From: Paraspadella gotoi
Taxonomy: Eukaryota > Animalia > Chaetognatha
Assembly: GCA_051294375.1 (NCBI GenBank)
Contig: JBJCIZ010000239.1
Location: 663,178-727,177 of the forward strand
DNA: 64,000 bases
Direction of reading: 5' to 3'
A program made the position numbers and the translations under genes. Each line of letters opens with the position of its first letter. Within the stretch, counting starts at the first letter, position 1. The notes beneath the pieces are model-generated. The model was not told the origin of the DNA. It was given only the letters and a program-made list of their open reading frames with translations, and did no database searches. Shown one piece after another: positions 1 to 64,000 of this stretch.

Positions 1-62
1 TTTTTTTGTTGTTTTTTTTTCAGTTGAAATCGAAGGCGATGTTGTTGTCGCCATCAAAATCT

Positions 63-102
<40 letters not shown>
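63..102. repeat. (CGT)n microsatellite
   Basis: About 13 consecutive GTC/CGT units. Confidence 0.95.
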
Positions 103-103
<1 letters not shown>

Positions 104-1527
104 TCGTCCATCTCCGTATCCGTCCGACGATCGCTTTTCATAATCGTGTTTATTTTGGTTCTGGTATGAAAACCCTTTTCATCCCCTTTTCTTTTCTCTT
201 TTCTCTTCCTTTATTTTCCCTTTTTTCTTTTTCCTTTTTTTTTCCTTCCATCGACGCCCGAGAACAAAAGATCAATCCCCGTTTTGCGTCACGAGAAATC
301 TACGTCGCCGTTTGATGCCATCGAAAAAAAAAAAAGAAAACAAAGATGCCATTTTTGAACGGATGCCGTCTCATTATCGGTTCTACGGCGCGTCGTAACT
401 GGCGTAAATCTAATAAGAAAGTAGAGATTAAATTATATTAATTAGTAAGATTATTTATAACTGCATAACCTTTGAAATAGTATGGAGGAAGCCGGTAACA
501 TCCAAAGGCTATCACAAAAAAAAAGACACTTTTTTTCTTAGCGATTGCCGGACCAATAATGTCAAAATGGTGTCCGAATGCCGTACTGATGCTGTCCAAC
601 GCCGTACTAATTCCGTCCTACTTTTCCTTCAAACCAGCCACTCGAATTTTTTCGCTTCTTAATTTCCTCGCGTAACTAAATTCGATGCCCTGATTATATT
701 CCGCCCCGTGACCTCGCCCGTGGTGTATCCATGCCCCATAGCGACGCCTTTCAATATTGTTCATTGCATGAAAAATTCCCCCTGCATGCCCTTGAATGCC
801 CTGCGCCTTTAAATGGCCTCATTTAATAAAAAATGGGGGGCTTTGAATGCCGCGCCGAAAATCGTAAGAGGCATCGAGAATTCGTGCGGGTGGAAAAGAA
901 AAGAAAAAATGAATCTAATGTTGGCAACCGGGTTTTGGTTTCTATTGAAATTTTTATTTTTTTATTTTTATTAAAATGTTAGTTCTTTTATAAATTTGTT
1001 TTCGGCGTGCCATGGAAATTCTGTGAATATGGATCCATGAAAGAGAGAAAAACCCGCATCTACATTTTGACATCTATCAAGATACTATTACTTTTACAGA
1101 AGTACAATTAACAAATTGAAATGTATAATTTCGATTGAGTAATGAACTTATAAGTTTCGACGAAGCCTTTGACGGCCTTCTTCAAAGATTGAAGCGAACA
1201 CTGTGGAAGCGCATGCTTTAATTGGCAGCGGCAATGAAAGCCGAAAATGATTTGCTTATATTAATTTCAGTCAATACAAATGAGACAAAGACATTTTTTT
1301 AAATTTTTTTAAGTAATCACAAATTTAACTTGCGGACTAAAATAGAATTTTTTAAACGAAGAGTAATATAAAATTAAACTTAAAATTTATAATTATTTTA
1401 ATGATATGAGTTTATTTTAAATATTTATTAACAATTAAAATGCTAAAAGGATTACTCTGCAATATGCAAATGAGATTTTTGAATCGTTATCATTTTTTGT
1501 AATTGAATATTTGTCGGAAATGCGTTT

Positions 1528-1566
<39 letters not shown>

Positions 1567-1767
1567 AGAGAAGAGATATATGCTAAAAGGAATTACTTAC
1601 TGAGCAAATATGCAAATGGAGATTTTTGAATCGTTATACCCATTTTTGGTATATTGTAATATAGTATTTGTCGGAAAATGCGTTTATATTCTCTCATCTT
1701 CTCTTCGTCTCTCCTCTGCTCTCTTCGTCTGCGGTCTCTCTCCCACATCTCTGTGCTCTCTCTCGTC

Positions 1768-1798
<31 letters not shown>

Positions 1799-2044
1799 AC
1801 CAACATTAGATGTTAATTAAATACATTTAAATGTATTGAAAAGAATTATATATAAATAAAATCTTACAAACCGGATCACGTCATCTTAATTATCATTCAA
1901 AGTGTTTCATCCTCAAGATCCTCAACTCTTTAAATTAAAAAGTGAAAGGGAATGCTCTCTGCTCTCTCATCTCTCTCTCTCTCTCTCTCTCTCTTCCACT
2001 CTTCTCTCCTCATCTCATCNNNNNNNNNNNNNNNNNNNNNNNNN

Positions 2045-2093
<49 letters not shown>

Positions 2094-2289
2094 ATCTCTC
2101 CTCTCTCTCTCTCACGAAGCTTAGATGTTAACTGTAAATACATTTATGTACGTATTGAAAAGAATGTATATATAAATAAAATCTTACAAACCGGACACGG
2201 TCATCGTTAATTATCATTCAAGTGTTTCATCGATCAAGATCCTCAACTCTTTAAATTAAAAAGAAGAGAAGAAAATGCTCTCTCTCTCT

Positions 2290-2334
<45 letters not shown>

Positions 2335-2336
<2 letters not shown>

Positions 2337-2624
2337 AAAACCGAACCTTAAGAATTGGCCGCCGCCATGCCTTAAGCCTAAAGATAACATTAAGGGATTC
2401 AACAAAAAAAAAAGAAGAAAGAAAATTAATGAAAAAAAAGTTCGAGCACAAAAAGAGTGAATGAGGAAATCGTGAAAAAAAAAAATGTAGGAACGTGAAA
2501 AATTACGTGAATCAGAAGAAATAACGAAAACTTTTTCTCTTAAAACTTCAAAAGAATGAAAAACCTCTTTTTTTCTTTTATCGCCGCGTTCGCTCAACGG
2601 CCTACGTAATGCGTTTTTCCGAAG

Positions 2625-2667
<43 letters not shown>

Positions 2668-4358
2668 AGAGAGAGGAGAAAGAGGAGAGTTTAGAGAGAG
2701 AGAATAGAGAGAGGAGAGACGGAGAGATCGAGAGAGAGAGTTTGTCCTTGATAAGCAGGCCCGAAACGTGTTCCCCGCTATTTGAAGGCGATTTTCCTTA
2801 TCAAAAAGCGCGAGTTAAACTTAAACCCGAAATAAAGTTTTAAAAGAGGAAATTAAAACAGTCTAATTTTACCAGGTGAGGAGACGATTCGTTATCGTTT
2901 TGGCAGGCTCTTTCATTAGATATTTAAATCTTTTTTTAAATGTCTCATCAAACATTTATTGTCCCTTTCATATCTCTTTTCTGCATCTATTGTTATTTCT
3001 TTTCTCAAGGTTAAACCATATTTTCTGGAGAATGTAAATATCAATATTCAAACAATATAAGTTTTATATACCTGATCATATGAAACTCTCTCAAAATAAG
3101 TCGACAACGTAAATTCGCACCCAAAATATCTTTTTTAAAATAATCCGGTAACAGAACCAACTATAAATTTAAAAAATTATATAAATACAACTATGTTGCC
3201 CACCGACTTTGGACAAATAAATGACATACCATCATATTTTTGATCAATAAATCAAATGACAAATAATGACAACATAAAACCATCAATAGACAAATAATGA
3301 CAATATACAATACATTACAATAATCGCATAGCCATATATTCGGTAACAGATCTTATATTAGGACATTGGTTACCCTGTCAGACACCAAAATCTGTTTAAA
3401 GGTCGATTAAACGGCCGTCATGTTTCAGACCTCCAAAAAGTCAGATACCCTTTGAAGTTTGTCACAAAACTTTTCGATGGACTCTCTGTTGGAATACTTT
3501 TGACATTATTGCTAAATTTAGTGGTCACTTGTTTTTCTTATAACAGTAGCCCAAGCTAGTAATGCTATATTACTAAACTTTAATTGTATTGCTACCATCT
3601 TGAATAAAGTTTTGTAGATATTTTGTGAGAAACAAAAGTCACACCCCTATATAAAAGGTAGCTTCAATTGTTTGATCACTGAGGTTTGATAACTCCTGCT
3701 AATAAGGATGTAAGTATTTGTTTTGTAAAAATGAGCATTTTTCTTTGAAGATAAGTTTCTAATAAATGTTATTTTTTATTTTTTAGTGCTTATCTCTTGC
3801 AAATAATGGAAACTACAATGCAATCTGCTTTAATTCGTTATTGTCTTCTACTGTCTACATAATTATGAACTTATGTAATAAACGATTTAAACCTTTAAAT
3901 GGAGTTAACTAAATTCCTTGAAATGCCAATTAAACAAACTCGAAATTGAACAACCTCAGTTAAAGAGTAATATAACGTTTATCTCGTCGACTAACCCTCG
4001 AAACGTCGGTTACTCGATCAGACTCGTAATCTGTGTCCCGCATATAAACTAATTTTCGCCGTTGTTTAAAAACAGGAGAATTTCAATTCCAAAAAAAAAA
4101 ATGTACATGCCCCACTTTGATAGATAATTCGCTGGACGTAATTCCCATTTCATTCCCCACTCCAATCGATCCCAGCTCAAATTCCAAACTCATTCCCCAC
4201 CCTCCAATCCGATCCGATCCCCGACTTTTAATCTCCTCTTCCTCCCCGCTTCCTCCGGTCATCTTTCCCCACTTTTCCTCTACCTTCCATCATCCCAGCA
4301 ATTTAAGTTTTACGTTTTTCTTCCGGAGGAGAAAAAAACAGAAGTTTCTCTTCTTCTT

Positions 4359-4440
<82 letters not shown>

Positions 4441-5265
4441 CCCTCTCTCTCTCTCTCTCTCAATGATGCGATTCTCTTTCCAGAACCAGGTCCAATTCTC
4501 CCTGGGGCGAAACTCCGGGCAAAAGAGGCAATAGAACAAAGGAAGAAAGAGACCCCGGGGAGCTGCTCTCCGCCCTTTCTCGTCTTCTCCTGATTCTTCC
4601 TCTCCCCGCCCCTCTGCTCGTCTCGTCTCCTCCTGATCTTCTTCTTCCTCCCTCCTCCGGCTTCTCGCTGATCTTCTTCTCCCGCCCTCTCTCGTCTTCA
4701 CTCCTGATCTTCTTCTTCCGCCTATCTCGTCGTCTTCTCTCGTCTCTCTCCTGATCTCTCTCCCGCCCTCTCTCATCTTCTCTCCTGATCTTCTTCTCCA
4801 ACCTCTTTCGTCTTCTCTCCTGATCTTCTTCTTCCACCCTCTCTCGGCTTCTCTCCTGATCTTCTTCTTCTGCCCTCTCTTGTCTTCTCTCCTGATCTTT
4901 TCCTCCCACCCCTCTCTTGTCTTCTCTCCTGACCTTCTCCGCCCTCTCTCATCTTCTCTCCTGATCTTCTTTCTCCCGCCCGCCTCTCTCGTCCTTCTCT
5001 CCTGACCTTCTCCCCGCCTCTCTCGTCTTCTCTCCTGATCTTCTCTTCCGCCCTCTCTCGGCTTCTCTCCTGGATCTTCTTCTTATATCTATTTTCACTT
5101 TCTCAATTCCTCTCCTTCTCCTCTCTATTTATTCCTCTCTTTCTTTTCTGAATTCTTTTTTGATCTTCTTCTCCCTATCTATTTCCGTTTCTCTCTTTCC
5201 TTATGCTCTCTACTTTCTATCTCCCTTTCTCTTTTCCTCGTACATCCTTCTTCATTTTACCCCCT

Positions 5266-5362
<97 letters not shown>

Positions 5363-5621
5363 TGTCTCCTCTCTCTCTCCCATCACCAGCCCATTTACAA
5401 AAATGTTCCAAAAGTAATATTTTTGTGTCATTCAACTTTTTCCCGGGATCTTGGCGAGAACAGATCTAACTCGACAGCATCGACAAGACACGACATTAAG
5501 GCCGATTTAAACCCTCTGCGAAAAAACGGGTCTATAAAGGGAGAGGACAAAACATAAAAACGATAAAAATATATATCGCCGCCCGCCGATGTAGTAATTA
5601 AAAAGGGAATGGCAGTCTTCG

Positions 5622-5694
<73 letters not shown>

Positions 5695-6492
5695 GCTTGT
5701 TAATGAAGGTACTTGTGTCGGAGCAGAGAAACGAGTCGGCGTCCATCCGAGATAAGCGGCTTCGAAAAAGAAACGAAGTACAAAGAGAGAATGGAACGAT
5801 GGAAGAGAGAGGAAAAGGAAGGTGGAAAGTGGAAGAGAGAGAAAAAGGAAGGTAGAAATGTGGAAGAGAGAAGGAAAAGGAGTGGAAGGAAGAGAGGAAA
5901 ATGTTGAAAGTGGAAGAGAGAGGGAAAAAAGATGTGGAACTGGAAGGAATGAGAGAAAAAAGGGAAGTTAGAAAGATAACGATGGGAATGCTGGAAAATG
6001 GAAATGATGGAACAAATTAGAAATGCTGAAAACGCTGGAAATGATGGAAAAGTTGAAAACGCTGAAATGCTGAAAAGATATGACAAAAGTTAGTGGAAAA
6101 GTGAAAGAATTTTTCAGTTTTCACCGGTATAAGCGACATTTTAAAATTTCAGTGGCCGCAGTTAAATGCAAACACCGGTAGAGATATGAAAAGAAGAAGC
6201 GAAATTTTAGAGGAAAAGCGGAGGATTAATAAGGAGAAGCGGAAAATTATAAGAAGAAGCGTAGATTTGAAGCGGAGAAGCGGTCGAAAGAGCGATCGCT
6301 CGAGCTGTTATTAATCGAAAGGGATTATTCGTCTGTCAAGATTCGAGAGAGGCTGGCTCGCTCTTCCTGTTTATCTGCCCGCCTACTAGGTGTGCGGGAA
6401 ATTATGACGGTTTGAAGTGGAGATGAGAAAGGGAAGAGAGAGAGACAGACAGAGAGAGTGAGAGAGAAGAATGAAGGAGAAAAAGTGAGATG

Positions 6493-6589
<97 letters not shown>

Positions 6590-7350
6590 ATGGAGATGAA
6601 TTTAGTAAAACAGCTAACAGTGAGAAATAAGATAGGTATCCATTATTAAGTAACCTCTCACTTACAAATAACTGATTAGAACCGGAGGCCTTCTTTTTTT
6701 CGAATCTATCAATTTTTTTCCCATTAAAAATTCAAAATAATAAAAAAAATGTTTTTTATTTTTTCCTAAAACGAGGACGAGATTAATGTTCATTTTTGGG
6801 GGACGAATTCGGAAGTTCTCGCTGGCGCGCCTCGACGGGAAATTTTATGGCTTTTCTAAAAAGATTATTGAAAATCGATGGACAACTTATCTAAAACTTG
6901 GTTGCTACTTTTTCCTATGAAAAATTTAAGATTTACTGTTTTACTGGTGTTAGATTAAAAATTTAAAAATGAATAAAAAATGTCGAGTATATTTGACATA
7001 AGTAGTTAAATTTGAACTATTAGATATTTAATTTTTAATAACGTAATGGGGATAGGGATGTTAATATTTAATGTAGTCGAATAAACTCAACTAAATCTTT
7101 CAGTATTACATTTAATACTAAAATAAATCTAATGAACCTATACATTAATTACTACCCCCTGAAAAGAAAAATTTGCATTGCCCGAGGAATAAACAAATTT
7201 CGGGTGGAGAATAAAATAGAAATTAAATAGAAATAAAATCGGGAATAAAAAATAAATTTCTGCCCACCGAAAGGAAATCTGCGCCGTTGACGTCGGAGAG
7301 AAAAAAGAGAAAACATCATCTCTCAGACCAGAAGTTGACTCTTTTTGAGA

Positions 7351-7406
<56 letters not shown>

Positions 7407-7492
7407 GAGAGAGAGAGAGAGAGATCGTAAAGATTCCTGATTTTCGTCTTGATGTCTCCTTTTTTTTTGGAGAGACGTTCTTTTCCGGCGAC

Positions 7493-7560
<68 letters not shown>

Positions 7561-7700
7561 TGATTATTTAACTGAACACTAAAAAAAAAACTGGATTTTG
7601 AATTTTTATGCCTTGATTTTAGGGTTAATTTTTCTTTTCTTTAATTATTATGTCTGGTATTCTGCCTGTTTCTATGTCCTCGGTCTCCTCTTATTTCTCA
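2335..7700 (+). repeat. Segmental repeat, copy 1 (modules A-B-C-D-E)
   Basis: Collinear with 8117-12440. Shared anchors: ccgaacctt..gaattgg at ~2341/~8122, gaaccaggtccaattctccctggggcgaaac at ~4483/~9385, ggagatgaatttagtaaaacag at ~6592/~11293. Confidence 0.9.
4570..5085. repeat. Pyrimidine-rich minisatellite, ~33-36 bp unit (ctcctgatcttcttctcccgccctctctcgtcttct)
   Basis: About 14 degenerate tandem units; a shorter array of the same unit lies at ~9470-9655. Confidence 0.9.
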
Positions 7701-8009
7701 TCTCTCACTCTTCTTCTCTCTCCCTCTCTCTCTTTATCTCTCTCTCTCCTTTCGTTTTCTCTTTCTTTCTTTCTTTTCTTTCTTTCTTTCGTTCCTTTCT
7801 TTTTTTCTTTTTTCCTTTTTTCTTTTTCCTTTCTTTCATTTTCTTTCTTTCTATCCAGTATATAAGCGTGATAGGCAGACGCGGGTCTATTACCCCCTCC
7901 TTCTCATTCACCTCCTTCTTCATCCTTCTCCAGGTTTCGGCCGCGTCTTTCTTTCTTTCTGTCTTTTTTCTTCTTTCTTTCTTTCTTTATTTTTTCTTCT
8001 ATATTTATT

Positions 8010-8067
<58 letters not shown>

Positions 8068-8116
8068 TTCTTTCCCTCTCTCTACCTTTTTTTCCCGATT
8101 ACATCTCTCGATTTTA

Positions 8117-8402
8117 AAAACCCGAACCTTAAAGAATTGGCGCCGCCAATGCCTTAAGCCTAAAGATAACATTAAGGGATTCAACAAAAAAAGAAGAAAG
8201 AAAAATTAATGAAAAAAAAGAAAAGATTCGAGCACAAAAGAGTGAATGAGGAAATCGTGAAAAAAAAAATGTAGGAAATCGTGAAAAATTACGTGAATAG
8301 AAGAAAACGAAACTTTTTCTCTTAAACTAAAAAGAAGAAAAACCTCTTTTTTTTTTCTTTATCGCGCGTCGCCTCAACGGCCTACGTAATCCTTTTTCCG
8401 AA

Positions 8403-8474
<72 letters not shown>

Positions 8475-9288
8475 GAGAGAGTTTCCTTGATAAGGCCCCG
8501 AACGTGTTCCCGCTATTTGAAAGCGATTTTCTTATCAAAAAGCGGAGGTTAAAACTTAAAACCCGAATAAAGTTTTAAAAGAGGAAATAAAAAGTCTAAT
8601 TTTCCAGGTGAGGGACGATCTTTCGTTTGGCGGCTCATTCATTAGATATTAAAGCTTTTTTAATGTCTCATCAAACAATTTATTTTCCCTTTCATATCTT
8701 TTTCTCTTATTGTTATTTCTTTTCCAAAGTTTAACATATTTTCTGGAGAATGTAAATATCAATATTCAAATAATATATATCCTGATCATATGAATCCAAA
8801 ATAAGCGAAACGTAAATTCGCCCAAATATCTTTTTAAAAAATCGGTACAACCAATATAAATTATAAAAATTATATAAATAAACTATGTTGCCCCCGACTT
8901 TGGACAAATAATGACATACCATCATATTTTTGACGAATAATGACAAATAATGACAAATAATGACAAATAATGACATACCATCATAATTTTGACAAATAAT
9001 GACAAATAATGACAAATAATGANNNNNNNNNNCAAATAATGACAAATAATGACATACCATCATATTTTTTCGGTAACAGATTTATTAGGACATTGTTATC
9101 TGTCAGACACAATCTTTTAAAGGTCCATTAAAACGCGTCATGTTTTCAGACCTCCAAAAAGTCAGATAACCCGACTTTAATCCCCACTTCCTTCCCCGCT
9201 TCCTCCGATCATCTTTCCCCACTTTCTTCCTCTCCTCATTCCCAGCAATTTTAGTTTTACGTTTTTCTCCGGAGGAGAAAAAACAGAA

Positions 9289-9366
<78 letters not shown>

Positions 9367-9849
9367 GATCGATTCTCTTTCCACGAACCAGGTCCAATTC
9401 TCCCTGGGGCGAAACTCCCGGGCAAAAGAGGCAATTAGAACAAAGGAAGAAAGAGACCCCGGGGAGCTGCTCTCCCGCCCTTTCTCGGCTTCTCTCCTGA
9501 TCTTCTTCTCCCGCCATCTCTCGTCTTCTCTCCTGATCTTCTTCTCCCAACCTCTCTCATCTTTTTTCCTGATCTTCTCCCGCTGTCTCTCTGCTTCTCT
9601 CCTGATCTTCTTCTCTCTCTTTTCTCATCTTCACTCCTGATCTTCTTCTCCCTATCTATTTTCACTTTCTCAATTCTTCTCCTTCTTCCTGTCTATTTAT
9701 TCTTCTCTTTTTTTTCTCGTCTTCTTTTCTGATCTTCTTCTCCCTATCTATTTCCGCTTTCTCTCTTTCCTNNNNNNNNNNNNNNNNNNNNNNNNNTATG
9801 TTTCTACTTTTCTATCTCCCTTTCCTTAGTCACTTCTGCATTACCCTCT

Positions 9850-9918
<69 letters not shown>

Positions 9919-10183
9919 CATCACCAGCCCATTCTTCAAAAAATGTCCAAAAGGATAATATTATTGTGTCATGTCGAACTTTTTCCCGGGATCTCTGGCG
10001 AAAACAGACTCTACTCGACAGACATCGACAGACACGAACATAAGGGCCGATTTAAACCTCCGAAAAAATACGGGTCTATAAAAGGGGAGGACAAAACATA
10101 AAAACGATAAAAATATATATCGCCGCCGCCCGATGTAGTATTAAAAAGGGAATGGCATTTCTTCGCTTTCTCTCTCCTCTCTC

Positions 10184-10219
<36 letters not shown>

Positions 10220-11049
10220 CTCTCTCTCTCTCTCTCTCTCTCGCTTTGTTAATAAGGTACTTGTGTCGGAGGCAGGGAAAACGAGTCGGGTCCATCTCGA
10301 GATAAGCGCTCGAAAAAGAAACGAAAGTACAAGAGAGAATGGAAGATGGGAAGAGAGAGGAAAAAGAAGGTAGGAAAGTGAAGAAGGAAAAAAAGGAAGG
10401 TAGAAAGTGGAGAAGAGAAGGAAAAGGAGGTGGAAGGAAGAGAGGAAAATGTTGTAAAGTGGAAGAAGAGAGGGAAAAAGAGATGGTGGAAACTGAAAGG
10501 AAGTGAGAGAAAAAAGGGAAAGTTAGAAAGATAAACGGATGGGAATGTGGAAAAATGGAAATGATGGAAACAATAGAAATGCTGAAAACGCTGGAAATGA
10601 TGGAAAAAGATGAAAACGATGGAAATGCTGAAAACGATATGACAAAAGTTGGTGGAAAAGTGAAAGAATTTTCAGTTTTCACGTATAACGACATTTAAAA
10701 TTTCAGTGGCCGCAGTTAAATGCAGACCCGGTAGAGATATAAGAGAGAAGGGAAATTTAGGAAGAAGCGGAGATTACAAAGGAGAAGCGAAAGTTATAAA
10801 GAAGCGTAGTTTTGAAGCGGAGAACCGATCGAAGAGGGCGAGCTGTTAATTTAATCGAAAGGATTATTTCGTTGTCAAGATTCGAGAGAGGCTGGGCTCG
10901 TCTTCTGTTATCTGCCCGCCTACTTAGGTGGTCGGGGAAAATTATGACGGTTTGAAGTTGGAGAGAGAGAGAGGGAGAGAGAGGGGGATAGAGAGAGAGA
11001 GAGTACAGAAGAGAGAGTGAGAGAGAAGGAAATGAAGAGAAAAAAGTGA

Positions 11050-11131
<82 letters not shown>

Positions 11132-11213
11132 AAGAAGGAGAAAAAGTGAGATGGAGAGAAAGAAGAGAGAGAGAGAGACGAGAGAGAGAGAGAGAGAGAG
11201 AGAAGAGAGAGAT

Positions 11214-11277
<64 letters not shown>

Positions 11278-12067
11278 GAGGAGAGAAGAATGGGAGATGA
11301 ATTTAGTAAAACAGCCAAACAGTATAATAGATAGGTATCCATATAGTAACTCTCACTTAACAAATTAATTGATTTAGAACCGGAGGCTTTTTTTTTCGAA
11401 TCATCAAATTTTTTTCCCATTAAAAATTCAAAATAATAAAAAAAATGTTTTTTTATTTTTTTCCTAAAAACGAGACGAGATTAATGTTCATTTTTTGGGG
11501 AGGAATTCTGGTCGGCTGGCGGCCTTCGACGGAAATTTATGGCTTCTAAAATATTATTGAAATCGATGGACAACTTATCCAAAACTGGTTGTACTTATCC
11601 TATGGAAAAATTATAGATTATCTGTTTTACGTGTTAGATTAAAAATTAAAATGAATAAAGAAAGTCGAGTATATTTGACATAAGTATTAAATTTAACTAT
11701 TATATATTTAATTTTTAATAACGTAATGGGGACATTGATGTTAGTGTAATATTTAATGTAGCCGAATTACTAAACTAAATCTTCAGTATTACATTTAATA
11801 CTAAAATAATCTAATGACCTATACATTAATACATTAATACCCCCTGAAAAAAAAAATTTAGCATTGCCCGAGAATAAAAAAATTCGGGTGAGATAAATGA
11901 AATAAAATAGAAATAAAATCGGGATAAAAATAAAATTGTCTTCCACCGAAAGGAAATCTCGCCTTTTTGACGCGGAGAGAAAAAAAAGACGAAAACGATC
12001 ATCCTTCAGACCAGAAGTTTGACTCTTTTTGGAGGAGAGAGAGAGAGAGCAGCAGAGAGAGAACAAG

Positions 12068-12157
<90 letters not shown>

Positions 12158-12440
12158 GTAATAGATTCTGATTTATTTATATCTTTGATGTCTCCTTTTT
12201 TTTTTGGAAGAGACGTTTTTTCCCGGCGACGGACGACGCACGACGACGAAACGACGAACGACGGACGACCGATCGACGAGACGAACAAAACGGACGACGA
12301 TGATTATTACTGACACTAAAAAAAAACTTGATTTTGAATTTTTATTCGATGATTTTAGGTTAATTTTTCTTTTCTTAATTATTATGTCTTATTCTGCTGT
12401 TCTGTCCTCCGGTCTTTATTCTCTTATTTCTCACTTCTCT
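8117..12440 (+). repeat. Segmental repeat, copy 2 (A-B-C-D-E)
   Basis: Collinear with 2335-7700 but lacks 3451-4219 and has a shorter minisatellite. Confidence 0.9.
8900..9065. repeat. 10-bp tandem repeat (tgacaaataa)n interspersed with tgacataccatcatatttt
   Basis: Direct inspection; a degenerate counterpart lies at ~3210-3310. Confidence 0.85.
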
Positions 12441-12448
12441 CACTCTCT

Positions 12449-12508
<60 letters not shown>

Positions 12509-12654
12509 ATCTCTCTCTCTCTCTTTCGTTTTTCTTTCTTTTTCTTTCTGTTCTTTCTTTCTTTCTTTTCTTTCTTCTTTCTTTCTTTCTTTTCTTTTCT
12601 TTGTTTCTTTCTATTTTCTTTCTTTCTTTTTTCTATTTCTTTCTATAATTTATT

Positions 12655-12742
<88 letters not shown>

Positions 12743-15346
12743 CGTAGTTAAACTTATCATCGCGTTAAAAACGATCACCTTATCTTCCCACGTCAATATT
12801 TACTTGCGGCGTTTAGAAAGGAAAACAAAACTCAGTTTAAAAAACTTTTTTTTCTCATCCATATCGTCTCGTCTTTTGTTTCAGGTTTTCAGGTCAATCA
12901 ATCAATTGACGCGATTCAAATGGCGATGGAAATTCTTCATGGCAGTTCGCGTCTTTAGAATTAGAATCGCTCTCTTATCAGTTCCCTTAAGTTTGAAAGA
13001 GCTTACTAGAATCATATAATTACGCAATCGCATCGAATAAAGTAACAATTAGGAACATAGCCAATGATTATCTTCATCTTTATGAAAAAAAAACGATGTA
13101 TTATGCCGTTAGCTCTAAAAACAACATGTAAAAAATAAATTCTTAAGTCCATGATGCCAAAAGGCGCAGGAGCAACGAACGTTGGAATAAATCGCTGTCC
13201 TTGTTTTTAACCCTTACAATTTTTGCAGCGCTCGTTTCGCCGTCAGAGAACGGCAACGGGACGCCTTCCTTTCGACCTATAGGTCACCTTCACACGCGGT
13301 TATCCGCAGACAACATTCACGAAAAACAACAGACTCAGGACACTTAGCAACCAATATACTCGCACACACACTCGCAGAAACTTTGGAAATAGACGGGGGA
13401 ACTTTCTGCACCAAGGTGGGGTAAGACAACGATATCCCCGTGTGGTTTCTCGATGGATTGTGGTCTCATCTCTCTCCTTCTCTATCTCATTTCATCCTCT
13501 CTCTCTGCTCACTCTCCTCACTGACATCTCTCCCAACGAAATAACAACTAGTAGAAACCGACCAGCTACTCACATCACTCATATACACACCGCTATTAGA
13601 ACAGAGGAGTATAGCCCGCCTTGCGATGGCCTTTTTTTCGTAGACACGACCCATTTTTTATCTAATATTACCGAATTTTTTGAGTTAAAGATTAGGTTTA
13701 GATTAGGCTAAGGGATTTGGTCTGAGGTAAGGTTAGTGATTTAAAGTTAAAGGACTTGGTTAGTGTTTACGGAATACCATTTAGGGTCAAAGATTATAAA
13801 TTCGGAATTATGGGGTTATGGAGGCATGGCGCAAAAATTATGGTTAAGAATTCGTTTATATATTTAAAAATAATATATATAATAATATAGCTTTTGAGTT
13901 TGACTCTGGGCGCTTTTTTACCGACAAAACCTCCCAAACTTGCTGGCGTTGCCGCGTTGATAGACTCCGCAAAGATGTCGCCCGGGAATGGCGATTGCTT
14001 TGCTGTTATGCACTATCGGGTCTGAGCCGTTGTTCTTATGTCTAGGAGTGAGCAGGTAAAGCGCCAAGATCAGATTACCCTGGGTGGTAGGCGCCGAGGG
14101 CGATCAACTCCACTTCAGGCGAGTACGCATGAAACCGCTTGACCAGTCCGTTAGACTGCGTGTGGTAAGCGTCGTTAAATTATCGGAGATTTTCCCCTCT
14201 CTTTGCTTCGATTTAGTCTTTATGTTTTTTATTTGTTCCCCCCCCTTCCCCCCACGATTCGAGGAGTTGGGAGTCATGTTGACGGACAAGAAATTGCGAG
14301 CCACTCTGTCAGTCAGAGACGGTGGTTGGGACGCCGAATGATGCGATCCCACCATAGACAAAAGCCGTCAGTATACGGTTAAATATTAAATTAATACTAA
14401 AAATTATGGAGGGATAAAACAGAAATTGGGGCCACTCCTCGAAAAGAGAGCTCCTCCCTCTCTCTTGTCTCACCCTTAAAAAAAAATGCAACGGACCGTA
14501 GGACGGACGATCGCTTCGGTCTACGAAGGAAGAGAAACAAGGAGAAAATCATTGAAGAAGAGAAAAAATTGAAAGACAGGTAGGGGGAGATTTCATGTGA
14601 GAAAATAGTTAGGGTTGTTGTGTTCAGGTGGATGAGCAGAAAATGGTACCATATTCTATTGTCAATTTCGTGTCAATTTCGTAGAAGGGGATATCACGGT
14701 TTTCATGTAAAGATTTGAAAGGACGTTAAAAAGTTTTTTGACATACATAGTGACAAAAATTAAGTCTAGATTACAAGGTCGCAATGGTTGCATAGTTTTT
14801 GCTTGGAAGAAGCTTCGTGATATATATATTAGCTTTTTAAAAGTATCGAATCCAAGATATACTGTAGAATCTTAAGTATAGATAATTTATTTGTAAATTG
14901 ACAAACCAGGTATTATATGTCGGGGGGGAAAATTGTTAATTTATTAACGTATGATTAATTTAATCAAAATTCTAATAGGAAGAATCTTAAATGCTCAAGA
15001 TTCTTGATTCCTTGGAACAATTTCAAATTAATTAGGATGGACTCCGTAAAAGATTTCCGAGCGACGTTTAACTCCGACGATGCCAATCGGGGCGCTCGGG
15101 CAGACAAAGGATGGAACTAAAAAGTCATGGGGCCGACGGACAAGCCAACCAGAATGTCTAAGTCTTCTCTCGATTAGCTGGAAATCGAGGCGGCGATAGG
15201 ATGGAACCATCAGAGAGGGATAAAATCTGAGATCAATTTAATAGGACGAGTCAATAATACGTTATCTAAATTAGCAGAGTTGGCAACAGACGGTTAGAAG
15301 GGGGGACCAGAGAGAGAGAGAGAAGAGAGAGAGAGAGTTAGAGAGA

Positions 15347-15397
<51 letters not shown>

Positions 15398-15510
15398 ACG
15401 GAGTGGGGTGTTTTAGAAAAAGAAGAGAGTTTTAAAAAAAGCACGAATTGAGAAAAGCTTTTTCGCATAAATTTTTTTTACACACAAAGCCATCGGCTTA
15501 CTTTCGGAAA

Positions 15511-15548
<38 letters not shown>

Positions 15549-18152
15549 GCTCTCTGCTCTCTCTCTCTCTCTCAACTCCGTCCTATCCTCTCCTTGCTTC
15601 TTATTGACTAAGCGATCGAGAAATTTGATCTGGGATTAGAGATTTCTCTTGTCTTGACGAATCTTTTAAGACCTTTTCGCTTTGTCGCCGAAGGATAGAG
15701 CTGAGACTAAAGGAGAGAGAGAGAGAGAGAGGAGAGAGAGAATGAAACTTTCCCTTGCCGAATATTTCGTGTGAAAGGTAAACTTTTTTTCAAATTTAAC
15801 TAGGAATATAATTTTTTTTTTTAAATTCCTTTTCTTTATTTTTAAAAAGGAAAGAGTCATCCGCGATCATTTTTAGTATAGACTTGGTAGTCAAGTAATA
15901 CATTTAGGTCCCTTATTTCTTTGAGTATATCGCCGCTAATTGTTGGGGATTTAGATAAAAAGTTATTCCTCTTTGATATGATCTTCATTCTAGAGAGGTT
16001 GCTAATCAGGGGTGGGCCTTTTAATTAAGAAGGGTCCCTTATTTAAGATATCCCGCTCGTTTGCTGTGGTTTAGAAAATATAAAAATGCTTTTTCAGGTG
16101 TCAACTTTTTATCGTTGTACAAGATAGAAATTGCTTATTTTGAAGTGGCCGCTTAATTCTAAAAGGCTAAATGGCTGATATTTTACGTGATATGGTTGCT
16201 TCAACATTCAAAAAAATTTTCAATATTTAAAGTGATCTCTCATTGAAGTGGCAATGAATTTGGAAAATGCCCCCTAATTAGAAAGTGTATATTTTTCATT
16301 TAAGGTCGTCCCCTCTTTAAAGTTGTCGCTCACATGTTGAGATGACCCCTTAATATCTAAATTGAAACTCCCGCTGGAAATTTTGATTGAATCGAGTTTG
16401 GATCGACAAGCGACATAAGAGAAGAAATCATAGAGAAGAGGAATTCAAGCGTAAACAAAAAAAAGAATCTAGATGAAAAAAAAAAGGAAATGAATAAATG
16501 AATGAATGAATGAATCGCACATGATTTTTTTTTGTTGAAAGCTTAAAATCAGAGAAGATATAGTGTAAGAAGATATAACTGTAAGATATACTGTAGAACA
16601 CTGTAGATATTACTGCGTAAAACTGTAAGATATACAGTAGAACTGTAAAACTGTAAGTAAAGTAAACAAGTTTTGAGAAACAATGTCGGGTCTGCCTTAC
16701 GATAATTAATTAATTAATTAATCAATGTTAATTAACTTTATTTAAATATGTAATAACTCTAATTTTTAAATTTATATTCAACTTATCATCATGATGTCCT
16801 TAAAAATTGGGTTAGAACAGTTATTAATATGTTTTTGTTTTGCATTTTATCAAAAACAAAAGCAAATTCCTTTATTTTATTTTATGTCTCCTTGTACTCT
16901 CTCAGCTCTCCACTCTCTCTCTCTCTCTCTCTTCTTTTTATGCAATTGCGACGATCCTTATGCTTTTAAGAAATTTTTTTAACGTTGCATCATTTTTTTC
17001 ACATTAAATTAATTAATTAATTAACAAATTAATTAATTAAAACATTTATTAGTAATCATTAAATATTAAAGATTCAAGATATGTGAACTTTATGTTTTTT
17101 CCATCTAAACTCATTCCACTGGCAGCAAATTCCGTCAAAACTTTATATAATTATTATATAATTAATAAATATTTAAAAGCTTCAGTGCAACAACCCAATT
17201 GAACTAAATCAAAAAATTTACATTGAAAATCGATTTGTAGTAAAAGGAAAAAGGATTTTAAAGAGAACTAGGAGGTGAGAAAGTGTTCAATTTTGGCCCG
17301 CTTACTAGATATTAGGCCGGAAACAGGTTGAAAAACTTGAAGTTATCATCAAATGGTTAAATGGTCCTCAAATGGTTAAGCGACTATTAAATAATATGAA
17401 ATTGAAAAATAATTTTTAAAATTTTTGCTTCATCAATTTTTTTTATTAGATTCTGATAGAGCTTTAAAAAGTTAGATAAAGTTATTAATACAACTTTTTT
17501 TTGTTTTATTTATGAAAATTAAAAAAAAATTATAAATTCGCGCCAATAATGATGATGATGATAATTTTTAAGGTTTTTTCTATTTTTAACCAATTTATTG
17601 GTCAAAATTTGAATGAAAAATTATAGTACTTAAACTTTCCATTTAAACTTCTTAGCTCTACAAGAACCCTGTTAAAATATTTCCGTGTTTTCAAGTTCCC
17701 AAAAATCGTATGCTCTTTTTGCTAGGAACGTTTACTATATATCTAAGTGAAGAAACTTACCTTTTGTGAGAGGAAAAAAAAAAAACCGATCAAGTCGAAT
17801 ACTAGACGGACGCATCGTATTGCAGAGCCAACGCGAGAAAAAACCTGTCAAAACCAGAAGACAAGACGGCAATCAAAGGCTAAATGTTGAGACGTTATTT
17901 AGTTGTCATATCTATGAAAGTAAGAAAGGCAAAATCCCGATATTGATAAATTTTGTAGTAATAAATTTTGAAAATTTTCTTTTCGCCCAAAGAAAAACAG
18001 AAGGATGATCCATTTTCAATTGTATACCAAAAATGAAAGTGATTCATTTTTTCGAAAAAATAAATGTTTGTTTTGATTATAGCGGCTAAAAAAATGATTT
18101 AAGAATATTACTTGCGTTTATATTTGTAGAAGATAGAAATAAAGAGAGAGAA

Positions 18153-18194
<42 letters not shown>

Positions 18195-18200
18195 AGGAGC

Positions 18201-18232
<32 letters not shown>

Positions 18233-18654
18233 TAGAGAGAGAGAGAGGAGAGAAAGAAAGAAAGAAAAAAGAAAAGAAGAGAGAAAAGGAAAAGAGAGAA
18301 AGAAAGAAAGAAAGAAAGAAGAAGACGAGAAAGAAAGAATGTCCAGAGTCGTAAAACTGTAAAAGATATTCTTTTATAAGAAACAAAAGAAGGAAAGCCT
18401 TGCAAAGAGGTTGAGTAATTTCTCTACTTTTTTTTTTCTCTCTCTTCTTTCCATCAATCAGTCAAGCGATCCGTTCGCGCCTTGTCCTTCCCGTCCATAC
18501 ACTCTGGACGTTTATAATCCGATAACAATATTTTAAAGAATGATGCGTGTTAAGTTTTTTTTCGTGTTGCGTCGCGTCGATGGTCCAACTTTTGATGTTT
18601 CTTTTCTTCTTCCTCCTCCTCCTCGTTCTTCTTCCCTCCTCCTCCTTTTCTTTG
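9978..18654 (+). repeat. 8.7-kb tandem duplication, unit 1 (C-D-E-F)
   Basis: ORF track repeats at offsets 8715-8719 (11770/20485, 13442/22158, 15448/24167, 18108/26827); nearly base-identical from ~10980 onward. Confidence 0.95.
13905..14370 (-). pseudogene. Decayed Ty3/gypsy integrase core fragment
   Basis: Frameshifted AFVYG-IASFGVPTTV-DR...AYH..SNGLVKRFH on the minus strand; same sequence as 31812-32240 plus a ~56-bp insertion at ~14198-14253. Confidence 0.75.
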
Positions 18655-18863
18655 CACTTTTTCCCGGGATCTCTGGCGAGAACAGATCTACTCGACAGAA
18701 TCGACAAGACACGACATTAAGGCCGATTTTAAACCCTCCGAAAAATACGGGTCTATAAAAGGGGAGGACAAAACATAAAAACGATAAAAAATATATATCG
18801 CCGCCCGCCCGATGTAGTAATTAAAAAGGGAATGGCATTTCTTCGCTTTCTCTCTCCTCTCTC

Positions 18864-18899
<36 letters not shown>

Positions 18900-19764
18900 C
18901 TCTCTCTCTCTCTCTCTCTCTCGCTTTGTTAATAAGGTACTTGTGTCGGAGGCAGGGAAACGAGTCGGCGTCCATCTCGAGATAAGCGGCTCGAAAAAGA
19001 AACGAAGTAACAAAGAGAGAATGGAAGATGGGAAGAGAGAGGAAAAGGAAGGTAGGAAAGTGGAAGAGAGAGAAAAAGGAAGGTAGGAAAGTGGAAGAGA
19101 GAAGGAAAAGGAGGTGGAAGGAAGAGAGGAAAATGTTGTAAAGTGGAAGAGAGAGGGAAAAAGAGATGGTGGAAACTGGAAAGGAAGTGAGAGAAAAAAG
19201 GGAAAGTTAGAAAGATAACGATGGGAATGCTGGAAAAATGGAAATGATGGAAACAATAGAAATGCTGAAAACGCTGGAAATGATGGAAAAGATGAAAACG
19301 ATGGAAATGCTGAAAACGATATGACAAAAGTTGGTGGAAAAGTGAAAGAATTTTCAGTTTTCACGGTATAAGCGACATTTAAAATTTCAGTGGCCGCAGT
19401 TAAATGCAGACACCGGTAGAGATATGAAGAGAAGAAGCGGAAATTTTAGGAAGAAGCGGAGATTACAAAGGAGAAGCGGAAATTATAAGAAGAAGCGTAG
19501 ATTTGAAGCGGAGAACCGATCGAAGAGGGCGAGCTGTTAATTAATCGAAAGGATTATTCGTTTGTCAAGATTCGAGAGAGGCTGGCTCGCTCTTCCTGTT
19601 TATCTGCCCGCCTACTTAGGTGTGCGGGGAAATTATGACGGTTTGAAGTGGAGAGAGAGAGAGGGAGAGAGANNNNNNNNNNNNNNNNNNNNNNNNNGGG
19701 GGATAGAGAGAGAGAGAGTACAGAAGAGAGAGTGAGAGAGAAGGAAATGAAGAGAAAAAAGTGA

Positions 19765-19846
<82 letters not shown>

Positions 19847-19928
19847 AAGAAGGAGAAAAAGTGAGATGGAGAGAAAGAAGAGAGAGAGAGAGACGAGAGA
19901 GAGAGAGAGAGAGAGAGAAGAGAGAGAT

Positions 19929-19992
<64 letters not shown>

Positions 19993-20782
19993 GAGGAGAG
20001 AAGAATGGGAGATGAATTTAGTAAAACAGCCAAACAGTATAATAGATAGGTATCCATATAGTAACTCTCACTTAACAAATTAATTGATTTAGAACCGGAG
20101 GCTTTTTTTTTCGAATCATCAAATTTTTTTCCCATTAAAAATTCAAAATAATAAAAAAAATGTTTTTTTATTTTTTTCCTAAAAACGAGACGAGATTAAT
20201 GTTCATTTTTTGGGGAGGAATTCTGGTCGGCTGGCGGCCTTCGACGGAAATTTATGGCTTCTAAAATATTATTGAAATCGATGGACAACTTATCCAAAAC
20301 TGGTTGTACTTATCCTATGGAAAAATTATAGATTATCTGTTTTACGTGTTAGATTAAAAATTAAAATGAATAAAGAAAGTCGAGTATATTTGACATAAGT
20401 ATTAAATTTAACTATTATATATTTAATTTTTAATAACGTAATGGGGACATTGATGTTAGTGTAATATTTAATGTAGCCGAATTACTAAACTAAATCTTCA
20501 GTATTACATTTAATACTAAAATAATCTAATGACCTATACATTAATACATTAATACCCCCTGAAAAAAAAAATTTAGCATTGCCCGAGAATAAAAAAATTC
20601 GGGTGAGATAAATGAAATAAAATAGAAATAAAATCGGGATAAAAATAAAATTGTCTTCCACCGAAAGGAAATCTCGCCTTTTTGACGCGGAGAGAAAAAA
20701 AAGACGAAAACGATCATCCTTCAGACCAGAAGTTTGACTCTTTTTGGAGGAGAGAGAGAGAGAGCAGCAGAGAGAGAACAAG

Positions 20783-20872
<90 letters not shown>

Positions 20873-21163
20873 GTAATAGATTCTGATTTATTTATATCTT
20901 TGATGTCTCCTTTTTTTTTTGGAAGAGACGTTTTTTCCCGGCGACGGACGACGCACGACGACGAAACGACGAACGACGGACGACCGATCGACGAGACGAA
21001 CAAAACGGACGACGATGATTATTACTGACACTAAAAAAAAACTTGATTTTGAATTTTTATTCGATGATTTTAGGTTAATTTTTCTTTTCTTAATTATTAT
21101 GTCTTATTCTGCTGTTCTGTCCTCCGGTCTTTATTCTCTTATTTCTCACTTCTCTCACTCTCT

Positions 21164-21223
<60 letters not shown>

Positions 21224-21367
21224 ATCTCTCTCTCTCTCTTTCGTTTTTCTTTCTTTTTCTTTCTGTTCTTTCTTTCTTTCTTTTCTTTCTTCTTTCTTTC
21301 TTTCTTTTCTTTTCTTTGTTTCTTTCTATTTTCTTTCTTTCTTTTTTCTATTTCTTTCTATAATTTA

Positions 21368-21458
<91 letters not shown>

Positions 21459-24070
21459 CGTAGTTAAACTTATCATCGCGTTAAAAACGATCACCTTATC
21501 TTCCCACGTCAATATTTACTTGCGGCGTTTAGAAAGGAAAACAAAACTCAGTTTAAAAAACTTTTTTTTCTCATCCATATCGTCTCGTCTTTTGTTTCAG
21601 GTTTTCAGGTCAATCAATCAATTGACGCGATTCAAATGGCGATGGAAATTCTTCATGGCAGTTCGCGTCTTTAGAATTAGAATCGCTCTCTTATCAGTTC
21701 CCTTAAGTTTGAAAGAGCTTACTAGAATCATATAATTACGCAATCGCATCGAATAAAGTAACAATTAGGAACATAGCCAATGATTATCTTCATCTTTATG
21801 AAAAAAAAACGATGTATTATGCCGTTAGCTCTAAAAACAACATGTAAAAAATAAATTCTTAAGTCCATGATGCCAAAAGGCGCAGGAGCAACGAACGTTG
21901 GAATAAATCGCTGTCCTTGTTTTTAACCCTTACAATTTTTGCAGCGCTCGTTTCGCCGTCAGAGAACGGCAACGGGACGCCTTCCTTTCGACCTATAGGT
22001 CACCTTCACACGCGGTTATCCGCAGACAACATTCACGAAAAACAACAGACTCAGGACACTTAGCAACCAATATACTCGCACACACACTCGCAGAAACTTT
22101 GGAAATAGACGGGGGAACTTTCTGCACCAAGGTGGGGTAAGACAACGATATCCCCGTGTGGTTTCTCGATGGATTGTGGTCTCATCTCTCTCCTTCTCTA
22201 TCTCATTTCATCCTCTCTCTCTGCTCACTCTCCTCACTGACATCTCTCCCAACGAAATAACAACTAGTAGAAACCGACCAGCTACTCACATCACTCATAT
22301 ACACACCGCTATTAGAACAGAGGAGTATAGCCCGCCTTGCGATGGCCTTTTTTTCGTAGACACGACCCATTTTTTATCTAATATTACCGAATTTTTTGAG
22401 TTAAAGATTAGGTTTAGATTAGGCTAAGGGATTTGGTCTGAGGTAAGGTTAGTGATTTAAAGTTAAAGGACTTGGTTAGTGTTTACGGAATACCATTTAG
22501 GGTCAAAGATTATAAATTCGGAATTATGGGGTTATGGAGGCATGGCGCAAAAATTATGGTTAAGAATTCGTTTATATATTTAAAAATAATATATATAATA
22601 ATATAGCTTTTGAGTTTGACTCTGGGCGCTTTTTTACCGACAAAACCTCCCAAACTTGCTGGCGTTGCCGCGTTGATAGACTCCGCAAAGATGTCGCCCG
22701 GGAATGGCGATTGCTTTGCTGTTATGCACTATCGGGTCTGAGCCGTTGTTCTTATGTCTAGGAGTGAGCAGGTAAAGCGCCAAGATCAGATTACCCTGGG
22801 TGGTAGGCGCCGAGGGCGATCAACTCCACTTCAGGCGAGTACGCATGAAACCGCTTGACCAGTCCGTTAGACTGCGTGTGGTAAGCGTCGTTAAATTATC
22901 GGAGATTTTCCCCTCTCTTTGCTTCGATTTAGTCTTTATGTTTTTTATTTGTTCCCCCCCCTTCCCCCCACGATTCGAGGAGTTGGGAGTCATGTTGACG
23001 GACAAGAAATTGCGAGCCACTCTGTCAGTCAGAGACGGTGGTTGGGACGCCGAATGATGCGATCCCACCATAGACAAAAGCCGTCAGTATACGGTTAAAT
23101 ATTAAATTAATACTAAAAATTATGGAGGGATAAAACAGAAATTGGGGCCACTCCTCGAAAAGAGAGCTCCTCCCTCTCTCTTGTCTCACCCTTAAAAAAA
23201 AATGCAACGGACCGTAGGACGGACGATCGCTTCGGTCTACGAAGGAAGAGAAACAAGGAGAAAATCATTGAAGAAGAGAAAAAATTGAAAGACAGGTAGG
23301 GGGAGATTTCATGTGAGAAAATAGTTAGGGTTGTTGTGTTCAGGTGGATGAGCAGAAAATGGTACCATATTCTATTGTCAATTTCGTGTCAATTTCGTAG
23401 AAGGGGATATCACGGTTTTCATGTAAAGATTTGAAAGGACGTTAAAAAGTTTTTTGACATACATAGTGACAAAAATTAAGTCTAGATTACAAGGTCGCAA
23501 TGGTTGCATAGTTTTTGCTTGGAAGAAGCTTCGTGATATATATATTAGCTTTTTAAAAGTATCGAATCCAAGATATACTGTAGAATCTTAAGTATAGATA
23601 ATTTATTTGTAAATTGACAAACCAGGTATTATATGTCGGGGGGGAAAATTGTTAATTTATTAACGTATGATTAATTTAATCAAAATTCTAATAGGAAGAA
23701 TCTTAAATGCTCAAGATTCTTGATTCCTTGGAACAATTTCAAATTAATTAGGATGGACTCCGTAAAAGATTTCCGAGCGACGTTTAACTCCGACGATGCC
23801 AATCGGGGCGCTCGGGCAGACAAAGGATGGAACTAAAAAGTCATGGGGCCGACGGACAAGCCAACCAGAATGTCTAAGTCTTCTCTCGATTAGCTGGAAA
23901 TCGAGGCGGCGATAGGATGGAACCATCAGAGAGGGATAAAATCTGAGATCAATTTAATAGGACGAGTCAATAATACGTTATCTAAATTAGCAGAGTTGGC
24001 AACAGACGGTTAGAAGGGGGGACCAGAGAGAGAGAGAGAAGAGAGAGAGAGAGTTATGAGAGAAGAGAAG

Positions 24071-24116
<46 letters not shown>

Positions 24117-24229
24117 ACGGAGTGGGGTGTTTTAGAAAAAGAAGAGAGTTTTAAAAAAAGCACGAATTGAGAAAAGCTTTTTCGCATAAATTTTTTTTAC
24201 ACACAAAGCCATCGGCTTACTTTCGGAAA

Positions 24230-24267
<38 letters not shown>

Positions 24268-26871
24268 GCTCTCTGCTCTCTCTCTCTCTCTCAACTCCGT
24301 CCTATCCTCTCCTTGCTTCTTATTGACTAAGCGATCGAGAAATTTGATCTGGGATTAGAGATTTCTCTTGTCTTGACGAATCTTTTAAGACCTTTTCGCT
24401 TTGTCGCCGAAGGATAGAGCTGAGACTAAAGGAGAGAGAGAGAGAGAGAGGAGAGAGAGAATGAAACTTTCCCTTGCCGAATATTTCGTGTGAAAGGTAA
24501 ACTTTTTTTCAAATTTAACTAGGAATATAATTTTTTTTTTTAAATTCCTTTTCTTTATTTTTAAAAAGGAAAGAGTCATCCGCGATCATTTTTAGTATAG
24601 ACTTGGTAGTCAAGTAATACATTTAGGTCCCTTATTTCTTTGAGTATATCGCCGCTAATTGTTGGGGATTTAGATAAAAAGTTATTCCTCTTTGATATGA
24701 TCTTCATTCTAGAGAGGTTGCTAATCAGGGGTGGGCCTTTTAATTAAGAAGGGTCCCTTATTTAAGATATCCCGCTCGTTTGCTGTGGTTTAGAAAATAT
24801 AAAAATGCTTTTTCAGGTGTCAACTTTTTATCGTTGTACAAGATAGAAATTGCTTATTTTGAAGTGGCCGCTTAATTCTAAAAGGCTAAATGGCTGATAT
24901 TTTACGTGATATGGTTGCTTCAACATTCAAAAAAATTTTCAATATTTAAAGTGATCTCTCATTGAAGTGGCAATGAATTTGGAAAATGCCCCCTAATTAG
25001 AAAGTGTATATTTTTCATTTAAGGTCGTCCCCTCTTTAAAGTTGTCGCTCACATGTTGAGATGACCCCTTAATATCTAAATTGAAACTCCCGCTGGAAAT
25101 TTTGATTGAATCGAGTTTGGATCGACAAGCGACATAAGAGAAGAAATCATAGAGAAGAGGAATTCAAGCGTAAACAAAAAAAAGAATCTAGATGAAAAAA
25201 AAAAGGAAATGAATAAATGAATGAATGAATGAATCGCACATGATTTTTTTTTGTTGAAAGCTTAAAATCAGAGAAGATATAGTGTAAGAAGATATAACTG
25301 TAAGATATACTGTAGAACACTGTAGATATTACTGCGTAAAACTGTAAGATATACAGTAGAACTGTAAAACTGTAAGTAAAGTAAACAAGTTTTGAGAAAC
25401 AATGTCGGGTCTGCCTTACGATAATTAATTAATTAATTAATCAATGTTAATTAACTTTATTTAAATATGTAATAACTCTAATTTTTAAATTTATATTCAA
25501 CTTATCATCATGATGTCCTTAAAAATTGGGTTAGAACAGTTATTAATATGTTTTTGTTTTGCATTTTATCAAAAACAAAAGCAAATTCCTTTATTTTATT
25601 TTATGTCTCCTTGTACTCTCTCAGCTCTCCACTCTCTCTCTCTCTCTCTCTTCTTTTTATGCAATTGCGACGATCCTTATGCTTTTAAGAAATTTTTTTA
25701 ACGTTGCATCATTTTTTTCACATTAAATTAATTAATTAATTAACAAATTAATTAATTAAAACATTTATTAGTAATCATTAAATATTAAAGATTCAAGATA
25801 TGTGAACTTTATGTTTTTTCCATCTAAACTCATTCCACTGGCAGCAAATTCCGTCAAAACTTTATATAATTATTATATAATTAATAAATATTTAAAAGCT
25901 TCAGTGCAACAACCCAATTGAACTAAATCAAAAAATTTACATTGAAAATCGATTTGTAGTAAAAGGAAAAAGGATTTTAAAGAGAACTAGGAGGTGAGAA
26001 AGTGTTCAATTTTGGCCCGCTTACTAGATATTAGGCCGGAAACAGGTTGAAAAACTTGAAGTTATCATCAAATGGTTAAATGGTCCTCAAATGGTTAAGC
26101 GACTATTAAATAATATGAAATTGAAAAATAATTTTTAAAATTTTTGCTTCATCAATTTTTTTTATTAGATTCTGATAGAGCTTTAAAAAGTTAGATAAAG
26201 TTATTAATACAACTTTTTTTTGTTTTATTTATGAAAATTAAAAAAAAATTATAAATTCGCGCCAATAATGATGATGATGATAATTTTTAAGGTTTTTTCT
26301 ATTTTTAACCAATTTATTGGTCAAAATTTGAATGAAAAATTATAGTACTTAAACTTTCCATTTAAACTTCTTAGCTCTACAAGAACCCTGTTAAAATATT
26401 TCCGTGTTTTCAAGTTCCCAAAAATCGTATGCTCTTTTTGCTAGGAACGTTTACTATATATCTAAGTGAAGAAACTTACCTTTTGTGAGAGGAAAAAAAA
26501 AAAACCGATCAAGTCGAATACTAGACGGACGCATCGTATTGCAGAGCCAACGCGAGAAAAAACCTGTCAAAACCAGAAGACAAGACGGCAATCAAAGGCT
26601 AAATGTTGAGACGTTATTTAGTTGTCATATCTATGAAAGTAAGAAAGGCAAAATCCCGATATTGATAAATTTTGTAGTAATAAATTTTGAAAATTTTCTT
26701 TTCGCCCAAAGAAAAACAGAAGGATGATCCATTTTCAATTGTATACCAAAAATGAAAGTGATTCATTTTTTCGAAAAAATAAATGTTTGTTTTGATTATA
26801 GCGGCTAAAAAAATGATTTAAGAATATTACTTGCGTTTATATTTGTAGAAGATAGAAATAAAGAGAGAGAA

Positions 26872-26913
<42 letters not shown>

Positions 26914-26919
26914 AGGAGC

Positions 26920-26951
<32 letters not shown>

Positions 26952-27374
26952 TAGAGAGAGAGAGAGGAGAGAAAGAAAGAAAGAAAAAAGAAAAGAAGAG
27001 AGAAAAGGAAAAGAGAGAAAGAAAGAAAGAAAGAAAGAAGAAGACGAGAAAGAAAGAATGTCCAGAGTCGTAAAACTGTAAAAGATATTCTTTTATAAGA
27101 AACAAAAGAAGGAAAGCCTTGCAAAGAGGTTGAGTAATTTCTCTACTTTTTTTTTTCTCTCTCTTCTTTCCATCAATCAGTCAAGCGATCCGTTCGCGCC
27201 TTGTCCTTCCCGTCCATACACTCTGGACGTTTATAATCCGATAACAATATTTTAAAGAATGATGCGTGTTAAGTTTTTTTTCGTGTTGCGTCGCGTCGAT
27301 GGTCCAACTTTTGATGTTTCTTTTCTTCTTCCTCCTCCTCCTCGTTCTTCTTCCCTCCTCCTCCTTTTCTTTGC
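18655..27374 (+). repeat. 8.7-kb tandem duplication, unit 2
   Basis: Matches unit 1; both units end at ...ctccttttctttgc. Confidence 0.95.
22621..23086 (-). pseudogene. Decayed gypsy integrase fragment (duplicate of 13905-14370)
   Basis: Identical copy inside the tandem duplication. Confidence 0.75.
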
Positions 27375-27389
27375 GAGAGAGAGAGAGAG

Positions 27390-28111
27390 AATGGAGATGA
27401 ATTTAGTAAAACAGCAAACAGTGAGAAATAAGATAGGTATCCATTATTAGTAACTCTCACTTAACAAATTAATTGATTAGAACCGGAGGCTTTTTTTTTC
27501 GAATCAATCAAATTTTTTCCCATTAAAAATTCAAAATAATAAAAAAAATGTTTTTTTTTATTTTTTCCTAAAACGAGACGAGATTAATGTTCATTTTTTG
27601 GGGGAGGAATTCAGAAGTCTCGCTGGCGGCCTTCGACGGAAATTTATGGCTTCTAAAAATATTATTGAAATCGATGGACAACTTATCCAAAACTGGTTGT
27701 ACTTATCCTAGGAAAAATTATAAGATTACTTGTTTTACCGTGTTAGATTAAAAATTTAAAATGAATAAAAAAGTCGAGTATATTTGACATAAGTATTAAA
27801 TTTAACTATTATATATTTAATTTTTAATAACGTAATGGGGACATTGATGTTAGTGTAATATTTAATGTAGCCGAATTAACTAAACTAAATCTTCAGTATT
27901 ACATTTAATACTAAAATAATCTAATGAACCTATACATTAATACATTAATACCCCCTGAAAAAAAATTTAGCATTGCCCGAGGAATAAAAAAATTTCGGGT
28001 GAAGATAAAATAGAAATAAAATAGAAATAAAATCGGGAATAAAAAATAAAATTGTCTCCCACCGAAAGGAAATCTCGCCTTTTGACGTCGGAGAGAAAAA
28101 AGAGAAAACAG
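27390..28111 (+). repeat. Fourth copy of module D
   Basis: Matches 6588-7320, 11289-12000 and 20004-20715; ends at an N gap. Confidence 0.9.
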
Positions 28112-28808
28112 NNNNNNNNNNNNNNNNNNNNNNNNNNNNNNNNNNNNNNNNNNNNNNNNNNNNNNNNNNNNNNNNNNNNNNNNNNNNNNNNNNNNNNNNN
28201 NNNNNNNNNNNNNNNNNNNNNNNNNNNNNNNNNNNNNNNNNNNNNNNNNNNNNNNNNNNNNNNNNNNNNNNNNNNNNNNNNNNNNNNNNNNNNNNNNNNN
28301 NNNNNNNNNNNNNNNNNNNNNNNNNNNNNNNNNNNNNNNNNNNNNNNNNNNNNNNNNNNNNNNNNNNNNNNNNNNNNNNNNNNNNNNNNNNNNNNNNNNN
28401 NNNNNNNNNNNNNNNNNNNNNNNNNNNNNNNNNNNNNNNNNNNNNNNNNNNNNNNNNNNNNNNNNNNNNNNNNNNNNNNNNNNNNNNNNNNNNNNNNNNN
28501 NNNNNNNNNNNNNNNNNNNNNNNNNNNNNNNNNNNNNNNNNNNNNNNNNNNNNNNNNNNNNNNNNNNNNNNNNNNNNNNNNNNNNNNNNNNNNNNNNNNN
28601 NNNNNNNNNNNNNNNNNNNNNNNNNNNNNNNNNNNNNNNNNNNNNNNNNNNNNNNNNNNNNNNNNNNNNNNNNNNNNNNNNNNNNNNNNNNNNNNNNNNN
28701 NNNNNNNNNNNNNNNNNNNNNNNNNNNNNNNNNNNNNNNNNNNNNNNNNNNNNNNNNNNNNNNNNNNNNNNNNNNNNNNNNNNNNNNNNNNNNNNNNNNN
28801 NNNNNNNN

Positions 28809-30493
28809 AAGAAGAGGAGGAGGAGGAAGAGGAAGAAACATCAAAGTGACCATCGACGCGACGAACACGAAAAAAAACTTTAACGATCATCTTAAAATAT
28901 TTGTTTATGGATTATAAACGTCAAGTGTATGGACGGAGGGACAAGCGAACGGATCGCTTGACTGATTGAGGGAAAGAGAGAGAGAGAAAAAATTACTCAC
29001 CTCTTTGGAAGGCGTCCTTCTTTTGTTTTCTATAAAGAATATCTTTTACAGTTTTACGACTCNNNNNNNNNNNNNNNNNNNNNNNNNNNNNNNNNNNNNN
29101 NNNNNNNNNNNNNNNNNNNNNNNNNNNNNNNNNNNNNNNNNNNNNNNNNNNNNNNNNNNNNNNNNNNNNNNNNNNNNNNNNNNNNNNNNNNNNNNNNNNN
29201 NNNNNNNNNNNNNNNNNNNNNNNNNNNNNNNNNNNNNNNNNNNNNNNNNNNNNNNNNNNNNNNNNNNNNNNNNNNNNNNNNNNNNNNNNNNNNNNNNNNN
29301 NNNNNNNNNNNNNNNNNNNNNNNNNNNNNNNNNNNNNNNNNNNNNNNNNNNNNNNNNNNNNNNNNNNNNNGATCCTTTCATTTTTGGTATACAATTGAAT
29401 ATGGATCGATTTCTGTTTACTTTGGGCGAAAAAGAAAATTTTAAATTTATTACTACAAAGTTATCCAATGGATTTGCTTTTTACTTTCATAGATATGACA
29501 ACTATAACGTCTCACTTAGCCTTTGATGCGTCTTGTCTTCTGTTTTGGACAGGTTTTTTCTCGGTTGGCTGAATACGATGCGTCCGTCTGTATTCGATTG
29601 ATCGGTTTGAGACAGTTCTTCTACTTCTTTTTTTACTTTACTACAGTTCTACAGTTCTACAGTATATCTACAGTTCTACAGTATATCTACAGTTCTACAG
29701 TATATCTACAGTATATCTTATACTACTATATCTTCTCTGATTTAGCTTTCAACAAAAAAAAATCATTCATTCATTCATTCATTTATTCATTCATTCTTAT
29801 TTTTTCATCTTGATTCTTCGTTTTTTTTACGCTTGAATTCCTTTCCTTATGATTCTTCTCTTATGTCGCTTTCGATCCAAACTCGATTCAATCAAAATTT
29901 CCAGCGGGAGTTTCAATTTAGATATTAAGGGGTCATCTCAAATTAGCGACAACTTTGAAAGAGGGGGACGACCTTAAATGAAAAATCCTTTCTAATTAGG
30001 GGCATTTTCAAATTCATTGCCACTTCACTTTAAATATTGAAATTTTTCTTGATGTGTGGAATAGCAACCATTCACGTAAAATTATCAGCATTTAGCCTTT
30101 TAGAATAAGGCGCACTTCAAATAGGCAGCAACTTGTACAACGATAAAAATGAACTGAAGGACAAAAAGGCATTTTATATTATTTCTACCAAAAGCAAACG
30201 AGGGGATATCTTAAATAAGGACCCTTCTTATTCTTAATTAAGAGCACCCCTGATTAGCAACTCTCAGAATGAAGATCCATCTCAAAAGAGGAATAACTTT
30301 AATAAATCACCCAAATTAGCGGCTACTCAAAGAGTAGGACTAAACTTACTTGACTACCAAGTCTATTACTAAAAATGATCGAGTGACTTTTCCTTTAAAA
30401 TAAAGAGAAAGGAATTTAAAAAAAAAAATCTATTCCTAAGTAAATTTGAAAAAAGTTTACCTTTCAACACGAAATATTGGCAAGGGAATTCAT

Positions 30494-30558
<65 letters not shown>

Positions 30559-30719
30559 CCTCTTTAGTCTCAGCTTTATCCTTCGGGGACAAAGCGAAAA
30601 GTAAAAGATCGTCAACAGAGAAATCTTTAATCCCAGATCAAATTCCTCGAGTCGCTTAGTCAATAAGAAGTAAGAGGATAGGGACGAGAGGAGAGAGAGG
30701 AGGAGAGAGAGAGAGAGAG

Positions 30720-30787
<68 letters not shown>

Positions 30788-30893
30788 CCGAAAGTAAGCC
30801 GATGGCTTTGTGTAAAAAATTATGCGAAAAAGCTTTTCTCAATTCGTGCTTTTTTTAAACTCTCTTCTTTTTCTAACACCCCACTCCGTCTCT

Positions 30894-30966
<73 letters not shown>

Positions 30967-33200
30967 ATCGTCCCTCCTTCATAACCGTCTGTTGCCAACT
31001 CTGCAATTTAGAAATATATTGACGTCCGATAAATGATCCTCAGATTTTATCGTCTCTGATTGGTCATTCGCCGCGATTTCAGCCAATGAGAGAAGACTTA
31101 GACATTCGTGGTGCTTGTCCGTCGGCCCCATGACTTTTAGTTCCATCCTTTGTCTCCGAGCGCCGATGGCACCGTCGAGTTAACGTCGCTCGGAAATCTT
31201 TTTACGGAGTCCATCCTAATTAATTTGAAATTGTTCAAGAATCAAGAATCTTGACATTTAAGATTCCTATAAATTTTGATTAAATTTCATACGTAATAAA
31301 TTAACAATTTCCCGCTATAATACGGTTTGTCAATTTACAAATAAATTATCTACACTGTAGATTCTACAGTATCTTGGATTCGATCTTTAAAAAGTCTATA
31401 TATATCACGAGCTTCTTCCAAGCAAAACTATGCAACCATTGCGACCTTTTAATCTAGACTATTTTTGTCACTATGTATGTCAAAAAACTTTTTAACGTCC
31501 TTTCAAATCTTTAATGAACCGTGACATCCCCTCTACGAAATTGACACGAAATTGACATGAATTGGACATTTTCTTCAATGACACAACAACCCTAACTATT
31601 TCTCACATAATCTCCCCCTATTGTCTTTTCAATTTTTTTCTTCTTCCAAGATTTTTCTCCTTTGTTCTCTCGTAGACCGAGCGATCGTCCGTCCTACGGT
31701 CCGTTGCATTTTTTTTAAGGGGAGAGAGAGGGAGCTCTCTTTTCCGAGAGTGCCCCAATTTCTGTTTTTTATCCAAGAATTTAGTATTAATTTAATATTT
31801 AACCTAAACTGACGCTTTTGTCTATGGTTGGATCGCGTCATTCGGCGTCCCAACCACCGTTACGACTGACAGAGGCTCGCAATTCTTGTCCTCAACATGG
31901 ACCCAACTCCTCGAATCGTGGGGAATCTCCGATAATTTANNNNNNNNNNNNNNNNNNNNNNNNNACGAGGGCTTACCACATGCAGTCTAATGGACTGGTC
32001 AAGCGGTTTCATCGTCGCCTGAAGGAGTTTTTGATCGCCTAGGCGCCTACACCCAGGGTAACTGATCTGGCGCTTTCCCTGCTCACTCCTAGTCATAAGA
32101 ACAACGCTTCAACCCGAGTAAGTGTACACTGTACAGCAAACCAATCGCCATTCCGGGCGACATCTTGCGGAGTCTATCAAGCGGCAACGCCAGCAAAGTT
32201 TGGGAGGTTTCTCGGTAAAAAGCGCCAGAGTCAAAGGCGTATATATATATATTGTTTTAAATATATAAACGAATTCCTAACCATATTTTTGCCATCCTCC
32301 ATAACCCATATTCGAATTTATAATCTTGACCCTAAATGGTATTCCGTAAACACTAACCAAGTCCTTAACTTTAATCACTAACACTTACCCAACCAATTCC
32401 CCATGCCTAATCTAAACCTAATCTTTAACTAAAAAAATTCGAATATTAGATAAAATGGGTCGTTCTAGAAAAATAAGGCCATCGAAGGCGGGTAGCGCGC
32501 GGAGATAGGACTGGCTCGGTTTTATTTTCATTTCGTTGAATGTTGGGGGAGTAGAGAGAGAGTAGAGAGAGAGAGAGAGAGAGAGGGAGAGGAGGACATA
32601 ATGTGTCGGTGCAGAGTTCCTCTTTTCGTTTCTGTTTGTCTATTGTTGTTTTTGGTTGTTTTTTTCGCGTTCGCGCGGAAACCGGTGAGACTGAGGTCGA
32701 AAGAAGGCGTCCCGTGGCGTTCTCTGACGGCGAAACGAGCGTGAAAATTGAAGAGGTAAACAAAAACAGGATTATTCCAACGTGTTGCTCTTGCGCCTTT
32801 TGGCATCATGGACTTAAGAATTTATTTTTACATGCTTGTTTTAGAGCTAATCTGCATAATACAATCGTTTTTTTTTCATAAAGATGAAGATAATCATGGC
32901 TATTTCCTAATCGTTACTTTATTCTATGCGATTGCGTAATTATATGATTCTAGTAAGCTCCTTTCAAACTTAAGTGGAACTGATAGAGAAGCGATTAGAC
33001 GGAACTGCCATGAAGATTTCCATCGCATTGAAACCGATCGAATTGATTGATTGTCCTGAGACCTGAAACAAAAGACGAGACGAATGGATGAGAAAAAAAA
33101 GTTTAAATCCTGAGTTTTGTTTGCTTTTTAAACGCGAAGTAAATATTGACGTGGGAAGATAAGGTGATCGTTTTTACGCGATGATAAGTTTGACTACGGA
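28809..33200 (-). repeat. Inverted, diverged copy of module F (12737-18620)
   Basis: Reverse-complement matches: gatcaaattcctcgagtcgcttagtcaataagaag (~30636) vs ~15598-15630; gacgtgggaagataaggtgatcg (~33148) vs ~12771-12795. Confidence 0.9.
31812..32240 (+). pseudogene. Decayed Ty3/gypsy integrase core fragment (best-preserved copy)
   Basis: Translates as AFVYGWIASFGVPTTVTTDRGSQFLSSTWTQLLESWGIS...TRAYHMQSNGLVKRFHRRLKEFLIA*, later YSKPIAIPGDIL. This is the typical rve pattern (WI.RFG.P..I.TDRG.QF; AYHPQSNGLVERFH) with the catalytic E replaced by K and in-frame stops. Confidence 0.85.
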
Positions 33201-33201
33201 T

Positions 33202-33292
<91 letters not shown>

Positions 33293-33387
33293 GATAAAAG
33301 AAAAAAGAAAGATAAAGAGAAAGAAGAAAGAAAAGAAGAGAAAGAAAGGAAAGAAAGAAAGAAAAAGAATTATTCTCTTCTGTGGGG

Positions 33388-33916
33388 GCTACACCCAGGG
33401 TAACTGATCTTGGCGCTTTCCCTGCTCATTCATAGACATAAGAACAACGCTCAAACCCGAGTAAGTGTACAGCAAAGCAATCGCCATTCCGGGCGACATC
33501 TTTGCGGAGTCTATCAGCGGCAACGCCAGCAAGTTTGGGAGGTTTCTCGGTAAAAGCGCCAGAGTCAAAGGCTATATATATATATTGTTTTAAATATATA
33601 AACGAATTCCTAACCATAATCTTTTGCCATCCTCCATAACCCATATTCCGAATTTATAATCTTGACCCTAAATGGTATTCCGTAAACACTAACCAAGTCC
33701 TTAACTTTAATCACTAACCTTACCCTCAACCAAATCCCTTAGCCTAATCTCAAACCTAATCTTTAACTCAAAAAATTCCGAATATTANNNNNNNNNNNNN
33801 NNNNNNNNNNNNGATAAAATGGGTTCGTTCTAGAAAAATAAGGCCATCGAAGGCGGGTAGCGGGGGAGATAGGACTGGCTCGCGTTTTATTTTCATTTCG
33901 TTGAAATGTTGGGGGA

Positions 33917-33962
<46 letters not shown>

Positions 33963-34607
33963 AATATGGTGTCGGTGCAGAGTTCCTCTTTTCGTTTCTG
34001 TTTGTCTTTGTTGTTTTTGGTTGTTTTTTTGGTTCGCGGAAATCCGGTGAGACTGAGGTCGAAAGGAAGGCCGTCCCGTGGCGTTCTCTGACGGCAAACG
34101 AGCGTGAAAATGAAGGGTAAACAAAAACAGGATTATTCCAACGTGTTGCTCTTGCGCCTTTTGGCATCATGGACTTAAGAATTTATTTTTACATGCTTTG
34201 TTTTAGAGCTAATCTGCATAATACAATCGTTTTTTTTTCATAAAGATGAAGATAATCATTGGCTATGTTCCTAATCGTTACTTTATTCTATGCGATTGCG
34301 TAATTATATGTTCTAGTAAGCTCTTTCAAACTTAAGTGGAACTGATAGAGAAGCGATTAGACGGAACTGCCATGAAGATTTCCATCGCATTGAAACGATC
34401 GAATTGATTGATTGTCCTGAAGACCTGAAACAAAAGACGAGACGAATGGATGAGAAAAAAAAAAGTTTAAATCCTGAGTTTTGTTTCTTTTAAACGGAAG
34501 TAAATATTGACGTGGGAAGATAAGGTGATCGTTTTTACGCGATGATAAGTTTGAACTACGGATGAGAGGAGAGAGAGAGAGAGAGCGAGGAGAAGAGAGG
34601 AAGAGAT

Positions 34608-34659
<52 letters not shown>

Positions 34660-34758
34660 GATAAGAAGAAAAAAGAAAGATAAAGAAGAAAGAAGAAAGA
34701 AAAGAAGAGAAAGAAAGAAAGAAAGAAAGAAAAAAGAATTATTCTCTTCTGTGGGGGA
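33388..34758 (+). repeat. ~1.35-kb tandem re-duplication of 32047-33387
   Basis: Both copies end in aagaattattctcttctgtggggg (~33365 and ~34735); copy 2 starts at ctacacccagggtaactga; includes the 3' part of the integrase relic. Confidence 0.85.
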
Positions 34759-34964
34759 AAAAAAAGAGAAGGAAGAAAAGAAGAAAGGTTTTGTAACTCT
34801 AGAATGACGTCAGCGATTTTCTTAGGGGTCATCCCAAAAGGTCAAACGAAGGTCAAACGAAGGTCAATCCTCAACGCGCCCGCAACAAATCTTATGAGTC
34901 TCGAGGGAAAAAAGGAAAGCGAACGAATTAATTCTTTAAAGGAAGTTAGTATGAGAGGGAGTGA

Positions 34965-35025
34965 ATAAGAATGATAATGATAAAAATAATAATAATAATA
35001 AAAATGATAATGATAATAATAATAA

Positions 35026-35101
<76 letters not shown>
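34965..35101. repeat. (AAT)n microsatellite
   Basis: Long, nearly pure AAT tract. Confidence 0.95.
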
Positions 35102-35952
35102 GGAATATTTAATTTTAGTCTAAAATGACTTTTAATCTTTTCCCTCATTGAAAACTATTTTGTCTAGTTTTGTTAATTTTTATAAATGTCTTAGTTAGGG
35201 CGCTTTATTGAAACGTGGTTATGGACTGATACTTTGTTTGTCACTCTATTTTTGAGTTCATACGAATACAATTAACCAACAATTTTTTAAAATGTATTTA
35301 AAATCAGGATAAATGCAAAGTAAAAATTACAAAGTATCAAGCTTATTTTTTGTTGGTAGGAGTTAGAAANNNNNNNNNNNNNNNNNNNNNNNNNNNNNNN
35401 NNNNNNNNNNNNNNNNNNNNNNNNNNNNNNNNNNNNNNNNNNNNNNNNNNNNNNNNNNNNNNNNNNNNNNNNNNNNNNNNNNNNNNNNNNNNNNNNNNNN
35501 NNNNNNNNNNNNNNNNNNNNNNNNNNNNNNNNNNNNNNNNNNNNNNNNNNNNNNNNNNNNNNNNNNNNNNNNNNNNNNNNNNNNNNNNNNNNNNNNNNNN
35601 NNNNNNNNNNNNNNNNNNNNNNNNNNNAGGTTCTGTTTGTTTTTGCTCCCTTAATCTTTCCTTTCGTGAGTTAATAATGTTTTACAAACTTTTTTCTCTC
35701 TCTTTCTTTCTTTGTCTTTCTTTTCCCCGATTTCTCCACCGCGCGATTTTTTTCTTCTATATTTTCTTGTGTTTTTATGTCATTTCACATATTTTTTGGA
35801 CGATTACGTGTGTGCTTAGGGAGTTTGCGTGCGTAGAGGCTTTTAAAAATTTGACTATTTGAGATAAAGTTTGGGAAAAATATATCCCCCTCGAAAAAAG
35901 TTTACGTTGGCAACATATTTTTTTTAAAGAGAAATAAAAAATAAAACATATA

Positions 35953-36118
35953 ACTGTGAGAGAGTCTTGATTGAAAGCTTGCAGGGACCTGCTATGTCAT
36001 TATCTTGTAAGAGTGATGGAGGCCTTAAACCACCAAAGCCTGTCCAAAGTCAGGGGCAAGATAGCTTATTTATTAAATGAATGGATAATTTTTATATTGG
36101 TTGTACCAATTTCATATT
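35953..36118 (+). repeat. Dispersed ~165-bp repeat (inverted copy at 58283-58448)
   Basis: ttgcagggacctgctatgtc...gtgatggaggcc...gcaagatagc...tgtaccaatttcatat is the reverse complement of 58283-58448; a partial third copy lies at ~58030-58070. Confidence 0.8.
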
Positions 36119-36313
36119 GAGGTAGCTGTGAACGGGAGGCCTTACCAAGTGAAGCAGAACCAGTGAATGGAGTGAGATTACAACCTCGCGTGATGGCGGA
36201 ACAAATCAACAAATGAACAATCAAATTTTTTTTACTTTAAATTTGAAGAAGGAAAAAAAATTCAATTTAGTCGTTGTGTAAAAAAGAAAAAAAAAGTGAG
36301 AATATTAAATCCC

Positions 36314-36602
36314 TTTTAGTTGCGCCGCGAGTACTCGCGGAGCAACTCTATAAGTCACTTTTCGGTCGGTCGGTCTGTCAGTCGCTTGGTCCATTGGTAT
36401 GTCTGTCCGTCGGCCTGTCTCACTTACGTTAAAAATGCATATAATTTGCCTATAATTTGCTCATTTGTTAAGACAGAAAAAACCTCAAATCTAAGTGTCT
36501 GTCATGTCATGTAGCGACATGTCATGTCAGGTCATGTTACGAGAAATATTTTTGATAAGGCAGTCACTGCTGCGCAAAACACTTTAATTACCCTTCTTGT
36601 TT
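36314..36602 (+). mobile_element. Helentron/DINE-1-like non-autonomous element (HINE)
   Basis: T-run start, 5' hairpin AGTTGC-G-CCGCGAG-TA-CTCGCGG-A-GCAACT, then CTCTATAAG, GGTC/TGTC microsatellite, end cttgtttt. Homologous copy at 53678-53935 and 5' fragment at ~44622-44675. Confidence 0.55.
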
Positions 36603-37525
36603 TTCTTTCTTTTTGTTTTTTCTTTTTTTTTCTTTTTTTTTTTATTTCGTTTCACGAAGTCAAACATCGAAGTGAAATTTTTTTCAATTGGATCTCATTT
36701 TCTTTCCTTTATTCCATTTCGTATTTGTCCAGGTGAAAATCCGTCCTTTTCTATTTTTTTCTTTCTTTCTTTCTTTCTTTCTTTCTNNNNNNNNNNNNNN
36801 NNNNNNNNNNNNNNNNNNNNNNNNNNNNNNNNNNNNNNNNNNNNNNNNNNNNNNNNNNNNNNNNNNNNNNNNNNNNNNNNNNNNNNNNNNNNNNNNNNNN
36901 NNNNNNNNNNNNNNNNNNNNNNNNNNNNNNNNNNNNNNNNNNNNNNNNNNNNNNNNNNNNNNNNNNNNNNNNNNNNNNNNNNNNNNNNNNNNNNNNNNNN
37001 NNNNNNNNNNNNNNNNNNNNNNNNNNNNNCCCCCCAAGATTTCAGTTCCTTCAAATGAAATTCACATCAAGTCTCGATCTGTAATTTCTCTCGTGTTTGT
37101 CATCAAATATTCGTGAGACGAAAAAGGGAATCAAACGAAAAAAAAATGAGGCGAAAATTAACCACAAAACTTTCTGCCCTTAGGTCCGTGCGTTTTCTGT
37201 TTTGCCTCACGTATCCATCCGTACGATGCATAACTTTAATGTTGGATGTTGGTGCATGTGCAATGCACATTGTGCATCATCTTTTTTTTTCAGTATTTAA
37301 CTCTATTTTTAAACATTAGTATCTTCTAATTGGCTTCAATACCATTCACGCTTAACGTTCTCTGTAAGAATGTGAATGTGAATTTGTCTCCTTTGACTTA
37401 ATAGTTCACGTTAATTTGGGTTGTGATTCGCGCACAAATTAATCTATTGTTCTCTTAGTTTTTCACACTAACCGAAGAAAATTGTTAAGTTTTTGAGAGA
37501 GAGAGAGCGAGGAGAGAGAGAGAGA

Positions 37526-37602
<77 letters not shown>

Positions 37603-38159
37603 AAAGAGATAATTACAGAACTACTAATGACGCTACCGAGAAAGAAGCGCCCATATCAGGCAATGGACGCTAACTCTTGTTCCCATGACAACGGAATGCA
37701 GACGCCCGGTTCCTTTGGGATGGAAAATGGAAAAAGGAAGAGATGGAATCAATCAGTTGAAAGATTATGTGAGAAGTCGAATATAATTTTTATAATATAT
37801 AGTATAAAACCGAGAAATCAATTGTCAAAAGATAGAGAAAATGCTGGTCAGTCATTTCTTTACATGCATTATCGTTGATATTACCAAACAAGACTAAAAA
37901 TACTAATACTAAACAAACACTTTTATGAACATATCCGTCATGACAGTATTTAATCGTCTTCCATACCTTATTTAATCCCCAATGCCGTACTTGCTTCTAG
38001 CGCTCAATCATGGTTGCAGTATTAGCAGTATTAGCGCTCCGCCATTTTTAAAGTTGATGGAAGGAGTTAATTGTAGAGAGAAAAGCGATTAGGGAAAAGG
38101 CAGGGATACGACGGAAAAATATTAGTTATGCAACCTTTCCTTTCTCTTCTCTCTCTGTG

Positions 38160-38199
<40 letters not shown>

Positions 38200-38424
38200 C
38201 TCTACTCTTCTCTCTCTCTTCGCGAAATCGCATGAACTCTAGACTTTCGTATTTTCCTGTAAATTTCACCGGCGAGAAATATAATTTTTTTTTATTTTTA
38301 CAACTTTAAATAAAAAAATCCAAACAAAAAATAAAATATAAAAAATAATAATAGGCAATAAGAAAAAGGCGAGAATGGAAAAAGAGAAAAAGAGGGCTAT
38401 TCACACACACACAAACACTCAGAA

Positions 38425-38685
38425 TAAACAATGTCGGATCTGCCTACGATACTTTAGCGGTAAGCAGCTAACTAGATGATAAGTCATGCTGATAGACAGA
38501 AGGACTGATATACAGACAGACGGACTCATGGACAGACAGACATAATTTTTTTTCGTAATTTATCATAATTCAATGTTCCGATATGATAAAATTTATTTAC
38601 CAACATGATGTAGGGGTGGGACCGATGGATCGACAAAGTGAATTATAGAGTCGGAATCTGCTGATAAGCAGATCCGACGAATAAT
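38425..38685 (-). mobile_element. Helentron/DINE-1-like non-autonomous element, second subfamily
   Basis: Minus strand reads GTCGGATCTGC-TTATCA-GCAGATTCCGAC-TCTATAA, a (TGTC)n tract, then 3' subterminal GCAGATCCGAC-ATTGTTT. The same terminus occurs at ~16677-16703 and ~25396-25422. Confidence 0.6.
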
Positions 38686-38786
38686 GAAATCACAAACAAA
38701 ATCACGGGAAAGAATTTAGATGTAAAAGGAAAAAAAATTCTTTCTGTCGTCGTCGACTTTAATGCCAATCATAACCAAGGGAATTT

Positions 38787-38827
<41 letters not shown>

Positions 38828-38840
38828 AAAGTGGCGAAAC

Positions 38841-38915
38841 GAACCGCAGTGGTTGAGTGGGTTCACTTCTCGTACCGTGACGGGCAGACCTTGGGTTCGA
38901 TTCCTATTTCGACCG
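38841..38915 (+). mobile_element. tRNA-derived SINE head or tRNA pseudogene (Pol III type 2 promoter)
   Basis: A box TGGTTGAGTGG (38850-38860) and B box GGTTCGATTCC (38894-38904) at tRNA-like spacing; no clean cloverleaf. Confidence 0.6.
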
Positions 38916-39438
38916 GATTTTCGTAACTTGATTCTCGCCTTGAGTTGAACTGGGCAACTATACCACGGCTTCGTTTCAACCTAGTAATCTTAGCCTTTGA
39001 CGCTTTGCTTGCTTCAAAGCTTGGATGATTTATATGCTTTCCAATCGACAGCACTCGGTTCAGTTGTTATTTTTTATGCAATCTCTATATATTTTTAAAT
39101 TTCTCGAGTTTTGCGAACAAAACAAAAGTTACTTACTGTTTATAAGTATCCGTTAAGTTTCTCACTGCTATTAAAAAGAATGAGGAATGAAGCTATTTAC
39201 TATAACGACCTTTCCTTAGGTTTTTAGGTCTACATTTACGTCCGTTTTTTATTTTCATACATATGTTTAACGTTAATAAATAATAACAAATACAATTGCT
39301 TTTTTTATTTTCTGTTGTTTTTAGTTCATTGACCTACATCTACGTTAATATACATTTCGATCCACACTAGTCGAGAAAACCAATTTATTTCGTTTCCCTC
39401 CGCCCTAACGCGCGGCCTTCGCGAGAGGGAATTCGTTC

Positions 39439-39476
<38 letters not shown>

Positions 39477-40105
39477 TCGTTTTTTTTTTAAAGGCGCAAA
39501 ATGGCAAATGTTATATTCGACATAAACTTTGCGATTTCCTTTCAAGACGAAATAAAATTGAGACGAACGATCGATGAATAAAAAATTGAAGGAAAAAAAA
39601 AGGGAAACGGAGTTTGTTTTCGCGCGTTTTGTGTTTTGTGTTTTGTGTTTTGTTTATGGCGCCGGGATTTTTGACGAGCGTCCGTGACTTTTTTGTTTTT
39701 TTAGATTTTGACGTCGTTGTGTCGGTAAAGGAAACTTTTAATGTGTCAGACGTGACGTCTGACTTTGTCATATTAATTGATAATTGGTGTGCGTTTTATC
39801 AGTGATGACGGTTCTCAGCTCGGTGTGTCGGATATCATGGCGTCGATTGTCAATTACGTCGACGTCAATAAGTTGTTGTCGTCGTTGTCGTCGTCATTTG
39901 TCGTTTCGTCATCACTGAATAACCGCCGCTGCCGCAGTCGCAGCTGCCGCCGCCGTCGTCGTCGTCGTCGTCGTCTACTCGGTAATAAAAAGCGAAACGA
40001 CTTTTAACGCCTGAGGTAGACGGAGATCGGGGTTTTGAATATTAATTTCTCTCTCTCGTCTTTCTTCGTCTTCTCTCCTCTCTCTCTCTCTTCTCTCTCT
40101 CTTCT

Positions 40106-40149
<44 letters not shown>

Positions 40150-40734
40150 CGCGTCGTTTTTAGCGACGTAAACAATTTCCGATGTAAACAAATCGAAATA
40201 AACAAAGATGGCGGCGACGAACACGATTCAATAGTGGGTGGGGGTGGATAAAAAGCGGTGGCGGGATGTTGTTTGTGAACGATGATGTGAATTGATGGAA
40301 TGATGTGATTATTGGAATAGGGAGGGTTTTTTTGAATTCTTTGTGATTTTGTGAATCGTGAATTGTGAATACTGCCGATGTGAAAGTGAGAATTGAGAAG
40401 CGGCATTAATAAGTCAGACATTCACAGACAATATCAAGAGCATGAAGATTCCAGTGTTTATCACAAGTCTCGAACGCCCGATTCACAAAGCGTGAAAGAT
40501 AAAAAAATAAATCACATTGCCTAAAATTAAACATTAACTTTAATAGTTATCAAACAAATTGCTTTACAAAAATGTAAATATATATTTTAATTAAAATCTT
40601 GTTAAAACTGTCTTTTGTTTTAAACTTTTGTTTCTTTCTCTTTTTTCATCATCGGAAATATATTTCTCTCTCTCTCTCTCTCACAATGATTTGGAAGAAC
40701 ACCCCACTGAACGACCCGACCCGCCGACGCCGAT

Positions 40735-41376
40735 GATTTAATGACGACAATTGAACGATGTTGACACGTATGATGGAATGATGTTTCTAATGAGACCGAC
40801 GGATTGATATGGACAGACGACGATGTCCTCATGATGAAGACCGACGACGATGATGATGATGAAGACGACGATGGACGACGACGCACGACAATGACGATGT
40901 TGACGAACGATGAATGGTATGATGAAGACCGCACCTATGACACGAAATGATGATGGTGAAGACGTATGTAGATGATGTAATGCAGACGACGGACGACAAC
41001 GACTAAATGAAACGATTTGACGACGGCGGATGATGAAGACTGACGACGATATGCCATGAAGACGACGATGACGATGACGACATATGACGATGGATGATGG
41101 ATGAAAGGACGATGACGACGACGATGATGAAGACGAACGACGATGATTGATGAAAGACGACGATGACAAAGACGACGATGATTGATGAAGACGACGACGA
41201 TGATTTGATGAAGACGACGATGACGACCGACGACAAATTGACGATGTCTTTTTGACGACGATTGATGAAGACGACCGACTGATTGATGATTGAAGGACGA
41301 CGACATGAGGACGACAAATGACGATCATTGTTTGACGACGATTGATGAAGACCGGCGACGATGAGGACGACGACAA
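40735..41376. repeat. Degenerate (GAC/GAT)n satellite with recurring gattgatgaagacgacg
   Basis: Direct inspection; source of the Ser/Arg/Val-rich spurious ORFs. Confidence 0.9.
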
Positions 41377-42229
41377 TTCGAAAGAGAGACGCTAGTCACG
41401 TTCTCGTCGGGGACGAAAACAGACGCGCCCTTGAATAAGGTCGCGCCCCTCGTCGAGAGCTGAGAGCGAGAGCGAGAGACACTGAGACCAGAGAAAAGAT
41501 AAGAGACGGAAAGGGAGAGGAGAGAGAGAGAGAGAGAAGCAGAGAGAGAGAGGAGAGAAGAGAGAGAGAGAGATGAGAGAGAGGAGGAGACGGCGAGGAG
41601 GAGAGGCGGTCCAATAGATGAAGACGATAAAGTCGAGACAGGAATGACGAGTAGAGAGAGAGAGAAGAGAGAGGAGGAGAAGAGAGACTGAGAGAGAGAG
41701 AGAGTGAGAGAAGAAGAGAGAGGAGAGAGAGAGCGAGGGCGCGCCCCGCTAATTATAAGAAGAATGGGAGGTTAAAATGGAAAGATGGTGAGGAAAAGGA
41801 GATGAGTTCAAATTAGATTCTACTCCATACGAAGACGGAAGTAGTTAGTTTGATCTTGAACGTTTATTTCATTTAGTTAACTGAATGTTAACTTTATTAC
41901 TTATTAGAATTAGATTTTATTTGCTCCATTTTAAACTTTCTTCTTGAAAGGCAACTAAGTACAGTTGACAGTCGGAAATAGTGCCATCCATCTTTTCACA
42001 AGAAAAGTCATTAACTTCACGAACTTACTCTAAAGTCAACCGCAAACTTCACTGCAAATCTCATAAAACTGGGTCATGTTTCTCCACCAGACGACTCACC
42101 CGATGATTTTCACGTCCGTCCATTTTCATTTCTGACCGAAAAAAAAAGATTAAAAAATAAATAAAAAAGAAAAAGAAAAAAAAAGTTGACCCAATTTCTC
42201 TCTCGTTTTTCCATTTATTTGATCGAAGA

Positions 42230-42454
42230 AACAATTGGCCGCCGCTGCCGGCAGCCGCCGCAGCCGCCCCAGCCCCCGCCGCCGCCGCCAAATCCTAATT
42301 ACGAACAATATTCGATCGCCGATGGCGAAGTATTCGACGGCGTTGTCCTGCTTTTTTCTGCTTCCAACGAAGATACGTATCAGTTCGGCATTGGCTGCTC
42401 CACTAGAAACGTCGCTCCTCTTTAGATCGCTTGGATTTTTTTTTCTCGGCGTCG
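42230..42454 (-). CDS. Candidate host exon (weak resemblance to start of a ZP-C domain)
   Basis: Acceptor tttttttaattttccaag at 42455, then open frame TPRKKNPSDLKRSDVSSGAANAELIRIFVGSRKKQDNAVEYFAIGDRILFVIRIW...; GC-rich non-repetitive island; no convincing donor found. Confidence 0.25.
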
Positions 42455-42815
42455 CTTGGAAAATTAAAAAAATATTTACTTTGAACTCCTTCTTTTTTTT
42501 AGTGTGGAGCTTCTCAATAGAGCCATCGGGGACTTTGTATTAGTTTTTGCTAGTGTCTCTAGATCAAAACTAATATAAAACAAACAAAAAAACTTTTTTT
42601 TCGATACTCAAATCGCACGTTTCTCATTGAGAACAAAACCTTTATTGGTATGACTACTCTCCAAGATTTATAATGATACAGCAACTCTTAAGATTCCATT
42701 TCTAGTCGCCTGCAAGACTTTCATTCCAAAGCTCCTCTTGAGATGGACTCTTCTTTCGTCGCTCCCGTAAAATACCTCGTTTCCGCCTTTCGACTTTCGA
42801 CGCAGGAACCAAATC

Positions 42816-42869
<54 letters not shown>

Positions 42870-42883
42870 TCTCTTCTTTCTCT

Positions 42884-42914
<31 letters not shown>

Positions 42915-43305
42915 TTCCTCTCTCTCTCTCTCTTCTTCTCTCTCTCTCTCTCTTTCTCTCTCTCTCCTCTCTCCTCTCTCTCTCTCTCTTCTCACACACG
43001 ATTTTTTCACAATTTCACACGTCGTCGTCGCGTCGTCGTCGTCGTTCGTCGTCGTCTGTTCGGTCGTCTCGTTCGTCTCGTCGTCGGTCGTTCGTCGTCG
43101 TCGTCGTCCGTCGGGATTTGAGTTCCGCGGAAAAAATTTGGGTCAGTTTTTCTTCGACTGGACGGATTCTTTTCTTTCTCGGTTTTTGTCCTATCGGAAT
43201 GAGGAGGAGAGGAGATAGAGATAGAGACGGAGAGGGGAGAATGGAGAGAGAAGAGAGAGGAGAGAGAAGAGAGAGGAAAGAGAGAGACGAGAGAAGAGAA
43301 ATGAT

Positions 43306-43346
<41 letters not shown>

Positions 43347-43426
43347 GAGGAGAGACGGCGCGTTCTTACTGCGACGAGACGTCGTTTGAATCGGATTGGA
43401 ATTGAGCGGAATTAGTTAAGAAAAAA

Positions 43427-43459
<33 letters not shown>

Positions 43460-43637
43460 AGAAGAGAGAAGAGAGAGGATCCGAGAAGAAGAGAGAGGAG
43501 AGAAAGAGGGAGAGAGATGAGAGCACGAGAGACTGGANNNNNNNNNNNNNNNNNNNNNNNNNNNNNNNNNNNNNNNNNNNNNNNNNNNNNNNNNNNNNNN
43601 NNNNNNNNNNNNNNNNNNNNNNNNNNNNNNNNNNNNN

Positions 43638-44440
43638 TCTTTCCTTTACTGTCTTTCCTCTTCTCTCCTTTTCTCTCCCGGACTTCTTTCTTTTACTGTC
43701 TTCCCTATTCTCTCCTTTTCTCCCCAAAGACTTCTTTCCTTTACTGTCTTCCTATTCTCTCCTTTTCTCCCCCGAGACTTCTTTCCCGCTCTTCTTTCCT
43801 TTACTGTCTTTCCTCTTCTCTCCTTTTCTCCCCCAGACTTCTTTTCCTCTTACTGTCTTCCCTTTCTCCTCCCTTTTCTCCCCCGAGACTGCTTCATCCT
43901 CTTCTTCTTTTTTACTGTCTTTCCTCTTCTCTCCTTTTCTCCCCCAGACTTTTTCCTTTACTGTCTTCCCATTCTCTCCTTTCTCCCCGAACTTTCTTTC
44001 CCTCTTCTTGTCTTTCCTTCTCTCTTCTCCTATTCTCTCCCTTTTCTCCCCCGACTTCTTTCCTCCCTCTTCTTTCCTTTACTGTATTTTCCTCTTCTCT
44101 CCTTTTATCCCCAGACTTCTTTCCATCCCTCTTCTTTCCTTTACTGTCTTTCCTCTTCTCTGCCTTTTCTCTCCCGGACTTTTTTCCTTTACTGTCTTTC
44201 CTCTTCTCTCCTTTTCTCCCCAGACTTTTTCTTCTCGTCTTTAACTACTGTCTTTCCTCTTCTCGTCCTTTTCTCTCAGCGAGACTTATCTTTCCTTTAC
44301 TGTCTTTCCTCTTCTCTCCTTTTCTCCCCCGGACTTCTTTCCTTTACTGTCTTCCCTAATCTCTCCTTTTCTTCCCCAGACTTCTTTTCTTCCCTCTTCT
44401 TTCCTTTACTGTCTTTCCTCTTCTCTCCTTTTCTCCCCCC
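43638..44440. repeat. ~45-60 bp minisatellite (tttcctttactgtctttcctcttctctccttttctcccccagacttc)
   Basis: About 15 tandem units anchored by ttactgtctt. Confidence 0.92.
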
Positions 44441-44963
44441 TCACCTCCCTTTCTTCCCCTTTTCCTCCAAACTTCATTCCTCGTTGTTTGCATATAAAAC
44501 CATCATTCACTCTCCCGGCTCAAGGTTCGAGCTTTATCCGCCGGGCACGCCTCGTTTCCATCTCCCCCGCTGCGAGCTCAAACTCTCTTCGATATATACA
44601 CCTTTCTCCGTTTTTTTCTTCGGTTGCGCCGCGAGCACTCGCGGTGATACTCTTTTTTTTGGTCAGTCGGTCAGAATTTGAAGGGCTGAAATTTTTGATC
44701 GATTGGTCAATACAAATCTTTCTTTTTTTGTTGCGTTGAGAGTAATTACGAAGTTACAGATCTGCTCAAAAAAAGTTTAAGCTTTGAACCCCCTACTATC
44801 TCGCTTGTCGGTTGTCCTATTAATTAAATGTTAGATTAAATATTATTGAGGCTGTGCTAAAATAAAAAAAAAGGATCAAAATTGTGACTTACAATCTTCT
44901 TTTTTTGTGAAAAAAAAAATTGTATCCATCTTTGTTTTATTTTTTTTTGTTTGTTTTTTTACC

Positions 44964-45040
44964 ATGGAAACTTTAAAACAGCTAAACCCCCCAAAAAAGC
45001 TGCAATTGTTGAGTTTTGGAAGACGGGTTTGTCAAGATAG
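44964..45040 (+). pseudogene. Tc1 transposase N-terminus, first part
   Basis: METLKQLNPPKK/(frameshift)AAIVEFWKTGLSR*, continuing at 52829 as IAQQL, giving the Tc1 paired-like G.S..EIA..L motif. Confidence 0.75.
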
Positions 45041-45373
45041 CATTTAAGTAAGCAGACAGGGATTTCAATATGAAACCAAGTGGAATTTTATTATCAGAAA
45101 ATAGACAAGAGAAGACGGTGTCAATTTTCAAACAGAGTGAATCAAAGCAGAAACAGAGGCTATTTATAATGGCGCAAGTAGACGAAGCCAGTTTCCTCTT
45201 CGGAATCCTCCTCTTCCTCTTCTGGAACCTTCTTTTCCTCTTCCGGAAACTATTGTTCCTTTTCTGGATTTGGCTTCCAAAATCCTTCGAAAATCATTCC
45301 AGAATCTTCTTCCTCTTCCGGAATCCTCTCCTTAATCCTTTCCTCTGTTTCCGGGTTTCATTCATCTGTGATG
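45041..45373 (-). repeat. 3' LTR (~333 bp)
   Basis: Begins 2 nt after the PPT. Contains TATAAATA (45161-45168) and AATAAA (45087-45092) on the minus strand; distal 132 bp duplicated at 52695-52827. The U3 boundary is inferred from the PPT only. Confidence 0.75.
45220..45323. promoter_or_regulatory. Heat-shock element cluster in LTR U3
   Basis: TTCtgGAAccTTC (45220-45232) and TTCcaGAAtcTTC (45297-45309), plus TTCcgGAA at 45241 and 45316; 50-150 bp upstream of the LTR TATA box. Confidence 0.6.
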
Positions 45374-45375
45374 CG

Positions 45376-45387
45376 TCCCCCCTCCTC
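45376..45387 (-). other. Polypurine tract (PPT)
   Basis: GAGGAGGGGGGA on the minus strand, between the pol stop codon (45782) and the LTR. Confidence 0.75.
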
Positions 45388-45781
45388 AGACGACGGCGTA
45401 CGTGGTCAGTCGGTAGCCGAGTGAGTGCTGTTTTGTAATTTTTTGTTTTTGTTCCTTTTTTTATTATCTGAGAAGGGTGAGGCGTTTTTTTTTGCTATTG
45501 TCATCGTCGCGAATTTCCTCTTGGCGATTCCATGGTTGTAAGAGAAAATCGGTCCCCTTTGTTCTCTATATTCCCGATCTACTTAGTACAATATTGATTT
45601 GGTATCCTTTTGAAAGATTGTATCGTTGTTGTCGTCATTTTGGAAGAGATTTTTTTTTTGTGATTTTCTTTAGTTTTACGAAATTTGGTTTTTTAATTTT
45701 TAGTTGTTTATTTGTTTTGGTTTCTACAGCTGCGGTTTTTATCTATGACTAATTTTACATTTTCCTTGTGTGGGTGTCGAG

Positions 45782-48700
45782 TTAGCGCGCTGCCTCCCCC
45801 ACATGCAGCTTTAGCCGGCGCCTGTGGTATTTCATGTTTTTCCCGGCGATTGAAACCACGTAATGGTTTCCGTCTCTCTCGATCACCTTATGGGGGCCGG
45901 AGTATATCCGTTTGACCTTGTTTTCTGTTGGTGCTGCACTGGACATGATAAGGTCACGTCTGGTAAGCACCAGGTCGCCCACTTTGATCTCCTGGGGGCG
46001 CCTGTAAGGATTTGTCCTTGCTGATTGGCGAAAAAGTTTTTCTCTCTGTTCTGCCAGCTTTTCTTGTGCTTTTTCTTGCTTGTCTGCCCTTTGTCGGATG
46101 AAGTCAATGAGGTTTCTCTTAGTATAGTCGTCTGCGCTCTCAACAATTCTAGGTCTGTGTCCAAATTGTATTTCATAAGGCGACATGTCTGTCTTCCAAC
46201 CGACAATGGGTGTGGCATTCAGGAGCAGCATAAGATGTGGGATTTGTTCTAGCCATTTTCTAGGTTGGTCTTCTACAGCCTTGCGCAGAGCCTGGCGGAT
46301 TCGGCCAATGTCCCTTTCGGCTCTGTTGCTGTCTTTCCTTCCCACAAGCACCCGCCTGCTGACTGTATCAAGCAGGTTTAGAATTGACGTCATCGCAGTG
46401 CCATTGAGCTGAGTGGCGCCATCAAAATTGACCTCAAGGTATGCGCCATGTTGTAGAAAAATCTTTTCGTCAAGAGCCTTGACTATGGTTGCTGCATCTG
46501 CTCGGCGCAGTGGAATTGCCCATGTGTAGGCAGATGCATTGTCTGATGCAACTAACATGTAATGGAATCCTGCAGCTGGCGGGAGATGCATCACATCAAT
46601 GCTTAGAGACTCCCATGGGGCGATGGCCAGGTTGGGTGCTGATGGAGTCTCGTTGTTTCTTTGTCCATCGGTTGCTTTTGCGCAGTTGTCGCAGTTCCTG
46701 ACGCACCTTGCTGCGGCTGTTGATAGTCCAGGGGCTGAAATGTACTGGGCAGTGATAAATGCCGTTCTATCTCGACCTGGGTGTCCAAGGTGTTTGTGCA
46801 GTTTTGTTGTTATCTCCTCAGCTCGTGTTGGTGGAACAACGAACTTGGTTGTGGGGGTGTCACCTTTGAAGCCCTTGATGACTAGGATTCCATTGTCAGT
46901 GACATCAAGATCGGGGAAGCAGTTTGACAGGTATCTTTCCGTGATAGTTCGCCTCTTCTGCATTTTTTCTTCAAGTTTCCTCCTTGCTTGTTCACGGTCC
47001 CCTTTGATTAGAGCATCTACCATTAACTTGATAGTTTCATCCTCCTTCTGCCACTTCTTGACCTCAGCAGCTATAGGTATCATCCCATCAACTTTTCCCT
47101 GGGGTCTGGTGGCTTCCTCAGCCATTTCTGCCTCAGTTGCATCAATGTCGGCTTCAAGGGTGCTGTCGATCATTAATTCACCCCTTGCCCCTGGCCAATT
47201 TGTATTGATGGTCTCAATGGCTGCACTGCTTTTCTCTTCTCTGGGGCAGGGCTCTGGTGGTGAAGGAGGCTCTTGGGTCTGAGTTTGGAGGCTTGTTTCT
47301 ATTTGGATGTTAACAAGGTCTTCTGGTAGGGTATTGATATGATGGGTGTTGACCTGTAGGTGTCTCGGTCTTTCCAGTTTTTCAGGTTGTTTGAGGGTTG
47401 CTACTTCGATGGTTTGAACTGGTCCATTGTGAATAGGGCGTTGCTGCAGCTGGTTGATTAGACTGACTTGGCCAGTTATGGTCCGGAAAATCCTCATTTC
47501 TCTGTCGCAATTGCCTGCATCGTACACTCTTTCAAATTTACAGCCAGCCTCTTGTGTAGAATCCTCGTCCATCATGATGATCCTGATGCCTGTCATCTCA
47601 CTCAGGAGTTCCAGTTCAGGGTGACCAAGGCTCCAATCCTTGGCTGATATTGTCCTGATGAATGTGTTTACATCCTTTGTTTTGGGTTTGCCATAAAGCT
47701 TCATCATATTGTCTCTTCTCTCGGCAAATCTTTGTCGTACAAATTCAAAGAACTTTGCCCTGAAAGCCTTGGTTTCCTCCAGGAGGGTCTGCGCCATTAG
47801 TGCAAGTGTGGGGGCATGCCCTGTTACCAGGTCTAAGTGATCTGGTGTGCCGTAACCCTCCACTGGGTTTTCAGCAAAACCTGGCTCATATTCCCCATTC
47901 ACGTCGAATCCAGCAGGGAAGAAGGGCGTATCTAGTGGGGTGACCTGACCCTGTTCTGTGAAGCGGGTGAGAAAGTCAGCCGGATTTTCTGCACTCTTGA
48001 CAAGGATGACCTCTTTTGGTTGGCACTCCTGGCGGATTTCTGTAATCCATCTCAAAACATTCGTGGGGAGCAGTTGCTGCTTGTCATGTTGAAGATCCAT
48101 AACCCTCTTGAAGTATTGAGAATCTGTAACGAGTGTAACCCTCCTGCCACAGGTGTATCCCTTGAATTTCCTAATCATCATGTTGAAGGCTAGGGTCTCG
48201 AGAATGTTGATATGTTTTATCCTGTATTCTTCCGGGAAAGACTTTGAATGGAAGGACAGTGGATATTCAATGCCATCGGCAGTAGCAGTTATTAATCCAC
48301 CCATTGCACTTGTGCTTGCATCTGCATAAATTCGATAGGTTCCATTCTTGATACGGACGTCATTTAAGAAATTCAGTCCGGGCGAGGCCTTGATTTCTTC
48401 TACCAGCTGCTGAAGCATTAGCAAGTGTTGGCTGGTTAGCTTGAAGTCCCTCTTATCCAATAGAGTTAGTGCGTGGAGGGGTTGGGCTATGTAGGAGAAG
48501 CGGTGGGTGAAGCATCTGTAATAGTTTAGTGATGCTAGCATTGCCCTCAGCTCTTTCTGGGTTTTGAGGGTCTTGAGTTTGACTTCTACCGCTTCCAGCT
48601 TCTCCTTTTGAGGCATGAGCTTGTTCTTGGAGATGCTGAACCCCAAGATCTTGATGTCCTCTTTCCGGAGCAAGACGCTTTTTGTCCATTTGAGGACCAC

Positions 48701-51700
48701 ATTCTCATCCCTGCATCTTTGAAGTAGGTATCGGAGTCTTTCTGCCATGTCCTCTGGTGATTTGGCTGTGAGGATTAGGTCATCAACATACACCAGAAAG
48801 CTTTTGACATCGGTTCCCAAGTCCTTAAAGATCTCGTCCAGGATGGCTTGGAGGACATTGACGCTATTGACACCTCCCATTGGCAGCTTATTCATCCANN
48901 NNNNNNNNCCAGCTCCGGCAAAGGTTGTGACAGGCTTGCACCTGTCCGTCAAGTTGACCTGATGGAAGCAAGCTAAGATATCCACGGAGCATTGCAGCTC
49001 ATGCGGCTTGTATTGCTCTAAGATGGATGTAATTGTTTGGGGTTCGGTAGCGTATGTGGAGATATTGTTGTTGACTGTTGAGAGATCGCAGATGAGCCTC
49101 CACTGCTTGGCAAAAGTCTCGTCATTCATTTCGTCTTGGCCTTCGGATATATGTCCTGGCTTCTTTATAAGAAAAGCATTTGAATATGCCTCATTCCTTG
49201 TTCTTGACACGATGCCAGCCTTCTCATAGACCTCAAGGTACCTTTTTAAGGCTGCCTTCTTGACTGGCCCCTGATTTACAAATTTCGGTTTTGGGAGGTC
49301 GTCGTCAGTGTATCCTAGATCCACCTTATAGTTTAGAAAACCTTCCTTGCAGTCATTGATGGTCTCTCCAAAAACGTCGCGAAATTCCCACACTATTTCC
49401 CATACTAGTGGGGCTTTTTCCTTTAGACTTGGATCCACATCTTTGAAGGGTTTTAAGAAGGCCTCTTTTCCACGGTTGTCGTGCTTTTGTCGCCTTTTTT
49501 GGCGGGCCTCCTCAACTGCTTTTAGTTCCTCCAGGGTGGGTTTGTGGCGGACTATGGTAGTAGCTGGAATGTGATCTTTTCTGACTTTCCTTAGGAGAGG
49601 CTTTTCTCCGGTTAGGTCAGCTTGAACCGGTTCTGCTGTGGCTTCAGTTTCAAGTCCAAGGTCCATTTTGGCATCATTGGTTATGAGTGGGCGTGCCTGG
49701 CCCCATGGCCCTGGTTCAGCATCAATCTCCACTCCTTCCCTCAGTTGATTGCCATCGGCAATGTGGATACTGCTTCCATTCTTGGATTCCACAATCCACC
49801 TTGTTCCTGCTAGTGTTTTCCNNNNNNNNNNGCTGGATGTGATTTTAGCTCTTCCTTCAGCATTGAATTCGGCATGTAGAGGTACAGTGGTGTACTCATC
49901 CACGCTTCCATGCGCCAGCCACCTTGCTGCTTTGAGTGCCTCATATTTGTCTCTGAAAAGATGGGTAACAGGCTTGTTCCCCATTGAGGCAACTTGTAAG
50001 TCACTCCTTTGGTTGGATGGCTGAACAACCCATAATTGTTCTGGGGGACCAGGATTGGTGATTGCTGTTCCAATTATGATGTCCTGGTCATTTTCATCTG
50101 CCGAGACATAAAAGACGGTACGGAGCACCCACTTCTGGAACATCACTCGCAGGTTTATCCTTTCAGTCAAGGTTATGGAGCCAGTTGCTGTAGACAGGTG
50201 CAATGGGGTTCCATGGTAAATGTTGCCTGAGAGGGACCATTTTTCAATGAATTTTCTTGGGATCGTGTTGATGGAGGCGCCTGTGTCATATAAACAGCTG
50301 GCTGGGGCTCCCGCAATTACTGCTGGGATATAGCTGTTTTTTCCAGTGTGACAGGCCTTTCCAGTGTCATCCCTCGGTTCTGGTCCTTCATTTCCATTTA
50401 TTATGTTGGTGATCCTTTCAGGAAGACTGGGCATCTCCTTTTCATCCTTAGTGGTCTCTGAGGTGGCTTGTGGAGTGAGGAAGAACTCTGGCTGGTGGCA
50501 CTCCAGCTCCACCCGCCTGATGGTTGCCTGATGAAGAGATTCGCCCATTTGTTCCCCAGCTACGATTTGGTAGGTTGGGTTGTTTAAGGTTCCAGTGGGT
50601 CGAAGCTTCCTAAGGCTTGGCTTCTCCCCACGTTTGACTGGGTTTGGCCTATTCTTTTGTTTGTTTGCTTGGCCAGCGTCCCCGGTTGGGCTTGGTTTGG
50701 GTTCTAGAGTTTGGCAAGGATGTGGGTTGAGCTCCTGGCTTAGGCTTGTGGGGCTTAAGTTGACCGTAGGGCGCGGTTTTGGATGCCGATCCTCTTCCCT
50801 ACTTGCTCTTCTGAATAGCTTGGCGCAGGCTTTGGACCTTGTGATGATGGCCCTCCTGCCAGAGTTATCCATTTCTCCCCACTCTTTCCAGCCTAATTTA
50901 TGCAGGTGTTTGCTGGCGAGGGCCAGCTCCTTTGCTTCAAGAGGTTTGAACAGTTTGAACATTCGAGATGCTGTTGATTTTCCNNNNNNNNNNTTTGCTA
51001 TTTCAGCAATTGATTTTATTTTTATATTTTGATTTTTGTTGACACCTTGTGTGTTTACTCCCATGATTTTTTTTCCAAGTGTTTGATATGTTTCTTTTAA
51101 TTGTTGTTGTAGTTCTTTTTCAATCCTTGCCCTTTTGTTTAAAACACGGCCATCATCTTTTTTGGCATCAAGTTCATGGGACAATTGAATGTCCCGTCTT
51201 TGTCCAAACAAGGGGCCTTTCTTGCCTTTTCTCTCTATAAGCAAGTTGTTTTCCCTTTTACTTTTCCATTCATGGTTTTCATTGTATGCCTTCTTTTTAT
51301 ATGAGCATTCAGAGCTGCGTCGCTCTTGGCGTTCTTGGTGGTGGTATTGGGTAGTCGGATTTTGCCTGGCTAGCGTCTTTAGCTCCTCCATGTTTTCTTT
51401 CAGGTTTTTGAGTTTCTGGAGCGTTGAACCCTGGTAAAAGGCACTGGCATCGGAGATTGGGTCCTGAACAGTGCAGTCTTCAAGCACCAGGGNNNNNNNN
51501 NNNNNNNNNNGGTTGTCCTCTGAGATTGTTTTTCGGATGGCATTGTTGGGATTTCTTTTGAGGTATCCACGGAGTTTGTATTCAATGATTTTTCCAAGTT
51601 GTCGGAGTTCTCCTTTCTCCAGCATCTGGGTCCACTCTAGTGTTTCAGATGTGATGCCGGGGACATAGGGTTCAAGGGCCTCCACAAGCATTTGGGCCAC
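45782..51700 (-). CDS. pol: Gag-Pol polyprotein (C-terminal gag, aspartic protease, RT, RNase H, extra domain, integrase)
   Basis: 1972 aa. Protease LYDTGAS...DIIIG (~50060-50340); RT WRLICD, VDILACFHQ, LPMG, YVDD (48779-48790); RNase H IYADAS...LE...TDS...NPADFLTR (~47960-48340); integrase HKHLGH..CVRNCDNC, SIDVM, NFDGA, RAERD and GPY/F-like YSGPHKV. True start is upstream of the called ORF. Confidence 0.96.
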   Translation of the reverse strand: MAQMLVEALEPYVPGITSETLEWTQMLEKGELRQLGKIIEYKLRGYLKRNPNNAIRKTISEDNXXXXXXXLVLEDCTVQDPISDASAFYQGSTLQKLKNLKENMEELKTLARQNPTTQYHHQERQERRSSECSYKKKAYNENHEWKSKRENNLLIERKGKKGPLFGQRRDIQLSHELDAKKDDGRVLNKRARIEKELQQQLKETYQTLGKKIMGVNTQGVNKNQNIKIKSIAEIAXXXXGKSTASRMFKLFKPLEAKELALASKHLHKLGWKEWGEMDNSGRRAIITRSKACAKLFRRASREEDRHPKPRPTVNLSPTSLSQELNPHPCQTLEPKPSPTGDAGQANKQKNRPNPVKRGEKPSLRKLRPTGTLNNPTYQIVAGEQMGESLHQATIRRVELECHQPEFFLTPQATSETTKDEKEMPSLPERITNIINGNEGPEPRDDTGKACHTGKNSYIPAVIAGAPASCLYDTGASINTIPRKFIEKWSLSGNIYHGTPLHLSTATGSITLTERINLRVMFQKWVLRTVFYVSADENDQDIIIGTAITNPGPPEQLWVVQPSNQRSDLQVASMGNKPVTHLFRDKYEALKAARWLAHGSVDEYTTVPLHAEFNAEGRAKITSSXXXXKTLAGTRWIVESKNGSSIHIADGNQLREGVEIDAEPGPWGQARPLITNDAKMDLGLETEATAEPVQADLTGEKPLLRKVRKDHIPATTIVRHKPTLEELKAVEEARQKRRQKHDNRGKEAFLKPFKDVDPSLKEKAPLVWEIVWEFRDVFGETINDCKEGFLNYKVDLGYTDDDLPKPKFVNQGPVKKAALKRYLEVYEKAGIVSRTRNEAYSNAFLIKKPGHISEGQDEMNDETFAKQWRLICDLSTVNNNISTYATEPQTITSILEQYKPHELQCSVDILACFHQVNLTDRCKPVTTFAGAXXXXWMNKLPMGGVNSVNVLQAILDEIFKDLGTDVKSFLVYVDDLILTAKSPEDMAERLRYLLQRCRDENVVLKWTKSVLLRKEDIKILGFSISKNKLMPQKEKLEAVEVKLKTLKTQKELRAMLASLNYYRCFTHRFSYIAQPLHALTLLDKRDFKLTSQHLLMLQQLVEEIKASPGLNFLNDVRIKNGTYRIYADASTSAMGGLITATADGIEYPLSFHSKSFPEEYRIKHINILETLAFNMMIRKFKGYTCGRRVTLVTDSQYFKRVMDLQHDKQQLLPTNVLRWITEIRQECQPKEVILVKSAENPADFLTRFTEQGQVTPLDTPFFPAGFDVNGEYEPGFAENPVEGYGTPDHLDLVTGHAPTLALMAQTLLEETKAFRAKFFEFVRQRFAERRDNMMKLYGKPKTKDVNTFIRTISAKDWSLGHPELELLSEMTGIRIIMMDEDSTQEAGCKFERVYDAGNCDREMRIFRTITGQVSLINQLQQRPIHNGPVQTIEVATLKQPEKLERPRHLQVNTHHINTLPEDLVNIQIETSLQTQTQEPPSPPEPCPREEKSSAAIETINTNWPGARGELMIDSTLEADIDATEAEMAEEATRPQGKVDGMIPIAAEVKKWQKEDETIKLMVDALIKGDREQARRKLEEKMQKRRTITERYLSNCFPDLDVTDNGILVIKGFKGDTPTTKFVVPPTRAEEITTKLHKHLGHPGRDRTAFITAQYISAPGLSTAAARCVRNCDNCAKATDGQRNNETPSAPNLAIAPWESLSIDVMHLPPAAGFHYMLVASDNASAYTWAIPLRRADAATIVKALDEKIFLQHGAYLEVNFDGATQLNGTAMTSILNLLDTVSRRVLVGRKDSNRAERDIGRIRQALRKAVEDQPRKWLEQIPHLMLLLNATPIVGWKTDMSPYEIQFGHRPRIVESADDYTKRNLIDFIRQRADKQEKAQEKLAEQREKLFRQSARTNPYRRPQEIKVGDLVLTRRDLIMSSAAPTENKVKRIYSGPHKVIERDGNHYVVSIAGKNMKYHRRRLKLHVGEAAR

Positions 51701-52570
51701 ATAGTCGGGGATGGAGGCTTTGTCCTTTTCCCTGACAGTTTCGAAGTTTTCTCTGGCAGCATTGACAAGGGCAATGCCGTATTGGCATGAACACGTGGAT
51801 CCACCTCGATCTTTGCCTCGGTGAGTGCTTCGGTGATTGTGATTGAGGATCCTTCACAGAGCTCGCGCAGTCCCAGCCACATAGATTGGTTGATAGGCAC
51901 AATAAACCTATTGACAACCTTGTCCCGAGCAAGGAGGGCGCGTAGTTGTTGATCAATTTTGGCAGGGGGTGTTTGGGAATCCTTGAAGGCCTCATAAAAG
52001 CTTCTCAAAAAATCTTCTGGTGATTCATCTGGCCTTCTTTTTTCCAATTTGATGGGGTATTCCACTAGAGTTAAAGAAGGTGGTTGAATCTCATTTTTTC
52101 TCCCAACAGTGTTGTTTCTGTGGGCGTGAAGCATGCTTCAAGGGATTGCTTCTTGAGGGGGTTGTAGGCCTTCTCTGGTTGGTCCACTCCAGTGGCACGG
52201 GTTGGATCACTTGGGGTGGAGCTGGTTGCGAGGTTCCAATCAATCTTGTTTTGTTTTTCACTTCATTGAATTTGGTCATCATGGTCGTCAACATATGATG
52301 AAGGTTGTCCATCTTGGAGCCGAGGGTATCTCCACTGGCTTTGACCTTCTGGCTCAGAATGGTGAGGTGTTGCTTGTTGGCCATATTTGCATCATCGACA
52401 ATCTTTAAGATTTGGCGAGTGTTTCTGCTTGGTCATTGTCCAATTGGCAGTTATCCCAGAGAGCTCCATCAAGCTTGAATGTTTGGAACTCCAATTTTTT
52501 CTGGACACTGCTACGTCTTCTGTGTTCGCGGCGCCCGTGACTGGCGCCTCCGCCCTCTCTTCCATCCCGG
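51637..52570 (-). pseudogene. gag: N-terminal gag region broken by about 3 frameshifts
   Basis: Overlapping minus ORFs 52392-52682, 52091-52384 and 51637-52134 tile from the PBS to the long ORF; coiled-coil stretch then ESPEDFLRSF capsid-like motif. Frameshifts may be long-read indels. Confidence 0.65.
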
Positions 52571-52676
52571 TTTGGGTGAAGGAATGTTGGGGGCAGAGTT
52601 GTTGTCCATCTTCTTTAGGGGTGGCGTAGTTGGTGATGTGGTAAGGCTTGTTTTTCTTGGAGACGTGGTGAGTCGA

Positions 52677-52694
52677 GTCCACTCCTGTTCACCA
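52677..52694 (-). other. Primer-binding site, tRNA-Leu-like
   Basis: TGGTGAACAGGAGTGGAC(TCGA) immediately follows the 5' LTR and resembles the complement of eukaryotic tRNA-Leu 3' ends (TGGTGTCAGGAGTGGGATTCGA). Confidence 0.75.
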
Positions 52695-52827
52695 CATTTA
52701 AGTAAGCAGACAGGGATTTCAATATGAAACCAAAGTGGAATTTTATTATCAGAAAATAGACAAGAGAAGACGGTGTCAATTTTCAAACAGAGTGAATCAA
52801 AGCAGAAACAGAGGCTATTTATAATGG
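52695..52827 (-). repeat. 5' LTR remnant (TATA-R-U5 only)
   Basis: 133-bp match to 45041-45172 that stops 4 bp beyond the TATA box, where Tc1 sequence resumes. Confidence 0.9.
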
Positions 52828-52828
52828 G

Positions 52829-53321
52829 ATCGCCCAACAGCTTTATTTTTCTCCTACAGCTATCTGCAGAGTTGTCAACAAATTTGAAGCAGCTGGAAAC
52901 CTTGGACGAGCTGTTGGAAGCAAGCGGCCTTGCACGTCCACAGAGAGCAAGGACGATGACCTGGAAAGTCTCGCAATTCAAGACTGTAAGGCTTCTGCAA
53001 GCCAGTTGAGAAAAAACAGTGAATAGGCGGCTTTTCATGGAGGATAAAGCTCCTGGATACAAAGTCAAAGCCCACCAAAAATTTTAAGAGGAAAACGGGA
53101 TGGAGGTGCTCGAAGGTTGGCTCAGAAACTCGCCTGACTGCAACATCATTGAAAATGTCTGGACAAGGATAAAAAGGGACATTTTGCAGTATAATACAAT
53201 GACAGTCGACAAAATCAAGAAAATTTTTATGCACCCTTCATATTTGCCCAGCCACTAAGACTCTCTCCCTTGTCGCATGGAAGCGGTGCTGAAAGCAAAT
53301 GGTGGTCCGACAATGTATTAA
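52829..53321 (+). pseudogene. Tc1 transposase remnant (HTH plus C-terminal catalytic part; middle deleted)
   Basis: IAQQLYFSPTAICRVVNKFEAAGNLGRAVGSKRP..., then from 53031 LFMEDKAPGY...WLRNSPDCNIIENVWTRIKR...DSLPCRMEAVLKANGGPTMY*, matching Tc1 QDNAP, SPDLNPIE.W and AVI...GG.T.Y motifs; two internal stops in the C-terminal frame. Confidence 0.92.
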
Positions 53322-53677
53322 CTAACTGTGTCCTAAAAAAATATTATTTTCCTTCAAATAACGAAATAAAATGCTTTTATCATAACTATTAAACTTTTTT
53401 TGAGCAGATCTGTACACTTTTTGGTCGGATGGTAAGACTGTCTGTCTCACAGTATCTTTTTCTATCTATCGGTCTGTCAGTTCGTCTGTTTAATTAAAGC
53501 TTAGCTAACAGAATACACAATGCCAAGCTATTTTTATAAGTAAATATTCTAAAAAAAAGATCAACATGATTTGGATACTTACGCATATTCCCTCCCTGGA
53601 AATACGATCACCGATCACGTAGATAAAAAGTAAAATCGGGGTAACACCATGGAATTTCAATTCCTCCATCTTTCCTT

Positions 53678-53935
53678 ATTAGTTGCGGAAACAACTCTAT
53701 AAGTCATTTTTCGGTCGATCAGTATGTCTGTCCGTCGGTCTGTCGTCTATTGTCTTACATTGAAAATGCTCATAACTCGCCCATAGTTGCTCATTTGTTG
53801 AGACAGGAAAAAAAAAACCCTCAAAACTAAGTGACTGCTAGCGCCGCCTTCAGGAAATCATAAAACTATAAAGAAAAAAAGACTAGCTCAGAAAGTCACT
53901 GCGGCGCAACACACATTTGAATTTTCGTTCTTGTT
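53678..53935 (+). mobile_element. HINE-like element, copy of 36314-36602
   Basis: Shares caactctataagtca.ttttcggtcg, ttgctcatttgtt.agacag, cctcaaa.ctaagtg and gtcactgc.gcgcaa; hairpin shortened. Confidence 0.6.
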
Positions 53936-55297
53936 TCCTTTCTACTTTTTTTTTCCCATTTCCCACCTCTCTTTCTTACCTCTCTCTATCTCTTACCCCC
54001 CACGAAGCGTCAACCTTAACATATGATACACTTATCTCGGATTTCTTTTTCTTTTTCTCTATTGCTCCAGCGGAGCAATTTTTTACCGTCTTATTTCTTA
54101 TTTCTTATTTCTTTTTTCTTCTTTTTATTCCCCGCAGTTTCTATGCTTCCCACTTTTGTTTTTCCGCGGAGGTGACTTACCTTTAACGTTTTAACAATTG
54201 TGCTTTTTAACGTTAGCTTCCATTTAATCTATCTGTCTGTCTGTCTCTCTCTCACTCTCTCAAAAATCTCTCATCTCTCTCTCTTTTTATAAAATATAAA
54301 AAACTTCCTGCTTCTTTGCCCCGTCCTTTCCTCCATCCTTCGCATCATCTCTAATCTCTCTCTCCTCTCTATTCAATCGTCATTCTCTTCTCTCATCTAT
54401 CTTCTCTCTCTTTTTTTTTATATATAAACTTCCTGTTCCCTTCCCTCCGTCCTTTCTCCCTCCTATCGCCATCATCTCTCTCTCTCTCTCATCTCCATCT
54501 TCTTCTCTCTCTCTCCTTCTCTTCCCAAAACTCATTGAGCTCAAACTTTTGCCCAGAATCGGATTCCTCGCCATTTGGCATTCTTCGCGAGTGCCCCAGA
54601 AACGAGATCCTACCCCGCCGGCAATTAGTCTCATCAGAGAGAGAGAGAGAAAGAGAAAAGAGAGAGAAAAGGAGAGTGAGAGAGAGAGAGAGAGCGAGAG
54701 AAGAATACGAGGTAATGAAAACGAATAGGAAAAGGAGAGAGAGAGAGAGAAAGAGAGAGAGAGGAGAGAGAGAGAGAGAATGAAATATCGAGGGTACCGG
54801 AATACCGATATAAAGAGGCGGACCGACTTATACCGGACAGAAAGAAAACATTGAAAACTTGGAGAAAGCCAAAGAATTAAGGGACGAAAAGAAAACAAAG
54901 GAAAACAAGGGAAAAGCAGGAAAGAAAAAAGGAAGGCAATTAAGAAGACAGGTAAAGGGAATACAAAAAGAAAGAAAACAAGGGAAAAGGCAGGGAGAGA
55001 GAAAGCAAGAAGAAGCAAGAAAGGAAATTAAAGAAAAAAAAAATATAAAAGGAAGGGAAGGAAAAAGAAAAAAAAAACGAAAGAAAGAAGGACCGAAAGG
55101 AAAGGAAGGAAAAAAAGAAAGAAGAGATGAATTAAAAGGAAAATAAGAGAGAAGAGACAGAAGAGAGAGATGTGAAAAATGAGATAACATCGAAAAGTGT
55201 TCCAATCAGGTCTTCGCGGAAAACCGATCCAATAACTCTCTCACTCTCTAACTAGAATACTTCGAATCATCTCTCTACTCTCAATTTCTCCTCAAAC

Positions 55298-55349
<52 letters not shown>

Positions 55350-55880
55350 CTCTCTCTTCTCTCTTCTCTTTCCTCCCACCCACCTCATATCAGAGACTCC
55401 TCTAATCATCTCGATCTCACTTTCTGATTAAAGATTAAACCAAGGGACAGAGACAACCGGCTTAAAAAAAGTTACAATCGAAAAAGAGAGAAAACCTCAC
55501 ACACATACATCCTCAATCCACACAGAAACGGGGAAAAAAAAAAATTGATCCATTTGTTGCTGACGATCGAAAGCAATTCGAACCCCGCCTTTTTCCTCCC
55601 CGACCCCCGCCCTCTCTTGACAGAGATGAAAATGGGATAGAAAAACATTTGGTACTGGAACGATAGCGACAGGGACTCGAAACATGTGTGAGAGAGGAGA
55701 GAGAGAGAGAGTAGAGAGAGAGAGAGGAAGAGAGAGAGCAGAGAGAGAGAGAGATAAAAAAGCTAATAAATACAACACCTTCCATTTTCTAGCGAAAAAG
55801 AAGGCGGCGGTGTCCTCCGGCAGCGATGATGATCAATTTTTCCAATAAACTGAAAGGAGAGAGAGAGAGCGAGAGAGAGA

Positions 55881-55922
<42 letters not shown>

Positions 55923-56365
55923 CGTAAATTTCCGTTCACCAGAAAAGCGGAACGCCAGAAAGTAACAAGTAAAATGTAGTCGGTTTTCGCTCGTAAATTG
56001 TAGACGGAAATCGCGCGGTTTTTCTTTGGAATTTGAATGTTGATAAAAAAAAGGTTTTTATTTGGGATTTTCTGCCCGAGTATAGTGGAGTACAGAGTAC
56101 ATTTAGGACCCTTGTTTTATTAACATTGCAATTGAGAGAAACCGTAACTAACCTTTATAGTTTATTGATGTTGTTTGTTTATTGTTTAATGTTTTCATAA
56201 AAAAAAAATTCCTTTGTTGATGCGTATTATTTGTAGTTTCATGCGTTTAATTTTTAAATTTAACAAACGGTAAACAGAATATTATTATTAGTATTACAAA
56301 ATATCAACAATAACAATAACTGTGGGGCCGCCAGGGAATCCGCCATGACAACGTCATTTCTTCTC

Positions 56366-56404
<39 letters not shown>

Positions 56405-56434
56405 TCGCTTGTGATTTCCTTCGGCGGCGCCGCG

Positions 56435-57422
56435 TCAAAGTCGGTTCTCGGCGCAGGGTAAGTCGGTGCCATTACTCATGCGCGTCTCTCGGTCGAAAAG
56501 GTAGGTCAAGGTTCGCAGAAGGTGGAATTCGACGCTGAAAGACGAAGAGTCACGGGGGAACGACGATGACGACGACGACGACAAACATACCGAAGGACGA
56601 CACAACAGTGACTGGCAATGAGCGAAGACGACGACGCACGACGAAGACGACGACGAAGGATGACGACGACGAAGATGACGACTGGACGTTTGATGACGAA
56701 GACGACAACGACGAAAGACGGCCGACGATGTCGCATAGAAGGCCGACAATTTACGAAGAGGATGACGTCGAGAGATGATGACAAGGAAAACCAGGAGTAC
56801 TGACAACGACGACGATGACGACNNNNNNNNNNNNNNNNNNNNNNNNNAAAAAGAGAGAGATAGAAAGGAAAAATAGGACAAACGCAAAGAACGAAAGCAG
56901 AAAAAAAAAACGAAATAATATATAATAACTAAAGCGAAACGAAGTATGCGTTATTTGCTCTCTGATACCTGACTTTAGAAACTGCTTTGTCAAATGACTC
57001 CACAAATTAATAATGTAATGCACACAACAAGCATTTACAAATCAGTTTCCAAAGTACATACTTATGACTTATTCAGAATATTGGAAACTCATTTAATCAA
57101 CGTGAAAGCACAAGTCTAACGTTACCTGTTAACGTTCACCAAATTAAGAGAACCAAATTTGCGGGTGCGCCATCTTTAGTTTTCTCACCGACAGAACGCC
57201 GCTCTCCGACGCATCCTCTTAAACTTAAACCCGAGCTTCGTGCTTTCTTCCGGACTTTTTCTCTCAATCCCTCTCGTCCCTTTAAAAGCGCCGTCGTTCA
57301 CAGTTACAACCGCTCCCCTAACTGCCACGCCCCTCTCTAGAATTCTTCCCCAGGCGCCCATTACCAACTCACGTTTTAGGCCGATCGCGGAATTCGTCCT
57401 ATCGCCTCCTACAAACGGTGTT
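56435..57422 (-). CDS. Candidate two-exon host gene fragment (57422-57189 joined to 56534-56435)
   Basis: Open 234-nt segment ending at donor CG|GTGAGA; acceptor cttcgtctttcag|C is phase-compatible, giving ...RRRAAFCR-VEFHLLRTLTYLFDRETR...; no recognised family. Confidence 0.3.
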
Positions 57423-57859
57423 CTTTAAAAGGCCGATCGAATTTTTTTTTTTTTTTTTTTTTGGACCTTTTTTTTTTAGTTGAACACGGAGGCACTCATC
57501 AAGGCGCTTTTGGTCCTATTATACTGTATTATTGTATATCCTAGTTATAAGCATGTAAAATTTCAGTAAGAACAGTCCGACAGTGTAGTAAGATGATGTA
57601 TCATGCGATACTTCAAGACACATATAATCTGTACTATAGTATTCTATAATTTTAATACATGACATTCGTATTAATTATATTTGGAATATTGTCAGAGGCT
57701 TGATTCACATTTTGCATTAATGTATTGTTTTTTTTTTTGTTATTTTGTAATAGGGATTTCATCCTTAAACCAACTTCTTCATACAGAAGAGAGATCGTTA
57801 ATATATGATATTGAAGAGACAGTAATTATTGATAAGTGTTAATGACAGAACCGTTCAAT

Positions 57860-57996
57860 ATAAGCAGTCCCTGAGCTTCGGATCAGGCTGTAACACACCA
57901 TGTTACAGGCGGGTTAAGCGCCCCGTCCCTCTTAACTGCCGGACCCCGGACCTTTGGTTTGGGAGGCGAGTGACTTGCCTCCGGCACCATGGCCGC
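57860..57996 (-). mobile_element. tRNA(Gly-like)-derived SINE fragment
   Basis: Minus strand GCGGCCATGGTGCCGGAGGCAAGTCACTCGCCTCCCAAACCAAAGGTCCGGGGTCCG: degenerate A box, CTCGCCTCCCA anticodon-arm motif as in tRNA-Gly, decayed B box. Confidence 0.45.
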
Positions 57997-58549
57997 TTAT
58001 GAACGGTTGGTGGATTTTAGTCCACCATAATATGAAATTGGTACAACCAATATAAAAATATCCATTCATTCACATCTCGAACAAAACCTCGTTCGTTTTT
58101 AAAATCGGGCTAATAAACAAATGATTTTTCGCTTTACGAAGTTTTTATTTGTTACCGAATTCCGATCCAATAAAAAAAAATTAAAGATTTTTTTTGAAAA
58201 TCTATTTCCGTTTTTTGTTAAAGTTTTCGATCTTATAATTCATTATAATTTTTAGGATGAGAAATACTTTTTTTGAAAATGTATATGAAATTGGTACAAA
58301 CAATATAAAAATTATCCATTCATTTAATAATAAAGCTATCTTGCCCACGACTTTGGAAAGGCTTTTGTGTTTAGGGCCTCCATCACTCATACAAGATAAT
58401 AGACATAGCAGGTCCCTGCAATCTTTTCTATCAAGACTCTCACACAGTAGAAGCACTAGGAATTAATTTTTTTAATATTTATTTATAGATAGGAAATGTC
58501 AAAACAAGTTTTTTGAATTTGTATTTTTAAAATCATATTCAGATAGCTT

Positions 58550-58800
58550 ATAAAAAGTTGTCTACCCAAGTATAATTCTTTTTTCAATATTTTGATTATA
58601 AGTGGGTGAAAATTGGGAAAACCTTGAAAAAATTATCCCCATCATCATCATCCATGATTTTAGTAGTTTTTGCTCACTTTCAGTAATAAAATATCACAAT
58701 TTTAAAAAGTTGCTAAATTATATTTTTGCCTAACTTTTTGAGCTCTATCAGAATTCAGAATAAATTAAAAAAACTTAAATATCCAAAAATAATTTTAATT
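58550..58800 (-). repeat. Dispersed AT-rich repeat (MITE-like) homologous to ~17410-17640 and ~26130-26360
   Basis: Reverse complement shares attctgatagagct..aaaagttag and atgatgatgat..gataatttt..aaggtttt motifs. Confidence 0.6.
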
Positions 58801-59142
58801 AGCGAATTACTCATCTTCGAAACATTTTTGCTAAAAAAAATATTTTAACATAATAACTAATACCAAGAATTAATTCGTTTAATACTGTTCATTAAAATTT
58901 GAATTTGGTCGTCTACCGCTAGTGGGAGATAAAAAAAATATTGCAGAAAAAATAATCAAGTCATAATATTCAACCTAACTTCGGCTGTAAACTATCTATT
59001 TGCTGCCTTTTGAATTTTCTAATTTCATCCCACTAAAACAAATAATATGAAAATTATATATAATTAAGTAATGGAGGTAATAAAGTATAACTATAAGTTA
59101 CGTTCTTTGGGGGTTCATCCTTCTATAATGTGGAATACAAAT

Positions 59143-59366
59143 ATATTTGATTTAATAATAAGGCTCCCTTAATTAAGAGTAGCCGTTTAAAAAGATATGT
59201 TACAAAATAACAATCCATTAATACTCTCCAAAACACTGTTCAATTTTTTTTTAAAATTAATATACAATATTTGATTTAATAATTAGGCTACCTTAATTAA
59301 GAGTAGCCGTTAAAACATATGTTACGAAATAACAATCATTTAAATACTCTCCGAACTATGTTCAAT
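59143..59366 (+). repeat. ~125-bp tandem duplication
   Basis: tatttgatttaataat.aggct.ccttaattaagagtagccgtt...aatactctcc occurs at ~59143 and ~59268. Confidence 0.9.
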
Positions 59367-59665
59367 ACAAATCGATCAATTAATTGTTTGATGATTTTAT
59401 GAAACTTGATTGTTATGAAGTGCTTTAAGTATAAAAAAAAAAGACGGACAAGGTTGAAAAATTTCTGAGAATTCAAGGTATTTTAAAAACGATTGGGTGT
59501 TTACTTAACTTTCTTTATATTCAACTTATTCTGAGGAAAGTTCCTTTATAACATGTACATGGGAAATAAATAAAACAAAAAATACTGCATATGCAAATTA
59601 GATTTTTAGCGTTTGAATTAGTTTCTTCTCGGTGGCTACCATAAGTAAATATTCGAATAGAGAAT

Positions 59666-59728
<63 letters not shown>

Positions 59729-60010
59729 TTTCCCATCACGTGACCCACGTAAGCGTCATGATCACGGCTGCTGTGACGAGATTCAGGGATTGACGAAGGC
59801 CGACGATGACGACGACAACGACGACGACAACGACGACGACCCAACGTTCCACGATCACAACACACACCCTGCCACTCTCCTCTCCGGCCACGCCCTTCTT
59901 CCAAACGTCCGGCGTCCGGATTTACGCGGCCGGAATGTCTGTCGACTTTCGTCGCGCTCCGCGGGAGATGGAAGCAGCTGCGGTCCCTGCTCTGCCGGAC
60001 CGAATGTGAG

Positions 60011-60290
60011 ATTGCTGCTGCTTCTGAAGCCGCGCAGAAGATGGCAGCTGGATTCCTCCCACTCGGGATTCCTCCCACGGGATTCTCCCATGGATTCCTC
60101 CGACACGGGATTCCTCCCACACGGGATTTCTCCCGCGGAATTTTCCCATTGCTGCTGCTTCTGAAGCGCGCAGAAGATGGCAGCTGGATTCCTCCCACTC
60201 GGATTCCTCCACGCGGATTCTCCCCATGGGATTTCCTCCACACGGAATTCCTCTCACACGGAATTCCTCCCACACGGGATTCCCACTGAA
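60011..60290. repeat. Nested minisatellite: ~17-bp ggattcctcccacacg units inside a ~137-bp duplication
   Basis: attgctgctgcttctgaagc..gcagaagatggcagctgg at ~60011 and ~60148, each followed by several 17-bp units. Confidence 0.88.
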
Positions 60291-60672
60291 CCAACATGCT
60301 GCTGAGGCTGCGTTGTTGAGAAGCTGTAGAGAAGGGTTGACATCTAAAGATCATTCGTTTTTGAGAATATTGCGAAAAACTAAAATGAATGTTTTTCGCT
60401 TTTTTTCCCCCCCTTTTCATTTTACTGTAAAAATCCTCTCCAACAGCCTGGAACTTCATTTCAGATTCCGCGGACAATCCGGCTAGTTACAAATACAACT
60501 ACAGCGGTATCTCATACTTTTAAAGCTACTCTACTTATTCTTAACCGCTCCAACAGCTCTAATAGTTCCTAAAGCTCATACAGCTCCTACAGCTTCCCGC
60601 TGCTTCTCCCGTGCTGCGCGCGGAGATTCGGATTTATAAGCGGGACCCGAGTTACGGCGAAGTTACGAGGAG

Positions 60673-60713
<41 letters not shown>

Positions 60714-60956
60714 AGACAGAGTCACGCCCTCTTTGGTGGATTAAGTCTTCAATAGAATTCAGGTTTTGCTTTTGGGTTTTTTTTAGAAATTCTCCGTTAT
60801 TCAAATTTAAACTTATACAATAATGTGAGTTAGGTACATTAAAATATTAGCCGTTCAGTTTGTTCGATGAAAAGAGAAAGAAAAATCGAACGCGTTCGAA
60901 CCGAAATAACGACATTTGTAAATGTCACAGTACAGTCCATTTTAAGGAGTAGAGAG

Positions 60957-61009
<53 letters not shown>

Positions 61010-62247
61010 CTGAATGACGAAGAAAATTCAGTTAATTAGAAAATGTTGATTTTTCGTAGTTCTTTTTCCCCCCACCCTCGATAAAATAACACCGTGGCCC
61101 TTAGCAAAGACCCCTTCGGCCTCGCCCACGTTTTCTCTGGCGCCCATCGTCCACAACCCTGCCACGGAGCGACACAACTCCTCTCCGCGCCCACAGTTTT
61201 TGACGCGTCTTCCGTGTTTCGAAAGAAAAGAAAACGACTACTTGAGCCAAAATATCGTCAGAGGGGCAAGAGAGAAGGGCGAGAAGTTGAAAACTTATCT
61301 ATATGCAAATAAGATTCGGAACGAGGCTGTGGAAATCAAAATAAAATGATCAATCAATTATTTTCTTCTTCGTATTCACGAGGGAAAGATAGATATGCTA
61401 GTGGACGATAGAATTTGTGTTAATTGATGTATCGATAACTGATCAGTAATTAATCTGTTAATGCTATTGGTGCTATTTGCGATTATTTGTACCACTGCGA
61501 CCCATGGCCGTCCGGCCCGTCCAAAGCCGATTAAACCGAATTTTGCGATATAACTTATAAAGGAAGGCATCTTTTAAAAGATCTCAAAATGCAAAGTCTT
61601 TATTGTATTTAATTTTAATCCATTGAATTCAGGAAGAATTCGTCAACACTTCCGAATCTGAATCTTAAATTAATCCAAAATGGCGGCCACGCGCGCCTCG
61701 CTTCTCCTTTCCTCTCGAAAAATATCGATGTCCTTTTTCTGCCAAGACCTTTGCGATGTTTGCATCGGTCGTTAAGGTCTGTCGACCAAAGCGGTTGCCA
61801 TGGTGATTTCGATAAATATAAGTTTTAGAGTATGTGAAACGTGGACTTAGATCAATTAGGCGTCAAGTTTTAGGTCAAACCCTTTTAAACGCTGTAACGC
61901 TCTGTAACTTACAGCAATTTAAATATAGATCTTTTTTGAAGTATTATTTTTTCACAAATAACACAGTTAATCGCAAGAATGGACCAGTAGACCAAATGAA
62001 GAAAAACTGATAAGACTGAAAAAGTATTGAAAATAACATTATATTAAATCATAAGACCGTCGACGAACGGACGGAAGAACGGACGAAGGGACGAACGGAC
62101 GAAGCTGTGATGTGAAATGACTGAGTGATAAAAGTGAATTGCCGAGTGAAGGAAAAAAAACTGTGAGATTTATCGGCTTAATTTCGAACGTCCTTTTTTT
62201 TCGGTTTTATTCACGAATACATTTTTTACCATAGAGGGGGATAGAGG

Positions 62248-62331
<84 letters not shown>

Positions 62332-62439
62332 AGCGGCTTAGTTTACCGGTTGGGAAAAAGAGATTAGGAATGACAGAAGGAGATTCGTTGTCTCTGTTTC
62401 TGAAAAAAAACGTTTATTCTCTTCTCTCTCTCACACACA

Positions 62440-62475
<36 letters not shown>

Positions 62476-62540
62476 CTCTCTCTCCTCTCTCTCTTCTCTC
62501 CCCACGGGATTGAAAGACAAAGATGATAGGTCATCACAAG

Positions 62541-62595
<55 letters not shown>

Positions 62596-62869
62596 CGTAT
62601 CTTCTTCCTCCATGAATTATGCTTATCTTTTTGATCGATAATTATGCGGTAACATTTAGCCTGGATTTCCTTATCTCTCTCCGCCACTTTCTTTCTCTCT
62701 CTCTCTCTCTCTCTCATCACTCTCTTCTCTCTCTCTCTCTCTCTGTTTCTCAGTTTTTCTTTCTCAAAGCCTATCTCAAAGGTTTAATATTTAGTATCAC
62801 TTAATCTTCTGTTTCTTTTGTTTGTTCTTTTTTCAAAAAAAAAATTATTATCAAGCATTACATCTTCAT

Positions 62870-62870
<1 letters not shown>

Positions 62871-62933
<63 letters not shown>
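62871..62933. repeat. (CAT)n microsatellite
   Basis: About 20 pure units. Confidence 0.95.
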
Positions 62934-63029
62934 GTCAAGGTCGTTTTCTTTTCGTTTCCTCTTTCGTCTTTATCTCGTCATAATCATCATCGTCTTCGTT
63001 TTTTGACTTCGATTTCTCACGACGTGAGC

Positions 63030-64000
63030 TTCGTTGTCGTCCGTCGTCGTCGTCGTCGTCGTCGTCTTCATCGTCGTTACCCAATCTTCCTTGTCGTCGT
63101 CGTCGTCTCGTCGTTCTTCATCGTCGTTACCATCTTCCTTGTCCGTCGTCATCGTCGTCGTCGTCGTCGTTCATCGTCGTTACCATCTTCTTGTCGTCGT
63201 CAATCGTCGTCGCGTCGTCGTCGTCGTCTCTTCATCGTCGTTACCATCTTCCTTGTCGTCGTCATCGTCGTCGTCGTCGTCGTTCGTCGTCTTCATCGTC
63301 GTTACCATCTTCCTTGTCGTCGTCATCGTTCGTCGTCGTCGTCGTCCGTCTTCATCGTCGTTACCATCTCCTAGTGTCGTTCGTCGTCGTCGTCGTCGTC
63401 GTTCATCGTCGTTACCATCTTCCTTGTCGTCGTCGTCGTCGTCCGTCTTTCATGCGTCGTTACCATCTTCCTTGTCGTCGTCATCGTCGTCGTCGTTCCT
63501 CGTCATCGTCGTTACATCTTCCTTTTCGTCGTCAATCCGTACGTCGTCGTTGCTCGTGTCCGTTCATCTCCTTGTCGTCGTCGTCGTCGTCGTCTCTTAT
63601 CGCTACATTTCCTTGTCGTCGTCGGTCGTCGTCGTCTCGTCTTCTCGTCGTTACTCTTCTCCTTCGTCGTGTCGTCGTCGTCGTCGTCGTCTTCATCGTC
63701 GTTACCATCTTCCTTGTCGTCCGTCTCGTCCGTCGTCGTCCCTTCATCGTCGTTACCATCTTCCTAGTCGTCGTCGTCGTCGTCTCCTTCATCGTCGTTA
63801 CCATCTTCCTTGTCGTCGTCATCGTCGTCGTCGTCGGTCGTCGTCGTTTCATCGTCGTTACCGATCCTTCCTTGTCGTCGTCAAAATCGTCGTCGTCATT
63901 CGTCGTCTTCATCCGTCGTTACCATTCTCCTAGTGTCATCGTCGTCCGTGCGTCGTCGTCTTCATCGTCGTTACCATCTTTCCTTGTGTCGTCATCTTCG
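63030..64000. repeat. Satellite with constant core cttcatcgtcgttaccatcttccttgt and variable (CGT)n spacer, ~50-60 bp period
   Basis: About 15 units running off the window end. Confidence 0.92.

What the first reader, a model, noticed from the sequence alone, without database searches (positions are those of the whole stretch)
47455..47840. OTU-fold-like domain without catalytic residues inserted between RNase H and integrase
Seen: about 300 aa separate the RNase H end (NPADFLTR) from the integrase N-terminal region. They include ~125 aa: LVTGHAPTLALMAQTLLEETKAFRAKFFEFVRQRF...VNTFIRTISAKDWSLGHPELELLSEMTGIRIIMMDE...REMRIFRTITGQVSLI. Known: OTU deubiquitinases follow DGNCLFRA.A..L......LR....++....F...Y+..+....W.G..EL..LS......I.+...I.+......HY.S+; OTU-like proteases are cargo of Helitrons and of RNA viruses that counter ubiquitin-based defence. 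Inference: the helical core and W.G..EL..LS..I.I block fit this pattern, but the Cys (TGHAPT) and His (TGQV) positions are substituted. This suggests a captured pseudo-deubiquitinase kept in frame, possibly as a ubiquitin or chromatin-binding tether for integrase or an anti-defence decoy. It is not a standard gypsy pol module.
Basis: partly seen in the sequence, partly recalled or inferred. Interest (0 to 1): 0.8.

Follow-up and report, generated by a model that had tools for sequence, protein, structure and literature searches.

The report
Dead deubiquitinase fold in retrotransposon Pol
A Gypsy-type jumping gene carries, right behind its RNase H, a conserved domain that is predicted to fold like a ubiquitin-cutting OTU enzyme but lacks the cutting residues, so it likely works as a non-cutting binding module on the reverse transcriptase, a cargo that my literature searches did not find described for this kind of element.

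Summary
A 128-aa domain (47456-47839, minus strand) lies in frame just after RNase H of a deeply divergent Gypsy pol. Its AlphaFold model (pLDDT 74) matches OTU deubiquitinases: the top 33 VIA rows are OTU-type (best Z 11.2; first unrelated fold 3.4). Sequence support alone is weak (Pfam OTU E 0.012, below cutoff). Fourteen metagenomic homologues (about 30-50% identical, three lineages with the window) carry it, two with RNase H directly upstream. The Cys column holds Pro/Leu in 9 of 9 rows and the His column Gln/Ser in 9 of 9. Paralogues in the same organism differ mostly synonymously (27 of 40 shown sites). So the fold is old, constrained and lacks the canonical active site. The integrase-tether idea is disfavoured: the domain is joined to RNase H by a conserved linker and to integrase by a variable one. 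Ubiquitin binding is untested. Best reading: a repurposed binding module on RT-RNase H. OTUs are known in Ginger1, Helentron and Polinton elements, and dead OTUs in cells; none was found reported in LTR pol. This scan earlier noted a Cys-less OTU in an algal gypsy (unchecked).

The parts
47456..47839 (-). Pseudo-OTU domain core (pol aa 1339-1466): five helices and four strands in the model of 47426-47890
   Evidence: Pfam OTU E 0.012; AF2 pLDDT 74.3, pTM 0.72; OTU structural matches; 14 homologues
47810..47812 (-). Pro at the column of the OTU catalytic Cys, first residue of the first helix
   Evidence: joint alignment with 14 intact OTUs; helix starts at residue 27; Pro in 8 of 9 rows, Leu in 1
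47468..47470 (-). Gln at the column of the OTU catalytic His, before the last strand
   Evidence: Gln in 3 and Ser in 6 of 9 rows
47615..47638 (-). DWxLGHPE block (OTU W-G box variant) with invariant Trp, Leu and His
   Evidence: W 13/13, L 13/13, H 13/13, D 12/13
47537..47566 (-). Hairpin tip with conserved Glu109, Cys117 and Lys118 (model numbering): candidate repurposed surface or relocated site
   Evidence: E 12/13, C 12/13, K 13/13; strands 102-109 and 117-123; spatial closeness to His90 inferred, not measured
47483..47485 (-). Invariant Arg five residues before the His column, where many OTUs have the aromatic residue that contacts the ubiquitin tail
   Evidence: R 9/9; aromatic in 8 of 14 reference OTUs; role of that residue from PMC3705208 passages
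47840..47962 (-). Conserved 41-aa linker from RNase H to the domain (GFDxxGxY motif)
   Evidence: 31-42% identity to P0003, P0012, P0013
47075..47455 (-). Variable 127-aa linker to integrase; likely holds the protease cut between RT-RNase H and integrase (inferred)
   Evidence: 1% aromatic, 49% P/Q/E/S/T/K; no significant match in relatives; skipped by a paralogous contig
47963..48346 (-). RNase H with its four acidic motifs
   Evidence: PF17917 E 2.6e-10; motifs located
48632..49087 (-). Reverse transcriptase core (YVDD)
   Evidence: PF00078 E 1.3e-16
50066..50329 (-). Aspartic protease (DTG)
   Evidence: PF13650 E 8.7e-6
45785..47074 (-). Integrase: N-terminal extension, H2C2 zinc finger (46673-46837), DDE core (46379-46615) with D-35-E spacing, GPH motif near the end
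   Evidence: PF17921 E 4.2e-8, PF00665 E 1.5e-4; motifs
51637..52432 (-). Gag-like coding region, split over different frames from the main ORF in this assembly
   Evidence: overlapping open frames; no Pfam hit; Gag identity is inferred from position
45041..45375 (-). 3' LTR (inferred extent; 45041-45172 is the part shared with the other end)
   Evidence: 133-bp direct repeat at 99.2%; 12-nt purine tract at 45376-45387
52695..52827 (-). 5' LTR remnant, apparently shortened at its outer end; followed directly by a TGG-starting primer-binding-like site (52677-52694)
   Evidence: no tRNA gene in the window to match it

Best explanation
The segment is a domain predicted to have the OTU deubiquitinase fold, fixed in frame behind RNase H in a divergent Gypsy lineage and lacking the catalytic Cys and His, and it likely stays on the reverse transcriptase-RNase H protein as a non-catalytic binding module rather than acting as a protease or an integrase tether. 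Steps: (1) shown: position, conservation in three lineages, loss of the canonical catalytic residues in every row that covers them, synonymous excess among paralogues. (2) Predicted: OTU fold. (3) Inferred: an ancestor captured an active OTU at the RNase H-integrase junction; the activity was lost once, before the three lineages split; the element's protease cuts downstream of the domain, in the variable linker. (4) Inferred: a new conserved surface (Trp86, His90, Glu109, Cys117, Lys118, Tyr123, Arg136 and the GFDxxGxY linker) binds a protein partner in the particle or the host cell, most likely not ubiquitin in the canonical S1 mode, and so stabilises or positions RT-RNase H during reverse transcription.
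For: Fold: AF2 on a 15-row alignment holding only family members, no templates, pLDDT 74.3; 37 of 37 listed Foldseek PDB rows are OTU/deubiquitinase entries; VIA top 33 rows OTU-type, best Z 11.2, rmsd 3.2 A over 136 residues, 12% identity, first unrelated fold Z 3.4 among 48,161 chains; two ESM Atlas queries gave OTU-bearing clusters at 0.90-0.92. No canonical site: Cys in 0 of 9 rows, His in 0 of 9 rows. Constraint: 32-43% identity in the domain against 48-53% in RNase H for P0003 and P0013; 28 of 40 shown paralogue differences at third codon positions and 27 of 40 synonymous, against 21% expected. Attachment to RNase H: conserved upstream linker, unalignable downstream linker; VLTRA motif directly after the RNase H end in 2 of 8 control Gypsy proteins, and a similar motif 26-35 aa after the domain's last strands in 5 relatives, plus one relative with a deletion there. 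Altered ubiquitin contacts: with PMC3705208. Precedent: Drosophila CG3251, a dead OTU, showed no ubiquitin binding (PMC4654579 Discussion).
Against: No partner was identified and no binding was shown. Sequence evidence for OTU ancestry is below thresholds (hmmsearch part; PDB sequence searches found no OTU). The catalytic columns come from a multiple alignment at about 10-15% identity plus the predicted secondary structure, not from a residue-level structural superposition. The cleavage-side argument rests on a recalled motif that 6 of 8 control proteins lack and that the window matches only loosely. Only 2 of 14 homologues are long enough to show RNase H upstream. The domain has no net positive charge, so nucleic-acid binding has no support. 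The conserved Cys117 and His90 leave a relocated catalytic site open. The 40 variant sites are the best-supported of 117, from pieces at least 80% alike, and are not independent.
Confidence: 0.5

Rival explanations
1. Ubiquitin or ubiquitin-like decoy/reader: the dead OTU still binds ubiquitin, a UBL or the ubiquitin machinery and shields Pol or the particle from ubiquitin-based defence, or guides it to ubiquitinated chromatin. The integrase-tether version is the less likely part (about 0.07).
For: OTU fold. Mobile elements often carry ubiquitin-related domains: Ginger1 and Helitron OTUs (PMC2836005), Polinton PolB OTU (PMC8502044), Burro gypsy MATH and SUMO-like domains (PMC6431247). The invariant residues plausibly lie on the face that binds ubiquitin in OTUs (inferred from topology). 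Ubiquitin receptor function is named as a likely role for inactive DUBs.
Against: The Cys loop, the W-G box spacing and the His-loop aromatic position all differ from intact OTUs. The CG3251 precedent lost binding along with catalysis. The domain appears tied to RNase H, not to integrase.
Confidence: 0.2
2. Structural passenger: the domain has no ligand; it is kept only because it packs against RNase H through the conserved linker and must fold for Pol to be stable and processed.
For: Many invariant positions are hydrophobic core or turn residues (L19, L29, L31, I81, L88, L96, I104). The upstream linker is as conserved as the domain.
Against: Polar residues are also invariant across lineages only 32-52% identical (H90, E109, C117, K118, R136), which fold alone rarely requires. 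The 8 nearest ordinary Gypsy proteins work without it, so a purely passive insert could be deleted.
Confidence: 0.15
3. Rewired enzyme or metal site: the canonical triad is gone but Cys117, His90 and Glu109 (or Asp85) form a relocated catalytic or metal-binding site, giving a new hydrolase or self-processing activity.
For: C 12/13, H 13/13, E 12/13, D 12/13. His90 starts a helix and Glu109 and Cys117 flank the following hairpin tip, so they could be neighbours (inferred). Some supposed pseudo-DUBs proved active through non-canonical residues (PMC10919355 passages).
Against: No coordinates were available to measure distances. Cys117 starts a strand rather than a helix, unlike papain-fold nucleophiles (helix rule in PMC10318531 passage). 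One row (P0006) has Phe at that column.
Confidence: 0.12
4. The domain is not OTU-derived; the match comes from a shallow-alignment model of a common alpha/beta arrangement.
For: Pfam score below cutoff; HHalign not above shuffles; single-sequence model failed (pLDDT 39.8); TM-scores only 0.5-0.64.
Against: Three kinds of search (Pfam, language-model features, structure) point to the same family; 28 of 28 VIA matches at Z 5 or more are OTU-type; the Cys-to-His column spacing is 114 residues against 97-129 in the references.
Confidence: 0.03

Closest known systems
Minimal OTU domains: nairovirus vOTU (PDB 7y5m, 6dx3, 3phu), yeast Otu1 (3by4), human OTUD1/2/3 (4bop, 4boz, 4bou)
   Same: Predicted fold and size (about 130-150 aa); VIA Z 9.9-11.2, effectively tied.
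   Different: No catalytic Cys or His; altered Cys loop, W-G box and His loop; 7-14% identity; fused inside a retrotransposon Pol. The donor cannot be told from these ties.
Cellular pseudo-OTUs: FAM105A/OTULINL, vertnin, Drosophila Otu and CG3251 (PMC3705208, PMC10318531 passages; PMC4654579 abstract and Discussion)
   Same: OTU fold with missing catalytic residues and presumed non-catalytic roles; FAM105A (6drm) matches at Z 8.0.
   Different: Those are host genes. Otu and CG3251 keep His and Asp and change only Cys to Ser; here both residues and their loops are changed.
Ginger1 transposases with C-terminal OTU, Helitron/Helentron OTU (PMC2836005, PMC6431247 passages), Polinton/adintovirus PolB N-terminal OTU (PMC8502044 passages)
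   Same: OTU domain fused to the mobilisation protein of a eukaryotic mobile element; Ginger1 has a Gypsy-like integrase.
   Different: Those are DNA elements without RT; the Ginger1 OTU lies after the integrase, and these domains are described as proteases. Here the domain lies before integrase in an LTR retroelement and lacks the catalytic residues.
Gypsy elements with cargo in pol: DAM-LTR retrotransposons (bioRxiv 10.64898/2026.05.21.726589, abstract and section 7 read), Burro/GYPSM1 (PMC6431247 passages)
   Same: A foreign domain in frame between RT and integrase (DAM-LTR); ubiquitin-related extra domains in a Gypsy polyprotein (Burro).
   Different: Different cargo; the DAM preprint has a section on preserved catalytic pockets and no mention of OTU or ubiquitin; no OTU named for Burro in the passages read.
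Deep-branching chaetognath Gypsy ESTs (PMC2678813, abstract, passages and section 8 read)
   Different: RT fragments only, no OTU mentioned; sequences were not compared here.

Membership tests
OTU deubiquitinases (Pfam PF02338) | OTU-type papain-like fold | tested here: met
   Predicted model only:
OTU deubiquitinases (Pfam PF02338) | Score at or above the Pfam gathering cutoff (23.3 bits) | tested here: not met
   16.5 bits, E 0.012; best family member E 0.0012
OTU deubiquitinases (Pfam PF02338) | Catalytic Cys at the start of the first core helix after a D-x-x-C loop | tested here: not met
   Pro 8, Leu 1 of 9 rows; Gly at the Asp column in 8 of 8. P0003 has a Cys two columns earlier where others have His/Arg.
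OTU deubiquitinases (Pfam PF02338) | Catalytic His at the start of the last strand | tested here: not met
   Gln 3, Ser 6 of 9 rows
OTU deubiquitinases (Pfam PF02338) | Aromatic His-loop anchor that contacts the ubiquitin C terminus (PMC3705208) | tested here: inconclusive
   Arg in 9 of 9 family rows, but only 8 of 14 references have an aromatic at the same spacing (5 of them close relatives) and two have Arg/Lys
OTU deubiquitinases (Pfam PF02338) | Isopeptidase activity on ubiquitin or UBL conjugates | not testable with these tools
   needs a bench assay
Pseudo-OTU (FAM105A / Otu-like, a functional class) | OTU fold with the canonical catalytic residues missing | tested here: met
Pseudo-OTU (FAM105A / Otu-like, a functional class) | Shown lack of activity | not testable with these tools
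   a conserved Cys and His elsewhere leave a relocated site open
Ty3/Gypsy LTR retrotransposons | pol order protease-RT-RNase H-integrase | tested here: met
Ty3/Gypsy LTR retrotransposons | Direct terminal repeats with primer-binding site and polypurine tract | tested here: met
   133-bp repeat at 99.2%, TGG directly inside one end, 12-nt purine tract at the other; one repeat appears shortened
Ty3/Gypsy LTR retrotransposons | TG...CA ends and a target-site duplication | tested here: inconclusive
   ends do not read TG...CA and no duplication is visible, but one end seems deleted
Ty3/Gypsy LTR retrotransposons | RT phylogeny inside a named Gypsy clade | not tested
   no tree built; nearest full-length pol proteins are only 22-25% identical
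Ginger1 DNA transposons | Integrase-like transposase with C-terminal OTU/Ulp1, terminal inverted repeats, no RT | tested here: not met
   RT and RNase H present, domain N-terminal to integrase, direct repeats; definition

The most novel reading that the evidence does not exclude
A deep-branching Gypsy lineage has rebuilt a captured deubiquitinase fold into a new active or ligand site (Cys117-His90-Glu109 region) on its reverse transcriptase, and uses it to intercept the host ubiquitin system: an anti-defence module of LTR retrotransposons with non-canonical OTU chemistry.
Probability: 0.12. Interest if true: 0.85.

Novelty: new variant of a known kind. Interest (0 to 1): 0.52.

Why it matters
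It adds the OTU fold to the cargo of LTR retrotransposon Pol and shows such cargo can be kept for a long time after the canonical chemistry is lost, below the detection limit of ordinary domain scans. The domain is small, well folded in prediction and has natural variants, so it makes a direct test possible of what a dead deubiquitinase fold does for a mobile element, and of whether ubiquitin acts against LTR retrotransposon particles. It is not a new class of element, and its function is unproven.

Tried and rejected
Complex prediction of the domain with a virus-encoded ubiquitin gave no verdict (score 0.00, alignments not used, controls not folded); it is not evidence either way. Single-sequence AF2 failed (pLDDT 39.8). 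PDB sequence searches with the domain, two profiles and P0012 found no OTU. HHalign and a home-made HMM from 14 viral OTUs (kept from 22 translated matches in 33 loci; rows without a downstream His motif and duplicates dropped) were not significant. A word-based search for longer proteins with the domain found none among 259 candidates. Two scans of metagenome contigs for DNA context found nothing, so the relatives' element structure and hosts are unknown. No whole genome was held, so copy number, true dN/dS and a survey for copies that keep Cys/His could not be done; the read-laying tables showed only 40 of 117 variant rows, none at the two catalytic codons, which proves nothing. No RNA holder was listed (X6 is only guessed to be RNA), so expression is unknown. 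PHROGs gave nothing useful for the linkers or the domain; Rfam found nothing in 44400-53200. Nucleic-acid binding was considered and not supported: net charge is near neutral. A weak similarity between the downstream linker and the domain's C-terminal half (E 0.42) was set aside as chance. PMC9940879 and PMC11943222 mention OTU only for host genes; PMC8557442 has no OTU in its main text.
Full report
Setting. The window is microsatellite-rich eukaryotic DNA. One long frame, 45782-51853 on the minus strand, gives 2023 aa without a stop. Pfam places protease at aa 509-596, RT at 923-1074, RNase H at 1142-1272, the H2C2 finger at 1673-1727 and the integrase core at 1747-1825. The DTG, YVDD, RNase H acidic and integrase DDE motifs are present. 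A 133-bp direct repeat at 99.2% identity bounds the element (45041-45172 and 52695-52827), with a TGG-starting site inside one end and a 12-nt purine tract at 45376-45387. The outer part of the 5' repeat seems deleted and the Gag region is split over frames, so this copy is young but probably not whole. Earlier unchecked notes of this scan call the host an animal, probably an arrow worm; I did not test this.

Observation. The gap from RNase H to H2C2 is 401 aa, against 72-200 aa in the 8 nearest full-length pol proteins, which are only 22-25% identical and have no OTU hit. The insert splits into a 41-aa upstream linker, a 128-aa globular core (47456-47839) and a 127-aa linker with 1% aromatic residues.

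Is it an OTU fold? Sequence alone is suggestive. OTU is the only Pfam hit (E 0.012, 16.5 bits, cutoff 23.3) and hits 5 of 15 family members. PDB sequence searches found no OTU, and HHalign against 14 intact viral OTUs was no better than shuffles. Two ESM Atlas queries returned OTU-bearing clusters of giant viruses and haptophytes at 0.90-0.92, where only 19-35% of members carry the family. Structure is clearer. With the 15-row family alignment and no templates, AF2 gave pLDDT 74.3 and pTM 0.72 (39.8 without alignment). All 37 listed Foldseek PDB rows are OTU or deubiquitinase entries (best E 4.3e-4). VIA against 48,161 chains gave 28 matches at Z 5 or more, all OTU-type; best Z 11.2, rmsd 3.2 A over 136 residues; the first unrelated fold is row 34 at Z 3.4. 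BFVD agrees. Nairovirus, yeast and human minimal OTUs tie, so the donor is not identified.

Is it conserved? phmmer over 1.84 billion representatives found 8 proteins at E 0.001 or better; a profile search added 6 (11 hits among 5260 candidates). All 14 are singletons from metagenome contigs under 2.5 kb (11 JGI, 3 ENA). With the window they form three groups that are 32-52% identical to each other in the domain. P0003 and P0013 show the RNase H end directly upstream; the other 12 start too late to show it. For these two, identity to the window is 48-53% in RNase H, 31-36% in the upstream linker and 32-43% in the domain. In the same organism, 20-26 contigs per run lie on the domain, one identical and the rest mostly under 90% alike. 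A 1627-nt contig spans RNase H and most of the domain. A 2700-nt contig of run X9 aligns over integrase (45798-47016) and, judged by equal length and depth, over the domain (47521-47830) at almost the same spacing, but not over the linker between. Of the 40 variant rows shown (of 117), 28 are at third codon positions and 27 are synonymous, against 21% expected for random changes. These rows are pre-selected and not independent, so this shows coding constraint but is not a dN/dS.

Is it dead? A joint alignment with the intact OTUs puts the catalytic Cys on Pro27 of the modelled segment, the loop Asp on Gly24 and the catalytic His on Gln141; the model has a helix starting at residue 27 and the last strand at 142, and the spacing of 114 falls within the references' 97-129. 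Cys is in 0 of 9 rows and His in 0 of 9 rows at these columns. P0003 has a Cys two columns before, and P0004 and P0007 one column after the His column; neither is shared. Loss in all groups that cover the columns points to one old loss. The columns rest on a low-identity alignment, not a superposition. Invariant or nearly invariant polar residues lie elsewhere: Asp85, Trp86, His90, Glu109, Cys117, Lys118, Tyr123, Arg136. Arg136 sits where many OTUs have the aromatic residue that contacts the ubiquitin tail (PMC3705208), although only 8 of 14 references show it at that spacing.

Which protein carries it? The upstream linker is conserved and the downstream one is not. A VLTRA motif follows the RNase H end directly in 2 of 8 control proteins, and a similar motif lies 26-35 aa after the domain's last strands in 5 relatives. 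I recall this motif as marking the RT/integrase junction in many Gypsy proteins; that role comes from no call. If so, the domain stays on RT-RNase H, which disfavours an integrase tether.

Mechanism. Best reading (0.5): a repurposed, non-catalytic binding module on RT-RNase H. Rivals: ubiquitin/UBL decoy (0.2), ligand-free structural passenger (0.15), relocated catalytic or metal site (0.12), not OTU-derived (0.03). The dead Drosophila OTU CG3251 showed neither activity nor ubiquitin binding (PMC4654579, abstract and Discussion), while some supposed pseudo-DUBs proved active (PMC10919355 passages).

Known systems and novelty. OTU domains are reported in Ginger1 transposases and Helitrons (PMC2836005 passages; PMC6431247 passages) and in Polinton PolB (PMC8502044 passages). 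Dead OTUs are known as host genes. Foreign domains between RT and integrase are known, for example DAM-LTRs (bioRxiv 10.64898/2026.05.21.726589, abstract and section 7). Searches for an OTU in an LTR retrotransposon returned no paper describing one among those I opened; most listed papers were seen only as listings. The library lacks most subscription papers and Repbase reports, and I read no supplements, so an entry there could have been missed. Within this scan, no look-alike sequence was on record; unchecked notes describe OTUs in Penelope-like, DIRS-like and other retroelements, a Cys-less OTU in an algal giant gypsy, and other dead enzymes at the RNase H-integrase junction.

Verdict. A real, constrained pseudo-OTU in a divergent Gypsy Pol: a new variant of a known kind (mobile-element OTU cargo, pseudo-DUB), function unproven. 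Interest 0.52.

Noticed in passing
window 45041-45375 and 52695-52827: The LTR ends do not read TG...CA: on the element's strand the repeat ends in ATG directly before the TGG primer site, and CAT lies a few bases after the purine tract. Contigs of other families show similar ends (loose ends). Possibly non-canonical CAT...ATG termini; inferred only.
   Followed up: partly
window 45171-45441: Many contigs of all four runs pile up on the inferred LTR, suggesting abundant solo LTRs or non-autonomous partners. Earlier notes describe miniature LTR elements in this genome; whether this element mobilises them was not tested. Rfam found no ribozyme in this LTR.
   Followed up: partly
window 49364-50059 (pol aa 600-830): About 325 aa separate protease and RT; the stretch has no Pfam or useful PHROGs hit and could hide a second degenerate domain (a dUTPase-like domain occurs at this position in other elements).
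   Followed up: partly
P0002, P0008, P0010, P0011, about 100-190 aa after the domain: The JGI group has a second conserved block between the pseudo-OTU and integrase that the window's element lacks; no convincing family hit.
   Followed up: partly
window 44750-45040 and 52828-53420: The element sits inside what looks like a decayed Tc1/mariner-type DNA transposon with a 31-bp inverted repeat (44751-44780 and 53389-53419); the family label is recalled from motif likeness, not from a call.
   Followed up: no
window about 10900-27600: An 8.7-kb near-identical tandem duplication (spacing 8715-8719): a recent duplication or an assembly artefact.
   Followed up: no
window 31800-32100 and 14060-14370 (repeated at 22780-23080): Short decayed integrase-like fragments of other elements; identification by eye.
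   Followed up: no
window 43638-44485: A pyrimidine-rich minisatellite with a period of about 47 bp next to the element.
   Followed up: no
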